Assembly (NCBI GenBank): GCA_046759445.1
Contig: JBHICG010000008.1
Span: forward strand, 15,239-79,238
Length of the DNA: 64,000 nt
From: Candidatus Scalinduaceae bacterium
GTDB taxonomy: Bacteria; Planctomycetota; Brocadiia; Brocadiales; Scalinduaceae
Direction of reading: 5' to 3'
The notes under the pieces are model-generated. The model did not search any database and was not told the DNA's origin. It worked only from the letters and a program-made list of their open reading frames with translations. The translations under genes were made by a program, and so were the position numbers. Positions 1-64,000 of the stretch are shown here, piece after piece. Numbering within the stretch: the stretch's first letter is position 1; each line of letters starts with the position of its first letter.

Positions 1-45
1 CTGAAATACTATTATCCGGGTGTTGAACTTGTAAAGGTTTATTGA

Positions 46-1176
<1,131 letters not shown>

Positions 1177-1231
1177 TGGATATTTTTAATTTATTCATAA
1201 ACTTTACACTTATTATAAGGGAGATTTAAAA

Positions 1232-1540
1232 ATGAATTTCTTAATGGAAGCTGCAGGAGGCCAAATGAACTTTATGTCGCTTATAATACCATTTGCATTA
1301 ATGTTTGCGATTCTTTACCTGCTGATTATCAGACCTCAGAGGCAAAAAGAAAGACAAAGACAAGATATGATTTCAAATATCAGGAAAAACGACCGAATAG
1401 TAACATTGGGCGGGATTCATGGTATTGTCCTTTCAGTAAAGGAAAAGGAACTTATAGTTATGGTGGATGAAGCCAAGGATGTAAAATTGAAAATCGATAA
1501 AAGCGCTGTAACATTGGTAACTATACCAAAGAGTGAATAA
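1232..1540 (+). CDS. yajC: preprotein translocase subunit YajC
   Basis: Single TM helix, IRPQ and VTLGGIHG motifs; canonical synteny. Confidence 0.95.
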   Translation: MNFLMEAAGGQMNFMSLIIPFALMFAILYLLIIRPQRQKERQRQDMISNIRKNDRIVTLGGIHGIVLSVKEKELIVMVDEAKDVKLKIDKSAVTLVTIPKSE

Positions 1541-1580
1541 ATAAATGAAAAAATAGATTAAAGAACTAAGGAGACATTAC

Positions 1581-4500
1581 ATGCCAAGGAATTTGAGGTG
1601 GAAAATACCATTGATAGCAATACTTATTGCCGTTACGATATATGCGATCTATCCACCGGCTGATAAGGTAATAAAGATGGAAGAGATTAAAGAGATAGAT
1701 GGTGAAGTTGTCGAACGCACCGTAACAAAGGATTCTTTTTTTCGGTTTATATATAGTAAACTAAAAGTAAGAGAAAATATTATAAAGAAAGAAACTGATG
1801 AAAAAGGCTCGAATATAATTCATAAGAATGTCGAATATTTCGCTAGAGGGCAAATAAAGCTTGGCCTAGATTTAAGAGGAGGTTCCGAGCTGTTATATAA
1901 GATAAAAGTGGAAGAAGGTGAATATCACACGGGTTTAACCAATGAGATAATAGCGGTCTTAGAAAAGAGGATTGATCCACGAGGTGTGTTAGAGTATAGA
2001 CTCCAGCAACAAGGTGCACGGAGGGTTCTTATACAGGTTCCTGGCGCAACCAAGAGTGAAACCGAAAATCTTAAGGAACGAATAACTCGTCTGGGAAAAC
2101 TAGAATTCAGACTCGCAGCTTCACCAGATAGCAGTGAATATAAAGATGCCAAAGAAGGGCAAACAGTACCCGGTTATTACAAACACTGGCTTAAGAAGAA
2201 AAGGGGAGAAGTAGGAGAGACTGAAGATTGGTTTCTGGTAAGAAACAAGATTGAGATGACCGGTGAACATCTTTCAAGACTTTATCCTGATCGTAAAGAT
2301 ATTCAACCTGTAGTGGGGTTCGAATTTGACCAGGTAGGAAGGGCTAAATTTGGACGTTTGACAGAACGTAATATTGGAAAACCCTTAGCAATTATTTTGG
2401 ATGGAGTTTTATACTCCGCTCCAGTAATACGTGACAGAATTCGAGGCAAAGGCATCATAGAAGGCAATTTCACTTCTGAAGAGGTTAATGACTTGATCGC
2501 AGTGATGCGTGCAGGTAGTCTGCCCGCAGACCTTGAATTAGAGATGGAAACCACAGTAGGTCCGAGTTTGGGAAGAGATTCGATAAAAAAAGGACTTACG
2601 GCAGGTCTGATTGGTGGAGTATTTGTCATACTATTCATGTGCACATATTATCTGGGTGCGGGCATAGTATCAAATATTGCCTTCATAGTAAACATAATTA
2701 TGGTCGTGGGAATTCTGTGTATACTGGAGGCAACACTAACACTTCCTGGTATTGCAGGCTTAGTATTGATGATTGGTATGGCCGTTGATGCAAATGTCTT
2801 AATTTATGAAAGAATCAGGGAAGAAAAAGAAAAAGGCAAGCCAATAAAACTTGCTGTTAAAAATGGATATGAAAGAGCCTTTACAACGATTGTCGACTCT
2901 AATGTAACTACCTTAATTACGGCAACTATTTTATACGCTGTGGGGACCGGGCCAGTGAAGGGGTTTGCTATAGTCCTGATCGTAGGTCTTTTGATTAATA
3001 TGTTTACGGCAGTATTTTTCACAAGAGTAATATTTGAAATACTTCTGGGAATTGGTTTTGTGCGAAAAATCTCGATGTTACAATTTTTCAGGAAACCCAG
3101 ATTGTCTTTTATTACTTATAGGCGTTTTTTTGCGATTGCTTCACTTATCTTAATTCTAATTGGTATCTCAGTGTTTGTAGTTAGAGGTAAGGATAATTAT
3201 GACATTGATTTTACAGGGGGAACCCTCATTCACATGAAGTTGAATAATCCAATACCTGTTGGTGATGTCAGGAATAAATTCTCAAATTTGGGCTATGAAG
3301 ATGCAGAGGTTCAAAGTATCTGGGCAAGTAAAGATATTGCTAAGACTAAAATAGATTCTACAGAATTTGGAATCAGGATTAAAAGCCTGAATAATGAAAA
3401 AACCAAACAAAAAATAACAAATGACCTGATGGGTGTAATAGATGAAGGACTGTTTAAAAGAATAGATTTTAACAAACCATATGATTTTAGTTTAATACTG
3501 GGTAGACCCATTGATGAATTCAAAATCCAGAACTATCTAAGAGAAGCTGACTACAGGAGAGATAATATCGTCTCGATATATCCTGTTGGAAAGACAGCTA
3601 AAAAATACTCAATAAATGTTTCCGGATTTACGAATAAAAAATTCAGACTTGATACAATAAAAAATCTGACTTCTATCCTTACAGATTATTTAGAAACATC
3701 AACGGTAGAACCTCTTTTTGGTGATATCAAAGAGGAGCTTCCGACTATAACTGATGCAGCAAGAGGAGCACAGTACAGAGCCATTTCAATTATGGATATA
3801 GATTTTAAAAAGGTCGTTGACCCTACAGTTTTACAAATGGTACTTAATGAAGAAGGCTATGCAGATATTGAAGTGTTTGCAAAGGAATCGGTTAGAGGGA
3901 AAACTTTTCGAAAGAAGCTGCAAATATCCGGGGCGCGAGATGTTTTAGAGCAAATAAAGCAAATGAGAGAGCCTATGAATATACCGTCCATTTTTGTAGA
4001 AGGTAATTCAATGATTCGAGTTGAGCTAAAGGAAGATATTGTAGAAGGTGCTTTAAGGAAGATGTTATCAAGCTCAAGCAAATTAAGAAAATTGGTTGGA
4101 GAAATCGCTGGAATTGGCGTTACCGCTGAAAAATATTCAATTAGTATGAATGATCTCACCGCAGAAAAAGTACAGGAAAAAATCAGGGAGGATATTGGAA
4201 ATACATTTGAACTTGATCTTTACATTGATAAAGCAAATGCCTCATCCCCTGACCCGTTTAAAAGGGTTGTTAGCATAGGCTCCACGGTTGCTAGTGAAAT
4301 GAAAAGCAGAGCCGCTCTTGCACTGCTTTTTGCTTGCTTTGCAATAATAATATATATATGGTTCAGATTTGGTGAGTTTAAATTTGGGGCAACCGCCGTG
4401 ATTACTCTTATCCACGATGTCTTAATCACCGTAGGCGCTGTAGCAATAGCCGACCATTTTGGAAATGTGTTTGGAGACATAAAAATAAATCTACCCATGA

Positions 4501-4919
4501 TTGCTGCATTTCTGACGTTAATAGGCTATTCTTTAAATGATACAATTGTATTATTTGATCGCATTAGAGAAAATCTAGCTGGCAAACAAAAAACCTTAAC
4601 TAAGGAATTAATTGATAATAGTATTAATCAAAACCTGAATAGGACTATAATTACATCTTTAACAACATTTGGTGTTGTTTCTACTCTTTATTTTGTTGGT
4701 GGTCCTGCAATTCATGGATTTGCTTTCGTTATGATGGTGGGAGTCGTAGTTGGGACATACTCTTCTATCTTTATAGCAAGTCCATTGCTGCTTGACTGGG
4801 ATATCTTGAAAAAGATTTCTAAAATATTGTTTCTTTGTATAACATCACCATTATGGCTTCCAATAAAACTCTTACGTATGAGTTCCAAAGAGAGAAAACT
4901 AAAACCTTCAAGGGCCTAA
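1581..4919 (+). CDS. secDF: fused protein translocase SecDF with enlarged periplasmic domain
   Basis: KLGLDLRGG, GMAVDANVLIYERIREE (SecD), IDFTGGT and GYSLNDTIVLFDRIRE (SecF) in one ORF. Confidence 0.95.
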   Translation: MPRNLRWKIPLIAILIAVTIYAIYPPADKVIKMEEIKEIDGEVVERTVTKDSFFRFIYSKLKVRENIIKKETDEKGSNIIHKNVEYFARGQIKLGLDLRGGSELLYKIKVEEGEYHTGLTNEIIAVLEKRIDPRGVLEYRLQQQGARRVLIQVPGATKSETENLKERITRLGKLEFRLAASPDSSEYKDAKEGQTVPGYYKHWLKKKRGEVGETEDWFLVRNKIEMTGEHLSRLYPDRKDIQPVVGFEFDQVGRAKFGRLTERNIGKPLAIILDGVLYSAPVIRDRIRGKGIIEGNFTSEEVNDLIAVMRAGSLPADLELEMETTVGPSLGRDSIKKGLTAGLIGGVFVILFMCTYYLGAGIVSNIAFIVNIIMVVGILCILEATLTLPGIAGLVLMIGMAVDANVLIYERIREEKEKGKPIKLAVKNGYERAFTTIVDSNVTTLITATILYAVGTGPVKGFAIVLIVGLLINMFTAVFFTRVIFEILLGIGFVRKISMLQFFRKPRLSFITYRRFFAIASLILILIGISVFVVRGKDNYDIDFTGGTLIHMKLNNPIPVGDVRNKFSNLGYEDAEVQSIWASKDIAKTKIDSTEFGIRIKSLNNEKTKQKITNDLMGVIDEGLFKRIDFNKPYDFSLILGRPIDEFKIQNYLREADYRRDNIVSIYPVGKTAKKYSINVSGFTNKKFRLDTIKNLTSILTDYLETSTVEPLFGDIKEELPTITDAARGAQYRAISIMDIDFKKVVDPTVLQMVLNEEGYADIEVFAKESVRGKTFRKKLQISGARDVLEQIKQMREPMNIPSIFVEGNSMIRVELKEDIVEGALRKMLSSSSKLRKLVGEIAGIGVTAEKYSISMNDLTAEKVQEKIREDIGNTFELDLYIDKANASSPDPFKRVVSIGSTVASEMKSRAALALLFACFAIIIYIWFRFGEFKFGATAVITLIHDVLITVGAVAIADHFGNVFGDIKINLPMIAAFLTLIGYSLNDTIVLFDRIRENLAGKQKTLTKELIDNSINQNLNRTIITSLTTFGVVSTLYFVGGPAIHGFAFVMMVGVVVGTYSSIFIASPLLLDWDILKKISKILFLCITSPLWLPIKLLRMSSKERKLKPSRA

Positions 4920-4946
4920 TTAACCTTAATAAAGAAAGGGAAAACA

Positions 4947-5750
4947 ATGGGAAGGGATACACAAATAGGAATAATACTAGGTGTGGTAATACTCGTGATT
5001 ATTGGTGTTTTTCTTAGTACAAGGACATCCGTAAAAGAACCAGAAATGCCAGGCTTAATTGCACCGGACGAAGATATTTCCAAAATTGAAGAAATAGACA
5101 TAAGTGAACTTATTAATGAACAAAAAGCTAGAAAAACTGAAAAAATAACTCCTGAAGAAGATCTTACAAAAAGAACTCCTGCTGAATTATCCGCTAAAAA
5201 CGAAGCTATAATTGAAGGTAAATGGGAAGGGTATAAAACAGAGATTGTAGATACAGAAATAGATAAATCAGAGATACTGGTTACTGAAAAAGAATTACCA
5301 GAAGAAGCACCAGAAACAAAGAAAGAAATTGAAATACCTGTTATTAGAATTCAGAGCGAAGTAGTACATAAGGTAGTGTCAAATGATAACCTGTTTAACC
5401 TGTCAAAAAAATATTATGGTGATGAAGCGAAATGGATAAAGATTTACGAAGCAAATAAAGATAATTTACCAAACCCTGATACCCTGTATGTAGGGCAAGA
5501 GCTATTGATACCTGATACTTCAGCATCTGAAGAAGAAGGTGAGGCTTTGCCTGAGAGTGAACCTGATGAGGAGACACTTACGACCGGCAGGACACACATA
5601 GTGCGTCCTGGAGATACACTTTATGGTCTTGCCAAGAAATATTATAATAATACAACAATGTGGAAGAATATTTATGATGCTAATAAAGACATAATAGAAA
5701 GTAAAAGTTTATTAAAGGTGGGCCAAACACTTATTATTCCTGATAAATAA
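4947..5750 (+). CDS. membrane-anchored protein with two LysM domains
   Basis: N-terminal TM; two repeats HxVxxxDxLxxLxKKYY...WxxIYxAN...LxVGQxLxIP. Confidence 0.9.
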   Translation: MGRDTQIGIILGVVILVIIGVFLSTRTSVKEPEMPGLIAPDEDISKIEEIDISELINEQKARKTEKITPEEDLTKRTPAELSAKNEAIIEGKWEGYKTEIVDTEIDKSEILVTEKELPEEAPETKKEIEIPVIRIQSEVVHKVVSNDNLFNLSKKYYGDEAKWIKIYEANKDNLPNPDTLYVGQELLIPDTSASEEEGEALPESEPDEETLTTGRTHIVRPGDTLYGLAKKYYNNTTMWKNIYDANKDIIESKSLLKVGQTLIIPDK

Positions 5751-5769
5751 TGAATATTTTAAACAACGT

Positions 5770-5924
5770 CTAAATTGAGCGATTTTGTAGCCGCAACCTT
5801 GAGGTTGCGTGACTTACGAGGATCCATCAAATGATGAGAAACGCAGGCTTATCCCGTTGCTAATATCTACGGGACTTAAGCACTGCGGCTACAATTGCAT
5901 ATAATATAAAATCGCTCAATTTTG
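5770..5924. mobile_element. MITE family A, copy 1 (~155 bp)
   Basis: Terminal inverted repeats CTAAATTGAGCGATTTT/AAAATCGCTCAATTT; near-identical inverted copies at 8490-8648 and 10766-10924. Confidence 0.85.
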
Positions 5925-5952
5925 GTAACATTAATTATGAAAGGAAAATAAC

Positions 5953-7110
5953 ATGAAGTTGTTCTTCACGAAATTTAAATTTATCTTTTTCGCACAATTG
6001 CCTTTTTTATTGATTTCTTTCTTTATATTCAATTTTGCAATCGATTCTGCCATACCACAAATAGCAGATAGTCCACATCCTATGTTTTTGCATGACCTTA
6101 GACATTCAGGTCGCAGCCCATATCAAGGAACTCAAACGGATGGCTTAAAATGGAGTATCTTAACAGGTGGTGAGATATGGTCGTCTCCCGTAATAGGCAC
6201 TGATAATACTGTATATATTTCCAGTACCGATGGTAACCTTTTTGCCTTTAATTTAGATGGAACGCTTAAATGGAATTATAAAACCGGGACAGAACTATTT
6301 AGTACCCCCGCAATCGACGCTGACGGTACAATTTATATAGGTGGTGCCAACAAGAAATTGTTTGCCGTTAAACCGGATGGTAAAATCAAGTGGGTTTACT
6401 TTATCGGTTCTGACATTCATTCCTCTCCTGCAATTAATAAGGATGGAACGATATATATAGGAGCTTGGGATGGCAAGCTTTATGCGATAAACAAGAATGG
6501 CACACTAAAATGGTCGTATAGGACAGGGGCAAACATATTATCTTCTTCTCCTGCTATTGGGGATGACGGGACAATATATATCGGTTCATGGGATATGCGC
6601 CTATATGCTATAGGTTCTGATGGAATAATCAAATGGAGTTTTTTAACAAATTCCAAGATTGACTCTTCCCCATCTATTAGCGATAGGGGGGTTGTATACT
6701 TTGGTTCAAATGATGGAACATTATATGCAATTGATTCTAATAATAAAGGAAAACTGAATTGGAAATACGTTATCGGTTCACGAATACATTCTACACCTTC
6801 CATAGGCCCTGATGGTATTATATATGTTGGTACGAGGGATGGAAAACTTTATGCTATTAAACCAGATGGAACGTTGAAATGGTCATATGATACAGGTGAT
6901 ACTATTACGTCATCTGCCACCATAAGTTCTGACGGAACGATTTTCATAGGTTCATGGAATGGAAAGTTCTATGCTATTAACCCTGACGGTACACTTAAAT
7001 GGGAATATGTGTTAACAAAGCCAATCCTTTCATCACCTTCTATTGACTCAAATGGCACGGTATACATAGGTTGTACAGATTGGAAACTATACGCATTTGG
7101 GGAAAAATGA
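5953..7110 (+). CDS. PQQ-like beta-propeller repeat protein (exported)
   Basis: About 8 repeats SSPAIxxDGTIYIGSxDGKLYAIxxDGxLKW after a hydrophobic N-terminus. Confidence 0.9.
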   Translation: MKLFFTKFKFIFFAQLPFLLISFFIFNFAIDSAIPQIADSPHPMFLHDLRHSGRSPYQGTQTDGLKWSILTGGEIWSSPVIGTDNTVYISSTDGNLFAFNLDGTLKWNYKTGTELFSTPAIDADGTIYIGGANKKLFAVKPDGKIKWVYFIGSDIHSSPAINKDGTIYIGAWDGKLYAINKNGTLKWSYRTGANILSSSPAIGDDGTIYIGSWDMRLYAIGSDGIIKWSFLTNSKIDSSPSISDRGVVYFGSNDGTLYAIDSNNKGKLNWKYVIGSRIHSTPSIGPDGIIYVGTRDGKLYAIKPDGTLKWSYDTGDTITSSATISSDGTIFIGSWNGKFYAINPDGTLKWEYVLTKPILSSPSIDSNGTVYIGCTDWKLYAFGEK

Positions 7111-7116
7111 GATAAA

Positions 7117-8265
7117 CTATTTGCGGCTATCCGCAATTTTTTTTAGACACTTAATAGTTTCTTCAATATCTTCCATAGTGTTAAAAAAACCTGGACTTAT
7201 CCTTATTGTTCCTTCTGGAAATGTTCCGATCTCCTGATGTGAAAAGGGAGCACAGTGCAAGCCAGGCCTCATTGCAACATCAAATGTATTATCCAGAATA
7301 GCAGCAACATCATTAGGTTTTAGTCCCTTAATGTTTATGGATACAATCCCTACCTTCCTTTTTTCATCCAGGCTACCATATATCTTAAATCTATTATCAG
7401 ATTCTAATGCCTTTATTAACCTGAATGTAAGTTGAAGTTCGTGTTGTCTTATTGCGTCTATCCCTTTCTTAATACAAAACTCGATACCCGTTCTCAATCC
7501 GACTATTCCGACTGAGTTGGGAGTTCCACTCTCCAGATTGAAAGGGAAATTGTCAGGCTGTGAAAGCGATTCAGGCTCAAATCCAGTGCCACCTTCTCTC
7601 CATGCCCGTAGCTTTACCATCTCTCCCACACATAATCCGCCTGTTCCGGGTGGGCCAAGAGGTCCCTTATGCCCCGTGAATGCGAGCATATCGATATGTT
7701 GCTCCTCAACATCAATATGACAAACACCTGCAGTTTGAGCGGCATCAACCATAAATATAATTTCTCCTTCACGGGCTATTTTTCCTATTTCCTCAATTGG
7801 TTGAATAGTGCCCAAAACATTAGAGGCATGAGTAAGAACTATTAATTTCGTATTTGGCTTAATGGCTTTTCTTACATCATCTGGACTAATAAAACCATCA
7901 CCTGTATTTTCCACCATTGTTACGGTAATTACATTATCTTTTTCCAAACCATTCAAAGGCCTTAATACGGAGTTATGTTCAAGATTGCTTGTTATTACGT
8001 GGTCGCCTATGCACAATAATCCCTTTATGCCCATATTAATCGCATCTGTAGCATTGAATGTAAAGATCATTCGGTCAGGGTCTTTTACGCCAAGGAACCT
8101 CGCCAGTAATATCCTGGCATTCTCGATCTCTTGCTCTGCGGCGACTGACATACGATGCCCTGCGCGTCCTGGATTAGCCCCCATCTCTCTCAGGAATTTA
8201 TCCATTGCATCATAAACACATTCAGGCTTTGGAAACGTAGTGGCCGCATTGTCTAGATATATCAT
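7117..8265 (-). CDS. cysteine desulfurase family (aminotransferase class V)
   Basis: IYLDNAATT, VDAAQTAG, FTGHKG (PLP lysine), RPGLHCAP; start taken at MIYLD. Confidence 0.93.
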   Translation of the reverse strand: MIYLDNAATTFPKPECVYDAMDKFLREMGANPGRAGHRMSVAAEQEIENARILLARFLGVKDPDRMIFTFNATDAINMGIKGLLCIGDHVITSNLEHNSVLRPLNGLEKDNVITVTMVENTGDGFISPDDVRKAIKPNTKLIVLTHASNVLGTIQPIEEIGKIAREGEIIFMVDAAQTAGVCHIDVEEQHIDMLAFTGHKGPLGPPGTGGLCVGEMVKLRAWREGGTGFEPESLSQPDNFPFNLESGTPNSVGIVGLRTGIEFCIKKGIDAIRQHELQLTFRLIKALESDNRFKIYGSLDEKRKVGIVSINIKGLKPNDVAAILDNTFDVAMRPGLHCAPFSHQEIGTFPEGTIRISPGFFNTMEDIEETIKCLKKIADSRK

Positions 8266-8319
8266 AAAAACAATTATATCACTCAATCAACTATGTCCAA
8301 AACAAATACTTTTAACCAA

Positions 8320-8479
8320 CATTGTCCGGTTAGATTTTTGCGTGTTTAATTTGTTGTCCCCAAAGCTGTCATTCCCGCATGTTTTTAGCGGGAATCTAGG
8401 ATGAATGAACCTCTAGTTACCCGACAAAAGCGTTCGAGTATGACAAAACCCGCTCACGCAAAAACCTAATCGGACAATG
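8320..8479. mobile_element. MITE-like element B with internal GTCATTCCCGC..GCGGGAATC palindrome
   Basis: 25-bp imperfect TIRs CATTGTCCGGTTAGATTTTTGCGTG / CACGCAAAAACCTAATCGGACAATG. Confidence 0.7.
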
Positions 8480-8489
8480 CTGGCTTTTA

Positions 8490-8648
8490 ACCTAAATTGA
8501 GCGATTTTATATTATATGCCATTGTAGCCGCAGTGCTTAAGTCCCGTAGATATTAGCAACGGGATAAGCCTGCGTTTCTCATCATTTGATGGATCCTTGT
8601 AAGTCACGCAACCTCAAGGTTGCGGCTACAAAATCGCTCAATTTAGGT
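8490..8648. mobile_element. MITE family A, copy 2
   Basis: 19-bp TIR ACCTAAATTGAGCGATTTT; reverse complement of 5770-5924. Confidence 0.85.
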
Positions 8649-8801
8649 TTAAGATAGTATATTTTTAAAGCAAACAGCAACATAAATCTTGAATGAATTC
8701 AATTTGTCAATTGTCGGCAACAGCAGTTCCCAACATACTAAACTATAAAATAGCTCCTTATTTATGCTGAGTGTAGAGAGTAGGGAGGAATATAATAGGG
8801 A

Positions 8802-9167
8802 GCTGTCCCAAAACTGTCTGGCACAAAAAATGTATGTGCTCAAGAAGGCATCATTTTAGTAGTTTTAGTAGGATTTTAGGATGTCAATCTGAAAGGAGTG
8901 GAGGTCTTTATCTGTCGTTCTGATCGAACCCAAGGGAGAGAAGAATCTAATTGTATATTTCAGGAGAAAATCCAATGCCGAAGAAACTTGCTCAGGGCTT
9001 GTCCTTGAGCGAAGCGAAGGAATAAACTCTGTGAAGAATCTCGGCTTTGAAACCATAGATTCTTTCCACGCTGATTTCTTGCGAAAGCAAGAAGCGGGGT
9101 CAGAATAACAAATTCAATGATTTATTGCTACTCTCAAAACATCGTGCCGAACAGTATTGGGACAGCG
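8802..9167. mobile_element. MITE-like element C with nested palindromes
   Basis: Imperfect TIRs GCTGTCCCAAAACTGTCTGGCAC / GTGCCGAACAGTATTGGGACAGC; CGTGCCGAACAGTATTGG recurs at ~35794. Confidence 0.6.
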
Positions 9168-9345
9168 ACCGTTTTAATTTTTGCGCGGCCTTCCCCATGG
9201 TAGCGCCCTCCTGCCTGTCGGCAGACAGGTAGCCTTCTCCCAAATAACCTCTCAAGCTTCTTCATAAATCTATCATCACCAAATGGTCTTCCCGTCATCG
9301 AACACTTCCTTATGTTTCTTATGATTTGCTCATCTTCTTTTGATT
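9159..9345 (-). pseudogene. 3' remnant of a probable REP-associated (Y1) tyrosine transposase
   Basis: Minus strand reads EDEQIIRNIRKCSMTGRPFGDDRFMKKLERLFGRRL..ALPWGRPR; homologous to 50860-51025; ends at GGGACAGC. Confidence 0.6.
9210..9229. repeat. 20-nt palindromic micro-insertion CCTGCCTGTCGGCAGACAGG
   Basis: Absent from the homologous site at ~50916; variants at 13891-13910 and 62956-62975. Confidence 0.85.
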
Positions 9346-9633
9346 GAAATTCTGTAAGAGCACTATCTTGGCGCGATTACCATACCTTGATTGTAAATGG
9401 AAGGCGGGCAATTAGTGAATTGCCATAAGCCTTCCGCTACATTTCTCCTGTCTCATTTTATCGCTTGCTATACGAGACATTGCTCCCATTATTCGCAATT
9501 TCATAGATTTCCACGGGTTTACACTCGTGGTGCTTGCCTCAACAAGCTACTGCCTGTCCCGACAAGCCGGGAACTTGCTCTCATCCCTACCTTTGCAGGC
9601 GTTGAGTTCCAGCTGAATTAAATATCGGATAAA

Positions 9634-10665
9634 CTACATACCAATATATTTTGAATATAAACTTTTTGCGATGCTTGCATCGCTTGTGCCCGTGATTATG
9701 GCTCTGCCATCAGGAAACACCGTAAAATCATGGTCTTTAATCTTAAACTTTAACATAAAGTCATTATAACTAATATCTGCTATGGGTCTTAATCTTTGTG
9801 CTAATTGTTTAAAATTTATCTTTCCGATATTACGGTACATTACCTGTACAGCATTTTTACCACAGAGAAGAGTCGTCAATACTCCGTCCTTTGCATCTAA
9901 GAACTCATAATTATGTGTTTTACATGTTGGACAATTGTTTAACCTTTTCAAATCACTGACATCTAATTGCTTAAATTTTGTATCCCACACGTCAACTTTT
10001 AAAAGTGTCTTACGTAGGGATTTAAAATCCCTGGTCAAAATCTTTATTGCCTCCGTTACTTGAATTGACGCTATAATACTCGCAATTGTCCCAATTATCC
10101 CGGCAGAATCGCATGTTGGAAACGTGCCCATTTGAGGCAATGTTTCAAAAATACACCTTAAGCAGGGAGTCTTAGAAGGTATAATATTCATTGTCAAACC
10201 CTTGCTCTCTATACAAGCCCCATATATCCACGGGATGTTGTCTTTTACACAGATGTCGTTAACCAGAAATCTGGTTTCAAAATTATCAGTACCATCCAGA
10301 ATTATGTCAGCTCCTTTGGTCAACTCTTCTATGTTAGCGTAATTGACATCAGCAACAATTCCTTCAATGTTGATTTTCGTATTTATCTTTTGAAGTTTTT
10401 TCTGTGCAGCTATTGCTTTTGGAAGATTCTCTTTGATATCGACTTCATCAAAGAGTATTTGCCGTTGTAAATTATTTTCTTCTATAAAGTCCCTATCAAT
10501 AATCTTTATGTGGCCGACTCCTGCCCGTGTAAGGTAACTCGAAGATACACTCCCAAGCGCTCCACAGCCTATTACAACAGCATTGCTTTTAGTCAATTCT
10601 CTTTGACGCTCTGTTCCTATATGGCGTAAGAGTATCTGGCGTGAATATCTATCGAGTGTTTGCAT
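9634..10665 (-). CDS. ThiF/MoeB family adenylyltransferase
   Basis: RYSRQ, GCGALG, DRDFIEENNLQRQ, DGTDNFETR, PCLRC and CPTC motifs. Confidence 0.92.
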   Translation of the reverse strand: MQTLDRYSRQILLRHIGTERQRELTKSNAVVIGCGALGSVSSSYLTRAGVGHIKIIDRDFIEENNLQRQILFDEVDIKENLPKAIAAQKKLQKINTKINIEGIVADVNYANIEELTKGADIILDGTDNFETRFLVNDICVKDNIPWIYGACIESKGLTMNIIPSKTPCLRCIFETLPQMGTFPTCDSAGIIGTIASIIASIQVTEAIKILTRDFKSLRKTLLKVDVWDTKFKQLDVSDLKRLNNCPTCKTHNYEFLDAKDGVLTTLLCGKNAVQVMYRNIGKINFKQLAQRLRPIADISYNDFMLKFKIKDHDFTVFPDGRAIITGTSDASIAKSLYSKYIGM

Positions 10666-10706
10666 CTTCGTTTACCTAAATAACCTGAAATAGAAAAAGG
10701 GAATGC

Positions 10707-10743
10707 AAAAAAAAAGCTTGCAGTTAGATTTAACCGCAAGCTT
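10707..10743 (-). terminator. intrinsic terminator
   Basis: AAGCTTGCGGTTAAATCTAACTGCAAGCTT stem-loop followed by a T-run on the minus strand. Confidence 0.7.
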
Positions 10744-10765
10744 CTTTGAAAAACATTAAACTCTT

Positions 10766-10924
10766 ACCTAAATTGAGTGATTTTATATTATATGCCATTG
10801 TAGCCGCAGTGCTTAAGTCCCGTAGATATTAGCAACGGGATAAGCCTGCGTTTCTCATCATTTGATGGATCCTCGTAAGTCACGCAACCTAAAGGTTGCG
10901 GCTACAAAATCGCTCAATTTAGGT
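10766..10924. mobile_element. MITE family A, copy 3
   Basis: Near-identical to 8490-8648. Confidence 0.85.
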
Positions 10925-10939
10925 CTTAATAACTGTAAG

Positions 10940-11611
10940 TTATTCTGAAATCTCATAAGTGCTTAAGCACTCTGAATCCCCGAAGGCGATAGCCTTTTCT
11001 CTCGTGTACTTTATTTTTGGGTTTACGCCTTCACCAAAACCGGCAATCCATGAGGTTACCAGCTCACACATGGTCTCAAATGACGCACCAGCTTCCTTCC
11101 AATATGATTCATGAATGCAATCAGTATGATCCCATGTGGTACGAGCGTCTGATTCAGTTTGAACCTGAGCGCCTCTGTCACAAGGCATCCCATCACATAA
11201 ATTGCCTGATAACAATTCAAACGCTCTAGATGTAGTGCAACCATTTTCACCGCTTTCCTGTACAGCCTTTTTACCGCACTCCACACCGTGATCGTGAGCG
11301 GCTTTTATGGCTAAGTTTTTTGCCTCGTCTCCATACTTTTCACAAAAAGCGGCAATTGTTGCAGCTTCTCTGGTTTCAGCTTTAACGATCAAATCTTGTA
11401 TTCCCTGATGAATTGCCACGTTTTCAAGTAATTCCTCCAGAGGCGTATCCGGGTTTGATTGTGGATATTCTTCATAGACTTTATTTAAAACATCATCTGC
11501 CGTTTGACCGTATTTTTCTTTAAATGCATCTACAATGAAAGCTTCCCTTGCTTCAGTTGTCTTAATTTTTTTGTGCATCCAATGGTGAACAGGACCAAGT
11601 ACCAAACTCAT
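10940..11611 (-). CDS. conserved hypothetical Cys/His-rich protein
   Basis: Clean ORF with RBS; MSLVLGPVHHW N-terminus, CDGMPCD and CIH motifs; co-oriented with NifU/DUF1858. Confidence 0.75.
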   Translation of the reverse strand: MSLVLGPVHHWMHKKIKTTEAREAFIVDAFKEKYGQTADDVLNKVYEEYPQSNPDTPLEELLENVAIHQGIQDLIVKAETREAATIAAFCEKYGDEAKNLAIKAAHDHGVECGKKAVQESGENGCTTSRAFELLSGNLCDGMPCDRGAQVQTESDARTTWDHTDCIHESYWKEAGASFETMCELVTSWIAGFGEGVNPKIKYTREKAIAFGDSECLSTYEISE

Positions 11612-11651
11612 TGTAACTTATCTCCTAAAAAATTAACGTTTTAAATTCAGA

Positions 11652-11882
11652 TTACACGGCTTCTACTTCCTGTATTTCAGGGACGTCCTCCTTAACCTTG
11701 ACCTCTATTCCCTGTTTAAGGGTCATAAGGGCACTAGGACACGTTCCACAGGCTCCCTGCAGTCTTACCTTTACTATGCCATTTTCTATATCAACAAGTT
11801 CTACGTTTCCACCATCAGCCATCAAAGCAGGCCTTATTGAATCCAGAGATTTTTCTACTCTTTCCTTTAAGTCAGCAGACAT
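11652..11882 (-). CDS. NifU-like (Nfu) Fe-S carrier domain protein
   Basis: IRPALMADGGNVELV and LQGACGTCPS motifs. Confidence 0.93.
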   Translation of the reverse strand: MSADLKERVEKSLDSIRPALMADGGNVELVDIENGIVKVRLQGACGTCPSALMTLKQGIEVKVKEDVPEIQEVEAV

Positions 11883-11959
11883 TGTTAATACTCCTTAAAA
11901 AAAACAAATTTGCTAAATTAAAAACTTTTCCTATTAGAGAAAGTTAACGAAAAAGCTAC

Positions 11960-12190
11960 TTATTCCTCCCTCTTCTTTTTTATTGCCTCATTCAGCTCTT
12001 CGATGATCTTTTCAGGAGTAGTATTATGCATCATAGCGCCAAAAGCTATATCTTCCGTCTTTGAACCAGGACAAGTAAAACAACCGGAACCAAAATACTT
12101 TTGAAAAACCGGTTCTGTCTCAGGATATTTCGTAAAAACCTCTCCAATACTTGATTTTTTTGTTATTTTAAAGTCTTCTTCTTCACTCAT
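11960..12190 (-). CDS. DUF1858 redox (CxxC) domain protein
   Basis: IGEVFTKYPET..VF...GCFTCPGS..E.I..GA.MH pattern. Confidence 0.8.
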   Translation of the reverse strand: MSEEEDFKITKKSSIGEVFTKYPETEPVFQKYFGSGCFTCPGSKTEDIAFGAMMHNTTPEKIIEELNEAIKKKREE

Positions 12191-12215
12191 TAGTTTATGA
12201 CCTCACGTTTTAAGT

Positions 12216-12638
12216 TCACGCCTCTTCTTTAGGCTTTTTAATACTTACCAAAATGTTAATTACAAACATAAATATTCCTATTGCATTCAATACCGCAAAG
12301 ACCTGCTCCGGTATCTTACTAAATTCATATCTGTCAAGTCCCCACGTGCTTACAAGGCCGATTAAAGCCACATTTGCCACCCAGAAATGAACAACAGCCA
12401 GCTTTGGAAAGGCCACAGGGTTACCGTTAAATCTTGGCAATATATGGTATCCTACTCCGTAAATCATCATAGACATCCATCCCAACAACATTAAATGGGT
12501 ATGTGCATGAAGTAACTGAATAGAGTTGTTCTTGATAAACAAATAATGATCAGTAAACATAAATTGAGTGCCTATAACCGCTGCAATTGCAAAATATATT
12601 ACACTCATACGAATAAAATTCTTAGAAACCGGATCCAA
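12216..12638 (-). CDS. small membrane protein resembling a fragment of heme-copper oxidase/NO-reductase subunit I
   Basis: 4 TMs, HAHTHLMLLGW and YHILPRF motifs. Confidence 0.65.
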   Translation of the reverse strand: MDPVSKNFIRMSVIYFAIAAVIGTQFMFTDHYLFIKNNSIQLLHAHTHLMLLGWMSMMIYGVGYHILPRFNGNPVAFPKLAVVHFWVANVALIGLVSTWGLDRYEFSKIPEQVFAVLNAIGIFMFVINILVSIKKPKEEA

Positions 12639-12900
12639 TATTACCCTCCTTGATTTATAATGTAAGATATTAACAAGATAGTATTTAAAAATTATCCAAA
12701 AAACTAACTTTTGTCAATAAAAAAACTAAACTTGCTATAAATTATTAAGTCCATATATGTCATTCCTTTCGCATTTCGTGTATATCATTGCATTTTAAAT
12801 GCCTCCTTGTTACCCTTTATAAAAGTTATAGCGACGTAGATATGGTGTTATTTGGAAAGAATCCTTTATAGTTTTAAGAATAGAGATATATTACTAATAA

Positions 12901-13878
12901 ATGAATCTTAAACAGGTATTATTAGGTGATATTGACGTTTCTTCAGAAAGGCATGACAAGTTTTTGTTTAATTACGGACGGGACTTAAATGAAATAGTGG
13001 ATTCGATAAGCAAAGTGGGGCTTATAAATCCTGTGATATTAACAAAATACAGGGGTTCCGATGAAAAGTTTAACATCGTATGTGGCTATCAACGTGTTAT
13101 GGCTTTTCAGAAATTGGGGAAAAAGGTAATCGAAGCAAAGGTATTGGAAGGGCCTACTGATGAAGGACTTTTCTTATTAAGTCTTAATGACAATTTGTTC
13201 TCAAGAGTTTTTAATGAAATAGAAAAGGCAATCGTTGCAAAGAAGTTTCTAGATATAGGCTATTCTTATGAGAGATTGATGTCTGAAATAGCTCCCCTTC
13301 TCGGTATGCCACCAAATAAGAAAATAGTAGATAAATACCTTTCTCTTTTGAACCTTGATAAGGAAATAAAAGACTCAGTAGCCAGAAACCAACTAGAACT
13401 GGAAAATGCCTTTCTTCTTATATCCCTTGGGAATGAAGAGAGAAAATCCGTTTACGTAATTCTATTCAAGGAATCCAGCACTAACGTAAATGAGGCAAGG
13501 GATACAATCAGAAACCTGCTAGACCTTAAACGGCTAGAACAAAAAGGCATAAAAGAACTGCTATCATCAAAAGAGATTACCAATATTCTATCGGATAAAA
13601 AGTTCAATAAAAGACAAAAGGGAGAAAAGATTTATAAATTAATAAAGTCTATGCGCTACCCTGCAATTAGCAAAAAGGAAGAGGAGTTCTCTGAATCATG
13701 CAAGAAATTAGGCATCGACAATAACGTACGTATAACTCACTCCAGATTTTTTGAAGGAAACGATATCCAGATAACCATAAAGGCCTCGGAAGAGAAAAAA
13801 TTAAAGATAGACTTGGAAAAACTCCTCTTAAATGTAAAGAGTGGTGCATTTAAAAGAATCTTTTCTATTTTCAGATAA
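12901..13878 (+). CDS. ParB N-terminal domain protein
   Basis: SISKVGLINPV, IVCGYQRV and NEIEKA motifs. Confidence 0.75.
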   Translation: MNLKQVLLGDIDVSSERHDKFLFNYGRDLNEIVDSISKVGLINPVILTKYRGSDEKFNIVCGYQRVMAFQKLGKKVIEAKVLEGPTDEGLFLLSLNDNLFSRVFNEIEKAIVAKKFLDIGYSYERLMSEIAPLLGMPPNKKIVDKYLSLLNLDKEIKDSVARNQLELENAFLLISLGNEERKSVYVILFKESSTNVNEARDTIRNLLDLKRLEQKGIKELLSSKEITNILSDKKFNKRQKGEKIYKLIKSMRYPAISKKEEEFSESCKKLGIDNNVRITHSRFFEGNDIQITIKASEEKKLKIDLEKLLLNVKSGAFKRIFSIFR

Positions 13879-13976
13879 ATTAGTCCACTCCCTACCTGTC
13901 GGCAGACAGGCGTTCACTAATTTATGGCATTTTGCGGAGCAAAATGAAATTAATCTTAATATATATGTCATCTCCG

Positions 13977-14043
13977 TAGGGTGGGCAGTGCCCACCATAA
14001 AAATAATAATGCTAAAAGAAATGGTGGATGGTACCCACCCTAC
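13977..14043. repeat. GTAG-type REP doublet
   Basis: GTAGGGTGGGCAGTGCCCACC ... GGTGGATGGTACCCACCCTAC in inverted orientation. Confidence 0.75.
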
Positions 14044-14085
14044 AAGATCTATAAAATATTTGCATCATGATTTAATATTAACAAT

Positions 14086-16080
14086 TTGTATTGGGAGATA
14101 CAATATTTGGTAATCTTAGGGGTAGATATTGGAGGTACGTTTACGGACTTTGTTTTATTTAATGGTAGAGGGTTAAAGATTCATAAGATCAATTCTACGC
14201 CACATAATCCTGCCGATGCTGTCTTTAAAGGGATACAATTCTTTAAAACCTCAGAAGAGCAACTAAACATAGTCCACGGTTCTACCGTCGCAACAAACGC
14301 ACTCCTGGAGAGAAGGGGAGCAAAGGTTGCCTTAATCACCACAAAAGGGTATGAAGACATTACTGAAATTGGCAGACAAGCACGAAGTATGCTTTATAAT
14401 CTCTTTATTACGCGTAAACGTCCCTTAGTGCCAGGAAATCTGAGATGGGGGCTGCAAGAAAGGGTTACTGTAAAGGGTAGCGTCCTGGATAAGGTAAAGG
14501 AAAATGATTTGAGAAGGATAATGAACAAATTAAGAAGAAATAGAATAGAGGCAGTTGCAATATGTTTTCTTTTTTCTTACAAAAATCCCGTCAATGAAAA
14601 GGCCGTAATCAATGCGCTGAAACGTACAGGGATTCATATCTCTGCTTCTCACAAGATATTGCCCGAATACCGTGAATACGAGAGGTTTAGTACTACGATA
14701 GTAAATGCATATGTTTCGCCTATTATGTCAAGATACCTGACTTCCCTGGAAGATGGTATAGGGGCAAATAAGATAAGCATAATGCAATCAAACGGTGGCA
14801 GTATTTCTATCCAGGGCGCTAAGGAAAGGTCTATTAATTGCATACTATCAGGGCCTGCTGGGGGTGTGATTGGAGCTTTGAGGATTGCAGGGTTTGCCGG
14901 GATGAAGAGGATTATATCATTCGATATGGGAGGAACTTCAACTGATGTTTCCCTGTGTGATGGTGACGTGCGAATGGCGACCGGTACAATTATTGGTGAG
15001 ATGCCTATAAAAATTCCCGTAATTGATATATTCACAGTAGGGGCAGGGGGTGGTTCTACCGTATGCATTGATCCCGGCGGCGCTATGAGGGTGGGGCCAC
15101 AGAGTGCGGGCGTTGATCCAGGTCCAATCTGTTATGGCAAGGGGAGAATATTAACGGTTACAGATGCCAATCTGTTTCTGGGAAGAATCTGTGAAGATCA
15201 CTTCCTGGGCGGAAGGATGAAACTTTTTCCCGACAGAGTATCCACTTACATGCATCTCTTTGCAAAGAAATTAAGGATAGACCCTGTGCAGGTAGCTGAA
15301 GGTATCATTGATATTGCTAACACAAATATGGAAAGGGCCATAAAGGTTGTTTCCATTGAAAAGGGGTATGACGTAAGAGATTTTACTCTGTTTTCGTTTG
15401 GTGGTGCGGGCGGGCTTCATGCATGTGAACTGGCGAGTCGCCTTTTAATGAAAAGAGTACTTATTCCGAAAAATGCCGGAGTATTATCTGCAATAGGGAT
15501 GACGGTTGCTGATACTGTTAAGGAATATTCAAGAAGTGTGCTTATGAGGGCAAGAAATGATGATTATGATAAGCTTACAGCATTATTCAGACCATTAGAA
15601 TTGCAGGGCACGAAGGAAATCCTCGCCGAAGGTATCCAGGAGAACAGGCTTAATTTACAAAGACACCTGGACATACGATACGTAGGACAATCACATGAAC
15701 TTACTTTACCATATAAGAAGAGTTTTATTAATGATTTTCATAGGCTGCACGAAAAATCGTATGGTTATGCAAACAGTGATTATGATGTAGAAGTGGTGAA
15801 TCTTCGAGTGAGGGCAACGGGGAAGACACATAAGCCTTCATTGAATAAGAAATCAAAACAAATACCGATCAAAAAGCAAAAAGCAGTAAAAAAGACAAGG
15901 TGTTATTTCAGAGGCAGGTGGTTGAAAACAGACATTTACGATAGGAGTAGAGTTCTAACGGGTTTCAGGATAAAGGGTCCTGCCCTGATTGTTGAAGATA
16001 CATCAACAACATTTCTCCCACCTGAATATGTTTGCAACGTTGATGAGTGTGAAAATCTGATTATAGAAAAAGGCAGATAA
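14086..16080 (+). CDS. hydantoinase/5-oxoprolinase subunit A
   Basis: GVDIGGTFTD, HGSTVATNALLE, SGPAGG and DMGGTSTD motifs; true start probably TTG 14107. Confidence 0.93.
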   Translation: MYWEIQYLVILGVDIGGTFTDFVLFNGRGLKIHKINSTPHNPADAVFKGIQFFKTSEEQLNIVHGSTVATNALLERRGAKVALITTKGYEDITEIGRQARSMLYNLFITRKRPLVPGNLRWGLQERVTVKGSVLDKVKENDLRRIMNKLRRNRIEAVAICFLFSYKNPVNEKAVINALKRTGIHISASHKILPEYREYERFSTTIVNAYVSPIMSRYLTSLEDGIGANKISIMQSNGGSISIQGAKERSINCILSGPAGGVIGALRIAGFAGMKRIISFDMGGTSTDVSLCDGDVRMATGTIIGEMPIKIPVIDIFTVGAGGGSTVCIDPGGAMRVGPQSAGVDPGPICYGKGRILTVTDANLFLGRICEDHFLGGRMKLFPDRVSTYMHLFAKKLRIDPVQVAEGIIDIANTNMERAIKVVSIEKGYDVRDFTLFSFGGAGGLHACELASRLLMKRVLIPKNAGVLSAIGMTVADTVKEYSRSVLMRARNDDYDKLTALFRPLELQGTKEILAEGIQENRLNLQRHLDIRYVGQSHELTLPYKKSFINDFHRLHEKSYGYANSDYDVEVVNLRVRATGKTHKPSLNKKSKQIPIKKQKAVKKTRCYFRGRWLKTDIYDRSRVLTGFRIKGPALIVEDTSTTFLPPEYVCNVDECENLIIEKGR

Positions 16081-16324
16081 AACGCCCGACTATACGCAAT
16101 TAAGGCTTCGGAAGTATTTTCCGAGATACTTGAAACTCTGAAGGGTGAATTTCTGAATACGGATAAAACCCTAAAGGGGCTGTTACGCTATTAGGTAGAA
16201 CAGCCGCTTTAGCTTTTATATTGAGAAATATTTATAAGTGCCCAAGTCTGTCTAAATATTGACTGTGTTTGTTGTATAGGAATATCCATTTTAAATAGTC
16301 ATAAACTTAAGTAAGGAGTCCAAT

Positions 16325-16828
16325 ATGAAAGTGTTTGACGAAAATTTCCGTAGTAATAAATTAAGATATATACTGCAATGCATCCTGGCTACTTTATCGA
16401 TCTCTGTAATACTTTTACTCTTTGATACCATGACGAATGCCATCATTATTGCCGCCCTGGGATCAAGCGCTTTTGTAACGTTTACAATGCCCAAGGCGCA
16501 AGTGTCGAGGCCAAGGTTTATGATAGGCGGGTATATAGTGGGTATAGTTGTGGGTTTGGTATGTTACTATTTATCAACTATGCCATTACTCACAAACATA
16601 TCCATTATCCAGGAAACATCTCGCGTAGTGTTTGGGGCGTTGGCAGTAGGGTTGGCGATATTCGTAATGGTAATCACGGATACAGAGCACCCTCCTGCGG
16701 CGGGTTTGGCATTGGCGCTCATTCTTAATGAATGGAACTACATGGCAATTGTTGTTACTATGGTGGGAATCATTTCATTGTCAGTCATAAAGACCATGCT
16801 TCGGTCTATTTTGGAAAATCTATTATAG
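16325..16828 (+). CDS. HPP family membrane protein
   Basis: TEHPPAAG motif, multiple TMs. Confidence 0.85.
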   Translation: MKVFDENFRSNKLRYILQCILATLSISVILLLFDTMTNAIIIAALGSSAFVTFTMPKAQVSRPRFMIGGYIVGIVVGLVCYYLSTMPLLTNISIIQETSRVVFGALAVGLAIFVMVITDTEHPPAAGLALALILNEWNYMAIVVTMVGIISLSVIKTMLRSILENLL

Positions 16829-16917
16829 TCGGTAATCAATAGTTGTGCACATATGATAATTGACTCGTTGATGGGTGTATTTATTATGTGCGAATCAAGA
16901 CAAGCTGTGTTTTGAGT

Positions 16918-17589
16918 ATGATTGAAATTAACAAAATAATAAGGTCAAAAAGAAAGACATTCGCATTGGAGATTAGCGATGATGCCAGATTGATAATTCG
17001 CTCTCCCAAACGCGCTTCAGTCAAAGAAATTCACAAAATAATGAACAAAAACAAATTGTGGATTCGTAAAAAGCAGGAACTTGCCAGACAAAAGTATCTG
17101 AAGACTAAAAAGAAAGAATTTGTAAATAGTGAGGAATTTTTGTATTTGGGGGAAGTTTATATACTGTTTATGGTTGATAATCCAGAAATACCTCTTACAA
17201 ATAAGAATAAGACGTTTATGCTCGCAAGAGAATGCATTGATAATGCGCGAGAAGTATTTATCCAATGGTATAAGGAACAGGCCTTTCGCATAATTTCAGA
17301 GAGGGCTGCATGGTATTCTTCAATATCAGGACTTAGATATAATAAGGTAAGTATCACAAATGCTCATAAGCGTTGGGGATCTTGCAGTCCAAAAGAAAAT
17401 CTAAATTTCAGCATGCGCCTGATAATGGCGCCCTTAAGAGTTATTGATTATGTTGTTGTGCATGAAATAGCACATATTGAGGAAAAGAATCATTCAAAAA
17501 GATTTTGGAATAAAGTTAAAACAATGCTTCCAGATTACGCTCAGCGCAAAAAATGGTTGAATGAAAATGGCTATTTATTGTTCATCTGA
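16918..17589 (+). CDS. M48/YgjP (DUF45) metallohydrolase
   Basis: RWGSCS and YVVVHEIAHIEEKNHS..FW; ATG start at 16918. Confidence 0.9.
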   Translation: MIEINKIIRSKRKTFALEISDDARLIIRSPKRASVKEIHKIMNKNKLWIRKKQELARQKYLKTKKKEFVNSEEFLYLGEVYILFMVDNPEIPLTNKNKTFMLARECIDNAREVFIQWYKEQAFRIISERAAWYSSISGLRYNKVSITNAHKRWGSCSPKENLNFSMRLIMAPLRVIDYVVVHEIAHIEEKNHSKRFWNKVKTMLPDYAQRKKWLNENGYLLFI

Positions 17590-17683
17590 CTTCTGACTTT
17601 TGCTTGCCCCGCACGAGCCTCCAATGCTTCCTTGCGGAAGCAAGGAATGGGGGCGATTTCACGGGGTCTTTTGTTTAAATATT

Positions 17684-18679
17684 ATGGCTGGAAAACTTGC
17701 CTACGAAAGATATTATTGGTTTCATAATCAGGTAAAGGACAACAAACATCCCAATTCAAGACATCTTGCCGATGAATTCGAAATCTCCCAAAAAACCGCT
17801 CAAAGAGACATAGAATTCATGAGGGATAGGATTGATGCACCACTTGAATATTCCCATGCTGATAGAGGCTATTATTATACTGATGAAGCCTATGAGTTAC
17901 CACCCATCTGGTTGCGTGAAAGTGAACTTGTCGCCTTTATCCTGGCCAAAAGGCTGGCCACAGCGATACCGGACAGAAGTATAAAAGATTCATTAAACAA
18001 ATTCATAAGTAAGTTTTCCTCACGAATTTCAGATAAAACTTGTGGTGAGCGGAGCGAATCCATAAGATTTTATCTGGATGATATTCAAGACAAGATATCT
18101 CTGAAAAACATAGAATATTATTCTGTCGATGAGGACTTATTTAGAAAGGTTGTGAATGCGCTTTTTACCAAAAGATCTTTAGCGATTCAATATTATTCTC
18201 CACATAAAGATGAAAGAACGAATAGAAATATAATTCCCCTTCATCTACTTGACTATATGGGCAACTGGCACCTGATATCATTTTGTACGCTAAAGAAAGG
18301 ACTCAGAAACTTTGCACTTTCAAGAATAGAAGAGTGTAATTATATTGACGAGGAAATATCACTTCCAACCGACCTGCCGCCAATAAAGACCTACATACGT
18401 AAAACTTTTGGAATATTCCACGGAGGACAAAACCATAATGTATCACTCAAATTCTCTCCCAGGGCATCCAGAGCTGTGAAAGAACAGATATGGCATAAAA
18501 AACAGAAGATAAAAGAACTTAAAGACGGATGCATTATACTAAATGTTCCGGTTGCGGATACTACTGAAATCAAAAGAGAAATCCTGAAATATGGCTCAGA
18601 AGTAGAGGTCCTTAAGCCTTTAAGATTAAAGAATGAGATAATTGAAGAGATAAAAAAAATGAAGAAAATTTATCAGTAG
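17684..18679 (+). CDS. WYL-domain HTH transcriptional regulator
   Basis: LADEFEISQKTAQRDIEFMR HTH, GNWHL...RNFALSRI WYL core; ATG 17684 (the longer ORF extension is repeat-derived). Confidence 0.92.
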   Translation: MAGKLAYERYYWFHNQVKDNKHPNSRHLADEFEISQKTAQRDIEFMRDRIDAPLEYSHADRGYYYTDEAYELPPIWLRESELVAFILAKRLATAIPDRSIKDSLNKFISKFSSRISDKTCGERSESIRFYLDDIQDKISLKNIEYYSVDEDLFRKVVNALFTKRSLAIQYYSPHKDERTNRNIIPLHLLDYMGNWHLISFCTLKKGLRNFALSRIEECNYIDEEISLPTDLPPIKTYIRKTFGIFHGGQNHNVSLKFSPRASRAVKEQIWHKKQKIKELKDGCIILNVPVADTTEIKREILKYGSEVEVLKPLRLKNEIIEEIKKMKKIYQ

Positions 18680-19345
18680 GACACTATTTGGGGGAGTAGG
18701 TATGGGATAAGAGTATTTAGTTTAAACAGTTTAAAACGTTCAAATCGCTTAAACAGTTTGAGCAGTTTGAACAATTTTAAAAAGGAGGGGGGGAAAGATG
18801 AGTGCAAGATATTTTGAAGATTTAGAAGTCTGGATACTCTCAAGAGAATTAACGAATAAAATCTACAATGTAAGCAATGACGGTAGATTCGCAAAAGATT
18901 TCGGACTCCGTGATCAGATAAGAAGAGCTGCTGTTTCCATTATGTCAAACATTGCAGAAGGATATGAAAGGGGCGGCAATCAGGAATTTATTCAGTTTTT
19001 GTCAATAGCCAAAGCCTCATGTGGAGAGGTGCGGTCACAGTTGTACGTCGCCATGGATCAAAGTTATGTTGGCAAAACAAAGTGTGAACAATTAATAGAC
19101 GAATTTAAGAAACTCTCCATCATGATTAACAACTTTATCGAATATCTAAAAGGTAGCAGATATAAAGGAATAAAGTATAAAAACAAAACGGTTTAAACCG
19201 CTTAAACCGTTTAAACGGCTCGAACGGTTCTTTAAGAGAATTGGGCAGAAACTATACTAAATATGTTTTGAGCAAAAAGAGTGTAAGTGTTTGTGATTAG
19301 TGAAAGAAATCCCCCATTTTCTTCACTTGCACATTCACTTACACA
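18650..19345 (+). repeat. direct duplication, copy 1 (WYL 3' end + four-helix-bundle module)
   Basis: Matches 20183-20920, starting at ATAAAAAAAATGAAGAAAATTTATCAGTAGGACAC. Confidence 0.9.
18798..19196 (+). CDS. four helix bundle protein (TIGR02436/IVP family), copy 1
   Basis: [24 protein letters not shown] and [16 protein letters not shown] motifs. Confidence 0.92.
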
Positions 19346-19459
19346 TTTTATATGAGCGAAAGCAGAGTTATTTAGACTTGTTATTAGCCTTGTGAATGGA
19401 TAACATAAACGGCTAAAGCTGAATTAATAGAGCAATGAGCTATAATAAGATTTAAGGAG

Positions 19460-19735
19460 GTGATTAATATGGTGATTATTGATAAGGAAAAAGTAAAAGA
19501 TATGTATTATGCCAATATGATGTGTGAGTATCACAAGGTAACGGAAAAGATCAGACTTTTCACAAGAAAATACTCGATGTCATTTGAACATTTTGAAAAG
19601 AACATAAAAGGATCTGAGAAAGAAGACTTTGAAAGGTGGGATGATTATATGGAATGGAAAGGGTATGAAAAAGTCTTACAGAATCTGATCAAAGAAAAGA
19701 AGGAGCTGGAAGTTGGAGATTATAAAGTGTCTTGA
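19460..19735 (+). CDS. putative antitoxin
   Basis: Small ORF overlapping the next gene; KYSMSFEHFE...WDDYMEWK pattern. Confidence 0.6.
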   Translation: MINMVIIDKEKVKDMYYANMMCEYHKVTEKIRLFTRKYSMSFEHFEKNIKGSEKEDFERWDDYMEWKGYEKVLQNLIKEKKELEVGDYKVS

Positions 19736-20048
19736 AAAAAGTAGTGCAGTCAAAGATTTTAAAATTCTAGTCCTTGAGTATTTTGAAGGCGGTTTCTACA
19801 TAAGAATTAAAGTCACATTGAATAACAATACTGAACTGTACATAAGGGAATACTCTGACGTTAATGTACGAAACTATTCATATCACTGGCAAGAACCAAA
19901 TCAGAAGTTATTGATCAGATGGGACAACTCAGCACATCACAAACATATTGAAACATATCCACATCATATTCATCATAGTAATAATGTCTTACCAAGTTAT
20001 CAAATCTCTTGCGAGGAAATATTAAAGATAATTGAAGAGAAAATCTGA
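19713..20048 (+). CDS. DUF6516-like putative toxin
   Basis: YSYHWQ..LIRWDNSAHH..TYPHHIH motif. Confidence 0.75.
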   Translation: MEIIKCLEKSSAVKDFKILVLEYFEGGFYIRIKVTLNNNTELYIREYSDVNVRNYSYHWQEPNQKLLIRWDNSAHHKHIETYPHHIHHSNNVLPSYQISCEEILKIIEEKI

Positions 20049-20182
20049 GCAAAAAGAAGTTGAATACTTTTACCGGAAACAATGGAGGTCACAAAAATGA
20101 TACAAGAATTTATGAATTATCTAAATAACTCCAAAACTCACAAATCCTCCATCTCTTTAACTCTAAAGCTGAAACAGACGAA

Positions 20183-20920
20183 ATAAAAAAAATGAAGAAA
20201 ATTTATCAGTAGGACACTATTTGGGGGAGTGGGTATGGGATAAAGTATTTCTGTTTAAACAGTTCAAACGGTTAAAACAGTTTAAACGGTTTTAACTTTT
20301 TTGTTAGTTAAACCGCTTGAACAGTTTGAACAATTATAAAAAGGAGGTGGGAAAGATGAGTGCAAGATATTTTGAAGATTTAGAAGTCTGGATACTCTCA
20401 AGAGAATTAACGAATAAAATCTACAATGTAAGCAATGACGGTAGATTCGCAAAAGATTTCGGACTCCGTGATCAGATAAGAAGAGCTGCTGTTTCCATTA
20501 TGTCAAACATTGCAGAAGGATATGAAAGGGGCGGCAATCAGGAATTTATTCAGTTTTTGTCAATAGCCAAAGCCTCATGTGGAGAGGTGCGGTCACAGTT
20601 GTACGTCGCCATGGATCAAAGTTATGTTGGCAAAACAAAGTGTGAACAATTAATAGACGAATTTAAGAAACTCTCCATCATGATTAACAACTTTATCGAA
20701 TATCTAAAAGGTAGCAGATATAAAGGAACAAAGTATAAAAAGTCAAAAAATAAAATGGTTTAAACGGTTTAAACCGCTTAAACCGTTTAAACGGCTCGAA
20801 CGGTTCTTTAAGAGAATTGGGCAGAAACTACACGGAAAATGTTTTGAGTAAAAAGAGTGTAAGTGTTTGTGATTAGTGAAAGAAATCCCCCATTTTCTTT
20901 ACTTCACTCACACTTACACT
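20183..20920 (+). repeat. direct duplication, copy 2
   Basis: Matches 18650-19345; coding part identical by eye, repeat arms diverged. Confidence 0.9.
20356..20763 (+). CDS. four helix bundle protein, copy 2
   Basis: Identical to 18798 except the last ~10 codons; RBS AAGGAGG before ATG 20356. Confidence 0.92.
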
Positions 20921-21281
20921 AATTTCTGATTTTTGCATGAAGAACTAGAGAAATTAAAGAGCCCCCTTTAAAAAGAGGGGATTTAGGGGTGTGTTCCGAT
21001 GAGAAAGAACTAAGGAGTGGCTGAAGATTGGACAAAAGAAGTTTTAATAGATTTAATTAAATAAGATGTGTATGTGCATTGTGAAAGTAAATTACTTACC
21101 TAGTATCTGACTTCTGTGTTCTGTTGTCTGTCTTTTGATCACTTACACTTGTTTTTATGATGTATGAACCCCCAATGCTTCCTTGCCAAAAGTAGGCTCT
21201 GTAAGAGCGGAAGCAAGGAATGGGGGTGGATTTTTCGGGAATATGTATAAAAACAAAACATAGTTTCATTGCTATAAATAA

Positions 21282-23588
21282 ATGTTAAAAGATATTAAAC
21301 AACTTACAGAATTATATTTGCATTCTAATGGTTTATTGCCAGAAGACAAATCATGGAGTGATTTTCACGACGAACTGGTTCAAAATGCATCCAAAGATGC
21401 TATTGGACTTCTTGCGGATGCTAACCCGAAAGATAAATGTAAGTATGCATTGTTTATTGATATAGATACTCAAAATAAAAATTGTAATGTCAAATATAAG
21501 GGCTTTGATAATTTTGTGGAAATCGAAAAAGTAGATGATTGGTCAAGTCATCTATTTTGGCAAGGGTCAGGTGGAGCTCAGAGCGACAAAATCAGGAACA
21601 CACCACATAAATTCTTCGATGTTAAAGGTAAATTTTCTTCAAATAAACTTTTTGAGCCATTACAAATGATATTAGATAATTACTGCCAAGTTCAAGAGGG
21701 TAAAGGCAAGAATAAAAAATATAAAGAAACTGGCCCACTGTTTTGGGATAAAGACAAAAACAATGAGAGTAAATTGCTTAAGAATATAGTGAATATTTTG
21801 AGCAAGAATAAAGATGAAGTGAATAAACTTGTAAAGGGTGACGAGAAAAGCAAACCAAAAATACTAGGTAAATTTCCTTCGTTGAAACAGGGCGAGTCTG
21901 TTTTTGTTGGTTTAACCATTGACGGAAAACCAATTGGAGAATATGAATTATTTAGACGATATTTGTTATTTGTAAGAATAAGGGTAGGCATTCAAAAAGG
22001 GGCAGATAAGTTTAAATATAAGTTTTTCCCAGAGGTAAGTAGAGAATTGGGTATATGCCCTTCATGTCATAGGAATAAGCCTCTTTTAGACCAGTGGCAG
22101 GGTACAGCCGAATTATCTTTTTACCAGACAACTAATGAGAATCACCTCTCATATGCGTTTCCTGAATCAGCTTTTACATTCTGTCAAAGCTGTGCAGATT
22201 TGCTATTCATTTTCAAACAGCATTTACTTGAAGTCTTAACTCGAAAGTTGGGTGGTAATCAGTGCCTTATCTTACCATCTATTAAACTGATTCCTTCAGA
22301 TCAGAATGAAAAGAGAAGGCTTCTTGAAAATTTAAAAGATTTATGGGATTTATCTAGTAGCGATATTCAATCTAAAGAAAAGAGATTGTTATATAGACTC
22401 GGACAATTGCCGTCATATGCTACCGTAACATTTATCTTCGGTGATTATATTACTGTTGGCAAATCTCAAAATGTGAGGAGGCTGGATGAGCTTAATATTA
22501 TCTTCCCTGATGTTCTACCAAGTAGGCTTTCACAAATAGCAGGTGCAATACAGGAAACTAACACATACTTAAGTGCGATGTGGTCTTTAACAAGCAGAGA
22601 TTGGAATTGTACATGGTATGTCAGGGATGATTTTCATTTGCTTCAAAATTTATTCCATCCATCATGGGATGAAGATAAAAAGAATAAAGACAGGAATAGA
22701 AAACAATATAAAAGTTTGAGACGGCCGGAAATAGAACGATATCTAAGATCAATCTTTTATGGACAAGAGATTTCATATTGTGAAATAGCAGATGATTGCT
22801 ATTCAAACCTTTTGTCAGCCTTCAAAATAAGCAGAAGTAGCAGTAAAGATGATAACAACAGATATACGTTATCTAATTACATAGGGGACGTTCTATCTTT
22901 AATGGTTTTTATTAGTGAATTGAAAGATTTAGATCCCAATAAGGAGGTAGAAGATATGACGGAAAATAAAGAATTTGAACTTACAGCTATGCCGGAGCTG
23001 GGTAAGTTTGTTGAGATGCATCCTTTATTTAAGGATAGTCAATATCTTGCACCGTTTTTTGTCGGCTGTTTGTTCTCGTATGCAGAAAACCTGCAGAAAG
23101 ATAATAGCAGGTTGGCAGCGTACAATTGGCTAGGGACAATGACCTTGACATATGATGATATTTTGCAAGATGTTTACCACAAGACTCTAAAATACATTAA
23201 AAGTAGACCCAAGAAAGAAAGTATCATATCAAGTCCACGTCTTCAAGAACTTATTAAAGCAATTGCTTATTATGATAAAGGACGATGTGATAATGATAGA
23301 GTTGCATTGACGGCTTTTTGTCATGGGTGGTCTGTTGGACGAAGTTTTATTATGAAAAAAAATATTGTTAAAGCGATCAAGAAGAAAATAAATGAACTTA
23401 AAATTCAAATGAACGATGAAATCAAGAAATTTTTGGAAGCGAATAAAGAAAAAATAAACGCCAATGACAGTCAAATATTGGATGATTTTTTGAAGCTTAT
23501 CCCTGAAACTCAACAGCCTGAAATATCATCAATCTGGCAAAAGTCTAAAGAAAATAAAATTGACGAAGGAGGAGAATACAATGAGTAA
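21282..23588 (+). CDS. cas8b: type I-B large subunit Cas8b (Csh1/TM1802-like)
   Basis: First gene before cas7/cas5/cas3; CPSC...CQSC zinc-finger motif; size. Confidence 0.8.
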   Translation: MLKDIKQLTELYLHSNGLLPEDKSWSDFHDELVQNASKDAIGLLADANPKDKCKYALFIDIDTQNKNCNVKYKGFDNFVEIEKVDDWSSHLFWQGSGGAQSDKIRNTPHKFFDVKGKFSSNKLFEPLQMILDNYCQVQEGKGKNKKYKETGPLFWDKDKNNESKLLKNIVNILSKNKDEVNKLVKGDEKSKPKILGKFPSLKQGESVFVGLTIDGKPIGEYELFRRYLLFVRIRVGIQKGADKFKYKFFPEVSRELGICPSCHRNKPLLDQWQGTAELSFYQTTNENHLSYAFPESAFTFCQSCADLLFIFKQHLLEVLTRKLGGNQCLILPSIKLIPSDQNEKRRLLENLKDLWDLSSSDIQSKEKRLLYRLGQLPSYATVTFIFGDYITVGKSQNVRRLDELNIIFPDVLPSRLSQIAGAIQETNTYLSAMWSLTSRDWNCTWYVRDDFHLLQNLFHPSWDEDKKNKDRNRKQYKSLRRPEIERYLRSIFYGQEISYCEIADDCYSNLLSAFKISRSSSKDDNNRYTLSNYIGDVLSLMVFISELKDLDPNKEVEDMTENKEFELTAMPELGKFVEMHPLFKDSQYLAPFFVGCLFSYAENLQKDNSRLAAYNWLGTMTLTYDDILQDVYHKTLKYIKSRPKKESIISSPRLQELIKAIAYYDKGRCDNDRVALTAFCHGWSVGRSFIMKKNIVKAIKKKINELKIQMNDEIKKFLEANKEKINANDSQILDDFLKLIPETQQPEISSIWQKSKENKIDEGGEYNE
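22956..23588 (+). CDS. cas11: putative Cas11 translated from an internal start in cas8b
   Basis: AAGGAGGT at 22941 followed by an in-frame ATG at 22956. Confidence 0.65.
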   Translation: MTENKEFELTAMPELGKFVEMHPLFKDSQYLAPFFVGCLFSYAENLQKDNSRLAAYNWLGTMTLTYDDILQDVYHKTLKYIKSRPKKESIISSPRLQELIKAIAYYDKGRCDNDRVALTAFCHGWSVGRSFIMKKNIVKAIKKKINELKIQMNDEIKKFLEANKEKINANDSQILDDFLKLIPETQQPEISSIWQKSKENKIDEGGEYNE

Positions 23589-24963
23589 CAATTCAACTTT
23601 ATCTAACAGGCATGAGACATTATTTTTGTGGGAGGTCAGAAAAAGTAATCCCAATGGTGATCCAAGTGGAAATGAGCCACGTATAGACAGGCATACAAAG
23701 AGATGTGATGTAACTGATGTATGTATTAAAAGATCAGTTAGAGATTATATCAGTGTAAGAGAAGGACTTGATTCTTTATTGGTTACTAAACTTGGAACCG
23801 ATTTGTCTGAAACCGTGCGTGTTACTGACAGAATAATAGTTTATCTGTTTGGCACTCCGAAAAAAACAGAGGAGTCTAAAAAATTAGTTGAGACAACAAT
23901 TGCTGACAGATTAGATAAAGATAAAGAACCATACAAATCATTTCTTGAAAAAACCCCATCTTCAGCTACTTTGAAAGCTCTTATAAGTAACAAAAGAGAA
24001 GATAAGGAAAAGCTTAAAAAAATCGTAAAAGAAAATACACCAGTTGACAGTATCCAGAGAGACTTAATAAAAACTTTACGCTCATTTCTATGTGGTACTT
24101 TTAAAGATTTAAGAATGTTTGGAAGTGTTCTTGCCTTAGAGGATGATTTAAAAGCTTTAGGCGGAGATTTGACCGGTCCAATCCAGATAGAAGTTGGAAC
24201 ATCTTTACATCGTGTAGTGCATTCTAATAAGCAAATCACTAGTGTTATGGGTAGTAAAGAAGAACATGAAGCAGGAATAATTGGTGATACACATTGCATT
24301 GAATACGGTCTTTTTGCTACAAGCGCTATTGCTAATGAGAATGCAGCAAGGTTTACAGGGCTTGCTGATATAGACCATGAATTGTTCTTAAAGGCTTTAT
24401 GGCGTGGAACTCGTGACAGGCACACGCGAAGCAAGAATCAGGTACCAAGATTGTTGATTGATATTGAATATAACAAACCTTTCCATTTTGGGGATCTCGT
24501 TAATAGCGTCAAATTAAATCCAGTTGAGAGGAGTGGGAAACTACTTGACGAGGAAGCTTATAGAAGCATTGATGATTTTACAATGGATTTAACAAAGTTT
24601 TATGAAAAGATTAATTCCAAAAATGAAGCCATAAAATCTATAAAATTTGCTTCAAACGGACTTATAACTTTAGACGAGTTGAAAAATAAACTTAATAATG
24701 ATTTAAAGGATAAAGTCTGTGAAATTTCTGGTATTGATTTTGATTCAACAATAGAGATTGAGGTCAATGATTTTAGCGAAGATGCTAAAATGGTAATAGA
24801 AGGGGTTAAGGGAATCACATATTGCGAACCAAATAAAATAATCACTATTACAACAGGTTTAACGGAGGATATGTTTAAAAAGATTATTGAAAAACAAGCA
24901 TTACAACCTTATAAAGATGCCCTCCAAAAAGCTTATAATTCGCTAAAGGAAAAATTGAAATGA
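23581..24963 (+). CDS. cas7: Cas7 (Csh2-type), enlarged
   Basis: SNPNGDP..NEPRID, VTDVCIKRSVRDY, DLRMFG, TGPIQ and TRSK motifs; RBS GAAGGAGG before ATG 23581. Confidence 0.92.
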   Translation: MSNNSTLSNRHETLFLWEVRKSNPNGDPSGNEPRIDRHTKRCDVTDVCIKRSVRDYISVREGLDSLLVTKLGTDLSETVRVTDRIIVYLFGTPKKTEESKKLVETTIADRLDKDKEPYKSFLEKTPSSATLKALISNKREDKEKLKKIVKENTPVDSIQRDLIKTLRSFLCGTFKDLRMFGSVLALEDDLKALGGDLTGPIQIEVGTSLHRVVHSNKQITSVMGSKEEHEAGIIGDTHCIEYGLFATSAIANENAARFTGLADIDHELFLKALWRGTRDRHTRSKNQVPRLLIDIEYNKPFHFGDLVNSVKLNPVERSGKLLDEEAYRSIDDFTMDLTKFYEKINSKNEAIKSIKFASNGLITLDELKNKLNNDLKDKVCEISGIDFDSTIEIEVNDFSEDAKMVIEGVKGITYCEPNKIITITTGLTEDMFKKIIEKQALQPYKDALQKAYNSLKEKLK

Positions 24964-25673
24964 AAGTTTTGTTTTTCTTAATGCATGGCCGGTTTGCCCA
25001 TTTTTGTGCGCCATATACGAATGTTTACAGGTTGACTCAGCCATGCCCTACGAAAACAGCAATAATGGGCTTTATAGGTTCAGTATTAGGCATTGAAAAG
25101 GACGACTTGATCCTTTATCAAGAAATTCAATGCGGTTTAGAGATATGTAGTGAATATAGAACGGTTTCTATGCCGTATCTCACCCGTCAAGGATTTCCTG
25201 GAAGTGCAGCAAACAAAGAGTCTTCAAGAACATCTGTAGAAGTAATAGTTAATCCTAAATACAGAATATATATCACTGGGAATAGCGAATTACTTCTAAA
25301 AATTCACGATTTGATGATTCAGCAGAAGCCTGTCTTTACCCCCTATCTTGGACTTGCTCAATTTATAGCCAGCACGGATTTTCAGATTTCAGAACTTGTT
25401 GAAGGAGAATTAACAGAAGGGGTTGATTTAGCAGCAAAGGGTGCTTTTATGAGGGAGGTTCACGGAGAATTGGATTTTGAAAAAATCAACACTCTATCCA
25501 AAGAATGCAAGCTGAGGATAACTGAATTTGAAGGATTATGCGACATTAAACCTCCTAGAGATTTTGAGCATGCAGTTTTTACAGTAAATCTGGATGGCGG
25601 TACGGTCCCGCTTATAAATACGAAGGATATTTTGAAAATACCTGCATGGAATAAAAATGTGCCAATTTTCTGA
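24960..25673 (+). CDS. cas5: Cas5
   Basis: GRFAHF...PTKTAIMGFIGSVLG and PYLG motifs. Confidence 0.9.
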   Translation: MKVLFFLMHGRFAHFCAPYTNVYRLTQPCPTKTAIMGFIGSVLGIEKDDLILYQEIQCGLEICSEYRTVSMPYLTRQGFPGSAANKESSRTSVEVIVNPKYRIYITGNSELLLKIHDLMIQQKPVFTPYLGLAQFIASTDFQISELVEGELTEGVDLAAKGAFMREVHGELDFEKINTLSKECKLRITEFEGLCDIKPPRDFEHAVFTVNLDGGTVPLINTKDILKIPAWNKNVPIF

Positions 25674-28011
25674 TATAAAATCACATCCCGATTTACTCCT
25701 TGAAAAACATTTAACACAGGTCGCTGACATTGCAGTTGACCTTCTTGAAAATAAACAAGTATGTTTCCCATCTCTTAGCCTTACAAAAGAACACTTAAAA
25801 GAACTTGTTAAAAGGGCTGCACTGTTCCATGATTTAGGCAAGGCAACAACATATTTTCAAGAAAGATTAAAGACGGGTAAGAAATGGCCAAATGGCGAAC
25901 ATCAACATACTGGACTATCTGCCTTGCTTGCATATAAGCCTCTTATAACATACTGCATAGAAAATAATTTGGATAATTCAATTGCATTGGCTCCATTAAT
26001 GGCAGTGCAGTTTCATCATTCCGGATTCAAAAAAGAATTTCCAAATGATTCGGCAATGGATGCTCGTTTAAAAGAATTTAAGAAAGAATTTTTGACTTTA
26101 CAAACTTTAAAAGATGTGGGGATGACTAATGAGGTAATCTCAATAGACCCGATTAAAGTAGATTGTGGTTTTGAAAACCTTTTTTCAGATATGTCAGCTT
26201 TTAGTGATGAGCAAAAAATTGAGTTTCGCTTATTGTTTTTATTTATCTTTTCTCTTTTATTAGAGGCAGACAAGGCATATCTTGCGGTAAAAAACAAGGA
26301 ATTATACCAGCGGAAACCCGTAAAAATTGATCCTATAGTTATTGATAATTATAAAGCTAAAGTATTTAAAAATAAAAATGCAAAGATAAACAATGACAGG
26401 GAGAAGGCTTATAAAGAAGTTTTGACTGGGTTGAATGCTCTTGATTTGAATAATCATATATATAGGCTTACTCTCCCTACAGGTATGGGCAAGACCTTAT
26501 TGGCTGCATCATGGGCAATTAAGCTACGAAATAAAATGCAAAATGAACTCGGTATTACTCCACAAATTATTACGACATTACCGTTTCTCTCAATTATTGA
26601 CCAGACGGCAAAGGCATATGAGGAATTTCTCAACAATCCTGATGAAGAGATGTTTCTTAAGACTCATTCCCTTTCATCTTTTGATTTCAATGGTTATGAA
26701 GCCAATACAGCAGAATTTTTTGTAAATATATGGAAATCACAAATTGTGATGACCACTTTTGACCAATTATTGTATGCCTTTTTCAGCGATAAGCCGAAGC
26801 ATCTTATGAGATTTCATAACCTTTTAAATAGCATAATCATTATGGACGAAGTACAAGCATTGCCACCACATCTTTGGCACCCGTTTTCGACTTTTATTAG
26901 ATACATAACTGATTTAGGCAAAAGTCACCTATTGCTTATGTCTGCAACGCAACCTCAAATAATAGATTCAGCAATAGAGCTAGTGCCTTCTGTATCTGAG
27001 AATAATGAAATCAAGGGGGCTGAAAGATTTTTTGAGAAACTATCCAGATATAAGTTGCTATTGAAACATCAAGACAGTAAAAGCATAGATGAATTTATCA
27101 GTGAGATGAGAGATAGACTTTCTAAGATGGATGAAGACAAGATTATGGTCGTTCTTAACACACGCGATTCAGCCAAGCAAGTTTATGAAAATCTTAAAGA
27201 TGTTGCAAAGGACAGAGAGACTTATTTTCTTTCATCATATGTGATTCCTTTTGAGCGATTGGATAGAGTTGAGAGGATTAAGAATTCAAAACGAGCATTA
27301 GTTATAACTACTCAATGCATTGAAGCAGGGGTGGATATTGATATGGATTATGTAATCCGCGACTTTGGACCCTTGGATTCAATTATTCAGGTTGCCGGAA
27401 GATGCAACAGGGAAGGCGAAAAAGCAATGCGGACGGTTGAAATTGTAAGATTATATGATCCTGAGGCAAAAAGTAGATTTTGTCCGAGTGGAGAATTCAA
27501 TGCAATGGTTTATGATCAACTTGCTATTAATGCAACCGCTGACATATTTGGTAAAAGCAAGGAAATTTCAGAAAATCAAATTTTCGACCTGGCAATAAAA
27601 TATTTTAATGAACTAAAGCGTAAGGATTTGGGCAAGAATAGAACAGAATGCCTCTTAGATTTTTCTCATAAATATCTGAAGAATGGAAGGCAGCATAAAT
27701 TTGATATAAAGTCAGAACTGAGAGGAGAATTGAAACAGTATAATTTAATAGTTGATAAATATGCTTCTGAGTTGAAAAAAGAAATAGAACAGATTTTTAA
27801 GGAAGATATAGACCGATGGGTACGGAGAAGAAAATTAAAAGAACTTTCTAGTAAGATTTCAATGAGCTCTATATCCGTAAATGCTTACAAGTTTAATCCA
27901 GACGATATAGCAGACAAGGGTAAAGGCGACTTTTATTTCTTAGAGTCAAGATATTACGATGATGAGATTGGATTTAACTACAGGACTCCATTAGGAACAA
28001 TTATAATATGA
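25657..28011 (+). CDS. cas3: Cas3 HD nuclease-helicase
   Basis: HDLGK, LPTGMGKT, DEVQ, MSAT, TQCIEAGVDID and QVAGRCNR motifs. Confidence 0.96.
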   Translation: MCQFSDIKSHPDLLLEKHLTQVADIAVDLLENKQVCFPSLSLTKEHLKELVKRAALFHDLGKATTYFQERLKTGKKWPNGEHQHTGLSALLAYKPLITYCIENNLDNSIALAPLMAVQFHHSGFKKEFPNDSAMDARLKEFKKEFLTLQTLKDVGMTNEVISIDPIKVDCGFENLFSDMSAFSDEQKIEFRLLFLFIFSLLLEADKAYLAVKNKELYQRKPVKIDPIVIDNYKAKVFKNKNAKINNDREKAYKEVLTGLNALDLNNHIYRLTLPTGMGKTLLAASWAIKLRNKMQNELGITPQIITTLPFLSIIDQTAKAYEEFLNNPDEEMFLKTHSLSSFDFNGYEANTAEFFVNIWKSQIVMTTFDQLLYAFFSDKPKHLMRFHNLLNSIIIMDEVQALPPHLWHPFSTFIRYITDLGKSHLLLMSATQPQIIDSAIELVPSVSENNEIKGAERFFEKLSRYKLLLKHQDSKSIDEFISEMRDRLSKMDEDKIMVVLNTRDSAKQVYENLKDVAKDRETYFLSSYVIPFERLDRVERIKNSKRALVITTQCIEAGVDIDMDYVIRDFGPLDSIIQVAGRCNREGEKAMRTVEIVRLYDPEAKSRFCPSGEFNAMVYDQLAINATADIFGKSKEISENQIFDLAIKYFNELKRKDLGKNRTECLLDFSHKYLKNGRQHKFDIKSELRGELKQYNLIVDKYASELKKEIEQIFKEDIDRWVRRRKLKELSSKISMSSISVNAYKFNPDDIADKGKGDFYFLESRYYDDEIGFNYRTPLGTIII

Positions 28012-28691
28012 AAATATTGAGTTGTGTTGTCCGGTTGTATTTTGATAATTCAACTGACGATCTAGATATTCAATCTAAAGACCTGCGTGGCGCTATTGCA
28101 TACCTTTATCCCAATGAAATACTTCTTCATCAACATTTGGAAGATGGCACACTGAAATATAATTATCCTATTGTTCAATACAAATATGTTAATAAGAAAT
28201 GCCTTATTGTAGGCATTGAAAAAGGAGCAAAGGTTATTAATAATCTAAATTTGATCGGAGAAATAATTATATTGTCTCATCAAAAATATAAGATTTTAAA
28301 AAAAGATATAATGTTTCAAGAATCATCATATAGCACAACAAAGAAAATGGTATCTTATTCTTTACTAACCCCCTGGCTAGCGTTGAATGAGAAGAATTAT
28401 GAGAAATATCAAAAACTAGGAAGTTGGCAGAAAAGGAAAGAGCTTTTGTGTAAAATTCTCATTGGTAATATTATTTCCATGTCAAAGAGTTTGGGATATA
28501 CCGTGCCAGAAGCAATCATGGCAAACATTAGTAAACTCGAAGAAGTTCGAACATCTTTAAAGGGCACTCCAATGCTAGGATTCCTAGGCACTTTCTCCGT
28601 AAACTTCGAGATACCTGATTACTGGGGGATTGGTAAATCGGTGTCAAGGGGGTTTGGGACGATTAAGCGAGTTGATGGGTTTAATCGTTGA
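28008..28691 (+). CDS. cas6: Cas6 (Cas6b-like) endoribonuclease
   Basis: YPIVQYK, TPWLALN and the C-terminal GIGKSVSRGFG loop. Confidence 0.92.
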   Translation: MKILSCVVRLYFDNSTDDLDIQSKDLRGAIAYLYPNEILLHQHLEDGTLKYNYPIVQYKYVNKKCLIVGIEKGAKVINNLNLIGEIIILSHQKYKILKKDIMFQESSYSTTKKMVSYSLLTPWLALNEKNYEKYQKLGSWQKRKELLCKILIGNIISMSKSLGYTVPEAIMANISKLEEVRTSLKGTPMLGFLGTFSVNFEIPDYWGIGKSVSRGFGTIKRVDGFNR

Positions 28692-28721
28692 AGAAATGAA
28701 TTTCCAGATCAGGAAATTGTC

Positions 28722-29231
28722 ATGCAAAATATGGAAGTTATACCCCAACAAGCAATCGAAAGTAAGATATACATCATTAGAGGCAGAAAGGTGATGTTGG
28801 ACAGAGACCTGGCAATTCTTTATGCAGTTGAAACGAAAATGCTCAATCGCGCTGTCAAAAGAAATGTAGAACGTTTTCCAGAAGACTTTATGTTTCAATT
28901 GACGAAAAAAGAATACGTTGAACTTTTAAGGTGCCAATTTGGTACCTTAAAAAGAGGACAGCACAGTAAATATCTTCCATATGCTTTTGCAGAAAACGGC
29001 GTGGCAATGCTATCAAGCGTCTTGAATAGTCAGAGAGCTATACAGGTAAATATTCAAATTATGAGAACGTTTACAAAAATCAGGGAAATGCTTGCTACAC
29101 ATAAAGAATTAAAACAAAAGATTGAAGAAATGGAAAAGAAATACGATTATCAATTTAAGGTTGTTTTTGACGCTATAAAACAGTTAATAGAACCTCCGAA
29201 GAAATCCAGAAAAAGGATAGGTTTTAAGTAA
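28722..29231 (+). CDS. ORF6N-domain DNA-binding protein
   Basis: [33 protein letters not shown] and [16 protein letters not shown] motifs. Confidence 0.9.
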
Positions 29232-29284
29232 AAAACGATGTAATAATATTGTTAAATATTAGATCAGATATTAGAGTAGATAAA

Positions 29285-29479
29285 ATGTTTGGACCACCTA
29301 AAAACATAGAAGGACAATGTAATGCACATTGTTATATTGCAGATGATTACAGAGATAATCATGCAACAATAAGATGTCAGCTTCTGCCAAATCATAAGGG
29401 TAAGTATAAAGAAGTTAGTCGAGAAGGAAAATTAATAATCGAATGGGAAGAAGATGAAAGAGAACGTGAGTCAGCTTGA
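29285..29479 (+). CDS. small hypothetical Cys/His-containing protein
   Basis: ORF in the cas operon; start uncertain (29249 or 29285). Confidence 0.45.
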   Translation: MFGPPKNIEGQCNAHCYIADDYRDNHATIRCQLLPNHKGKYKEVSREGKLIIEWEEDERERESA

Positions 29480-29500
29480 ACTGTTTAAACTGCTGAAACG

Positions 29501-29570
29501 GAGTGTAAGTGTATGTGGTCAGTGAAAGTAAATTACTTACAGCTTTCACCTACACTCTTCACTTACACTA
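29501..29570. repeat. empty 6-mer-arm hairpin module (AGTGTA)n/(TACACT)n
   Basis: GAGTGTAAGTGTATGTGGTCAGTGAAAGT-AAATT-ACTTACAGCTTTCACCTACACTCTTCACTTACACT. Confidence 0.75.
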
Positions 29571-29604
29571 TAAATCTAACATCTATATTCTATTTCTAAA
29601 AACC

Positions 29605-30576
29605 ATGCAACTCGTAATCAACACTTACGGTTCTTATCTTCGAAAGAAGGAAGGTTGCTTCCTTGTTAAAAATGAGGATGGTGAGTTCGACGTATCTGTA
29701 AAAAAGGTGGATAGTATTATGATTACGACAAGTTCTTATCTTTCCACTGACGCAATAAAGATGGCAATGGATAATAACATTGACGTTATCTTCCTTGATG
29801 ATTATGGAGACCCTTACGGCAGGGTGTGGCATTCAAAACTTGGAAGTACCGTTGCAATAAGACGCAAACAACTGGAAATGACATCTAACGAAAAAGGCCT
29901 GAATATGGCCAAGGAATGGATAATAGCAAAACTAGACAATCAGATTGAGTTCCTTACTAAACTAAAAAACTCAAGACCAGAAAAAGAGTCCAAATTAAAT
30001 GAATATAGTTCAAGACTGGGAGAAACAAAGGAAAAATTGGGAAAACTGACAGGTACAATTGATGAAAAAAGAAACACAATAATGGGACTCGAAGGTTCTG
30101 CAGGCAGGACTTATTTTGAAGCCATTAATTACGTCATGCCAGATAGATATAAATTCGATGGAAGAAGTAAGCAACCAGCAAAGGATGAATTTAATTGTCT
30201 CCTCAACTACGGATATGGTGTCCTTTATTCAATAGTTGAAAAGGCGTGCATTATAGCAGGACTCGATCCTTACGTTGGTTTCGTTCACACTGATAATTAT
30301 AATAAGAAATCACTCGTATTCGACCTGATAGAGATGTTTAGAATTTTTGTAGACCAGACGGTTGTCTATCTCTTCAGTCAAAGGCAAGTAAAACAGGAGT
30401 ATTTTGACAAAATAAAGAATGGATTGACTCTGAATAAAGAAGGAAAGGCTGTGCTGATAGAGGCGCTTAATAAGACCTTTGACAAGAGTGTCAGGTACAA
30501 GGGAAGAAATATAAAGAATAAAAATATAATTCAGTTTGAGTGCCATGCGATAGCGAATGGGATTATCAAGTGTTAG
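29605..30576 (+). CDS. cas1: Cas1
   Basis: MGLEGSAGRTYF, NCLLNYGYGVL, GLDPYVGFVH and SLVFDLIEMFR motifs; ATG 29605. Confidence 0.96.
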   Translation: MQLVINTYGSYLRKKEGCFLVKNEDGEFDVSVKKVDSIMITTSSYLSTDAIKMAMDNNIDVIFLDDYGDPYGRVWHSKLGSTVAIRRKQLEMTSNEKGLNMAKEWIIAKLDNQIEFLTKLKNSRPEKESKLNEYSSRLGETKEKLGKLTGTIDEKRNTIMGLEGSAGRTYFEAINYVMPDRYKFDGRSKQPAKDEFNCLLNYGYGVLYSIVEKACIIAGLDPYVGFVHTDNYNKKSLVFDLIEMFRIFVDQTVVYLFSQRQVKQEYFDKIKNGLTLNKEGKAVLIEALNKTFDKSVRYKGRNIKNKNIIQFECHAIANGIIKC

Positions 30577-30659
30577 TATAAGTAAATGGTGTAAGTGATA
30601 GGTGAAAGTGTAAGTGAATCGTATCGTTTAAGTGTATAGTGATAAGAAGGGAGATAGAG

Positions 30660-31031
30660 ATGAATGTTGATATCAAAAGTGTTGAGGATCTGGATGTTTT
30701 CAAAATGGCTCATGAACTGGTATTGAAAATATATAAGATTACAAAAAAGTTTCCTGACGAAGAGAAGTTTGGTTTAGTTTCACAAATGAGAAGAGCTGTA
30801 TCATCAGTACCCATGAATTTAATGGAAGGTGGACACCGTCTTTCTTCAAAAGAGTACCGTCAATTTGCAGGCATAGCGAACGGTTCTATAGGTGAATTTA
30901 AATATCATATACTTTTATCTAAAGACCTCAAATATCTATCAAACGATATTTACCATGAATTAAGAAATACAGCAGAAGAAATTAGCAAGATGTTAATGGG
31001 ATTAATAAAATCCCTTTCAAAGAAGCAGTAA
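30660..31031 (+). CDS. four helix bundle protein between cas1 and cas2
   Basis: EDLDVF, FPDEEKFGLVSQMRRAVSSVPMNLMEG motifs; enclosed by inverted 6-mer repeat arms. Confidence 0.9.
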   Translation: MNVDIKSVEDLDVFKMAHELVLKIYKITKKFPDEEKFGLVSQMRRAVSSVPMNLMEGGHRLSSKEYRQFAGIANGSIGEFKYHILLSKDLKYLSNDIYHELRNTAEEISKMLMGLIKSLSKKQ

Positions 31032-31135
31032 ATTTCGTTTTTTAGAAATGAAAGAATTTCTGTCTATAGAATTTAACTATAACCTAAAGGCATATTCACC
31101 AATACTTACACTTACACCGAACACATACACTATAA

Positions 31136-31427
<292 letters not shown>

Positions 31428-31429
<2 letters not shown>

Positions 31430-31523
31430 TGAAAGTGTTTTGTGTAAGTGTCAGTGATTTTACTTACACACATACGCTTATTATTACAACTTCACTTTCA
31501 CTCTTACACTTACACCTACACTA
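31428..31523. repeat. empty 6-mer-arm hairpin module between cas2 and cas4
   Basis: AGTGAAAGTGTTTTGTGTAAGTGTCAGTG ... CACTTTCACTCTTACACTTACACCTACACT. Confidence 0.75.
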
Positions 31524-31529
31524 TCAGAA

Positions 31530-32147
31530 ATGAATACGGCAGAAACACAAGGAATTTATGTTACACCATCCGAGGTAATAGAGTATCTATATTGTCCGAG
31601 GTTTATTTATTTTATGAACTGCCTCTGTATTCCCCAGCATGAGGAACAAAGATATAAGGTAATTAAAGGCAGGGAATTACACGATGAGAGAAAGAATATA
31701 AATAAGTCTTATCTGCGAAAAAAATTGAAATGTGTCGAAAAGGATATAGATGTCTATATGTCTTCTGATAAATATCATTTAAAGGGTGTGGTGGACGAAG
31801 TTTTGTACCTTGAAGATGGGACATTGGCGCCATTAGACTATAAGTTTGCTGAATATCGTGAAACGCTTTTTAAGACGCACAAGTATCAGTCGGTTCTATA
31901 TGCAATCTTGATTAAAGAAAATTACAAGAAAAACGGTTCAGACAATATTGAAGTAAAGAAGGGTTTTGTTTGTTACACTAGAAGCAAAAATTTAATAAAG
32001 GAAATCAAGTATAGCGAAAAGGATTTCAAGATGGCCACAAATGCTATATCGGAGACTCTGAATATAATACAAAGTGGCCACTATCCGAAAAAGACCAGAT
32101 ATTTATCAAAATGTATTGATTGCTGCTATAGAAATATCTGTGTATAA
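31530..32147 (+). CDS. cas4: Cas4
   Basis: YCPR, GVVD, PLDYK and C-terminal CxxCxxxxxC motifs. Confidence 0.94.
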   Translation: MNTAETQGIYVTPSEVIEYLYCPRFIYFMNCLCIPQHEEQRYKVIKGRELHDERKNINKSYLRKKLKCVEKDIDVYMSSDKYHLKGVVDEVLYLEDGTLAPLDYKFAEYRETLFKTHKYQSVLYAILIKENYKKNGSDNIEVKKGFVCYTRSKNLIKEIKYSEKDFKMATNAISETLNIIQSGHYPKKTRYLSKCIDCCYRNICV

Positions 32148-32469
32148 ATTAGCTCTCTTCGGTGGCTAATTTTTTTAAATCGCAAATAAAAATACGTGTA
32201 GGGTGGGGTGGATCTACTAACAAGCAGATAATAAGGCAATACAATTACTTAGTGAACTTCTAAAAGACATAAATGATGTTAATTTATAATACTTTTGTGT
32301 AGTTAACAACGTAAACATTTGTTATTAAATGGTATAAGAATTGGGAAACCATGTAACGTAGTTAAAAAAGGATTGATTTATGACAAAAAAGCAAAGGGAA
32401 TTACTGGAAATAATGCTTTCTAAAAGAATATCAAGTTGTAATGTTTACTACCCTTGCACAAAAAGTGCG
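32148..32469 (+). promoter_or_regulatory. CRISPR leader
   Basis: AT-rich noncoding stretch between cas4 and the first repeat; the degenerate repeat is at the far end. Confidence 0.75.
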
Positions 32470-34594
32470 GTATGAATAGTTAATCCATTAAAACAAGGAT
32501 TGAAACTTGTAGGCGCCGCATAAAGTTTTAAAATTTGTTTCGTATGAATAGTTAATCCATTAAAACAAGGATTGAAACTCAGGAGGATGGCAGAGTCGTT
32601 GACTACGTCCTCATGGTATGAATAGTTAATCCATTAAAACAAGGATTGAAACACGCACGTGTGGCAATGAGAGACCAGACTGCATATAGTATGAATAGTT
32701 AATCCATTAAAACAAGGATTGAAACTGTATCTGAAATTCTTAGTGGTAAGAGAGATATATCGTATGAATAGTTAATCCATTAAAACAAGGATTGAAACGT
32801 GATTCAGGGATTATCAATTCCTCAATTCTTTAATTTGTATGAATAGTTAATCCATTAAAACAAGGATTGAAACTGTCATGAGGACTGCCCCAAGAGGCCA
32901 CGACTTCATGTATGAATAGTTAATCCATTAAAACAAGGATTGAAACGATATCTTCCTTGCGATCATAAACGCCACGCCGTTAAGTATGAATAGTTAATCC
33001 ATTAAAACAAGGATTGAAACGACAATAATATGACATTGCTTTCACCCCCTTCATGAGTATGAATAGTTAATCCATTAAAACAAGGATTGAAACTGAATGC
33101 TGATTACGCATTCTCAAACTACATATATGTATGAATAGTTAATCCATTAAAACAAGGATTGAAACGATGGAACAAATGACTAGATGGAGTTCGATATCTT
33201 TGTATGAATAGTTAATCCATTAAAACAAGGATTGAAACACTGGACTGATCCTGTCACGGATGCGACTTTAGCTTTGTATGAATAGTTAATCCATTAAAAC
33301 AAGGATTGAAACTCAAATTGTTTCCCTGTGTAACATTTTGCAATTTGAGTATGAATAGTTAATCCATTAAAACAAGGATTGAAACTCTTATTCTGCCATG
33401 CATCTTGTTTTGTAACATGAGGTATGAATAGTTAATCCATTAAAACAAGGATTGAAACTAGTTCTTGTTGGTCAAAAAGGGATAAACCAAGAAAGTATGA
33501 ATAGTTAATCCATTAAAACAAGGATTGAAACTTTTATAGTGTGATCCCAACTTTCCGTGCTTTTTATGTATGAATAGTTAATCCATTAAAACAAGGATTG
33601 AAACTCTTCACCTTTAAGAGCCGTAATGAACAGGATACGTTGTATGAATAGTTAATCCATTAAAACAAGGATTGAAACCCCCTTCTATCATCTCTACCTT
33701 TTCCTGCATTAAATGTATGAATAGTTAATCCATTAAAACAAGGATTGAAACATATTTGTGCCAGGCGTTCCTCCTGCATCTATCTGTGTATGAATAGTTA
33801 ATCCATTAAAACAAGGATTGAAACGCCAACCTCCTAATAATATCTTCAGATTTGAACGATAGTATGAATAGTTAATCCATTAAAACAAGGATTGAAACCC
33901 CAGCGAGGCAAGTCGAGTGTACCCGCTTTCAATTTGTATGAATAGTTAATCCATTAAAACAAGGATTGAAACTAGACGACCTCTACCGGCAGATCAGCAC
34001 ACATAGATAGTATGAATAGTTAATCCATTAAAACAAGGATTGAAACTGGCATTATCGCACCAGATTTTAGCTAAATAATCATCGTATGAATAGTTAATCC
34101 ATTAAAACAAGGATTGAAACTTAATAGATACCTCAATAAATGGGGTGTAGAGAAGAGTATGAATAGTTAATCCATTAAAACAAGGATTGAAACGATACTG
34201 ATATAACGGCATCCGCTTCTACGGAATACGTATGAATAGTTAATCCATTAAAACAAGGATTGAAACAAAGATTCACTCTTCATCAAATCGTTTTGTTGGT
34301 TTTGTATGAATAGTTAATCCATTAAAACAAGGATTGAAACATGTTCCAGAGGGGATGACTATCAATGAAATATTCGGTATGAATAGTTAATCCATTAAAA
34401 CAAGGATTGAAACACAAATCTCCTTGAAACCCTTTCGAAACAGTTTGATGTATGAATAGTTAATCCATTAAAACAAGGATTGAAACAATAATCCCTGAAT
34501 CCCTGAATTCCTAAATTCTTAAAGTATGAATAGTTAATCCATTAAAACCCCAAAAATCACATTCGTGACTAACGAAGCGGGCAAGGATTGAAGC
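32470..34594 (+). CRISPR. CRISPR array: 28 intact 37-bp repeats + 1 interrupted terminal repeat, 28 spacers of 35-38 bp
   Basis: Repeat GTATGAATAGTTAATCCATTAAAACAAGGATTGAAAC counted by eye; ATTGAAAC 3' handle. Confidence 0.98.
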
Positions 34595-34822
34595 TCGGTA
34601 GGCATATTTTAACAGAGAGCCATTTGTATTTGTCTCAAAACATACTTTAATAAAAAGTATTATTTTCCCTTGATTTTATACATAATGTTTGATATTCTTT
34701 TTGGCAGTACGGTTGTGTTGTAAGGTAATATTGTTTATTAGAATGATATGGCTACAAGGGTAACAACCTCGTAGCCTTTTTTATTGTGGATTTTTGAATG
34801 ATTAAAAGGGGGTGATTTTAGA

Positions 34823-35023
34823 ATGCCAACTGGAACAGTTAAGTGGTTTAATGACAAAAAAGGATTTGGGTTCATTGCACAGGAAAATGGGGAGGATGTC
34901 TTTGTTCATCACTCAGCTATACAGGCTGAAGGGTTTAAGTCTCTTGCTGAAGGAGATAAGGTAGAATTCGAAATTACAAAGGACGAGAGGGGCAGTAAAG
35001 CCGAAAAAGTCGTCAAAATATAA
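34823..35023 (+). CDS. csp: cold-shock protein
   Basis: GTVKWFN, KGFGFI and DVFVHHSAI motifs. Confidence 0.96.
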
Positions 35024-35090
35024 GTTTTATTAAAAAGCGTACTCATATATCATATAAGAAATTATATTTATAATTATTGACACTTATAAC

Positions 35091-35129
35091 AAAAAACCCC
35101 AATATTCTTTTTGGATATTGGGGTTTTTT
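35091..35129. terminator. bidirectional intrinsic terminator
   Basis: AAAAAACCCCAATATTC...GGATATTGGGGTTTTTT between convergent genes. Confidence 0.8.
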
Positions 35130-35297
35130 ATTTGTCGTCTAAAAGGTCTTTTTGTGCAAGACAGCACATAAGAGTCATTTGAATTGCCTGGTTTTGAGGG
35201 ATTAATGTAGCCGTTGATAATAAGCTATTCTAAAGCCTGCCGCTATAAATCTTTTCCTGACAAGTTCAGAAAAAAACGCTCGATTTAGATTTTATTA

Positions 35298-35687
35298 TTA
35301 TGTATTAAATAAATTTGTCGAAAACAATATTTCAATAACGTTATTAGCTGAACGTTTATTGGATTTCTTAAGGAGAATAAGTTCTTCCCTGCAAAGCTTT
35401 ATCTGATTGCGCAGTATATGATTACCCGGTCGATGTATGAGACATTTTTCAAGGTGTGTTATGGCTGTGTTTAAGTGATTCATTTTTTCATTTACCATTG
35501 GAATACGGTTAAATATCTTGATATGTTCTACAGCATTATGGCAATGAGTTAAAAATTCCTTTTTGAGTTCTGCTTTGGTATTTTTCTTATGCTTTTTGTT
35601 TATGTCCTGTGGTTTAAGTGACTTCTTCTTAATTATCTTTTTATAAAAAAAAGGGATGGGTTTCTCCATATCTAAGTTCATATCCAA
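35298..35687 (-). CDS. hypothetical basic helical protein
   Basis: 129-aa ORF with no recognised family; start uncertain. Confidence 0.45.
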   Translation of the reverse strand: MDMNLDMEKPIPFFYKKIIKKKSLKPQDINKKHKKNTKAELKKEFLTHCHNAVEHIKIFNRIPMVNEKMNHLNTAITHLEKCLIHRPGNHILRNQIKLCREELILLKKSNKRSANNVIEILFSTNLFNT

Positions 35688-36037
35688 GTTAGTAGCAAGA
35701 ATATAATTATTATATATCTCCTTCCTGTCGTCAGGACTGGCGTAACCTCCTTCAGAATTACAAATTCAAGGATTTCTTGTTACAATCAAAGTTCGTGCCG
35801 AACAGTATTGGTTTGCCCCTGAGTTTTTTCTTATTAAGTAGTACTTGTATTATATCAAAATCTATATGAAAGTTGACAGTTTTATACTGATTTCTTAACT
35901 TAGGTATAAATATGCACAACTTACGTTAAAAATATTTGACACATTATGAATATAACGTAAAGTTTATGAATATTGAATTAATAATCTACAAATAATTTTG
36001 CGAATATCAGTTAGTAAAAACCATATAGTTTTCTTGC

Positions 36038-37639
36038 ATGAAAGATAGTGTGATGTTTGATCCAATCAATTTAGAAATATTTAATAACCTCTTTTCTTCA
36101 ATATGTGAGGAAATGGGTGTTGTCTTATGCAAATCTTCCTTTTCCACAAACATTAAAGAGAGAAAGGATTTCTCCTGTGCCTTATTCGATAGTAAAGGTG
36201 AAATGTTTGCTCAGGCAGAACATCTACCCGTGCACCTGGCTTCTATGTCGCTATCCGTAAAGGAGGCAATAAAGTCGGTGAAGATGAAGGATGGTGATAC
36301 AGTGATATTAAACGATCCATTTCAAGGTGGCACGCATCTGCCTGATATTACAATGGTAACTCCATTATTTTATAAAAGTAAGAAAGAGCCGCTTTTTTAT
36401 ATTGCAAACAGGGCTCACCATGCAGATGTAGGGGGGATGTCTCCAGGTTCCATGTGTAATGCTACCGAGATATATCAGGAAGGGATTAGGATATCACCCG
36501 TAAAGATTGTAGAAGGAAATAACATAAACGGGGATATTCTGACAATGATAACATCGAACGTAAGAACTCCCAGGGAACGCAGATGGGACATAGTCGCTCA
36601 GCTTTCTGCAAATGAGATTGGCAAGCAAAGGTTAGGGGAATTGTGTGATAAGTATGGAAAGAAAGATGTACGTAAATACTCAATAGCACTTCAAGACTAT
36701 TCTGATAGAATAATGAGATCTGTAATTAAGAAAATACCAGATGGGGAATACTCATTTTGTGATTATATAGACGATGATGGAATAGTGGATAAATCAGTTA
36801 AAATAAAGACGCAAATAAAAATTGAAGGTAACAGGGCATATATTGATTTTTCTGGTAGTAGTAAGCAGGTTGGGGGTTGTATAAATGCGGTGTATGCAGT
36901 TACGGTGTCTTGTGTTTTTTATGCCTTCAGGTGTTTGATTGATTATAATATTCCATCAAATTCAGGTTGTATGAGACCTATTAGTATAACCGCACCATCG
37001 GGTTCAATCGTTAATGCCACACTGCCAGCCGCTGTATCAGGGGGGAATGTTGAGACCTCCCAAAGAATTGTTGACGTAATATTTGGGGCATTATCAAGGG
37101 CTATTCCTGATAAAATTCCGGCAGCAAGCTGTGGAACTATGAACAATATTGCTATTGGCGGATATGATAAATTGAGAAGGCAGCATTACTCCTATTACGA
37201 GACTATTGCGGGTGGTATGGGCGCAAGACCAAATATTGATGGTCTTAGCGCCATCCACACTCACATGACTAATACCATGAATACTCCTATAGAGGCAATA
37301 GAACATAATTATCCATTCAGGATTAAGCGATACCAGATACGCACTAATTCAGGCGGTATAGGGAAATACAGGGGCGGTAATGGCATAGTCAGAGATTATG
37401 AAATACTTCAAGGCGCTACTGTAACCATACTTTCAGATAGAAGGAGGTATGCGCCTTATGGTTTGAAAGGAGGCAACAAAGGTAAAGTTGGACAAAACAT
37501 CTTAATTTCCAAAGGCAAGAAACACAATCTACCATCAAAGGTTACGATTAGGGCGAGGAAGGGAGACGTAATAAGCATACTCACTCCGGGAGGTGGTGGA
37601 TATGGTAGGGCAAGAGGCGAGAATGGGAAAGGGGGGTGA
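36038..37639 (+). CDS. hydantoinase B/5-oxoprolinase subunit
   Basis: NIKERKDFSCALF, NDPFQGGTHLPD, HHADVGG and TPGGGGYG motifs. Confidence 0.93.
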   Translation: MKDSVMFDPINLEIFNNLFSSICEEMGVVLCKSSFSTNIKERKDFSCALFDSKGEMFAQAEHLPVHLASMSLSVKEAIKSVKMKDGDTVILNDPFQGGTHLPDITMVTPLFYKSKKEPLFYIANRAHHADVGGMSPGSMCNATEIYQEGIRISPVKIVEGNNINGDILTMITSNVRTPRERRWDIVAQLSANEIGKQRLGELCDKYGKKDVRKYSIALQDYSDRIMRSVIKKIPDGEYSFCDYIDDDGIVDKSVKIKTQIKIEGNRAYIDFSGSSKQVGGCINAVYAVTVSCVFYAFRCLIDYNIPSNSGCMRPISITAPSGSIVNATLPAAVSGGNVETSQRIVDVIFGALSRAIPDKIPAASCGTMNNIAIGGYDKLRRQHYSYYETIAGGMGARPNIDGLSAIHTHMTNTMNTPIEAIEHNYPFRIKRYQIRTNSGGIGKYRGGNGIVRDYEILQGATVTILSDRRRYAPYGLKGGNKGKVGQNILISKGKKHNLPSKVTIRARKGDVISILTPGGGGYGRARGENGKGG

Positions 37640-37805
37640 GACGTACGGCTCGTTCCCTGAAGAGCCTCAAACTAATTATTTAACTGGATAAAAGAAATAT
37701 AGGGTACGTTCCCAGAACGTACTTTAAGGCAAGAGGTGAGAATGGAAGAAGGGGGATGAGAAGTAGGGCTCGTTTCCCAAACGAGCCGTAAAAAAGATAA
37801 TAAAA

Positions 37806-38882
37806 ATGAAAACTATTCGACCAAAAAAGATATTTATAGAAAAAGACGTTGTTGAAGTTCCTGTTGCTCAGCAAATTCTAAAAGAGTTGCCGGATATTCC
37901 AATTGAGTATATAGATGATTACAGAAGTATCCGGATTGAAGGAAACACGGTTAATAATATTTATAAAGATAGTAAAGACTGTCTTGCAATAGCAAGAAAG
38001 AGGGGTGGTTTAGTCAAGCAGTTCAGGTGTAGAGACGGCATAATCGATAACACAGAATATTATATAATCCAGGGTAATAATTGTTACTTTGACTGTGAAT
38101 ATTGTTTCCTTCAAAGCTACTTTGAAAATGCGGTTCCTACTGTGTTCGTGAATCATGATGAAATACTGAATGAAGTAAGAGACATTATCCTTGCTTCAGG
38201 GTATGAAAAAATAGTATTTCATGCTGGCGAATTGTGTGACGCACTGGCCTTCGACGACCTTACTGGCCTCTCTCACAAACTCATTTCTTTATTCAGTGAA
38301 TATCCTAAAGCAAGGTTAGAACTCAGGACCAAGACCACTGCAATTGATAACGTCTTAATCATGCCAGGAATAAATAACGTAATAATATCATGGACTTTTA
38401 GCCCGCAAGTGATTGTAGATGCCTATGAGCATGAAACCCCATCATTAGAGGAACGAATAAATGCGGCAGAAAGAGTTCAAAGAGCTGGTTATAATATTGG
38501 AATATGTTTGGATCCCATAATAAGATGTGATGATTGGTTTAGTAATTACAAGACAATGCTTGACATGCTCTTTGATAGACTGGATATCAACAAGATTAAG
38601 TTTGTAAGTCTTGGAGGTTTTAGGTTTTTGCCGTCTTTAGCCAACGTAATTAGAGAAAGGAATCAACAGACCGATCTTTTATTAAGTGAATTTGTACCGT
38701 GTATTGATGGCAAGTACCGTTATTTCAGACCTATCAGGGCCGAGATATACAGAGAGTTAATTAATATTATAAAACAAAATAATCATGGTATTAAGATATC
38801 GCTGTGCATGGAAACAAATGAGGTCTGGAATGAAGTTATGAGCAACCATCCCACCTGCGAGATAGAACAGGCGAAAGACTAG
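37806..38882 (+). CDS. spore photoproduct lyase-like radical SAM protein
   Basis: CYFDCEYCFLQ, GELCD, ELRTK, DGKYRY and LCME motifs. Confidence 0.8.
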   Translation: MKTIRPKKIFIEKDVVEVPVAQQILKELPDIPIEYIDDYRSIRIEGNTVNNIYKDSKDCLAIARKRGGLVKQFRCRDGIIDNTEYYIIQGNNCYFDCEYCFLQSYFENAVPTVFVNHDEILNEVRDIILASGYEKIVFHAGELCDALAFDDLTGLSHKLISLFSEYPKARLELRTKTTAIDNVLIMPGINNVIISWTFSPQVIVDAYEHETPSLEERINAAERVQRAGYNIGICLDPIIRCDDWFSNYKTMLDMLFDRLDINKIKFVSLGGFRFLPSLANVIRERNQQTDLLLSEFVPCIDGKYRYFRPIRAEIYRELINIIKQNNHGIKISLCMETNEVWNEVMSNHPTCEIEQAKD

Positions 38883-39024
38883 TGGCTAACAGGGAAAACA
38901 CATTCCATTTTTCGTTGGCGATGAATGATTAAAAAGGGATATGTTTCCTTTTACTTAGTTGTCTACATTATGTCAACAGCCCTTAGCAATCAACTTTATA
39001 TTGATTGCACCTAGCTGTCATCCG

Positions 39025-39960
39025 TTAGGATGACAGCCGTAGTCCTCTTTCTTTAGCATATACATAAACTTCGTTAAATTCTTCGTATGTTATTTGTCTA
39101 TTTATTTCTGGGTGATTGTGGGCCTTGAATGTTGGTCTGTATTGGTCCATTATATTTACAAATGTATTTTCTGAGATTGTATCTGCAAGAAAATCGATTA
39201 TGTCTTTGCTTCCTGCAACGTTATTTGGCATGACCAAATGACGGACCAGGAGACCTTTAGTTGCCAAACCATCCTTGATTTCTAAATCTCCAACCTGTCT
39301 GTGCATTTCTATTATGGCTGATTTCAATACTTCAGGATAATCCTTTGCAAAAGAATATTTCTTCGAAGAAACAGGGTTCATATATTTGGCGTCTGGCATA
39401 TAGACGTCAATAGTCTTCTCAAGAAGCCGTAATGTTTCGACAGATTCGTAACCTCCACAATTATAAACGGTAGGTATTTTAAGCCCTTTTTGTCGCGCAT
39501 TATGAACGGATTCTATTATGTGTGGGGCAATGTGCGTTGGAGTTACAAAATTTATGTTTTTGCAACCTTGTTTCTGTAGTTGCAACATCATCCTTACGAG
39601 GTCGTCTATTTCTACCTCTTCCCCACGGCGAAGTTGGCTGATATCATAATTTTGGCAAAAGACACAGCCCAGGTTGCATCCTGCAAAGAATATCGTCCCA
39701 GATCCACTATCACCAACCAACACAGATTCCTCGCCGAAGTGTGGACATGCTGATGAGACAATAGCCTTTGAGCCAATGCCACAAAATCCCTTTTCCTCAT
39801 TCAAACGATTAACCTTGCACATTCTCGGACAAAGCTTGCAAGATTCCATTAATTTGTAAGCAGTACCAATCGTTTCTTTGTATATTTCTTTACTAGTGTC
39901 GTTAGCTGCCCGCAGTTTAGTCATAATAATTGATTTTAAGTTGTTATTAGTAATTGTCAA
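39025..39960 (-). CDS. PflX-like radical SAM protein
   Basis: CKLCPRMC, GSGTIFFAGCNLGCVFCQNYDISQ and VRHLVMP motifs. Confidence 0.88.
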   Translation of the reverse strand: MTITNNNLKSIIMTKLRAANDTSKEIYKETIGTAYKLMESCKLCPRMCKVNRLNEEKGFCGIGSKAIVSSACPHFGEESVLVGDSGSGTIFFAGCNLGCVFCQNYDISQLRRGEEVEIDDLVRMMLQLQKQGCKNINFVTPTHIAPHIIESVHNARQKGLKIPTVYNCGGYESVETLRLLEKTIDVYMPDAKYMNPVSSKKYSFAKDYPEVLKSAIIEMHRQVGDLEIKDGLATKGLLVRHLVMPNNVAGSKDIIDFLADTISENTFVNIMDQYRPTFKAHNHPEINRQITYEEFNEVYVYAKERGLRLSS

Positions 39961-40029
39961 TTAAAAGTGGACGTGTAAAAATTAATTCAACTACTTGACA
40001 GCACAATATATTTTTGAAATAATGTTTTT

Positions 40030-41043
40030 ATGATAAAAGAATTAATTGGAAAGGTAGTAGAAGGGAAAGACCTTTCTATAAAAGAAAGTATGGCAGTAAT
40101 GAATGAGATAATGGAAGGTAAAGCTACAGATGTACAAATTGGTTCATTTATTACGGCTTTGCGAATGAAGGGAGAGACAGTTGATGAAATTGCCGGCTGT
40201 GCAAGTGTCATGAGGGAAAAAGCCACACATATCAATGTGGATAGTGAAATAGTTGTGGATACTTGTGGTACCGGTGGAGATGCAAAATGTACATTTAATA
40301 TATCTACTGCCGCTGCATTTGTCGTTGCAGGGACTGGTTTAAAAGTCGCCAAACATGGTAATACCGCTTCTTCAAGCCATTGCGGGAGTGCTGATGTACT
40401 CAAGCTATTAGGCGTTAATGTTGAAGCAAGTCCTGAGATAGTTGAAAAATGCATACAGGAAGCAAACATAGGTTTTCTTTTAGCGCCACTTTTGCATTGC
40501 TCAATGCGATACGCTGTAGGTCCCAGGCGTGAAATAGGAATAAAAACTATCTTTAATATTCTTGGTCCATTAACAAATCCGGCAAGGGCTAAGAGACAGG
40601 TAATTGGGGTATACGAAGCAAGATTGACGGATACTGTGGCAAATGTTCTTAGAAAATTGGGTACTGAACATGCGTTCGTGGTCTATGGATACGATGGTAT
40701 GGATGAGATTACTACAACTGATAAAACTAAGGTTTGTGAGTTAAAAAACGGGAAAATTAAGAGTTATTTTATTACACATGAGAGTTTTGGTATTTCAAAG
40801 GCAGAGATAAAGGATTTCATTGCTAACTCTCCAGAAGAGAGTGCAGATTCTATCAAAGATATGTTGGAGGGCACTCATGGCCCCAAGCGGGATATTGTCC
40901 TCTTAAATGCTGCTGCCGCTATAGTTGCTGGGGGCGGTGCGACCGATCTAAGACATGGCATACAACTTGCCGCAGATTCAATAGATTCAGGCAGGGCTAA
41001 GAAATCTCTTGAACAGCTAATCAAGATAACGCAGGGAAAATGA
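40030..41043 (+). CDS. trpD: anthranilate phosphoribosyltransferase
   Basis: DTCGTGGD, FNIST, AKHGN, GSADVL and FNILGPLTNPA motifs. Confidence 0.96.
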   Translation: MIKELIGKVVEGKDLSIKESMAVMNEIMEGKATDVQIGSFITALRMKGETVDEIAGCASVMREKATHINVDSEIVVDTCGTGGDAKCTFNISTAAAFVVAGTGLKVAKHGNTASSSHCGSADVLKLLGVNVEASPEIVEKCIQEANIGFLLAPLLHCSMRYAVGPRREIGIKTIFNILGPLTNPARAKRQVIGVYEARLTDTVANVLRKLGTEHAFVVYGYDGMDEITTTDKTKVCELKNGKIKSYFITHESFGISKAEIKDFIANSPEESADSIKDMLEGTHGPKRDIVLLNAAAAIVAGGGATDLRHGIQLAADSIDSGRAKKSLEQLIKITQGK

Positions 41044-41116
41044 AAAGATTATTATCACGTTTTAAAAACTTCACCTATATTATTTTCCTGAAGAAAAAGA
41101 TATGAATACGGAATGA

Positions 41117-42241
41117 CTACATGCTGAGGTCAATTTTGTGCTTTATGATTTGCATAATGTCTCGATGAGATACAATACCTACCAGTTTTCCATTATCAAC
41201 AACCGGTATCCTTCCCAGGCCTCTTTTTGCCATTTTTGCCATGGCGCTGGTGGCATCATCATTAGGATTCATACATAAGTCGATAACTTTTGAATCAAAT
41301 ATTCTCCTAACATTCGCCTTACTCCATTCTTCCCTGGGAATTTGTTTTACATCATGAATTGAGACCATCCCAATAAGTATGCCGTTACTTACCACAGGAT
41401 AGCTATTATACCGATACTTCAGGAAGTAATCATCTACGAGTTTATCCAGTGTGATAGAGTCCTCTATAGTGATTACATCACGAGTCATAATTTCTGAAAT
41501 CTTTATGCCATGTAAAAGCTTTCCAGCTAATAGTTGCTGATACCCTGCTTCAGCAGCGCCCTTCAGAAATAATCCGATAAATGCAAACCATAGTCCACCG
41601 ATAATATTGCCAGTAAAGATATTGAAAAAACCGAAAATTATCAGGAATATTCCCAGTGATGAACCAATCTTACTAGTAGTATACGTTGCCTTTTTTATAT
41701 TACCTGTATAATTCCAGATAACAGCTCGGAGTATTCTTCCTCCATCAAGTGGAAAACCAGGTAGTAAATTAAATATCATTAATGCCAGATTTATGAACGT
41801 GCAATATTTCAGTATGCCGATTACGGGGAGGATTGGTAAATATTTTATAAAGAAATTACCAATAAAAAAAAAGAAAATCGCAAGGGCACCTGAACAAATA
41901 GGACCGGCAACGGCCATTTTTATCTCCGAGCTTGCAGTACGGGGCTCTTCAGTCATTTCTGCTACGCCTCCGAAGACAAATAGAGTAATACCCTTTATGG
42001 GGATGTTATTCTTTTTAGCAATCAGGGAATGACTCAATTCGTGAAGTAAAACACAGACAAAGAGGAGCACGGCTGAGATAAACCCCATAATCCAGCATAC
42101 TGATTTATCAAGTTCAGGATATTTTATAGGAAAATATCCCGATGCCAGTGTCCACGAAATAAATGCAACAATTATAAACCAGCTTAGGTCAAGCTTTATG
42201 GGGATACTAAAAACTCTTATAAGCTCTATTTGCTTTCTCAA
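41117..42241 (-). CDS. site-2 protease (M50) with CBS domains
   Basis: HELSH, FNLLPGFPLDGGR and a C-terminal CBS pair. Confidence 0.92.
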   Translation of the reverse strand: MRKQIELIRVFSIPIKLDLSWFIIVAFISWTLASGYFPIKYPELDKSVCWIMGFISAVLLFVCVLLHELSHSLIAKKNNIPIKGITLFVFGGVAEMTEEPRTASSEIKMAVAGPICSGALAIFFFFIGNFFIKYLPILPVIGILKYCTFINLALMIFNLLPGFPLDGGRILRAVIWNYTGNIKKATYTTSKIGSSLGIFLIIFGFFNIFTGNIIGGLWFAFIGLFLKGAAEAGYQQLLAGKLLHGIKISEIMTRDVITIEDSITLDKLVDDYFLKYRYNSYPVVSNGILIGMVSIHDVKQIPREEWSKANVRRIFDSKVIDLCMNPNDDATSAMAKMAKRGLGRIPVVDNGKLVGIVSHRDIMQIIKHKIDLSM

Positions 42242-42269
42242 TTTATTAAAATCTCGCTTTATTCATGTT

Positions 42270-42719
42270 TTATAATCTGTTCTTTGTGCACTCGGTTAAC
42301 CATCTTAAATGATCTTCCTCCATCCTGATTATTATACTGTATTTTTCGATTGTTTCATTATCAACCTTATTCAGCAGAAGATCCTTTTGCCTTCTATACA
42401 TTGAAATACCACTTTTTTCAAGGTATATGTCCGTCCTTAATACTGTGTATTGACCACCAATTGTACTAAACAAGCCTAATATTTTAGCTAATAATCTAGT
42501 GATCTTTTCAAGTGGCAAAGGACAACTCCCGTATTTTATGATAATTTTTCTTAGTTCATTCTTATGCATATTTTCATCTTGACTTAATCTTTGAAGTTTT
42601 CCTTTAAAGATTTTATTCTTCATCATTCGTGACTGAATATCATAAATAACAGTTGCCCCAGTTTCTGCGAGATTATTTAATTTTATTGATAGTAGTAGTT
42701 TTCTCGTGAGCTTTGACAC
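42270..42719 (-). CDS. ferritin-like di-iron protein (Coq7-like)
   Basis: E..GA..IY, DENMH and EEDH ligand pattern. Confidence 0.6.
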   Translation of the reverse strand: MSKLTRKLLLSIKLNNLAETGATVIYDIQSRMMKNKIFKGKLQRLSQDENMHKNELRKIIIKYGSCPLPLEKITRLLAKILGLFSTIGGQYTVLRTDIYLEKSGISMYRRQKDLLLNKVDNETIEKYSIIIRMEEDHLRWLTECTKNRL

Positions 42720-42779
42720 TATAAGATCTTGGATTTGAATTTAAGAGGGATAAAGGAACACGATTAAAACACCCTTAGT

Positions 42780-42950
42780 TAGTATATGTTGTGGAAATAC
42801 GGTTTTGTCACCCTGAACTTGTTTTCAGAATCTAATAATTTCAATAACTCAGCAACCTTAGAGATACTGACCCCCTCAGCTTGCTAGCGCAAGATAGCAG
42901 AGGGGGCGGGATGACACTTTAGGTATTTTAACTTTCCATGACAGACACTA
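42780..42950. mobile_element. MITE-like element with nested palindromes
   Basis: Imperfect TIRs TAGTATATGTTGTGGAAA / TTTCCATGACAGACACTA; internal CCCCCTC...GAGGGGG. Confidence 0.55.
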
Positions 42951-42951
42951 A

Positions 42952-43620
42952 TTAGTGAATTGTCTTATTATTAGAATCTTTTCTCTTAAACTCAATGTTT
43001 TGCATTAATTCTTTGACCTCATCATCTGTTGTTTGCTCAAAATCATAGTAAAAGTTTCCGATTGCAAGAAAGATTTCAGGTATTTCCAAACAGATAATTT
43101 CGTCTGAAAGAGACTTCAGCTTCAGAAATGTTTCCTCGGGAGATAACGGTATAGCCACAACCAATTTTTTTAAACCTTCCTCATTAAGCGCCTTTATCGC
43201 AGCTATCATGGTAAAACCAGTTGCAACACCGTCGTCAACGAGTATTATGATTTTATCCTTCATGGAAGGTAGTTTCTTACCTCCTCGATAAGCGATTAAG
43301 CGTCTTTCAATCTCAGCCTTTTGTCTACTTATTTCTTCATCTAAATAACTTTGCGGAATATTATATCTTGTTACAATACTGTCATTAAGTTCTAATTTAC
43401 CATTTTCTGAAATCGCTCCAATTGCAAATTCTGATTCTCCAGGAAAACCTATCTTGTGGGTTATAATTACATCTAGAGGCGCACCAATCTTTTTTGCTAT
43501 TTCGGCACCAACAACAACACCCCCTCTAGGTAAAGCTATTACGATTACGTCTTTTTCACCACTATATTTAGCTAAATTTTCAGCTAATTTAATTCCTGCT
43601 TCTCTTCTGTCTTGAAACAC
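42952..43620 (-). CDS. phosphoribosyltransferase family protein
   Basis: FQDRREAG, ALPRGGV and ILVDDGVATG motifs. Confidence 0.9.
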   Translation of the reverse strand: MFQDRREAGIKLAENLAKYSGEKDVIVIALPRGGVVVGAEIAKKIGAPLDVIITHKIGFPGESEFAIGAISENGKLELNDSIVTRYNIPQSYLDEEISRQKAEIERRLIAYRGGKKLPSMKDKIIILVDDGVATGFTMIAAIKALNEEGLKKLVVAIPLSPEETFLKLKSLSDEIICLEIPEIFLAIGNFYYDFEQTTDDEVKELMQNIEFKRKDSNNKTIH

Positions 43621-43776
43621 TTATAATAATCCTTATATTTATGGCCTGCAAAGTAAATAAGATATATAATAATTCTTACTCGTAATACTCGTAATATAAA
43701 CAGTTTATTTTTAATTATCTATAAAAAACAGAAAACTTATCCATATTTAAGTTAGTAGATGGAGGATATTTCTGTT

Positions 43777-44049
43777 TTACAACTTTCCCGTTAATATTAA
43801 AATGCCCACGGATATAAATGCAACTGCGGATAGATACTTTATGAGATCTATGGGTACTACCTTTGTTATTACAACACCAAATGTCACACCTATTATGGTT
43901 ACTACGGCAAAAGCAATCATGGATCCTATAAAAACAGTAAAAGGATTGTTTGTCTTGCTCGTCATTATAATTGCTGCTATTTGTGTCTTATCGCCAAGTT
44001 CTGCAAGGAAGATTGCTGAAAATGTTGCTAAAAATATTTTCCAATCCAT
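43777..44049 (-). CDS. TMEM165/GDT1 (UPF0016) single-domain cation transporter
   Basis: FLAELGDKTQ motif. Confidence 0.9.
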   Translation of the reverse strand: MDWKIFLATFSAIFLAELGDKTQIAAIIMTSKTNNPFTVFIGSMIAFAVVTIIGVTFGVVITKVVPIDLIKYLSAVAFISVGILILTGKL

Positions 44050-44328
44050 GATAGTTCCTTTCTTTTAGTAAGTTATATGTTAAATTATTATGAAGGGTGA
44101 TGGATATATTTATAGATTACCTATGGAAATTATAACTATATAGGAATACTTCAAAATTTATTGTTTAATTTCAGTGTTTTCTATAAATTTATTATATGAT
44201 TTATTAATGTCATTTTGAATATAATAATTATGCATGTTTAAAATGAAAATTATTCTATCGAATTAAATTCGGGCATGTGGAAAGGGAGATAATTTATTAT
44301 TTCTTATTCAAGACATAAGCTATTATTA

Positions 44329-44850
44329 ATGACGTTTCTTATAGAGTGTGTTGCCTTAATAGTAGCTTTGTTTCTGGCAAGTTTTTTTGATGTTAAATTG
44401 CTCCCTTTAACTGAGAACATTTTACGTGATATCCTGATAGGCACTCTTGGGGCAGTGTTTCCTCTGGTTATATTCGTTCTTTTACTCTCTGAGAAGTCGG
44501 AAAATATTCCCTTTATGGGTTCACTTAGAAAGACTGTTATAAATGATATAAAGGTGATATTTTCTAACACTAAATTATTGGACATATGCCTGATTTCAGT
44601 TCTTGCCGGTTTTGCTGAGGAGATGTTATTTAGGGGGGTAATTCAGGTCAAATTAGGTATCATTGTGGCGAGCATAATCTTTGGACTTCTACATTTTATA
44701 ACCCCCGCTTATTGTGTTATCGCTACAATAATGGGATTATATATAGGATTGTTATTCCAGTATTACCAGAGTCTTCTTATACCTATTCAATTGCATTTTA
44801 TATATGATTTGGGAGCGCTGGTATATCTGAGATATTATGTAAGGACATAG
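44329..44850 (+). CDS. CPBP (CAAX/Abi) intramembrane metalloprotease
   Basis: EEMLFRG, FGLLH and HFIYD motifs. Confidence 0.88.
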   Translation: MTFLIECVALIVALFLASFFDVKLLPLTENILRDILIGTLGAVFPLVIFVLLLSEKSENIPFMGSLRKTVINDIKVIFSNTKLLDICLISVLAGFAEEMLFRGVIQVKLGIIVASIIFGLLHFITPAYCVIATIMGLYIGLLFQYYQSLLIPIQLHFIYDLGALVYLRYYVRT

Positions 44851-45128
44851 ACAAACGTGCCAAAATCATTGATTATTTTGAATCTCACATTGTAATACAA
44901 AAGATGGTTATTTATTCAATATAATGTGGAAAAACGTTAAACATTAAATATAATTTTACTTTAGTAAAGGATGATTTGTTACTTATGCCGTAATCTTATT
45001 ATTGACATGTTTGGAGAGGTTGTTTTCATAAGATTATGACCCATTAGGAAAAAGCATAAAAAACTATGCGATAATAAAGGATGGATTGTAGATAAGAATA
45101 AAAGAAAATTTGAAAAGGAGGAATAATA

Positions 45129-45296
45129 ATGGACATTCTTAAACAAGTTGGCGAACTAAAGGAATTTCTGGGCAGCGTATATTGTTTCTTAGAAGAAAAT
45201 GAGGATAAATTTGAAGATTCAAGCGAGTATGAAGAAATTAAGACGAAGACATGGGATTGGCAGCAAGAACTGGCAAAGTTCCTACCTGACATGTAG
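45129..45296 (+). CDS. 55-aa acidic small protein (absent from the ORF track)
   Basis: Strong RBS AAAGGAGG, ATG 45129 to TAG 45296: MDILKQVGELKEFLGSVYCFLEENEDKFEDSSEYEEIKTKTWDWQQELAKFLPDM. Confidence 0.65.
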   Translation: MDILKQVGELKEFLGSVYCFLEENEDKFEDSSEYEEIKTKTWDWQQELAKFLPDM

Positions 45297-45390
45297 ATTG
45301 AAATTCAGTTATATACAATTATGTGAAATCGAGTCAACGAATAATATTTTACATTATAGAAGATAATTTTTTCATGCTGAGGTGTGATCT

Positions 45391-47076
45391 ATGACAAGGC
45401 CGATGTTCTATGAAGAACGACCGGAATTTCCCATAAGGGCATACACTGGCACTGTACTGCACTGTAAAAACTGGGATAGCGAAGCTGCGCTGAGGATGCT
45501 TATGAATAACCTGGATCCCAATGTGGCAATACAACCAGAGGAGCTTATTGTTTATGGAGGCACAGGCAGGGCGGCGAGAAATTGGAGGGAGTATAACAGG
45601 ATTGTCAAGGCATTAAAGAGCCTCAAAGATGATGAAACGCTGTGCATACAGTCAGGGAAACCCGTTTATGTCGCACAAACCTATGAACGGGCTCCCAGGG
45701 TTGTCATTGCAAATGCAAATATTGTCCCCGAATGGGCTACTCAGGATAATTTTGAAAGATACGATGAGATGGGCTTAATAATGTATGGACAGATGACGGC
45801 TGGTAGCTGGATATATATCGGTACACAGGGGATAATACAGGGCACCTATGAGACGTTTGCAGCCCTTGGGAAAAAGGAGTTTGATTCTGCTTCTTTGAAG
45901 GGGAAATTTATTTTAACAGCCGGAATGGGTGGCATGAGTGGGGCCCAACCGCTTGCAGTTACCATGAATGAGGGCGTAATACTGGATGTGGAAGTAAGGA
46001 GAGAAAGGATACAAAGGAAAGTAGATGAAGGATATTGTGACAGGATTACGGATAATATAGATGAGGCATTGGAATGGGTAATGGATGCCAGGGAAAAGGA
46101 GTTTCCGCTTTCGGTGGGATTGGTAGGCAATGCTGCAGACGTTCACCCTGAGTTGGTAAGGAGGGATGTTATTCCAGATATTGTTACAGACCAGACTCCA
46201 GCCCATGACATATATTCTTATGTGCCAGTAGGTGACTTAGTCGAACTTGATGAGCTTCGCCAAAAAGATAAAGGAGAATATAAAAAGAGGGCATTGGATT
46301 CTGTTTACGCCCACACCAATGCGATATTGGAGATGCAAGAAAAGGGCGCTATATGTTTTGATTATGGGAATAATTTACGCGGACAAGCTGAATCAGCGGG
46401 TGTTAGGATTAGGAGAGAAGATGGCAAATTTAAGTATCCTGGTTTTGTACCCGCCTATATACGTCCACTTTTTTGTGAGGGAAAAGGCCCTTTTAGGTGG
46501 GCGGCATTGTCTGGTGATAAAGTTGATATTGAGGAGATAGACAATGAATTGCTTAAAACATTTCCGGAAGATTTATCACTTGTTAGATGGATAAAACTTG
46601 CTAAGGAGAAAATTCCAACGCTGGGATTACCTGCAAGAATATGCTGGTTGGGGTATAGAGATAGAGCAGAATTCGGCTTGGTTATAAATAACAAGGTGAA
46701 GAATGGCAAGGTAAAGGCGCCAATTGTGATTGGGAGAGACCATCTTGACTGTGGTTCTGTCGCTTCTCCGTATAGAGAAACTGAAGATATGAAGGATGGG
46801 AGCGATGCCATAGCTGATTGGCCTCTCATTAATTTTGCCCTAAATACCATAGCAGGCGCAAGCTGGGTAAGCTTTCATCATGGGGGAGGAGTGGGCATTG
46901 GTAACTCGCTACATGCTGGTATGGTGATAGTCGCAGATGGGACAAGAGAAAGAGACAAAAGGCTTGAGAGGGTATTAACGGTAGATCCTGGCATTGGCAT
47001 TGCCAGACACGTGGATGCCGGTTATGAAAGGGCAAAGGATATTGCAATTGAAAAAGAAGTAAAAATTCCTGATTGA
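45391..47076 (+). CDS. hutU: urocanate hydratase
   Basis: [23 protein letters not shown] and HHGGGVG motifs. Confidence 0.97.
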
Positions 47077-47167
47077 CTTTTACAAAAAGATTTGTTATTT
47101 TGAGAAATCTAAATTGTAATCATTACTGTATAATAATTAATTTATTTTAAAAGAAAGGAGAACAGAC

Positions 47168-47770
47168 ATGAGTGTATTAGTTACTAAGGAAGCGCCAGAT
47201 TTTACGGCTGCTGCTGTGTTACCAGATGGTACCATCAAGGAAGACTTTAAGTTGTCTGATCTGAAGGGCAAATACGTAGTGATTTTCTTCTATCCTCTGG
47301 ACTTCACATTTGTGTGTCCGACAGAGATAATTGCTCACGACAAGCGAATTGATGAATTTAAGAAACGAGACGTAGAAGTAGTATGTGTATCTATCGATTC
47401 ACAGTTCACACACTTTTCCTGGCGAAATACGCCTGTAAAAAAAGGTGGTATTGGTTCGATACGATTCCCGATGGTAGCGGATGTTAAACACGAAATTGCA
47501 CAGGCATATGGGATTGAATATACTGATGCTGGTGTTGCATTGCGTGCATCATTTCTGATTGACAAAGACGGTATTGTTCAGCATCAGGTAGTTAACAATC
47601 TTCCTCTCGGAAGGAATGTCGATGAGATGCTTCGTGTAGTTGATGCCTTACAATTTCATGAGCAGCATGGAGAAGTCTGCCCTGCAGGCTGGCATAAGGG
47701 TGAGGATGGAATGAAACCAACGGCAGATGGTGTGGCTGAATATCTATCTGCTCATTCAGGAAAGCTGTGA
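47168..47770 (+). CDS. 2-Cys peroxiredoxin (AhpC family)
   Basis: FYPLDFTFVCPTE and GEVCPAGW motifs. Confidence 0.95.
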   Translation: MSVLVTKEAPDFTAAAVLPDGTIKEDFKLSDLKGKYVVIFFYPLDFTFVCPTEIIAHDKRIDEFKKRDVEVVCVSIDSQFTHFSWRNTPVKKGGIGSIRFPMVADVKHEIAQAYGIEYTDAGVALRASFLIDKDGIVQHQVVNNLPLGRNVDEMLRVVDALQFHEQHGEVCPAGWHKGEDGMKPTADGVAEYLSAHSGKL

Positions 47771-47984
47771 ATGGTGAATGGGGAGCAAACAATGACAAGC
47801 GTCCGTAAAGGCTAAAGAAATTGTGGTAGACGAAGCACACGATTTATCTATGAGTCCTCAAGAGATGGGGGTCGTCATGCAAGAACTCTTGAAGGATTTT
47901 TGAAAAGATATTTTTAAACAGTAAGCATAAGAGGAATATAGGATCACCTATTTGTGTGACCCTATTTGTGACCCCGAATGATTA

Positions 47985-48353
47985 GTTAGGATTCCGGGGT
48001 GCTTTGCAATCATGGAAAGTTAAAGACGGCTCCGGAAGTATCCCGATACGTCTTAAAAGATGGGTGATTCAAATATGAATAGAGTGCATTGATTCCTGTG
48101 TATGGAACACCTAATACCGCCATACTGTCGAAGAACGCTGGTCAATCGTCGTGGTGTTGCCCCCATCTCGATCCATTTGGATAAAACTTACCAGCGCGAT
48201 ATCCATAACCGCGATTGTCGCTATTAGACATCTCATCGTTGTAGCGGATAGTCCAATTATACCATAAATCAATAAATCCGTACGATTTAGACAATTCTAT
48301 TAATGCAGGATCCATGACTATTTCTTTCTAGTTTAGGGTTATCATCTGAAAAA
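47985..48353 (-). pseudogene. degenerate distal integron cassette
   Basis: Follows a core site; broken reading frames; ends in TCCTAAC. Confidence 0.4.
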
Positions 48354-48408
48354 GCCTAATGCGGTAGGGAGCGATAGTTCAGCTCCGCATTCGGGAGAGC
48401 GCAGCGCG

Positions 48409-48467
48409 ACCTAACGCCCTGGGTAAGCCGCGCAGTCTTCCGCATCGGCTTGACCCCGATGTTAGGC
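48409..48467 (-). other. attC site (59 bp)
   Basis: GCCTAAC...GTTAGGT with internal dyad symmetry, directly after the stop of the 48475 ORF. Confidence 0.88.
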
Positions 48468-48474
48468 AGTTCAC

Positions 48475-49377
48475 TCAACACCAAGAGACAAAGCGATTAC
48501 CGAACTTTTCTTTAACCTCTTCATGATTCTCGACAAAATCCAAAATATCATCCGAATGCACCTTCTTAAAGTATACCCCCTCTTTTAGTGCAGTATCTAT
48601 CTCTTCTTTTGAGATTTCTAGTTCAAGCAAGTCTAAGATTTCACTAATTATTTTTTGCTTGTCTGTCAGAAAATCTTCGTAACATAGTGGATAGGCTTGA
48701 ATTCCTGCCAACTTAAACTCTTCCATTAATTGATGCTTGTGGGTAAGAATCTTCTCGCATTTTAATATGATTTCTTCAAGCCGTTTGCAATCAACATAAA
48801 TCTTTCCTATTTCCTCTTTACTGATCTCACCATTTGCTATTTTAAACTGTAAATGACCGGGTTTGCCCGTACCATCCCCATGATACTTGGATAGTCCCCA
48901 TCTCAATACGTCTTGACGTACAGCCAGGAAAACTACTACGTCATTTCTTCTCAATAGATTGATCATCATGCGTCTAAATGGCCATTCCATAAATATTTTC
49001 GACAATCTATTCCAAGGAGAAAATGCTGCCATGTATGGAAAATTTTTTCTAGGAGGAGTAAATCGCATCTTGAATCCGACTACCCCATTCCTACTAAATT
49101 CCTTAAAGGGCCTTCTTGCCGTTCTGGTGTAGATTTGGTTCAATCGTTTAAAATCAATCGGTTCTTTGTTGTAAATGATGTCAAGAGAACGCTCTAAGCT
49201 CCTGAGAGGCATAGAGCCACAGTTTTTTCTATCAAATGGTTCCCAGGCTTTATCAACAGGTTCCCATTCACTACTATCCACCTGATGGATAATTGAAATT
49301 TGTTCAAAGTTATCTAGTAGATGTACCAGAGGGCTCGTTCCTTCTTTCTCTGTAAAAAAGATAATAAAATTTCGCAT
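48475..49377 (-). CDS. integron cassette, sulfotransferase-like (Stf0-type) protein
   Basis: KEGTS, VGFKM, LAVRQDVL and YEDF patterns; bounded by att sites. Confidence 0.55.
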   Translation of the reverse strand: MRNFIIFFTEKEGTSPLVHLLDNFEQISIIHQVDSSEWEPVDKAWEPFDRKNCGSMPLRSLERSLDIIYNKEPIDFKRLNQIYTRTARRPFKEFSRNGVVGFKMRFTPPRKNFPYMAAFSPWNRLSKIFMEWPFRRMMINLLRRNDVVVFLAVRQDVLRWGLSKYHGDGTGKPGHLQFKIANGEISKEEIGKIYVDCKRLEEIILKCEKILTHKHQLMEEFKLAGIQAYPLCYEDFLTDKQKIISEILDLLELEISKEEIDTALKEGVYFKKVHSDDILDFVENHEEVKEKFGNRFVSWC

Positions 49378-49451
49378 TCTCTTTTTCCTTATGTAATAAA
49401 TTGCAGGACTCTGTCTAATGCGGAGCAGTACCTTATTAGCTGTGTCAAATA

Positions 49452-50201
49452 CTAGAATGCATCATCGTGCCAGTCCCAGTTGCGGATATCTTCTTCGATC
49501 TTTTTCAGTGCAATCATTCGCGTTACTCGATCTTCAAATATTCTTCGGTAGAGGCTCGGTTTAAGAACCTTGACCCAAGTCCTTCGAGGCGTAGGGGACG
49601 CCAGAATCCTTGCAATAATCTTCTTCCATGATTTTGACGCGTTGTAATTTACTGAGCCATACTTCTCGTAGCAGGGATAGTTCTTCAAGAAATCGACAAC
49701 ACGTTTTATAGATGGAAAAGATACATCATCAATCGCAAGGTAACCTCCTACTCGGAGTAAGCGCGTACCATAGAAGCAATCCAAGAGTGTATGGTCAAAT
49801 GTGTGGAAACCATCTATGAAAATGAAGTCAAACTCGCCTTCCTTCTCTTCCAACAACCGTGGCAGTGCGAACTCTGACTTGACTTCGATGAGATGGAAAT
49901 AATCAATTCCTGCCTCTTCTAAATTCCTTATGCCAGCGCCATCGAACAGAGTTTTTTGGAATGGATCTATGATAGTGTGCGAAGCCCCGGCTCGTTCCCG
50001 GGTGGCTAAGCAAATAAACAACGATGAAAGCCCATAACCGCAGCCAACTTCGAGAGTCTTTAGAATTTGGGAATCATTATTTATGATGTCAAAAAGGAAC
50101 TCTCCTTCATGGCGATCGATCTCAGAGTGTAGTTTATGAACTTCCCCGCTTTGCCCTATAACTGTGCCCGTCTCGTAAATCTTCTGGATAATCTGCTTCA
50201 T
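49452..50201 (-). CDS. integron cassette, class I SAM-dependent methyltransferase
   Basis: LEVGCGYGLS, FDFIFIDGFH and GGYLAIDD motifs; ATG 50201 lies downstream of the attC. Confidence 0.85.
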   Translation of the reverse strand: MKQIIQKIYETGTVIGQSGEVHKLHSEIDRHEGEFLFDIINNDSQILKTLEVGCGYGLSSLFICLATRERAGASHTIIDPFQKTLFDGAGIRNLEEAGIDYFHLIEVKSEFALPRLLEEKEGEFDFIFIDGFHTFDHTLLDCFYGTRLLRVGGYLAIDDVSFPSIKRVVDFLKNYPCYEKYGSVNYNASKSWKKIIARILASPTPRRTWVKVLKPSLYRRIFEDRVTRMIALKKIEEDIRNWDWHDDAF

Positions 50202-50222
50202 GTCTGGTCTTTTTTCCCGCAC

Positions 50223-50294
50223 TGCTAACATTCGAATTCACCGGCTGGGCTCGCGCGAAGCGCGAGAACAATCCGGTGGAATGAGTGGTTAGAT
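50223..50294 (-). other. attC site (72 bp)
   Basis: ATCTAAC..TTCCACCGG..CTCGCGCTTCGCGCGAG..CCGGTGAA..GTTAGCA. Confidence 0.88.
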
Positions 50295-50295
50295 G

Positions 50296-50814
50296 CTAAT
50301 AATCTGGAGATTGTAATTTTCTCATCAATACTTTAACTAAGGTATCTCTTTCATTTTTATCTAAGCCATCTGCTATAGCAGATTCAAATTTTTTTATTCT
50401 GTCTTGCTTTTCCAAGAAATTTATAATGTCATGGTTAACCCTTACAGCATCTTCTAATGTACCATGTAATTTGAGCAAATCTTCAGCAGTGCAAACTTTG
50501 TTTTCATAATTTTTTAATAATTTTTCTAATCTTTCATATTCATTTCCCCAATCTTGAAAATTGTTTTCCATTTTTATATAACCTTCGGCATCACCAACTA
50601 TCCACGCTTTTATTAAAGCAATCTCTTCTGCAGCTATCTGTCTATTAGATTGAAGTTTGTTGATGGTTTCTTCAATTCGTGACGATGTTTCTTTTTGCAT
50701 TTCTTCGCGGACAATATTCTTCGCTGCGCTTAGCGCACTACCTGCTTGCTGAAAGGCGCCCTCTGACATACTATTTCTTGCATTCGCCATAGTTTTTGTT
50801 ACTCCAAGATTCAT
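50296..50814 (-). CDS. integron cassette, hypothetical helical protein
   Basis: RBS AGGAGG; begins after GCTAGAT and ends at the attC ATCTAAC. Confidence 0.8.
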   Translation of the reverse strand: MNLGVTKTMANARNSMSEGAFQQAGSALSAAKNIVREEMQKETSSRIEETINKLQSNRQIAAEEIALIKAWIVGDAEGYIKMENNFQDWGNEYERLEKLLKNYENKVCTAEDLLKLHGTLEDAVRVNHDIINFLEKQDRIKKFESAIADGLDKNERDTLVKVLMRKLQSPDY

Positions 50815-50858
50815 GAGTTCCTCCTTTTTTAAATATTATTTTTTACATCTAGCTAAAT

Positions 50859-51187
50859 AGGGACGACAGCGACTATTTATTGCCCTTTCGTGGCCTTCCC
50901 CAAGGTAGTGCCCTTAATCTTCTTCCAAATAATTTCTCAAGCTTTTTCATAAATCTATCATCACCACAAGGCCTTCCTGTTATCGAACACTTCCTTTATG
51001 TTTCTTATGATTTGTTCATCTTCTTTTTCTTTATTATATGCCATGATTTAAAATACCACATAAAACAAATAGGCGCGTTGTACTAGCTCAATAATTTAGT
51101 AATAAACTTTAGTCTTATGTATTGTTTTCTAATAGTGTTATAGTAAAAAAGAGTTACCTAATTACTGAGCATATACAGCTGTCCCTA
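50859..51187 (-). mobile_element. non-autonomous RAYT-derived element inside an attC
   Basis: Ends AGGGAC(GAC)AGC / GCTGTCCCT; internal transposase-like 3' fragment homologous to 9159-9345. Confidence 0.65.
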
Positions 51188-51229
51188 ATTACGTCTGAAT
51201 TAAATTGTTTGCTTTGATTTTTTCAAGAA

Positions 51230-51997
51230 TTAAACAATTTGTTCATCTCTGTATAAAAATATTTCTCCCGTTTTATAGCTTTCTTTACCATTCTCAGGAT
51301 ACCAAATATCATTATTCTTATTTGTCCATTGGGGAAACAAATGATCTATTGCATTATGAATGAAATATGCCGGTGCCATAGTTTTTAGATAATACTCATG
51401 CCACTTGTGATAATCCTGCATTCCTGCTTTGCTGTTTGGATCGCTCGGCCAAAATCGAACAAAATAATTCTGACCTAAAGAAACGCAGTTTATTATTTTA
51501 TGTTTGTGCCCGTCACAATTTTTCTGAAGGGTGGAAAGAATTTCGGTTGTATTGAAACCCGATTCTTCATATGAAAAAAGGCCTATGAACCGATCTAGAG
51601 CGTAAGTGGAAAATGGATTGATCAATTCTGCAATTTTGCATAACTTTTTTATTGCAGAGTTAAAATCTTCGTTTTGGTAAAGTTTTGTTTTAACTTCTAT
51701 CACCCCTCGCACGGCATCCGGGGTAAGAATGACAAAATTACCTTCTTGAAACAAAACTGGTTTTGAATTGTCATACAGAAGAATATCTATTTGTGTAGAA
51801 GGTTTCCCTTCGGAAACAATAAAGCCGCTTCCAATCCCTATGCTTGTAGGGAAGTGCCTTCTCAACATAGTCCTAATTACACTTTCTTTCCATTCACCGT
51901 CTGACAGCCAATGCCTATCGTTTATATAATGACGGACCCTGTCCTTCAAAGATTCAAGTTCCATCGTCAAATTTTTAAAATGATTTTCTATATTCAT
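51230..51997 (-). CDS. first integron cassette, DUF6602-like PD-(D/E)xK domain protein
   Basis: GEWKE, GSGFI, STQIDILLYD and VIEVKT motifs. Confidence 0.75.
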   Translation of the reverse strand: MNIENHFKNLTMELESLKDRVRHYINDRHWLSDGEWKESVIRTMLRRHFPTSIGIGSGFIVSEGKPSTQIDILLYDNSKPVLFQEGNFVILTPDAVRGVIEVKTKLYQNEDFNSAIKKLCKIAELINPFSTYALDRFIGLFSYEESGFNTTEILSTLQKNCDGHKHKIINCVSLGQNYFVRFWPSDPNSKAGMQDYHKWHEYYLKTMAPAYFIHNAIDHLFPQWTNKNNDIWYPENGKESYKTGEIFLYRDEQIV

Positions 51998-52003
51998 ATT
52001 ATG

Positions 52004-52070
52004 TAAGCGAATGCGGAGCTAAGCGAAGTCGGAGCAGGCTCAAGCTGGAAGCTTGAAGGCTGATGAGACT
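52004..52070 (-). other. putative attI region
   Basis: Lies between the divergent intI and the first cassette; core AGCTCCGCA|TTCGCT. Confidence 0.5.
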
Positions 52071-52266
52071 ATTAATATAAGATATTATGTTTATTGTGTA
52101 TTTTTAATGTTCAGCATATTAAATTAATAAAGTATTTAAATCAATAAAAAATTAAGTAAATCTTAATCTAATAATAATATATGTAAATAATATTTTTATT
52201 TGTAATTCTCTTAAATAATGTTTATTATTCTATTATAAGTAATTCTTTTTAAATATAATTAACGAA

Positions 52267-53574
52267 ATGAATGACAAAATTCTGCCTGATTTTCAAAATT
52301 ACATAGTATCAAACCAATTTTCACCTCAAAAGAATGCTCCTTTTTATGCATTATGGGTAAGTAAGTTTTTAAGTTACTGTAATAATAAACACTCGAATAA
52401 TCATAAAGCCGATATTATAATACCTCAGTTCTTGTCTCACCTGCAGAAAAACCAGCAAACTCCAGATTGGCAATTGTCACAGGCTGATAAGGCAATAAAG
52501 ATGTATATTTTCCACTATCTTAAAGGTGACATTTCCTCTATTTTTCCTGAATATTCCAAACAAGTTCAAAAAAATGGTATTAACGTAAATGAAATTATTA
52601 ATAATACCAGGGAAATTATCAGGATTAAAAATTATTCTTATAGCACTGAACGTACTTATATAGATTGGATAAAAAGATTTTTTAAATTTACAGCAGAAAT
52701 AAAAGGTAAAGACATTTCTCAATCAAAACTGGACTCCTTTGATCTGAAAGACTATGTCAGCTATCTTGCTATAAAGAAAAATGTTTCATCATCCACCCAG
52801 AATCAGGCCTTTAATGCCCTACTATTCCTCTATAGAAATATACTTAATATTGATGTTTATGATCTGGGAAAGACTGTGAGGGCAAAGCGCGGCCCAAAAC
52901 TTCCTGTTGTATTAACTGTAGAAGAAGTGGAAAAACTCTTTCGACATGTTGAAGGGACACATCTTTTATTCATACAGCTTTTGTATGGTTCCGGACTCAG
53001 GCTTATGGAGTTAGCAAGGTTAAGGATTCAGGATATTGATTTTGAGGTGAATAATATTGCCGTTAGAGATGGCAAGGGGAATAAGGATCGTTATACTATA
53101 CTCCCCGATTATGTTAAAACCCAACTTAAAGAACATCTTGAAAAAGTTAGGGTACTTCATGAAAAGGACTTAAAAGAAGGTTACGGAGAAGTTTTTCTTC
53201 CTGATGCCCTTGCCAGGAAATACACAAACGTTGAGGAAGAATGGCGATGGCAGTATGTCTTCCCTTCTGCCAGATTATCGGTAGACCCAGGAAGTGGGAA
53301 GGTCAGACGTCATCATATCAGTGAAAAGGCTATTCAGTTTGCTGTAGCTAATATGGTTAGAAAAGCTGGTATCCCGAAGCATGCAACCGTTCATACTCTC
53401 AGACATTCATTTGCAACTCATCTCCTCTTAAATGGAGTAAATTTAAGGGAGATTCAGGAGTTACTCGGACACAAGAACATTAATACTACGATGATTTATA
53501 CTCATGTTGTCAGAAACATGTCAAACCAGCCCAGAAGTCCTCTCGATATCCTAATGCAAAGTAACAAAGGGTGA
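52267..53574 (+). CDS. intI: integron integrase with N-terminal extension
   Basis: [21 protein letters not shown], the IntI-specific patch [34 protein letters not shown] and TTMIYTHV. Confidence 0.96.
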
Positions 53575-53601
53575 CATGAGAAACAATTAATTATTTTTAG
53601 C

Positions 53602-54870
53602 ATGAGTAAAAAACCCAACTTGTTAATCTTAAACTGCAAGGAATTGCTTACGATGCGTGACGCGTCCAGAAGGCCCAAAGTAGGAAATGAGTTAGATGAT
53701 GTCGGAATAATCCATGATGGCGCAATTGCTGTATGTAAGGACAAAATAATTGATGTTGGTGAAACAAAAGACTTAAGGGAGGAATACAAAGACGATAGTG
53801 ATTTTAATACAATAGATGCAAGCGGTAAAGTAGTCAGTCCCGGTTTTGTTGATTGTCATACTCATGCAGTATTTGGTGGTTCCAGGGAAAATGAACTTGT
53901 GGAAAAAATAAGAGGAACTGACTATTTGGAGATTCTAGAAAAAGGTGGTGGCATCTTAAGTACCGTACGTGATACACGCAAATTATCTGTTGATGAATTG
54001 GCTGAAACTTCAAGGAAGTATCTTGACAATATGTTGATTCACGGCACTACTACTGTAGAGATAAAGAGTGGATACGGCTTGGACCCGAACAACGAACTAA
54101 AAATACTCAAGGCTATCAAAATACTTAATGACAGCCATCCAATTGATATAGTGCCTACATTTTTAGGCGCTCACGTAATTCCAGATGAATTCAAAACCAA
54201 TCCAGACAAATATATAGATCTTATCATTGATATGCTCTCAGAGGTTAAGTATCATGCAAGGTATTGTGATGTTTTTTGCGATGTCGGTGCATTTACGGTT
54301 GAACAAAGTAGAAGAATACTTACGGAAGCAAAAGAAAAAGGTTTACGTTTGAAAATGCATCTTAATCAATTCAAGAATATTGGCGGAGCAAGATTAAGTG
54401 CGAAATTAGGGGTTGTCTCAGCAGACCATTTAGACTTAATTACTGATGAAGAAATAGATGAATTAGTAAAAAGTAATGTCATAGGGGTTTTATTGCCTGG
54501 TGTGAATTTTTACTTGATGAATAATAACTATGCACCACTTGAGAGTTTATTAAATAAAGGCTTGCCGATAGCGCTTGCAACGGATTTTAATCCCGGTACT
54601 TGTCCTACGGAGAGTATGCAGATGGTAATAACAATCGCTTGCCTTAAAATGAAGATGACGCCAGAACAGGCACTTAATGCCTCGACAATAAATGGAGCGC
54701 ATGCGATTGAAGTGGCAAGAGATGTAGGAAGCCTGGAAGCAGGAAAAATTGCCGATATCATCATCTTTGATATTCCGAGTTATAATTATATACCTTACCA
54801 TTTTGGCGTGAATAATATTGAAAAGGTAATTAAGAGGGGAAAATTGGTTTATGACCAAAAAAATGTATAA
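53602..54870 (+). CDS. hutI: imidazolonepropionase
   Basis: PGFVDCHTH, EIKSGYGL, FLGAH and ATDFNPG motifs. Confidence 0.96.
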   Translation: MSKKPNLLILNCKELLTMRDASRRPKVGNELDDVGIIHDGAIAVCKDKIIDVGETKDLREEYKDDSDFNTIDASGKVVSPGFVDCHTHAVFGGSRENELVEKIRGTDYLEILEKGGGILSTVRDTRKLSVDELAETSRKYLDNMLIHGTTTVEIKSGYGLDPNNELKILKAIKILNDSHPIDIVPTFLGAHVIPDEFKTNPDKYIDLIIDMLSEVKYHARYCDVFCDVGAFTVEQSRRILTEAKEKGLRLKMHLNQFKNIGGARLSAKLGVVSADHLDLITDEEIDELVKSNVIGVLLPGVNFYLMNNNYAPLESLLNKGLPIALATDFNPGTCPTESMQMVITIACLKMKMTPEQALNASTINGAHAIEVARDVGSLEAGKIADIIIFDIPSYNYIPYHFGVNNIEKVIKRGKLVYDQKNV

Positions 54871-55025
54871 AACCTTTATTGTCGTGATAGGGTTCGAAAG
54901 AGGTTCGCTGAATGCTTGAAATCATATATTATTTTTAATATAATTATTGTAAGTTATAAAAAAGTAATATCTTATGATATGAGCGTATCAAAATGTGGAA
55001 TTTGAGGTTGATTGGAGCTTTCTAG

Positions 55026-56702
55026 GTGTTTAAGGAAACTTTAGAAAAAGCAGAATTAATTGAACGTTTATACTGGCTAATTAGCTTGCGTTGGATTGCA
55101 ATCTTAGGTTTATTTATTACAACGTTTATTGCCAGTAAGGTTTTTGATGTAGTAACATGGGTTACGCCACTATATGTTATTGGGATACTTTTGGGATTAT
55201 TCAATACAGGTTTTTTATTTTACACAAAAGTTCTTCGAATAGAGAGTTATGCGTCTGTCCAGAAGCATGCTGGTATACAAATTATGTTGGATCTCATATC
55301 ATTAACTTGTTTAATTTATTTTGCAGGTGGTGTTGAGAATCCGTTTATCTTGTATTTCTTATTCCATGTAATAATAGCAGGAATACTACTTGAAAAAAAA
55401 TACAGTTATCTACAGGCTCTTTTTGCCACGTGCCTTTTTGCATTATTAATATTACTAGAATATTATTCAGTAATACCACATCAGCCATTAAAGATATTTT
55501 CTACTTTCGCATTTGGTAAAGAGCTATGGCATTCTGAAGAATATATATTGGGTATATTTTTCGCTCTTGCAAGCACAATCTTTATTTCTGTTTATTTTGT
55601 TACCTCTATAATGGATAAGTTAAGAAAAAGCAGAGACGACATATTGTTTGAGATAAAGTCTACTATAGAAAACATGGCTGAGGGTGTAGTATTTATAGAC
55701 ACCAGTGATGAGGTAACCATGTGCAACAAGGAAATCGAAAAAACCTGGAATATAAAGAGAGAAGAAATAATTGGTAAATCAATAAAAGATAAACTTACCC
55801 CTTATATTGGAGAGAAAGTGTCAAATTTTACTGAAAAATTCAGAAAGGGAATTGAGACCTCACAGCATGAGGAAATAAGGACTAAGAATGGTTGTTTGTA
55901 TAACACATATTCTGCCGTATATGATAACGATGGTAAGTACTGGGGTACTGTTTTGACAAGCCATGATATCACGGAGAGGAAGAAATTAGAACTTCAACTT
56001 TTGCATACTGAGCGTCTGGCAACTATTGGTGAAATGTCTGCAAAGGTTGCACATGAAATCAGGAATCCATTAAGTTCAATCAGTTTAAATACAGAATTAC
56101 TGTATGATGAAATTAATAATGGTAATGGCAATAAAACAGAGACTGAAAATCTGATTAGATCTATTATGAAGGAAATTGATAGATTAACAGAAATAAGTGA
56201 TGAATATCTAAGACATGCCAGATTTCCTAAGTTAGAACTAAGGCCCACTTCTATCAATGATGTACTGATTAGACTTGCAAAATTTCTTAAAGAGGAAATT
56301 GCACAAAGAAATATTGTATTGAAAGAAAGTTATGCGCTTAATCTACCAGAAATATTTTTAGATGAAAATCAGATCAAGCAAGCGTTCCTTAATATCCTGA
56401 AGAACTCTTTTGATGCAATGCCTAAAGGCGGTAAGTTGGATATATCTACAATAATTAGAAAAAATATTATCGAAGTATGCATTTCCGATACTGGTCTAGG
56501 CATTTCAGAAAAGGATATCCAAGAGATTTTTGATCCATTTTATAGTACAAAGGTTGATGGTACAGGCTTAGGGCTTGCCTTAACTCAAAAAATTATCGAA
56601 GAGCATGACGGCGAAATATTTTGTAAAAGTATAATAGGTAGGGGTACTACAATTGAAGTCAGGTTTCTGGTCAAGAGCAATAAGGAGAAGATAGTTGGTT
56701 AA
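55026..56702 (+). CDS. membrane PAS sensor histidine kinase
   Basis: TM region, PAS domain, AHEIRNPL, N/G1/F/G2 boxes. Confidence 0.93.
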   Translation: MFKETLEKAELIERLYWLISLRWIAILGLFITTFIASKVFDVVTWVTPLYVIGILLGLFNTGFLFYTKVLRIESYASVQKHAGIQIMLDLISLTCLIYFAGGVENPFILYFLFHVIIAGILLEKKYSYLQALFATCLFALLILLEYYSVIPHQPLKIFSTFAFGKELWHSEEYILGIFFALASTIFISVYFVTSIMDKLRKSRDDILFEIKSTIENMAEGVVFIDTSDEVTMCNKEIEKTWNIKREEIIGKSIKDKLTPYIGEKVSNFTEKFRKGIETSQHEEIRTKNGCLYNTYSAVYDNDGKYWGTVLTSHDITERKKLELQLLHTERLATIGEMSAKVAHEIRNPLSSISLNTELLYDEINNGNGNKTETENLIRSIMKEIDRLTEISDEYLRHARFPKLELRPTSINDVLIRLAKFLKEEIAQRNIVLKESYALNLPEIFLDENQIKQAFLNILKNSFDAMPKGGKLDISTIIRKNIIEVCISDTGLGISEKDIQEIFDPFYSTKVDGTGLGLALTQKIIEEHDGEIFCKSIIGRGTTIEVRFLVKSNKEKIVG

Positions 56703-58092
56703 ACCAGAAATTAATCCTACAGTTTTAATTGTTGATGATCAGGAAAGTATTAGACTTGCCTTATTTAGAATTCTTTCAAAGGAGGGCTATAAAGTTCTTT
56801 TAGCAGAAGAAGGAGAAGAAGCATTAGATACCTTGAGAAAAAGGAATGTAAATGTAATGCTATCCGATCTTAGAATGCCCAAAATGGATGGTATTCAGTT
56901 ACTCAAGGCTTCAAAACTAATCAAACCTGAAGTTGAAGTGATATTAATTACGGCACACGGAACAATAGAAAAAGCAGTTGGCGCCATGAAGGATGGCGCC
57001 TATGACTTTATTACAAAACCTTTTAAAAAGATTGTGATCAGTAATATGATTAAAAAAGCTATAGAGAAACAAGCCCTTGTTGTGGAAAATAAGTTCTTAC
57101 ATAAACAACTAGCACGATCTGGCTACGATAAAGATGCAGACATTATTGGGCAAAGTGATGCAATACGTGATGTTATAAAAATGGCCGAGCAGGTAGCGCC
57201 CAGTCAGGCATCCGTCTTAATTCAAGGAGAAAATGGCACTGGCAAGGAAGCCATAGCATCCCTTATCCATAAGTTAGGACCAAGAAAAGACAAACCTTTG
57301 ATAAAGATAAGTTGTGCTGCTATACCCGATTCACTTCTTGAATCTGAGCTATTTGGATATGAAAAAGGCGCATTTACGGGCGCTGTCAGCCAGAAAGAGG
57401 GTCGTTTTGAACTTGCTGATGAAGGAACGTTATTCCTAGACGAAATCGGTGAAATAACTCCATCTATACAGGTTAAATTGCTCCGAATCTTGCAGGAAGG
57501 TGAATTTGAGAGGTTGGGGAGTACTAAAGTATTAAGATGTAATGTACGCGTAATTTCGGCAACGAATGTTAATCTTGCAAATGCAATAAAACAAAAAAGA
57601 TTTAGAGAGGATTTATACTATCGTTTAAATGTAATTACCATAAATATTCCTTCATTAAGGGAGAGAAAAGAGGATATCCCACTTTTAGTTAGTCATTTTC
57701 TTAAAATTTATCAGGAGCAAAACGACAAGAAAATAGATGATATTTCTGAGGACGTACTCAACGTCTTAATTGATTATTCATGGCCAGGCAACGTACGTGA
57801 ATTAAAAAATGTAATTGAAAGAGCTGTTGTTCTTACACAGGACAGAATCATCTCACGAAAGGACCTTCCTGAAAATATTGTTGAAAGTAGAGTTGAAGAT
57901 AGAAAGCTAACTGTACCATTCGGCATGCCATTACGTGAGATTGAGAAAAAAATAATCGTTGAAACACTAAGGAGGACAAATGGAGATAAGGAAATTACAG
58001 CAAATTTATTGGGTATTACACCCAGAACCATATATAGAAAATTGAATTCTTTAGAAGAAGAAAAAGAAGAGGAAAATTACCATCCTGTCTAA
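56695..58092 (+). CDS. sigma54-dependent response regulator (NtrC/AtoC family)
   Basis: REC domain, GENGTGKE, GAFTGA and Fis-type HTH. Confidence 0.95.
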   Translation: MVKPEINPTVLIVDDQESIRLALFRILSKEGYKVLLAEEGEEALDTLRKRNVNVMLSDLRMPKMDGIQLLKASKLIKPEVEVILITAHGTIEKAVGAMKDGAYDFITKPFKKIVISNMIKKAIEKQALVVENKFLHKQLARSGYDKDADIIGQSDAIRDVIKMAEQVAPSQASVLIQGENGTGKEAIASLIHKLGPRKDKPLIKISCAAIPDSLLESELFGYEKGAFTGAVSQKEGRFELADEGTLFLDEIGEITPSIQVKLLRILQEGEFERLGSTKVLRCNVRVISATNVNLANAIKQKRFREDLYYRLNVITINIPSLRERKEDIPLLVSHFLKIYQEQNDKKIDDISEDVLNVLIDYSWPGNVRELKNVIERAVVLTQDRIISRKDLPENIVESRVEDRKLTVPFGMPLREIEKKIIVETLRRTNGDKEITANLLGITPRTIYRKLNSLEEEKEEENYHPV

Positions 58093-58260
58093 ATATGAAT
58101 AAATGTTTTATGCACCACCATTAGCTGGATCAACCATCAAACATTTATAACCTGCATCTAAGAGTTCATAATGACATTATGACACACAGCATCAGAGGGC
58201 GTGTTTTTTTACAATTGACGGAAAAGTGATCAAAGACTATGAGAACAAGCGGGCCTATCC

Positions 58261-58683
58261 CTATGTGCCCACTGCTGATAAAAGATCTCTTTTGTGTTCT
58301 TCTTCTTGAATAAGAATATCCTCAAGAATTCTACGTGTTCCATATTCTCTTAAAGTTTCTGCCTGCGCAATTCTTTCTTTGTAGCGTTCTATTGCGTCTT
58401 TTTCTCTCTTCAGGTCCTGCTTAAGCATTTCGAGGCTGTTATTGGACACTTCCATCGTTCCAACATCAATGGTAGGAGTTCCACCTAAAGATATAATCTG
58501 GTCAGATAACATTATAGCGTGTTGCATCTCTTCCTGTGCGTGAACGAGCAGCTCTTTTCGAATGGACTCATATTGTGCTCCAGTAATAACTGAAGCATGT
58601 TGAATATATTGTATTTCAGAAGCATATTCTCTACTAATATCATTATTCAATTCTTCAACAAGCTTTTCCTTTGTAATACTCAC
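58261..58683 (-). CDS. bacterioferritin/ferritin-like protein
   Basis: EY...IQY, EEMQHA and EEEH ligands. Confidence 0.85.
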   Translation of the reverse strand: MSITKEKLVEELNNDISREYASEIQYIQHASVITGAQYESIRKELLVHAQEEMQHAIMLSDQIISLGGTPTIDVGTMEVSNNSLEMLKQDLKREKDAIERYKERIAQAETLREYGTRRILEDILIQEEEHKRDLLSAVGT

Positions 58684-59682
58684 GATATTTCTCCTCGATT
58701 AAATAAAAATAACGACAATACTGTCGTTATCGTTTCCGTCTGGTGTATCAATGATTGAAACTTAAGGCCTCTATTTTACAAGGTGATAAAGAAAATGCAA
58801 GTATAAGATAATATGCGGCTAGATAAAAATAGTGCAGTATATTTAGGTTTCAAACCTTCAACTTCACGCCTTTACATTTAAGACATGTAGAATTAACCTT
58901 GATTTTAGATTTAGCTGGAAGCTTACAAGTAATGACTGGCATACCAGCTAAAAGACTCAAAAGTATAAATGCAATTGTTCGTAACACCATCCATTTTAAC
59001 TTGCTGAGATTTTTTATCTTTTGAGGCATTTGTGTTGTTGTTTGCCAGTCCTACAACATAGTTTTCAGAACGCAAAAAACAAGAAAAGTTGTTTTTGATA
59101 TTTTCCTGTAGTTGATAAAAGCAAAGATTTAAACCACACATTCAAAAAAACATCACATTGTAAGCTTTTGTTGAAAGCATTTATCTCTTTTATTATTATG
59201 ATGTTATGGAAGTAGAATTAAAGAAAAGTTGATTTTCATAAACATAATTTTATTTAAAAAAATTATCAAATATTTTTTTTAATTCATAACTAACTACATA
59301 CTTTTAACTTATAAACGTCAGAAGCAATCTTGTTAAAATTTGTGACTATAGGAATAACTTTTGCTATACAGATAATTTATTTATTGCAGTGAAGAATTTT
59401 GAAGCAATTTGTAAGAACTATGAATAACAGAAGTTGTGACAATTCAAAGTATCATAAACACTTAGCAATCTAAATGTTTAATATAATTGAAAAAAAGATC
59501 ACAAAGTAGATAAGCTAGAATACTTCTTTCAAGTTAATAAATTGTATTTCAACTATTCGATTTATAATAAAGGTCAAAATTTCTTTAATAACTATTGAGT
59601 TTACTCCGAACAAGATAAAATTAAAGACGGATAATGTGTTAATATTAGTTGGTTAAGGAAAGAGAATGAGGAGGTTAAAGTA

Positions 59683-60846
59683 ATGTCATCAACAGCACTT
59701 ATTAACAAAGGAAGTATAAAAGCGACAGAGCAAGAAATAGAACTGCTAAAAGCACAAATAAAAGATTCAAATGATAAACTAAGAGAAACAAAGTCCGAAC
59801 TTAGTCTAATAAAAATGTATCACGAAAATGTAATGAACAATGTTCAGTCTGGAATACTTATATTTGACAAGAATCTTAAGGTTGCTGCATCGAATTCTTA
59901 TTTCAACAAATTATTGGAAAGCCAGAATGGCACTTCATCACTTAGGCTCTTTAGGTTGTATTCTAAATTTGAAAAAATATGTTTATATGATGAACTTAAA
60001 GAGGTTATAGCAAAAGGCAAGATCTGGACAGTGGAGAAAGTTGAATTCAATGCACCATCTGGAAAGTCGTATAAGCTTAATATTAGGTCTTCACCAATAT
60101 TGAATACAAATAATTTTGTAATTGGTGGATGTTTGATAGTTGAAGACACAACTAAAAGGCTTGAATTAGAAGATGAATTATCTGCATCTGAAAGATTTGC
60201 AGTCTGTGGTAAACAATCAATAAAGGTGGTCCATGAGTTAAACAATTTACTTGATGGCATACTGAGATTTATTAATCTTTCCGTAAGGTTGTCCAATGGA
60301 AATAACAAATTAAAGAATTATCTGTTGCAAAGTAAAAATGGCCTTGGAAAAATGGTAGACATAGTTAGCTCTTTATTGAATTTTTCGCGAGCTACATACG
60401 CTGATAAAGAAATGATTCCAATTAACAATATTATAAAGGACGCAGTTGCCTTTCTAGATCATAAAACCTTGTCCAATAAAATAAAGATTTCTTTTAACAC
60501 GGATAAACAGGATTCCTGCACAAATAATGGAGATTTAATTCGAGTCCTAATAAATATTATGAATAATTCAATCGATGCAATGCTAGATGGTGGAGAACTA
60601 AAGATAACTTCAAAGCTAAGAAAAGGGAGAAACATTATAAGTGTTTCAGATACCGGCGTTGGAATCCCTCCTAGCGCTCAAAAAAGGATTTTTGATCCAT
60701 TCTTTACAAATAAAAGGAAGGGTGTTGGTATGGGTTTGGGTTTGGCAATCTGCGAGGAAATAATTAAAAAGATGGGAGGAAATATTTCTGTAGATAGTAA
60801 AGAAGGTAAGGGGACAACATTTACTGTTTCAATACCTGTTGAATGA
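59683..60846 (+). CDS. cytoplasmic PAS histidine kinase
   Basis: VHELNNLL, DTGVGI, FDPFFT and GMGLGL motifs. Confidence 0.9.
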   Translation: MSSTALINKGSIKATEQEIELLKAQIKDSNDKLRETKSELSLIKMYHENVMNNVQSGILIFDKNLKVAASNSYFNKLLESQNGTSSLRLFRLYSKFEKICLYDELKEVIAKGKIWTVEKVEFNAPSGKSYKLNIRSSPILNTNNFVIGGCLIVEDTTKRLELEDELSASERFAVCGKQSIKVVHELNNLLDGILRFINLSVRLSNGNNKLKNYLLQSKNGLGKMVDIVSSLLNFSRATYADKEMIPINNIIKDAVAFLDHKTLSNKIKISFNTDKQDSCTNNGDLIRVLINIMNNSIDAMLDGGELKITSKLRKGRNIISVSDTGVGIPPSAQKRIFDPFFTNKRKGVGMGLGLAICEEIIKKMGGNISVDSKEGKGTTFTVSIPVE

Positions 60847-61240
60847 GAATTAAAGTTTAATAATTATAATGGTTAACGAGTTTCTCTCAACGCAAATCTC
60901 ATAATTATTTCGGTGACAGCAAATTGTACGTTTTTTTAATGCGTTTAGCACCTAAGTATTTTTCATCGATCTCTCCTTTGAAGAAAGATTGCTGTTTAAA
61001 ATTCAGCAATTCTTTTTAGCAGAAGAAATAAATATCGGTTGACGGTATTACGATTAAAACGCTTAAACGCTTAAAATTATAATATTTTGTGATGCTAAAT
61101 CGAGAGAAAATGTCTAAGAGGTACTCGAATTTTAACCTCTGAAATATTTGAACATTTTATATATATGTTTTTCATTAGCTTTGACTTTGTTTATAGAACA
61201 TTTGAGTACTCTGTTCTAGTCACAATTCCCGTAATTAATT

Positions 61241-62617
61241 ATGCCATTAGAAAAAGAAATAGAAAATATATATAATATACTAATCGTCGATGATGATCCA
61301 ATCGAATGTGATTCGCTTGCAGAATTGCTTAAATACGAGGGATATTTTATCGAAACAGCCTGTAATGGTAAAATAGCATCAGAAAAATTAAAGCAAAAAT
61401 TATTCAATGTAGTTGTTACAGATGTTAACATGACTGAAGTAACAGGTTTTGATCTTCTCAAACATATAAGTGAAAACTACCCAAAATCGTCAGTTATCCT
61501 AATTACCGGGTACGGCCAGATTGAGGATGCAGTATCTGCAATTAAGCTTGGTGCGTATGATTACATAATGAAACCTTTTAAGGACGATAAAATTAGGATG
61601 TTAGTACGTCAGGCTATCAAAAGGCCTGATCTACAAAATATCGAGTTGGAAAGGCATACAAGTGTAAGTTTAGATGATGTTATAGGTCAGGATAAAGAAA
61701 TACGAAAAATACGGGAACTAATTAAAATTGTTGCAAACCGTAATGCAACAATTCTTATTACGGGCGAGAATGGTACAGGTAAATCATTAATTGCAAAAGC
61801 AATCCACTACAATTCTTCCAGAAATGACAAGCAATATGTAGAAATACCATGTGGTTCTATACCAGACACATTATTGGATAGTGAGCTGTTTGGGCATTCC
61901 AAAGGATCTTTTACTGATGCCATAAAGGAAAAACCCGGTAGATTTGAGCTGGCGAATGGTGGAACTATTTTGTTGGATGAAATTGACACTACTAAATCTT
62001 CATTCCAGGTCAAATTATTAAGATTTTTACAAGATAAAAAATTCGAGAGATTAGGAAGTCTCAAAACTATTACCACAGACGTGAGAATGATAGTATCAAC
62101 GAGCAGCAATCTCAAGGATGAGACAGAAAAAGGGAATTTTAGAAAAGATTTATATTACCGAATAAACGTTATACCCATTAATATTCCACCACTTCGCAAG
62201 AGACGTTCCGATATTAAGTTACTGGCTGATCATTTTCTGAATAAGTATTGTATCATGTATAAGAAAAAGAAACTACGTATATCAGATGAAACCATGTATA
62301 GGTTTCAAAATTATACATGGCCTGGTAATGTGAGAGAGCTAGAAAATATTATTCAACGAGGAGTAATAACGGCCACCAGAGAGTATATAAATGTAAATGA
62401 CATGTCTTTTGCAAAGTATGAAGCTGCGCCGAATTCTAAGAGTATTGGTACATTTTCATTAAAGAAGGCGATGGAGAAACCTGAAAGGGATCATATTGAG
62501 AGTACATTAGAGCATTTTAATTGGAACAAAAATAAAACGGCCAGGGTTTTACAATTAAATCGAACAACACTTTATAAAAAAATGAAGAAGTACAGTATGA
62601 CGTTTAGAAAACCTTAA
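61241..62617 (+). CDS. sigma54-dependent response regulator
   Basis: REC domain, GENGTGKS, GSFTDA variant loop, HTH. Confidence 0.92.
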   Translation: MPLEKEIENIYNILIVDDDPIECDSLAELLKYEGYFIETACNGKIASEKLKQKLFNVVVTDVNMTEVTGFDLLKHISENYPKSSVILITGYGQIEDAVSAIKLGAYDYIMKPFKDDKIRMLVRQAIKRPDLQNIELERHTSVSLDDVIGQDKEIRKIRELIKIVANRNATILITGENGTGKSLIAKAIHYNSSRNDKQYVEIPCGSIPDTLLDSELFGHSKGSFTDAIKEKPGRFELANGGTILLDEIDTTKSSFQVKLLRFLQDKKFERLGSLKTITTDVRMIVSTSSNLKDETEKGNFRKDLYYRINVIPINIPPLRKRRSDIKLLADHFLNKYCIMYKKKKLRISDETMYRFQNYTWPGNVRELENIIQRGVITATREYINVNDMSFAKYEAAPNSKSIGTFSLKKAMEKPERDHIESTLEHFNWNKNKTARVLQLNRTTLYKKMKKYSMTFRKP

Positions 62618-62819
62618 ACGTCTCGGGAATTCTATAATATTTATAAACCCGACTCGTTCGGGTTAGGGTTACACCGAAGCATAAGCTCACTCCAACTGCG
62701 CGTTATCTTCCCACTTTCACAAAAATAAAATTGGATTCCTCACGAAAGGCAGGGAGGCAACCTTGCTTTTGTAAGGAATCCAATTTTCATGATTTGCCAG
62801 CCTGTCGCTTTTACGACGC

Positions 62820-63025
62820 ATACAGATAGCGCCCTTAGTGGCATGAGTGTTTGCTTCTCTTGTAGAGATGCAAACAACCTCAGTAGCTCATTTTCAACCT
62901 TATAGTGCAACTTGTCCAATTGCTCGTATTCATCCTCCATGATCTGGCCTGCTTTCCAGCCCGACGGCAGGCGGGCTTGAAACTCTCATAGCAAGAATGT
63001 AATTCCCCACACGAAGCTTTATGAA
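62820..63025 (-). pseudogene. C-terminal fragment of a probable four helix bundle gene, frameshifted by a 20-nt insertion
   Basis: Removing 62956-62975 joins ASCGELHSCYESFK to KAGQIMEDEYEQLDKLHYKVENELLRL; ASCGE matches the 18798 protein. Confidence 0.6.
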
Positions 63026-63620
63026 CCCCCGTTGATGTTCTTTCGCTCCATGTAAGATTTCTTACCATAGTCTGTCATAGACTGTCTAAAACATTCATAG
63101 ACATTTTTTTTATTTTTTTTAAAAGTGCTAAAAAACCCAATTTCCCCGCCAACTATTAATGAATATTGTTATGAATAATGAACACACCTTATTCTTTGTT
63201 GGGTAATTACTTAAGTACATAATGAAGGTTCTTGAGATATTATGTTGATTTTAATAAACATTGTTTACCTGATGAAGATTATGTGCCTCCATCACATTCC
63301 ATTGAAGAATTAAATTCTAAGACATATACCTATCACAGCTTACACCAATGTTAAATTTTCACTCATTAATGGTAAGGAAATTGTGATAGATAGATGGATA
63401 TATGAATTTAATCAGAAGGGGTAGTCAAGTGCATACCCCCGTAATCGAAAACTCTTCTGAAGTTTACTGTAGTTATATCAGGTTTAAACATACCAGTCTG
63501 AACATGGGGCATAGAGAGACAGCTTTGATAAATAACAGAAGCATGTAACATACTAAGAACAAGATTCCGGCAATTAACAATTACAAACTAGAGTTATAGT
63601 ATTAGAGAACAAAGAAGACT

Positions 63621-63959
63621 ATGTCAAACAATTTAAACAAGATTGAAAGGAGAGCTGGGAAGAGATTAAGGATTTCTCTGCCAATAGTGCTATACGATCA
63701 GAAGGTTAAATCAGAGAATATTAGCTCAGGTGGTGTCTATTTCGAAGTGACAACAAGTGATACCAAAAAGTATTCATCGGGGAAAGCGATTGCGATTGAG
63801 GTAGTTACAAGCACTTCTACAACAGGGTTGCCTGAAAAAACAGTCAGACTTACAGGAACCGGAGTGGTTATCAGGACAGATGAGATAGAGGTTATCAATC
63901 ATGATAAAAGATTAGGCGTGGCTCTGAAGTTCGGTGAAAAACTTAAGTTATATGTTTAA
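63621..63959 (+). CDS. PilZ domain protein
   Basis: RxxxR (RRAGKR) and NISSGG motifs. Confidence 0.85.
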   Translation: MSNNLNKIERRAGKRLRISLPIVLYDQKVKSENISSGGVYFEVTTSDTKKYSSGKAIAIEVVTSTSTTGLPEKTVRLTGTGVVIRTDEIEVINHDKRLGVALKFGEKLKLYV

Positions 63960-64000
63960 TGGATCAAAACAATATGCAGTAAGTTAGGAGAATAATTAAG

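Follow-up and report, generated by a model that had tools for sequence, protein, structure and literature searches.

Identical coding cores between diverged flanks in two copies of an IVS-like cassette around a TumE-type toxin-antitoxin pair upstream of cas8b in a Candidatus Scalinduaceae bacterium

Introduction

The intervening sequences (IVS) of 23S rRNA that contain an ORF, for which Ralph & McClelland 1993 is said to be a source, offer a natural starting point for the locus described here. Such IVS, present in Leptospira as well as in Coxiella, are excised by RNase III. In Coxiella burnetii, the helix-45 IVS of the 23S rRNA carries an S23p ORF, and the heptamer repeats upstream of this ORF vary among strains, the IVS being otherwise conserved (passage on this element in PMC4990558). 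GxxRxxxSxxxNxxE is a conserved motif of the PF05635 / 23S rRNA IVS protein family, and 18 23S_rRNA_IVP genes were reported in cas loci, including those of type I-B, together with toxin-antitoxin (TA) genes (Zhang, Doak & Ye, 2013; passage on these genes in PMC3936711). PF05635 has also been described as resembling Avd, the accessory protein of diversity-generating retroelements (DGRs) (passage in PMC10053308), and TumE-TumA as a TA superfamily (Durairaj et al., 2023; passage in PMC10584680).

Here, we describe a locus in a 64,000-nt stretch of DNA (the window, from whose first letter all positions are counted) of a Candidatus Scalinduaceae bacterium (GCA_046759445.1 JBHICG010000008.1:15239-79238), in which a gene of the PF05635 / S23p protein family, a family marked by a four-helix-bundle fold and a pentameric ring (hence the 4HB gene), occurs twice. 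As in 23S rRNA IVS, complementary or hairpin-forming DNA lies on both sides of the ORF, and as in the Coxiella IVS, where their number is strain-variable, short tandem repeats lie just 5' of the start codon. Unlike the IVS, which lie in helix 25 or 45 of 23S rRNA, the element is found between a WYL regulator gene and cas8b; its quasi-palindromic 9-mers are predicted to fold as local hairpins on each side and not as a single long terminal stem, it has a strong Shine-Dalgarno sequence, and it is present twice, around a TA cassette. The two copies upstream of cas8b, and a third in the same genome between cas1- and cas2-like ORFs, recall the cas-locus genes of Zhang, Doak & Ye (2013); the repeat arms, the duplication and the presence or absence of the cassette described here go beyond the passage of PMC3936711 on those genes. 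The homologous four-helix-bundle family and the variable DNA next to the gene also bring DGRs to mind. However, the differences between the arms are unit indels and mixed substitutions, there is no template/variable repeat pair here, and the 97%-complete assembly had no match to a reverse transcriptase (RVT_1), on which ground DGR-like rewriting via an Avd-like protein was rejected. The locus is in effect a natural two-copy experiment on the evolution of 4HB (23S-IVS-type) cassettes; it overturns no known mechanism, and its value is that of a well-anchored example and a caution.

Organization of the locus

All features are on the + strand. The WYL/WCX-domain regulator gene (17600..18679, taken as the longest ORF, with homology to relatives from ~17677) matches PF13280 WYL (E 2e-16) and PF25583 WCX (E 5e-17), and its DNA is 81-85% identical in the genomes G001, G006, G016 and G020. 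Its last 30 nt, together with a 25-nt post-stop stretch that is kept in all relatives, make up segment A1 (18650..18704), the left end of copy 1. Next comes the first 4HB cassette (18705..19275), consisting of arms, ORF and tail. This cassette is a discrete unit that is present or absent at one site: three relatives have empty sites with 18 nt in its place, and a low-depth empty-site contig was found in one metagenome sample (X2, see below). The upstream arm U1 (18720..18785) contains ~6 units of a GTTTAAAC-type 9-mer and folds into a 22-pair hairpin (MFE -16.3, z -3.25) that ends immediately 5' of the Shine-Dalgarno sequence. The 4HB gene of copy 1 (18798..19196) encodes 132 aa and scores 119 bits against TIGR02436 (cut-off 24); both 4HB copies match PF05635 at E 7e-36 and 123 bits (cut-off 33.8), and the translation, inspected by eye, contains the RxxxSxxxNxxE part of the family motif. 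The downstream arm D1 (19183..19250) has 4 nine-mer units, the first of which includes the stop codon; these units form an 11-bp hairpin and are followed by a small second hairpin. The non-repeat segment F (19255..19273) leads to the ORF-less hairpin LR1 (19276..19345; MFE -28.7, z -7.2), made up of a GTGTAAGTG-type left arm, a loop and a right arm that we call type I; in the empty-site relatives, the LR hairpin lies directly 3' of the WYL stop codon.

The TA cassette (19354..20061) contains a leader, a small ORF (19469-19735) and a TumE toxin ORF (19713-20048). It is separated by a 121-nt filler (20062..20182) from segment A2 (20183..20237), in which the final 30 nt of WYL and the 25-nt post-stop stretch recur as an orphan; A2 forms the left end of copy 2. 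The filler gave no DNA match in the genome itself or in any fetched locus, and a derivation from a decayed WYL C-terminus was rejected, as it has no WYL similarity and its translated scores lie within those of shuffles. The upstream arm of copy 2, U2 (20253..20335), has 9-10 units and a 31-pair hairpin (MFE -24.0, z -1.96), and includes an insertion of 26 nt, palindromic and with a T-rich loop, which resembles turns in the arms of relatives. The second 4HB gene (20356..20763; 135 aa) starts at an ATG homologous to the start of copy 1, its downstream arm D2 (20750..20826) has 5 units in a 15-bp hairpin, the same unit count as in G001, and the hairpin LR2 (20852..20920) combines the left arm and loop of LR1 with a type II right arm. 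A cas8b-like gene of the TM1802 family (21282..23588), followed by cas7, begins the type I-B cas operon; this region matches the profiles PF09484 (E 2e-27) and PF05107 (E 2e-50).

The 4HB locus thus lies between protein-coding genes, and Rfam found no rRNA in it; in the scan of this locus and three related loci, the only Rfam match was a tRNA in locus L016, with none for arms or hairpins, and a scan for promoter and terminator consensus sequences gave nothing usable. The hairpins may function at the RNA level; they fold about equally well on both strands and as DNA, and their G-U pairs are uninformative as to RNA or DNA or strand. When whole cassettes are folded, a local hairpin forms on each side, the 9-mer unit being self-complementary. 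We also weighed whether the hairpins could be attC sites like those of integrons and set this reading aside; the ends of the TA cassette are ragged between genomes. Other 4HB paralogs in the genome have inverted arms that by eye are non-palindromic.

Identity and divergence between the two copies

The initial annotation had proposed a recent duplication around the TA pair, in which the gene is identical and the repeat arms have been rewritten. Pairwise alignment and an exact-block search bear out the duplication itself: the segments 18650-19345 and 20183-20920 repeat each other in direct orientation at a distance of 1.5 kb, each consisting of the 30 nt that end the WYL gene, the 4HB gene with its 9-mer hairpin arms, and the second hairpin, and they do bracket the small ORF and the TumE gene. 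The copies share four exact blocks, namely 48 nt running from the final 9 codons of WYL through its stop to 18 nt past it (18650-18697 = 20183-20230), 380 nt comprising a 7-nt leader and 373 nt of coding sequence (18791-19170 = 20349-20728), in agreement with the ~370 nt of identical coding sequence noticed by eye, 69 nt in the downstream 9-mer arm (19186-19254 = 20762-20830), and 50 nt covering the left arm and loop of the second hairpin (19274-19323 = 20850-20899). Over the homologous span, 694 ungapped columns contain 31 mismatches, with 5 gap events of 26, 1, 18, 1 and 2 columns, and every one of these mismatches and indels falls in the 314 columns outside the 380-nt core. When the 36 difference events were placed at random, a clean run of at least 380 nt arose in 0 of 200,000 placements. 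The identity tract is therefore bounded by diverged flanks to a degree beyond chance.

The flanks differ in several ways. Mismatches between the copies number 8/138 and 11/174 on the two sides (~6%), in addition to 31 and 19 gap columns. The upstream arms differ as had been noted, with ~6 units against 9-10 (initially counted as ~9), the 26-nt insertion and base changes, and a hairpin is nevertheless kept in both. The 3' ends of the 4HB genes also differ, through a single Ile/Thr replacement and an in-frame insertion of 9 nt, as do the right arms of the terminal hairpins, type I versus type II. By contrast, the downstream 9-mer arm has not been rewritten, as its 69 nt are identical and copy 2 merely has one unit more, and the non-repeat segment F differs at 5 of its 19 sites. 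On the right, the repeat ends precisely where the left arm and loop common to both copies end (19323/20899), the right arms beyond being different, and the left boundary is sharp, inside the WYL gene, with unrelated DNA upstream.

Several of these differences can be placed among relatives. The right arm of LR1 groups with those of G006, G020 and metagenome locus L024 (alignment scores of 20-26, versus 13 to copy 2), and that of LR2 is nearest to G001, an affinity that is weak (16 versus 13). As they match types in different relatives, both right arms appear to be pre-existing variants and not products of rewriting in this genome. The post-stop stretch has a single A/G difference, which divides the relatives in the same way, and at all 5 differing sites of segment F copy 1 has the letters of L024. 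Polarized with G001 and L024, most of the derived changes belong to copy 2, namely the insertion in U2, the 9-nt insertion at the 3' end of the gene and the cluster in its segment F (F2), with the change from Thr to Ile and the loss of one downstream unit being derived in copy 1. We found no genome with these special features of copy 2 in single copy, and no ectopic donor for the copy-specific patches in the genome itself, where blastn-short returned only the two copies and 12-mer matches were scattered at chance level. That U2 arose from copy 1 in a few steps of slippage or template switching was rejected, since greedy tiling on both strands required 17 pieces for 117 nt; U1, the 3' end of copy 2 and F2 were likewise rejected as such products of the other copy (14, 7 and 6 short pieces, respectively).

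Calibration with relatives

Comparison with orthologous loci in other genera suggests that the duplication is less recent than initially proposed. Flank mismatches of copy 1 amount to 16/127 and 22/163 versus G001 and 21/138 and 17/174 versus L024, that is, 10-15%, and the divergence between the flanks of the two copies is about half of this. The copy 1 gene and its orthologs differ at 40/375 (G001) and 46/375 (L024) sites, or 11-12%, and in the first 124 codons third positions differ at 28/124 and 32/124 sites (23-26%). Proportional scaling would predict ~10 or more synonymous differences between the cores of the two copies, and none is seen. Between genomes, the flanks, including the arms, have fewer mismatches than the third positions of the ORF, which argues against substitution hypermutation of the arms.

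Within the wider family, nine pairs of metagenome loci have identical genes, and in all eight that are informative on both flanks the flanks are at least 99% identical without indels. A different pattern is found in L065/L085, where the arms differ by ~11% plus unit indels and the ORF at 5/384 sites (4/128 third positions), the arms in this pair also differing more than the neighboring DNA. The 4HB ORF and its arms can also have different histories: L051 and L054 are 100% identical from the upstream arm to ~230 nt into the ORF and ~80% identical in the remainder, and L037 has a gene 77% identical to those of L045-47 next to downstream DNA that is 98% identical. These are recombination mosaics within the 4HB cassette family. 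Of the fast arm turnover put forward initially, the part that stands is that unit-scale change is real and that the differences are not uniform along the repeat; it is a trait of the 4HB/IVS family already published for Coxiella (passage in PMC4990558). The idea of arms that quickly outrun the gene fares less well against the eight identical-gene pairs and against the arms in independent contigs considered next.

Evidence from independent contigs

The genome was assembled from short metagenome reads into 145 contigs, with 97% completeness, and we compared it with contigs from two samples of one study, X1 and X2, either of which may be the source sample. Contigs in each sample carry arm 1 (18668-18820), arm 2 (20201-20378) and a 919-nt piece from hairpin 1 through the TA pair to the WYL remnant (19294-20212), all with 0 differences, and it follows from these error-free contigs that both copies and both junctions exist. 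The 380-nt core, which is longer than the read length, is present only once in the contigs, and its perfect identity in the two copies rests on the short-read assembly, which may have smoothed over a few differences. The X2 gene contig has three clustered synonymous changes (18929, 18932 and 18938) to the G001 state, one contig of a third sample, X3, has the same changes at two of these sites, and the X3 contigs break at the cluster. At the time scale of X1 and X2, it thus appears to be the core, not the arms, that varies; the three-site cluster of X2 and X3 may also mark a difference between the two copies that assembly has concealed.

Contig assemblers smooth small bubbles, and such smoothing is visible in segment F, where an X1 contig has the copy 1 letters and an X2 contig those of copy 2. 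In X1, the collapsed gene contig has a depth of 25.6, versus 16.8-20.6 for four flanking single-copy contigs, or ~1.4x, where ~1.8x would be expected if the assembly were exact; contig depth is a poor measure of copy number, and this ratio is ambiguous. X3 has only parts of the locus at depths of 2.5-3.4 and X4 a divergent TA relative, with 41 differences over 535 nt, and low-complexity matches; both are uninformative on the arms of this locus. Overall, the locus is a caution on reading repeat identity from short-read metagenome assemblies.

Origin of the two copies

Our preferred explanation, which we hold with moderate confidence, is that two older or allelic copies of the cassette flank a mobile TA cassette and that gene conversion homogenized their coding core. 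The spacer between the WYL-type regulator gene and cas8b would be a docking area for small cassettes. One of these, the IVS-like 4HB cassette (a 9-mer-unit hairpin, Shine-Dalgarno sequence, PF05635 ORF and second 9-mer hairpin), would have lodged between the WYL stop codon and the ORF-less LR hairpin, and another, the mobile TumE/TumA-type TA cassette, would dock just after that hairpin. The TA cassette would thereby have come to be flanked by two copies of the unit made of WYL tail, 4HB cassette and left half of LR, which are probably older or allelic versions and not fresh twins, joined through TA-linked recombination (Campbell-type or homology-anchored illegitimate) or by duplication long ago. 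The 380-nt core would afterwards have been homogenized by RecA-type conversion acting on the direct repeats, the tract halting on one side where the upstream arm is rich in indels and on the other at the indel of the 3' end, and the arm differences would reflect ordinary hairpin-preserving gain and loss of units and base changes over a longer time. Copy 2, whose right arm has a weak affinity to G001, may come from a separate lineage.

Concerted evolution by gene conversion is well known for tufA/tufB in Salmonella and for rRNA operons. As in tufA/tufB, the coding cores here are identical including synonymous sites, the flanks have diverged, and the tract ends where homology fails; unlike tufA/tufB, the direct repeats are very short and only 1.5 kb apart, and the alternative crossover would lose the TA cassette. 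The identical gene is better explained by such conversion than by arms racing ahead of it, and an identical gene with different arms need not imply hypermutable arms.

We consider it unlikely that a recent in situ duplication was followed by very fast change of the hairpin arms through slippage, conversion or templated resynthesis, with the gene unchanged. The differences are indeed concentrated in or beside hairpins, yet non-repeat segment F has changed as well and the downstream arm is the same bar one unit. U1 and U2 both fold well despite their differences (22 and 31 pairs), and the U2 insertion is palindromic with a T-rich loop as in arms of relatives; U2 nevertheless cannot be tiled from copy 1, and the two right-arm types already exist in different relatives. 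Arms have outpaced the ORF in L065/L085, and heptamer number varies among Coxiella strains (passage in PMC4990558), whereas X1 and X2 have identical arms, the arms are at least 99% identical in 8/8 informative identical-gene pairs, flank mismatches of 10-15% against 23-26% at third positions speak against substitution hypermutation, and templated rewriting would have to do without a reverse transcriptase in the assembly. Quite improbable, too, is that copy 2 arose by one-step error-prone copying and was born with altered arms and clustered errors. A break to the left of a pre-existing second LR, as in G001, would have led to invasion of the first LR left arm, leftward copying through the cassette into the WYL tail, with slips and switches in hairpin DNA, and illegitimate joining. 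Such a route would account for the right boundary exactly after the shared left arm and loop, for the sharp left boundary inside the WYL gene with unrelated DNA upstream, and for most of the derived clustered changes being in copy 2, and G001 has a module between two left-arm copies with no second cassette. However, copy 1 also has derived changes (Thr to Ile, loss of a downstream unit), U2 is no mosaic of copy 1 pieces and has many base substitutions for a single event, and repair synthesis of this kind is without direct evidence.

We judge it very improbable that the pattern is an assembly artifact, the identity coming from bubble smoothing or repeat threading, or from one chromosomal copy plus a ~1.5-kb circle or a second strain. 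Such an artifact would suit a 145-contig short-read metagenome assembly with a core longer than the reads, the single occurrence of the core in contigs, the depth of ~1.4x in place of 1.8x, the breaks of X3 contigs at the three-site cluster, and the blindness of a k-mer graph to an integrated form versus chromosome plus circle. Against this, the junctions from hairpin 1 through TA, filler and WYL remnant to arm 2, and from WYL to arm 1, are on error-free contigs in two samples, which, barring a circular form, places the core on both sides of the TA pair in a single molecule; TA and WYL depths in X1 are similar (19.5 and 20.6), and as X1 has no second core contig, any hidden core differences would be few.

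Beyond the preferred explanation of conversion between older copies, we raise a broader model that is itself rather unlikely. The ORF core and the arms would be separate recombining modules, with heterogeneous arms bounding the tracts; cores and ORF-less hairpins would provide portable homology for the integrase-free capture, duplication and exchange of TumE/TumA-like cassettes at cas loci, and the TA cassette would guard the duplication from collapse.

The TumE-type toxin-antitoxin cassette

The predicted toxin ORF scores over the Pfam cut-off for TumE (PF20126, E 2e-21, 76 bits; cut-off 23.4), and a small ORF upstream, a putative TumA-like antitoxin, overlaps it by 23 nt, an arrangement also seen in type II TA pairs. 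The toxin ORF falls under the cut-off of the NCBIfam equivalog NF045777 (44.3 versus 90 bits), and the small ORF has no Pfam or NCBIfam match; an upstream ORF of 88-91 aa is kept alongside the TumE-type ORF in 5 other genomes. The TA cassette is horizontally mobile between genera: five genomes from other genera carry it with 87-90% identity across 687-706 nt, in comparison with 81-85% for the WYL gene. Recombination between the 380-nt identical direct repeats could delete the TA pair, as was initially suggested, and the resulting allele would carry no unique junction.

In G001, a different two-ORF module, both ORFs of which are without Pfam matches, lies between 29-nt copies of the LR left arm. 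TumE-type TA cassettes between host-derived direct repeats are found in three genomes, which is a possible clue to how they spread or persist beside CRISPR-Cas operons: in addition to the present genome, the cassette is flanked by repeats of 168 nt in G017 and, in G021, by repeats of 34 + 27 nt and then a 4HB ortholog downstream of it.

Architecture of the WYL-cas8b Spacer

The window belongs to a 3.62-Mb assembly (145 contigs, 37% G+C) and contains a spacer bordered on the left by a WYL/WCX-domain regulator gene (17600-18679) and on the right by cas8b/cas7 of a type I-B cas operon (21282 onward). After the WYL stop codon come 25 nt conserved throughout the relatives and an array of GTTTAAAC-type 9-mers, the upstream arm. 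A strong Shine-Dalgarno sequence then precedes copy 1 of a four-helix-bundle (4HB) gene (18798-19196; 132 aa, PF05635/TIGR02436), whose stop codon lies inside a downstream 9-mer array. About 45 nt of unique DNA separate this array from a hairpin of 70 nt (LR1), whose arms are of GTGTAAGTG type. Beyond it lie a toxin-antitoxin (TA) cassette comprising a short ORF (19469-19735) and the gene for a TumE toxin (19713-20048), a 121-nt filler segment that matches nothing else in this genome or in the loci compared, and the orphan last 30 nt of WYL, which precede a second full series with a 4HB ORF at 20356-20763 and a hairpin (LR2) ending at about 20920. Within this genome, the GTTTAAAC arms are confined to copies 1 and 2.

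The alignment of the two copies extends from 18650/20183 to about 19345/20920, with 31 mismatches and five gap events in 694 ungapped columns and exact common blocks of 48, 380, 69, and 50 nt. The 380-nt block (18791-19170, equal to 20349-20728; hereafter the core) contains 373 coding nucleotides, and none of 200,000 random placements of the 36 difference events left a clean run of 380. The initial annotation had described a recent duplication with an identical coding sequence, synonymous sites included, between altered repeat arms, and the assembly alignment agrees with much of this description. The upstream arms differ in sequence and in unit number (about 6 in copy 1 vs. 9-10 in copy 2, which carries a 26-nt insertion), one Ile/Thr replacement and an in-frame insertion of 9 nt separate the gene ends, and the right arms of the terminal hairpins (R1 and R2) are unlike. 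The downstream 9-mer arm, by contrast, is essentially unchanged (69 identical nt), with one extra unit in copy 2.

Support from Independent Contigs

Logan contigs served as independent sequence data, in which X1 and X2, two samples of one study, contain 0.88 and 0.87 of the sampled words, respectively; either may be the source sample. Arm 1 (18668-18820) and arm 2 (20201-20378) each lie on one contig in X1 and one in X2, with 0 differences, and a 919-nt contig (19294-20212; 0 differences in both samples) spans the right arm of hairpin 1, the TA cassette, the filler, and the WYL remnant. These contigs place a copy of the core on either side of the TA cassette, and the duplication is real, as originally proposed.

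The core occurs once among the contigs, matching the expectation for a collapsed repeat. In X1, its contig has a depth of 25.6, compared with 16.8-20.6 for four flanking contigs, a ratio of about 1.4 vs. the 1.81 expected if the assembly were exact (391 of the 485 31-mers of the core contig being two-copy). Bubble smoothing in the contigs clearly occurred. A 19-nt segment of unique DNA between the downstream arm and LR1 (segment F, 19255-19273) has copy 1 letters in the X1 contig and those of copy 2, combined with a 3' end of copy 1 type, in the X2 contig. Three synonymous differences lie close together in the X2 gene contig (18929 T>A, 18932 T>C, 18938 C>A), and contigs of a third run (X3) end at this cluster with both states present. 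The perfect identity of the core and the pairing of arms with 3' ends are as assembled and provisional at the contig level. In X1, the WYL, arm 1, TA, and arm 2 contigs all have depths of 16.8-20.6; in X2, the TA and arm 2 contigs reach 15.3-15.9 and those of WYL and arm 1 only 10.9-11.7, an unevenness over 18500-20400 that possibly reflects a strain mixture or extra copies.

Cassette Presence and Absence in Relatives

We searched 41 genomes, counting the one studied here, and compared the loci fetched. In G001, of the same genus, WYL is followed by a single 4HB cassette and an LR hairpin; the 4HB gene is identical to copy 1 at 335/375 positions, and the arms have the same unit type in a different number and order. 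Past the hairpin, a different two-ORF module has a 29-nt direct copy of the LR left arm on each side. This module (L013 568-1442, minus strand) takes the place of the TumE cassette, and its overlapping ORFs (96 and 195 aa) are without a Pfam match; a GS...DxD pattern in the larger one is, on visual inspection, reminiscent of minimal nucleotidyltransferases. The site is empty in three genomes belonging to another genus (G006, G020, and that of L107), in which WYL, the 25-nt stretch, and 18 nt lead directly to the LR hairpin, a junction also present on one low-depth X2 contig. The metagenome locus L024 is G006-like except for a filled site, with a 4HB gene identical to copy 1 at 329/375 positions. 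Filled and empty sites thus define the 4HB cassette (18705-19275) as a discrete present/absent unit that sits between the WYL stop codon and a hairpin adjoining WYL wherever the cassette is absent.

The genome has 11 PF05635 genes, at least 8 of which by eye have paralog-specific short-unit repeats upstream and their complement downstream. A third such gene in the window (30660-31031), between cas1-like (29509-30576) and cas2-like (31139-31429) ORFs, has arms of GTGTAAGTG / CACTTACAC units (region 30560-31140). Since the LR hairpins share this unit family, the ORF-less hairpins after copies 1 and 2 may be an empty arm pair. In G016 (L016), a GTTTAAAC-type upstream arm lies 3' of WYL, ~150 nt past its stop, followed by a GC-rich structured element bounded by a 16-nt inverted repeat, where the 4HB gene would stand, with a tRNA and a cas3-like HD gene beyond.

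The TA cassette (about 19354-20061) is present in five genomes of other genera at 87-90% identity over 687-706 nt, is better conserved than the WYL gene (81-85%), and has unrelated flanks there; it therefore moves horizontally. In G017, it lies between host-derived direct repeats (168 nt, 96%), and in G021 between 34- and 27-nt direct repeats of the upstream gene's end, with a 4HB ortholog next. The G017 repeats (L017 1154-1321 and 2197-2364) are a GC-rich element resembling that of G016; neither element has an Rfam match.

Age of the Copies and Turnover of the Arms

Several lines of sequence comparison speak against a fresh duplication. Their flanks differ at 8/138 and 11/174 positions, with 31 and 19 gap columns, roughly half the divergence of copy 1 from G001 (16/127 and 22/163) and L024 (21/138 and 17/174). 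The genes of these two loci differ from copy 1 at 11-12% of sites and 23-26% of third positions; scaling in proportion, one would expect roughly ten synonymous differences in the core, and 0 are observed. Segment F differs between the copies at 5 of 19 positions, at all five of which copy 1 matches L024. R1 is of a type shared with G006, G020, and L024 (alignment scores 20-26, vs. 13 to R2), R2 is nearest, weakly, to G001 (score 16), and a single A/G difference in the post-stop stretch groups likewise; by these alignments, R1 and R2 are not rewritten forms of each other and would represent pre-existing types. Templated or slippage rewriting, as initially suggested, also fits poorly with the upstream arm of copy 2, as building it from copy 1 needs 17 pieces for 117 nt, so that it is not derivable by a few slippage or strand-switch steps, and a genome-wide search found no other donor in this genome.

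The proposal that arms change faster than adjacent DNA holds in part. Nine pairs among 80 related metagenome loci share an identical gene, and in all eight informative for both flanks, which may be one strain sampled twice, the flanks are at least 99% identical without indels, so that arm turnover is not apparent where the gene has not diverged. Between X1 and X2, both upstream arms are identical and the gene contig differs. Unit-scale indels occur in many pairs at 1-4% gene divergence, and L065/L085 demonstrate that faster arm change does occur, with arms about 11% mismatched, 5/384 differences in the gene (4/128 at third positions), and almost none in neighbouring DNA. In Coxiella, as published, the number of GACAGAT heptamers 5' of the S23p start varies among strains and the rest of the IVS is conserved (PMC4990558). 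In the opposite sense, two comparisons are plain recombination mosaics: L051/L054 are 100% identical over the upstream arm and first ~230 nt of the ORF and about 80% in the remainder, and L037 has a gene 77% identical to those of L045-47 and downstream DNA 98% identical. ORF and flanks, therefore, often have different histories.

Proposed Origin and Alternatives

Most likely, two older or allelic cassette copies stand on either side of a mobile TA cassette, with the core homogenised by gene conversion. That the arms simply changed quickly around an unchanged gene seems doubtful for this pair, even though arm turnover is real in the 4HB family. One-step error-prone copying anchored at the second LR left arm, an anchor suggested by the G001 layout, would account for the exact right boundary of the repeat and for the clustering of derived changes in copy 2, and we regard it as quite improbable. 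An assembly artefact, whether through smoothing of differences in the core or through a 1.5-kb circle beside the chromosome, is likewise improbable, with bubble smoothing on its side and the arm and TA-spanning contigs against it. DGR-like rewriting by an Avd-like protein, a homology of PF05635 that is on record (PMC10053308), is unlikely, as no reverse transcriptase was found in the assembly and the changes between copies are not of DGR type.

Under gene conversion between older copies, recombination accompanying arrival of the TA cassette, Campbell-type or anchored in homology of the conserved WYL tail, 4HB core, or LR hairpin, would have placed the copies; alternatively, they could stem from an old duplication. 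A conversion tract would then have homogenised the coding core and ended at the limits of homology, namely the indel-rich upstream arm and the 3'-end indel. At the three-site synonymous cluster, X2 has the G001 state, and X2 and X3 are set apart from X1; either the cluster records a transfer of this kind, between copies or between alleles, or it is a copy-specific difference that the assembly smoothed out. The TA pair could be lost by recombination of the two 380-nt repeats, which would leave a hybrid of upstream arm 1, core, and downstream arm 2, an allele with no unique junction and hence invisible in contigs. Toxin-antitoxin addiction would select against such deletion and may thereby explain the persistence of the duplication. 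Folding of the hairpins is equally good for RNA of either strand and for DNA; taking IVS elements as a model, we assume that they act at the RNA level, in processing or stability of a co-transcribed cassette.

The 4HB protein is clearly a PF05635/TIGR02436 member, and the cassette may work like a 23S rRNA intervening sequence (IVS); its location differs, so it is not an IVS. Genes for 23S_rRNA_IVP and TA genes were listed at cas loci in a 2013 catalogue (PMC3936711), and the definition of TumE-TumA dates from 2023 (PMC10584680). In the available portions of the literature, we found no account of duplicated 4HB cassettes or their arms outside rRNA. The feature can be described as a routine mix of segmental repeat, mobile TA cassette, probable gene conversion, and repeat-unit indels; the interest lies in a still unexplained 4HB cassette family acted on by known processes.

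Other Repeats in the Spacer

A REP-like hairpin repeat of ~59 nt (21169-21227; partial copy 17615-17653) recurs at ten or more other sites in this genome and in many copies in the same-genus G001 and G002 (87-100% identity), and was not found in the other genera searched. A ~38-nt element (20957-20995), a C-run/G-run hairpin followed by GGGGTGTG, has 89-94% matches in many genomes of several families (G005, G009, G026, G030, G035, G037, and others) and is a widespread small repeat. Between LR2 and the REP-like element, further arm-like fragments lie at 21060-21165, one a stretch of GTGTATGTG type and the other a run of CTGTC units mirrored in G001 by GACAG units at the corresponding position; these fragments suggest remains of other cassettes in the spacer.

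Follow-up and report, generated by a model that had tools for sequence, protein, structure and literature searches.

Two spacers of a type I-B CRISPR array from a Scalinduaceae bacterium resemble, and appear to overlap at, the centre of a palindromic element with 8-nt repeat arms

Stern et al. reportedly described in 2010 CRISPR spacers that target their own host, recognised by an exact or near-exact match to self DNA. In Porphyromonas gingivalis, according to Watanabe et al. (2013, PMC3698921), some spacers resemble the organism's own genome and insertion sequences, and the authors take this to mean that CRISPR limits DNA from related cells as well as the transposition of mobile elements. Regarding the I-B system of Haloarcula hispanica, Li et al. 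(2014, PMC4066796) describe priming that tolerates 23 PAM variants, in which an old, imperfectly matching spacer can drive the capture of new spacers from both sides of the priming protospacer, with TTG as an interference-proficient PAM. Two kinds of hairpin-forming DNA are also relevant here. An ORF-bearing intervening sequence (IVS) with S23p is described in PMC4990558 for the 23S rRNA of Coxiella burnetii, and REP/MITE-type palindromic repeats are characterised in PMC3184786 as short, multi-copy, intergenic and hairpin-forming sequences at unrelated loci.

The locus described here has features in common with each of these. As in P. gingivalis (PMC3698921), a minority of the spacers match repeated or mobile chromosomal DNA of the same lineage instead of phages. 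Unlike in P. gingivalis, the target is a gene-less palindrome of ~125-160 nt with tandem 8-mer arms and not an insertion sequence, no exact match was found, and two spacers overlap at one site. The system is of type I-B like that of H. hispanica (PMC4066796), but priming is here read from an overlap and two differences, and the spacers concerned lie 22 positions apart in the array. The Coxiella IVS (PMC4990558) likewise has a PF05635 gene enclosed by complementary arms able to form a long stem, whereas our spacers match gene-less copies located between protein-coding genes and not in rRNA genes, and the arms are tandem 8-mers. The element also conforms to the cited outline of REP/MITE-type repeats (PMC3184786), but no terminal inverted repeats were seen at the element ends in an alignment of the copies, there is no linked transposase, and the arms are internally tandem-repetitive.

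The window, that is the whole stretch of 64 kb analysed here, is AT-rich (36% G+C), and its features are collected in Table 1. The cas operon comprises, in this order, cas8b, cas7, cas5, cas3, cas6b, an ORF6N gene, cas1, a PF05635 four-helix-bundle gene, cas2 and cas4. Pfam identified the products of the interference genes (Cas_TM1802 2e-27, Cas7 2e-50, Cas5 7e-9), the HD and helicase domains of Cas3, both the N and the C part of Cas6b, and the adaptation proteins (Cas1 4e-85, Cas2 5e-23, Cas4/PDDEXK); the presence of cas8b, cas7, cas5, cas3 and cas6b together with cas1, cas2 and cas4 makes the set complete and assigns the system to type I-B. RNA-level targeting by a type III system using the same array was considered and rejected, since searches of the 97%-complete genome yielded no Cas10 gene (Cmr2 without a match, Csm1 with only a sub-threshold match of 23 bits), which leaves DNA targeting by the I-B complex as the relevant mode. 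Cutting the array by script at the 37-nt repeat yielded 28 spacers. All 28 identical repeats end in ATTGAAAC, a final octamer that we take to be the 8-nt 5' handle generated by Cas6b. The terminal repeat is degenerate: a 33-nt insert (34549-34581) divides its first 25 nt (34524-34548) from the last 13 nt (34582-34594), which carry 1 substitution. The AT-rich region between cas4 and the first repeat is probably the leader, at which new spacers enter, given where it lies and that the degenerate repeat is found at the opposite end. With leader and cas genes on the left and the degenerate repeat on the right, spacer 28 would be the oldest of all and spacer 5 would rank as fifth newest, with 22 spacers between them.

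Table 1 Features of the window that bear on spacers 5 and 28
Feature	Position	Strand	Basis or remark
PF05635 cassette with complementary 9-mer tandem-repeat arms	18719..19225	+	gene 18798-19196
Second copy of the 9-mer-arm PF05635 cassette	20253-20805		gene 20317-20763
Type I-B cas operon	21282..32147	+	Pfam; one operon, adjoins the array
ORF6N gene within the cas operon	28722-29231		Pfam ORF6N 1.5e-33
PF05635 four-helix-bundle gene between cas1 and cas2	30639-31031		Pfam 23S_rRNA_IVP 3e-37
AT-rich probable leader, between cas4 and the first repeat	32148..32469	+	position
CRISPR array, 28 identical 37-nt repeats with spacers 1-27	32470..34486	+	script cutting at the repeat
Spacer 5, 38 nt	32799..32836	+	arm-to-arm centre of a gene-less 8-mer module
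Spacer 28, 37 nt	34487..34523	+	right arm, read outward from the hairpin loop
Degenerate terminal repeat	34524..34594	+	first 25 nt, insert, last 13 nt

We found that 8-nt periodicity in the array is limited to two of the 28 spacers. At an offset of 8 nt, spacer 28 is identical to itself over a fraction of 0.79 of its positions and spacer 5 over 0.60, compared to at most 0.43 for the other 26, and TRF detected a period-8 array of 3.4-4.2 copies at 34490-34523. When the spacers were scored on both strands with a family model of two units (14 specified positions), spacer 28 reached 14/14 and spacer 5 scored 13/14 and 12/14 on its two strands; the remaining spacers did not exceed 10. Spacer 5 is made up of 2 left-arm units, a 3-nt centre and 2.5 right-arm units. 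Positions 2-15 of spacer 28 are the reverse complement of positions 3-16 of spacer 5, and this 14-nt word is the longest among the 378 spacer pairs (runner-up 9); in mononucleotide shuffles of the spacers, a word of this length occurred in 0 of 200 (maximum 13, once). An earlier note on this DNA had described spacer 28 as an 8-mer tandem repeat, spacer 5 as a left arm followed by a right arm, and the two as linked by a 14-nt reverse-complement match, all of which is borne out, as are its coordinates and sequences of both spacers, which the script reproduced exactly. It had also found no other 8-mer module in the window; TRF detected no further 8-mer-unit array there and a genome-wide scan no other match on the contig (C8), and the family does occur elsewhere in the genome.

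There, the units form a palindromic element of ~125-160 nt with conserved flanks, whose arms are complementary runs of the 8-nt units RATTNRGG and CCYNAATY and meet at a 3-4-nt loop. By BLAST, 26 of the 28 genomes of the Scalindua family contain the element, which is multi-copy (the host has 16 matches and the relative G013 has 34), with copies that are 91-92% identical between genera. The genome-wide scan of the host returned 29-30 arm arrays at 20 loci, compared to 1 in a shuffled genome; they cover 856 nt of 3.62 Mb, or ~0.02% of the genome. Among the loci are spacers within an Mrp antiporter operon and a two-component gene cluster, and one of the 20 encloses a PF05635 four-helix-bundle gene. 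Hairpin folding energies of the host modules range from -12 to -36 kcal/mol. As a side observation, of 12 modules folded on both strands, 8 were more stable on the given strand and 4 were more stable on the opposite one, these by 0.2-1.8 kcal/mol, differences too weak to be used for a choice between RNA and DNA hairpins.

The 8-mer element corresponds to a hairpin cassette without its gene; in the gene-carrying form, the arms surround a PF05635 four-helix-bundle gene. Such a gene lies between 8-mer arms at G000:C53:5762-6076, and cassettes of this kind occur once per genome at G000:C53, G011:C68, G016:C125 and G013:C263. Gene-less copies exceed gene-carrying ones by tens to one. The 30 PF05635 loci examined in 5 relatives comprised 3 with clear arms on both sides, 25 with none, and 2 that were flagged on one side only and resemble other arm families. 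At one locus that two genomes have in common, a gene-carrying cassette stands in opposite orientations. In the window, the two 9-mer-arm cassettes of Table 1 follow the same design with an unrelated arm family, and gene-less modules with 6-7-mer arms (GTGTAAG/CTTACAC type) lie at about 19270-19350 and 20855-20930. The suggestion of the earlier note that the CRISPR system may be directed at relatives of elements that sit in its own operon applies only in a loose sense: the arms at the operon belong to unrelated 9-mer and 6-7-mer families, the four-helix-bundle proteins of the cas-operon cassettes share 28-40% identity with the protein encoded between 8-mer arms, and spacer 5 derives from a gene-less module.

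Among the relatives, the closest copy for both spacers is one and the same module, G013:C236. Spacer 28 matches it at 33/37 positions (L088 1488-1524, minus strand) and spacer 5 in 33/35 columns with one gap (L088 1510-1544, plus strand), the latter across the arm-to-arm centre. Because the locus had been fetched with spacer 28 alone, the match of spacer 5 is an independent result. The two protospacer-like sites lie on opposite strands, head to head, with an overlap of ~15 nt. Judging from these alignments, spacers 5 and 28 are not independent samples of the family but appear to overlap at the centre of one element subfamily. The proposal that repeat-arm modules were captured twice, at widely separated times, is upheld as regards timing (oldest versus fifth newest spacer); the 15-nt overlap within one subfamily speaks against two independent samples of the family.

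Spacer 5 is also similar to copies in G005, G016 and G027, and the centre of the subfamily occurs exactly in 5 copies of 4 relatives (G005, G013 with two, G016 and G027). Both spacers carry a GGGATTAT variant where these 5 copies have GGAATTAT. With up to 2 mismatches, the centre did not occur in the genomes of the host's genus (0 of 3) or of g2 (0 of 4); it did occur in g3 (5 of 20) and g4 (1 of 1). The closest copies sit in unrelated and mostly ordinary chromosomal gene contexts (a cluster of polysaccharide genes, the vicinity of fliW and flagellin genes, that of a DAHP synthase gene); the exact-centre copy of G027, between a resolvase gene and an ORF6N gene, has the sole mobile-element-like context among them. 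The genes flanking the G013 copy have no close homologues in the host (25-35% identity only). Over the 17 columns in which spacers 5 and 28 overlap, they disagree twice: the version of the site in the newer spacer 5 differs from that in spacer 28 at position 1, which is the PAM edge, and at position 16. Two paralogous copies would explain these two differences equally well. Given a shared element, an overlap inside ~100 nt is not very improbable; a rough estimate is about 1 in 4.

Neither the host and 27 relatives nor IMG/VR, the JGI metagenomes and the collections of phages and plasmids yielded an exact protospacer of either spacer; the host genome and viral databases, to which the earlier note had looked for protospacers, thus returned none. 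In a BLAST of all 28 spacers against the host, partial matches appeared for spacers 5 and 28, and the other 26 stayed at background. The best host site of spacer 28 (C7:30879-30915, minus strand) has 5 mismatches (32/37) and a 5' TTG, while the best ungapped site of spacer 5 has 12 mismatches, which is background (10-14 for the other 26 spacers). Exact matches of 18-19 nt between spacers and host copies lie at C7:30939-30957 and C7:35819-35836. The two spacers therefore resemble self-targeting spacers in their likeness to the host chromosome and differ from them in these 5 and 12 mismatches, no exact or near-exact match being present in the host assembly (145 contigs, 97% complete), from which a self copy may be missing because of that state.

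Searches in other DNA gave a similar picture. In the 27 family relatives there were no matches to the full spacers 5 and 28 with up to 3 mismatches, nor to a 24-nt core of spacer 5 (0/27, same threshold). IMG/VR contained no match to the full spacers, 20-nt cores or the 23-nt subfamily centre, and JGI metagenomes none to a 28-nt core of spacer 5. A 20-nt core of spacer 28 was found at 70 JGI loci on many unrelated contigs (best full-length match 33/37), which shows only that the octamer is widespread. The whole array had no match among INPHARED phages and PLSDB plasmids in distant mode, and the other 26 spacers had none at E <= 0.05 in 185 fetched loci (0.83 Mb), so that no PAM can be derived from them. 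Three sequencing runs from a single study contained 0.12-0.48 of the words sampled from the array region; contigs of these runs placed on window positions 32780-32855 numbered 0, which is uninformative either way. Two narrow pattern tests did not reveal a second array with such spacers: a pattern of 2.6 right-arm units within 16 nt after ATTGAAAC gave 2 matches in GTDB species genomes, 0 of them in CRISPR arrays, and a left-arm pattern gave 0 matches in 401 Planctomycetota genomes, the latter a weak test as spacer 5 itself fails the pattern.

Since no near-exact protospacer was found, source, PAMs and replicon type are all inferred from homologous copies with at least 4 differences. On the relatives' copies, the site of spacer 28 is preceded by TTG and that of spacer 5 by TCA or TTA; in the G013 copy, the flanks are TTG and TCA, respectively. 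Table 1 of PMC8482600 lists TCA, TTA, TTG and TTN as I-B PAMs. Read from these homologous sites, TTG and TCA/TTA would be the candidate PAMs of the two spacers. Each 8-nt unit supplies TTN or TCN triplets on both strands.

We favour the explanation that both spacers arose by ordinary I-B adaptation from non-self DNA of the element centre, the second capture perhaps being primed, and give it about an even chance. Cas1-Cas2-Cas4 would have cut both spacers from the centre of one subfamily of the multi-copy palindromic element. We infer a foreign source for both, most likely a mobile element, a phage or another Scalindua-family lineage carrying a copy, and not the host chromosome. The target may later have escaped spacer 28, and the old spacer, now mismatched, may then have primed the capture of spacer 5. 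This sequel, which is suggested by the head-to-head overlap and the differences at positions 1 and 16, is possible but falls short of probable.

Alternatively, an ancestral chromosomal copy could have given both spacers, with autoimmunity survived by mutation or loss of a dispensable intergenic copy. The host offers material for this in its 29 arm arrays at 20 loci, including the Mrp antiporter and two-component operon spacers, in the 32/37 match of spacer 28 with its TTG flank, and in AT-rich unit variants common to spacers and host copies, along with the exact 18-19-nt matches. The modules fold into hairpins (see above), which perhaps stall replication or are cut and so supply ends to the adaptation machinery, and because the element is non-essential, survivors that had lost a copy are plausible. 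We nevertheless regard a self origin as unlikely. The host match of spacer 5 does not rise above background, none of the 3 genomes of the host's genus has the matching subfamily, and the lineage would have had to escape twice in succession from lethal self-targeting by a Cas3 system that is intact; moreover, the junction is intact in spacer 5, which was accordingly not made from an end at the hairpin centre.

Two unprimed captures, in which separate invaders or copies each yielded a spacer from the conserved centre, would fit the conservation of that centre in at least 5 copies of 4 genomes, the 2 disagreements in the 17-column overlap, the 22 spacers in between and the TTN/TCN triplets in every 8-nt unit on both strands. 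However, 2 of 28 spacers (7%) on the same 60 nt far exceed the arm density of 0.02% in the host and ~1% in a phage contig, and the two spacers have GGGATTAT in common as opposed to GGAATTAT in the 5 exact-centre copies. Independence of the two events is hence improbable in our judgement.

The earlier note had further suggested that the modules may generate DNA ends or extrachromosomal forms; excision or breakage would then produce free ends or circles preferentially sampled by Cas1-Cas2. On the G013 copy, the start of spacer 28 falls within the hairpin loop, copies occur at unrelated loci across genomes, and a gene-carrying cassette is inverted between two genomes. We found no evidence for such forms, though: the 8-mer family showed neither excised forms nor empty sites or joints, the preceding PAM explains the start of spacer 28 equally well, and the junction lies within spacer 5, so that this prespacer did not end there. 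This makes sampling of module ends very unlikely. Chance likeness of two low-complexity spacers, to which an AT-rich window might lend itself, is effectively refuted by the shuffles (0/200), by the unit model that fits these 2 of 28 spacers alone, by the single arm array in the shuffled genome compared to 29-30 observed, and by the match of both spacers to one module in a relative.

The favoured explanation, adaptation from non-self element-centre DNA, bears on how the cassettes spread. A literature search retrieved no description of PF05635 hairpin cassettes outside rRNA genes, and the family is largely undescribed. The CRISPR record is one of the few ways to judge from sequence whether such elements arrive on foreign DNA. 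Here it is suggestive of foreign arrival, with two overlapping captures, a subfamily missing from the host's genus, and the arm family on phage contigs. A bolder reading, in which the modules and the four-helix-bundle cassettes from which they would derive are DNA-mobile among Scalindua-family lineages and their phages or mobile genetic elements, the I-B system handles an arriving copy as an invader, and spacers 28 and 5 record interference, then evasion through the loss of one base at the PAM edge, then re-capture by priming at the centre of the element, seems doubtful to us as a whole. If the cassettes are mobile among lineages and phages, CRISPR arrays could be mined for the travel of cassette families. 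The locus represents one further case of spacers that resemble repeats of their own lineage, its history of escape and priming being plausible and unproven.

That the modules ride on invaders, as the earlier note had also considered, holds only in principle, in view of 29 IMG/VR contigs with arms, the G027 copy beside a resolvase gene and the absence of the subfamily from the host's genus, but the exact protospacer was not found. Arms of the 8-mer family were located on viral DNA at 38 loci on these 29 contigs. The arm-bearing viral contigs are mostly of 48-68% G+C and lack the matching subfamily (0 matches of the 23-nt centre); they are not phages of this host. No relatives of PF05635 proteins were detected at the 38 viral loci by tblastn with two proteins of the window. 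In one phage contig that was examined, arms make up ~1% of the sequence (two ~70-nt modules in 10.4 kb), and at the viral locus L151 two gene-less modules flank a tail-sheath gene (phrog_23, E 3e-42).

The window carries a type I-B cas operon whose adaptation and interference gene set is intact and in which two additional genes are inserted: one with an ORF6N domain and, between cas1 and cas2, a four-helix-bundle gene of the PF05635 family ("23S rRNA intervening-sequence"). Because the leader lies to the left of the array and the decayed repeat to its right, the youngest spacer is number 1 and the oldest number 28. The 33-nt insert in the terminal repeat contains a small inverted repeat of its own. 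The host genome (3.62 Mb, 145 contigs, 37% G+C, 97% completeness) encodes a hydrazine-synthase alpha-domain protein, as fits a Scalindua-family anammox bacterium, and we found no Cas10 gene in it at this completeness.

The earlier note had proposed that spacers 5 and 28 sample one 8-nt tandem-repeat family, and re-extraction returned the positions and sequences it gave for them. These are the only two of the 28 spacers that show 8-nt periodicity (0.60 and 0.79, respectively, compared to at most 0.43 in the remaining 26) and fit the unit model AATYCCYN or its complement (13/14 and 14/14, compared to at most 10/14). Their common 14-nt reverse-complement word, also reported in the note, is the longest among all 378 spacer pairs (runner-up 9), and none of 200 shuffles attained 14. 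As stated there, too, tandem-repeat and genome-wide unit scans detected no further 8-mer module of the spacers' unit within the window. Spacer 12 (window 33313-33348) has an 8-nt inverted repeat at both ends, possibly by chance.

No exact protospacer for either spacer was found in any collection searched. Nucleotides 1-24 of spacer 28 match a module in contig C236 of G013, a relative's genome, with one mismatch (33/37 over the full length). The same module was by far the best match of spacer 5 among all fetched loci, spanning the arm-to-arm centre with a single gap and agreement in 33 of 35 columns. From the positions on this locus (L088) it follows that the two protospacers share 15 nt in a head-to-head overlap at the hairpin loop, from which each extends outward into one arm of the G013 copy. 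The 14-nt match is this overlap. The non-repetitive loop is part of it, so that two repeat units aligning by chance do not account for it. One site was sampled twice, which is a sharper description than the earlier one, and the case is real but single and without its target. Chance resemblance of the two spacers is excluded by the shuffles, the unit-model fit, the genome scan, and the common module in the relative.

Features of the type I-B locus and of the octamer element (L088, G013:C236 module; C53, host contig)
Feature	Position	Strand	Remark
Type I-B cas operon, complete (cas8b, cas7, cas5, cas3, cas6b, cas1, cas2, cas4)	window 21282-32147		profile matches
Leader, AT-rich	between operon and array		322 nt
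CRISPR array			28 identical 37-nt repeats, 3' end ATTGAAAC
Spacer 5	window 32799-32836		
Spacer 28	window 34487-34523		
Terminal degenerate repeat	window 34524-34594		first 25 nt / 33-nt insert / last 13 nt with one substitution
Spacer 28 protospacer homologue	L088 1488-1524	minus	G013 copy
Spacer 5 protospacer homologue	L088 1510-1544	plus	G013 copy
PF05635 gene inside 8-mer arm pair	host C53:5762-6076		

Scanning the whole host genome for three consecutive octamer units yielded 30 arm arrays, compared to one in the shuffled genome. Spacer 28 itself is one of them, and the other 29 are spread over 20 loci, with both arms above threshold at 10. Most of these loci are gene-less hairpins, in which a RATTNRGG left arm passes directly into the complementary right arm (computed folding of -12 to -36 kcal/mol), and they occupy gaps between genes in the Mrp antiporter operon and in a two-component signalling cluster. 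The host has 17 PF05635 genes, most of them visibly flanked by complementary tandem-repeat arms, the unit sequence differing per gene; those of the three in the window are built of 9-mer and 6-7-mer units. A second small CRISPR array (G000:C15:34379-34704; 5-6 repeats, different 37-nt repeat) lies 4 kb from another PF05635 cassette, and octamer structure is absent from all of its spacers.

A query of 176 nt around the G013 copy matched 26 of the 28 Scalindua family genomes; the host contributed 16 matches and five relatives 25-35. Identity between copies is 91-92%, whether both come from G013 or one from G013 and the other from G027, a member of a different genus. An alignment of 12 copies from nine genomes (including L088 1425-1600) revealed a conserved TTGACC...GGCAAAAATTTC stretch on one side of the arms and, on the other, TATAAT and then a small CCGACTCGTTCGG hairpin. 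These flanks resemble the parts of a split promoter. They are non-palindromic, and a purine-rich stretch follows TATAAT and the hairpin, preceding the downstream gene; three aligned copies have a nested GC-rich mini-hairpin of ~25 nt within an arm. The surroundings of the closest copies are unrelated to one another: a sugar-modification gene cluster, a position beside fliW and flagellin genes, a position beside a DAHP synthase gene, and the gap between a serine-recombinase gene and an ORF6N gene. Taken by themselves, the octamer arms were present in 25 of the 28 family genomes (reversed control pattern, 0-4 matches per strand), and they are widespread in metagenomes. Clear 8-mer arms on both sides were present at 3 of 30 PF05635 loci in five relatives; 25 had none, and two gave a flag on a single side and resemble other arm families. 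All three are counterparts of the host C53 cassette, so that there seems to be one gene-carrying cassette per genome beside tens of gene-less copies. The C53 cassette (G000:C53:5700-6170) and its counterpart at G011:C68:75230-75700 (L166) adjoin the same neighbour gene's 3' end in opposite orientation, as if flipped by recombination between the inverted arms.

With regard to the source, the best ungapped host match of spacer 28 has five mismatches (positions 7, 11, 19, 25, 33; 5' flank TTG) and that of spacer 5 has 12, compared to 10-14 for the other 26 spacers. The centre of the matching subfamily (at most 2 mismatches) occurs in none of three genomes of the host's genus and none of four of a second genus, but in 5/20 and 1/1 genomes of two further genera. 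In this comparison of a fragmented host assembly with species representatives only, the source thus appears closer to copies of other lineages than to anything in the host. A self origin, survived through loss of the target copy, appears unlikely. The suggestion that the modules ride on invaders is supported in principle: 29 IMG/VR contigs carry octamer-family arms (at least 3.6 units), at 38 loci in all. These contigs show that phages can carry such modules, and a phage is a possible source of spacers 5 and 28. A subfamily-centre search did not find the matching subfamily on these contigs, whose best similarity to spacer 28 was 26/28 to 30/32 and to spacer 5 was 29/34. One contig (L151, 56% G+C) has gene-less modules directly before and after a tail-sheath gene; they are AT-rich and intergenic (2468-2535 and 4093-4170), and this pair recurs, at a spacing of 1.6 kb, on six viral contigs.

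Prespacers would have been taken from non-self DNA bearing an element copy. Judging from relatives' copies, the flank would be 5' TTG beside the spacer 28 site and TCA or TTA beside the spacer 5 site. All three triplets are among the I-B PAMs in the tabulation by Vink et al. 2021 (PMC8482600). Type I systems are classically escaped through a change at the PAM edge. The 17-column overlap of the two spacers contains two differences, at position 16 of spacer 28 and at position 1 (or a one-base deletion shifting the PAM). In Haloarcula hispanica, TTG is an interference-proficient PAM, and a mismatched old type I-B spacer can still prime new spacers from either side of the site (PMC4066796). Given this priming and the PAM-edge difference, spacer 5 may have been primed by spacer 28 after target escape, which is a tentative reading. 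Two paralogous copies would explain the two differences too. That the two captures were independent, a course which copy number and PAM density would favour, appears unlikely to us. That the modules generate DNA ends or circles, in line with the DNA ends or extrachromosomal forms suggested in the note, is very unlikely; spacer 28 begins in the loop, the sole point in its favour, and the arm-to-arm junction is intact in spacer 5.

In the sources as available, literature on Scalindua CRISPR and on MITE or self-targeting spacers describes no spacers against tandem-repeat hairpin elements, and the Scalindua spacer literature is all type III-E among the matches listed. The nearest published parallel found there is Porphyromonas gingivalis, in which spacers resembling the species' own genome and its insertion sequences predominate among the few with any match (PMC3698921). 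Two narrow pattern searches brought up no further array bearing an octamer spacer of this kind.

Two further arrangements were observed. The ORF6N gene between cas6b and cas1 (window 28722-29231) is 61% identical to one in G027 (L092 1640-2173), which lies on a small contig directly downstream of an exact-centre 8-mer copy and a serine-recombinase gene; this association is possibly the trace of a mobile unit. Window 18650-20805 contains two PF05635 cassettes that are near-identical and have 9-mer arms (genes 18798-19196 and 20317-20763); the same stretch of ~60 nt, forming the 3' end of the WYL-domain gene, precedes each of them. A gene for a TumE-family toxin (19713-20048), preceded by a small ORF, lies between the two cassettes, and the arrangement has the look of a duplication in which a toxin-antitoxin pair became trapped.
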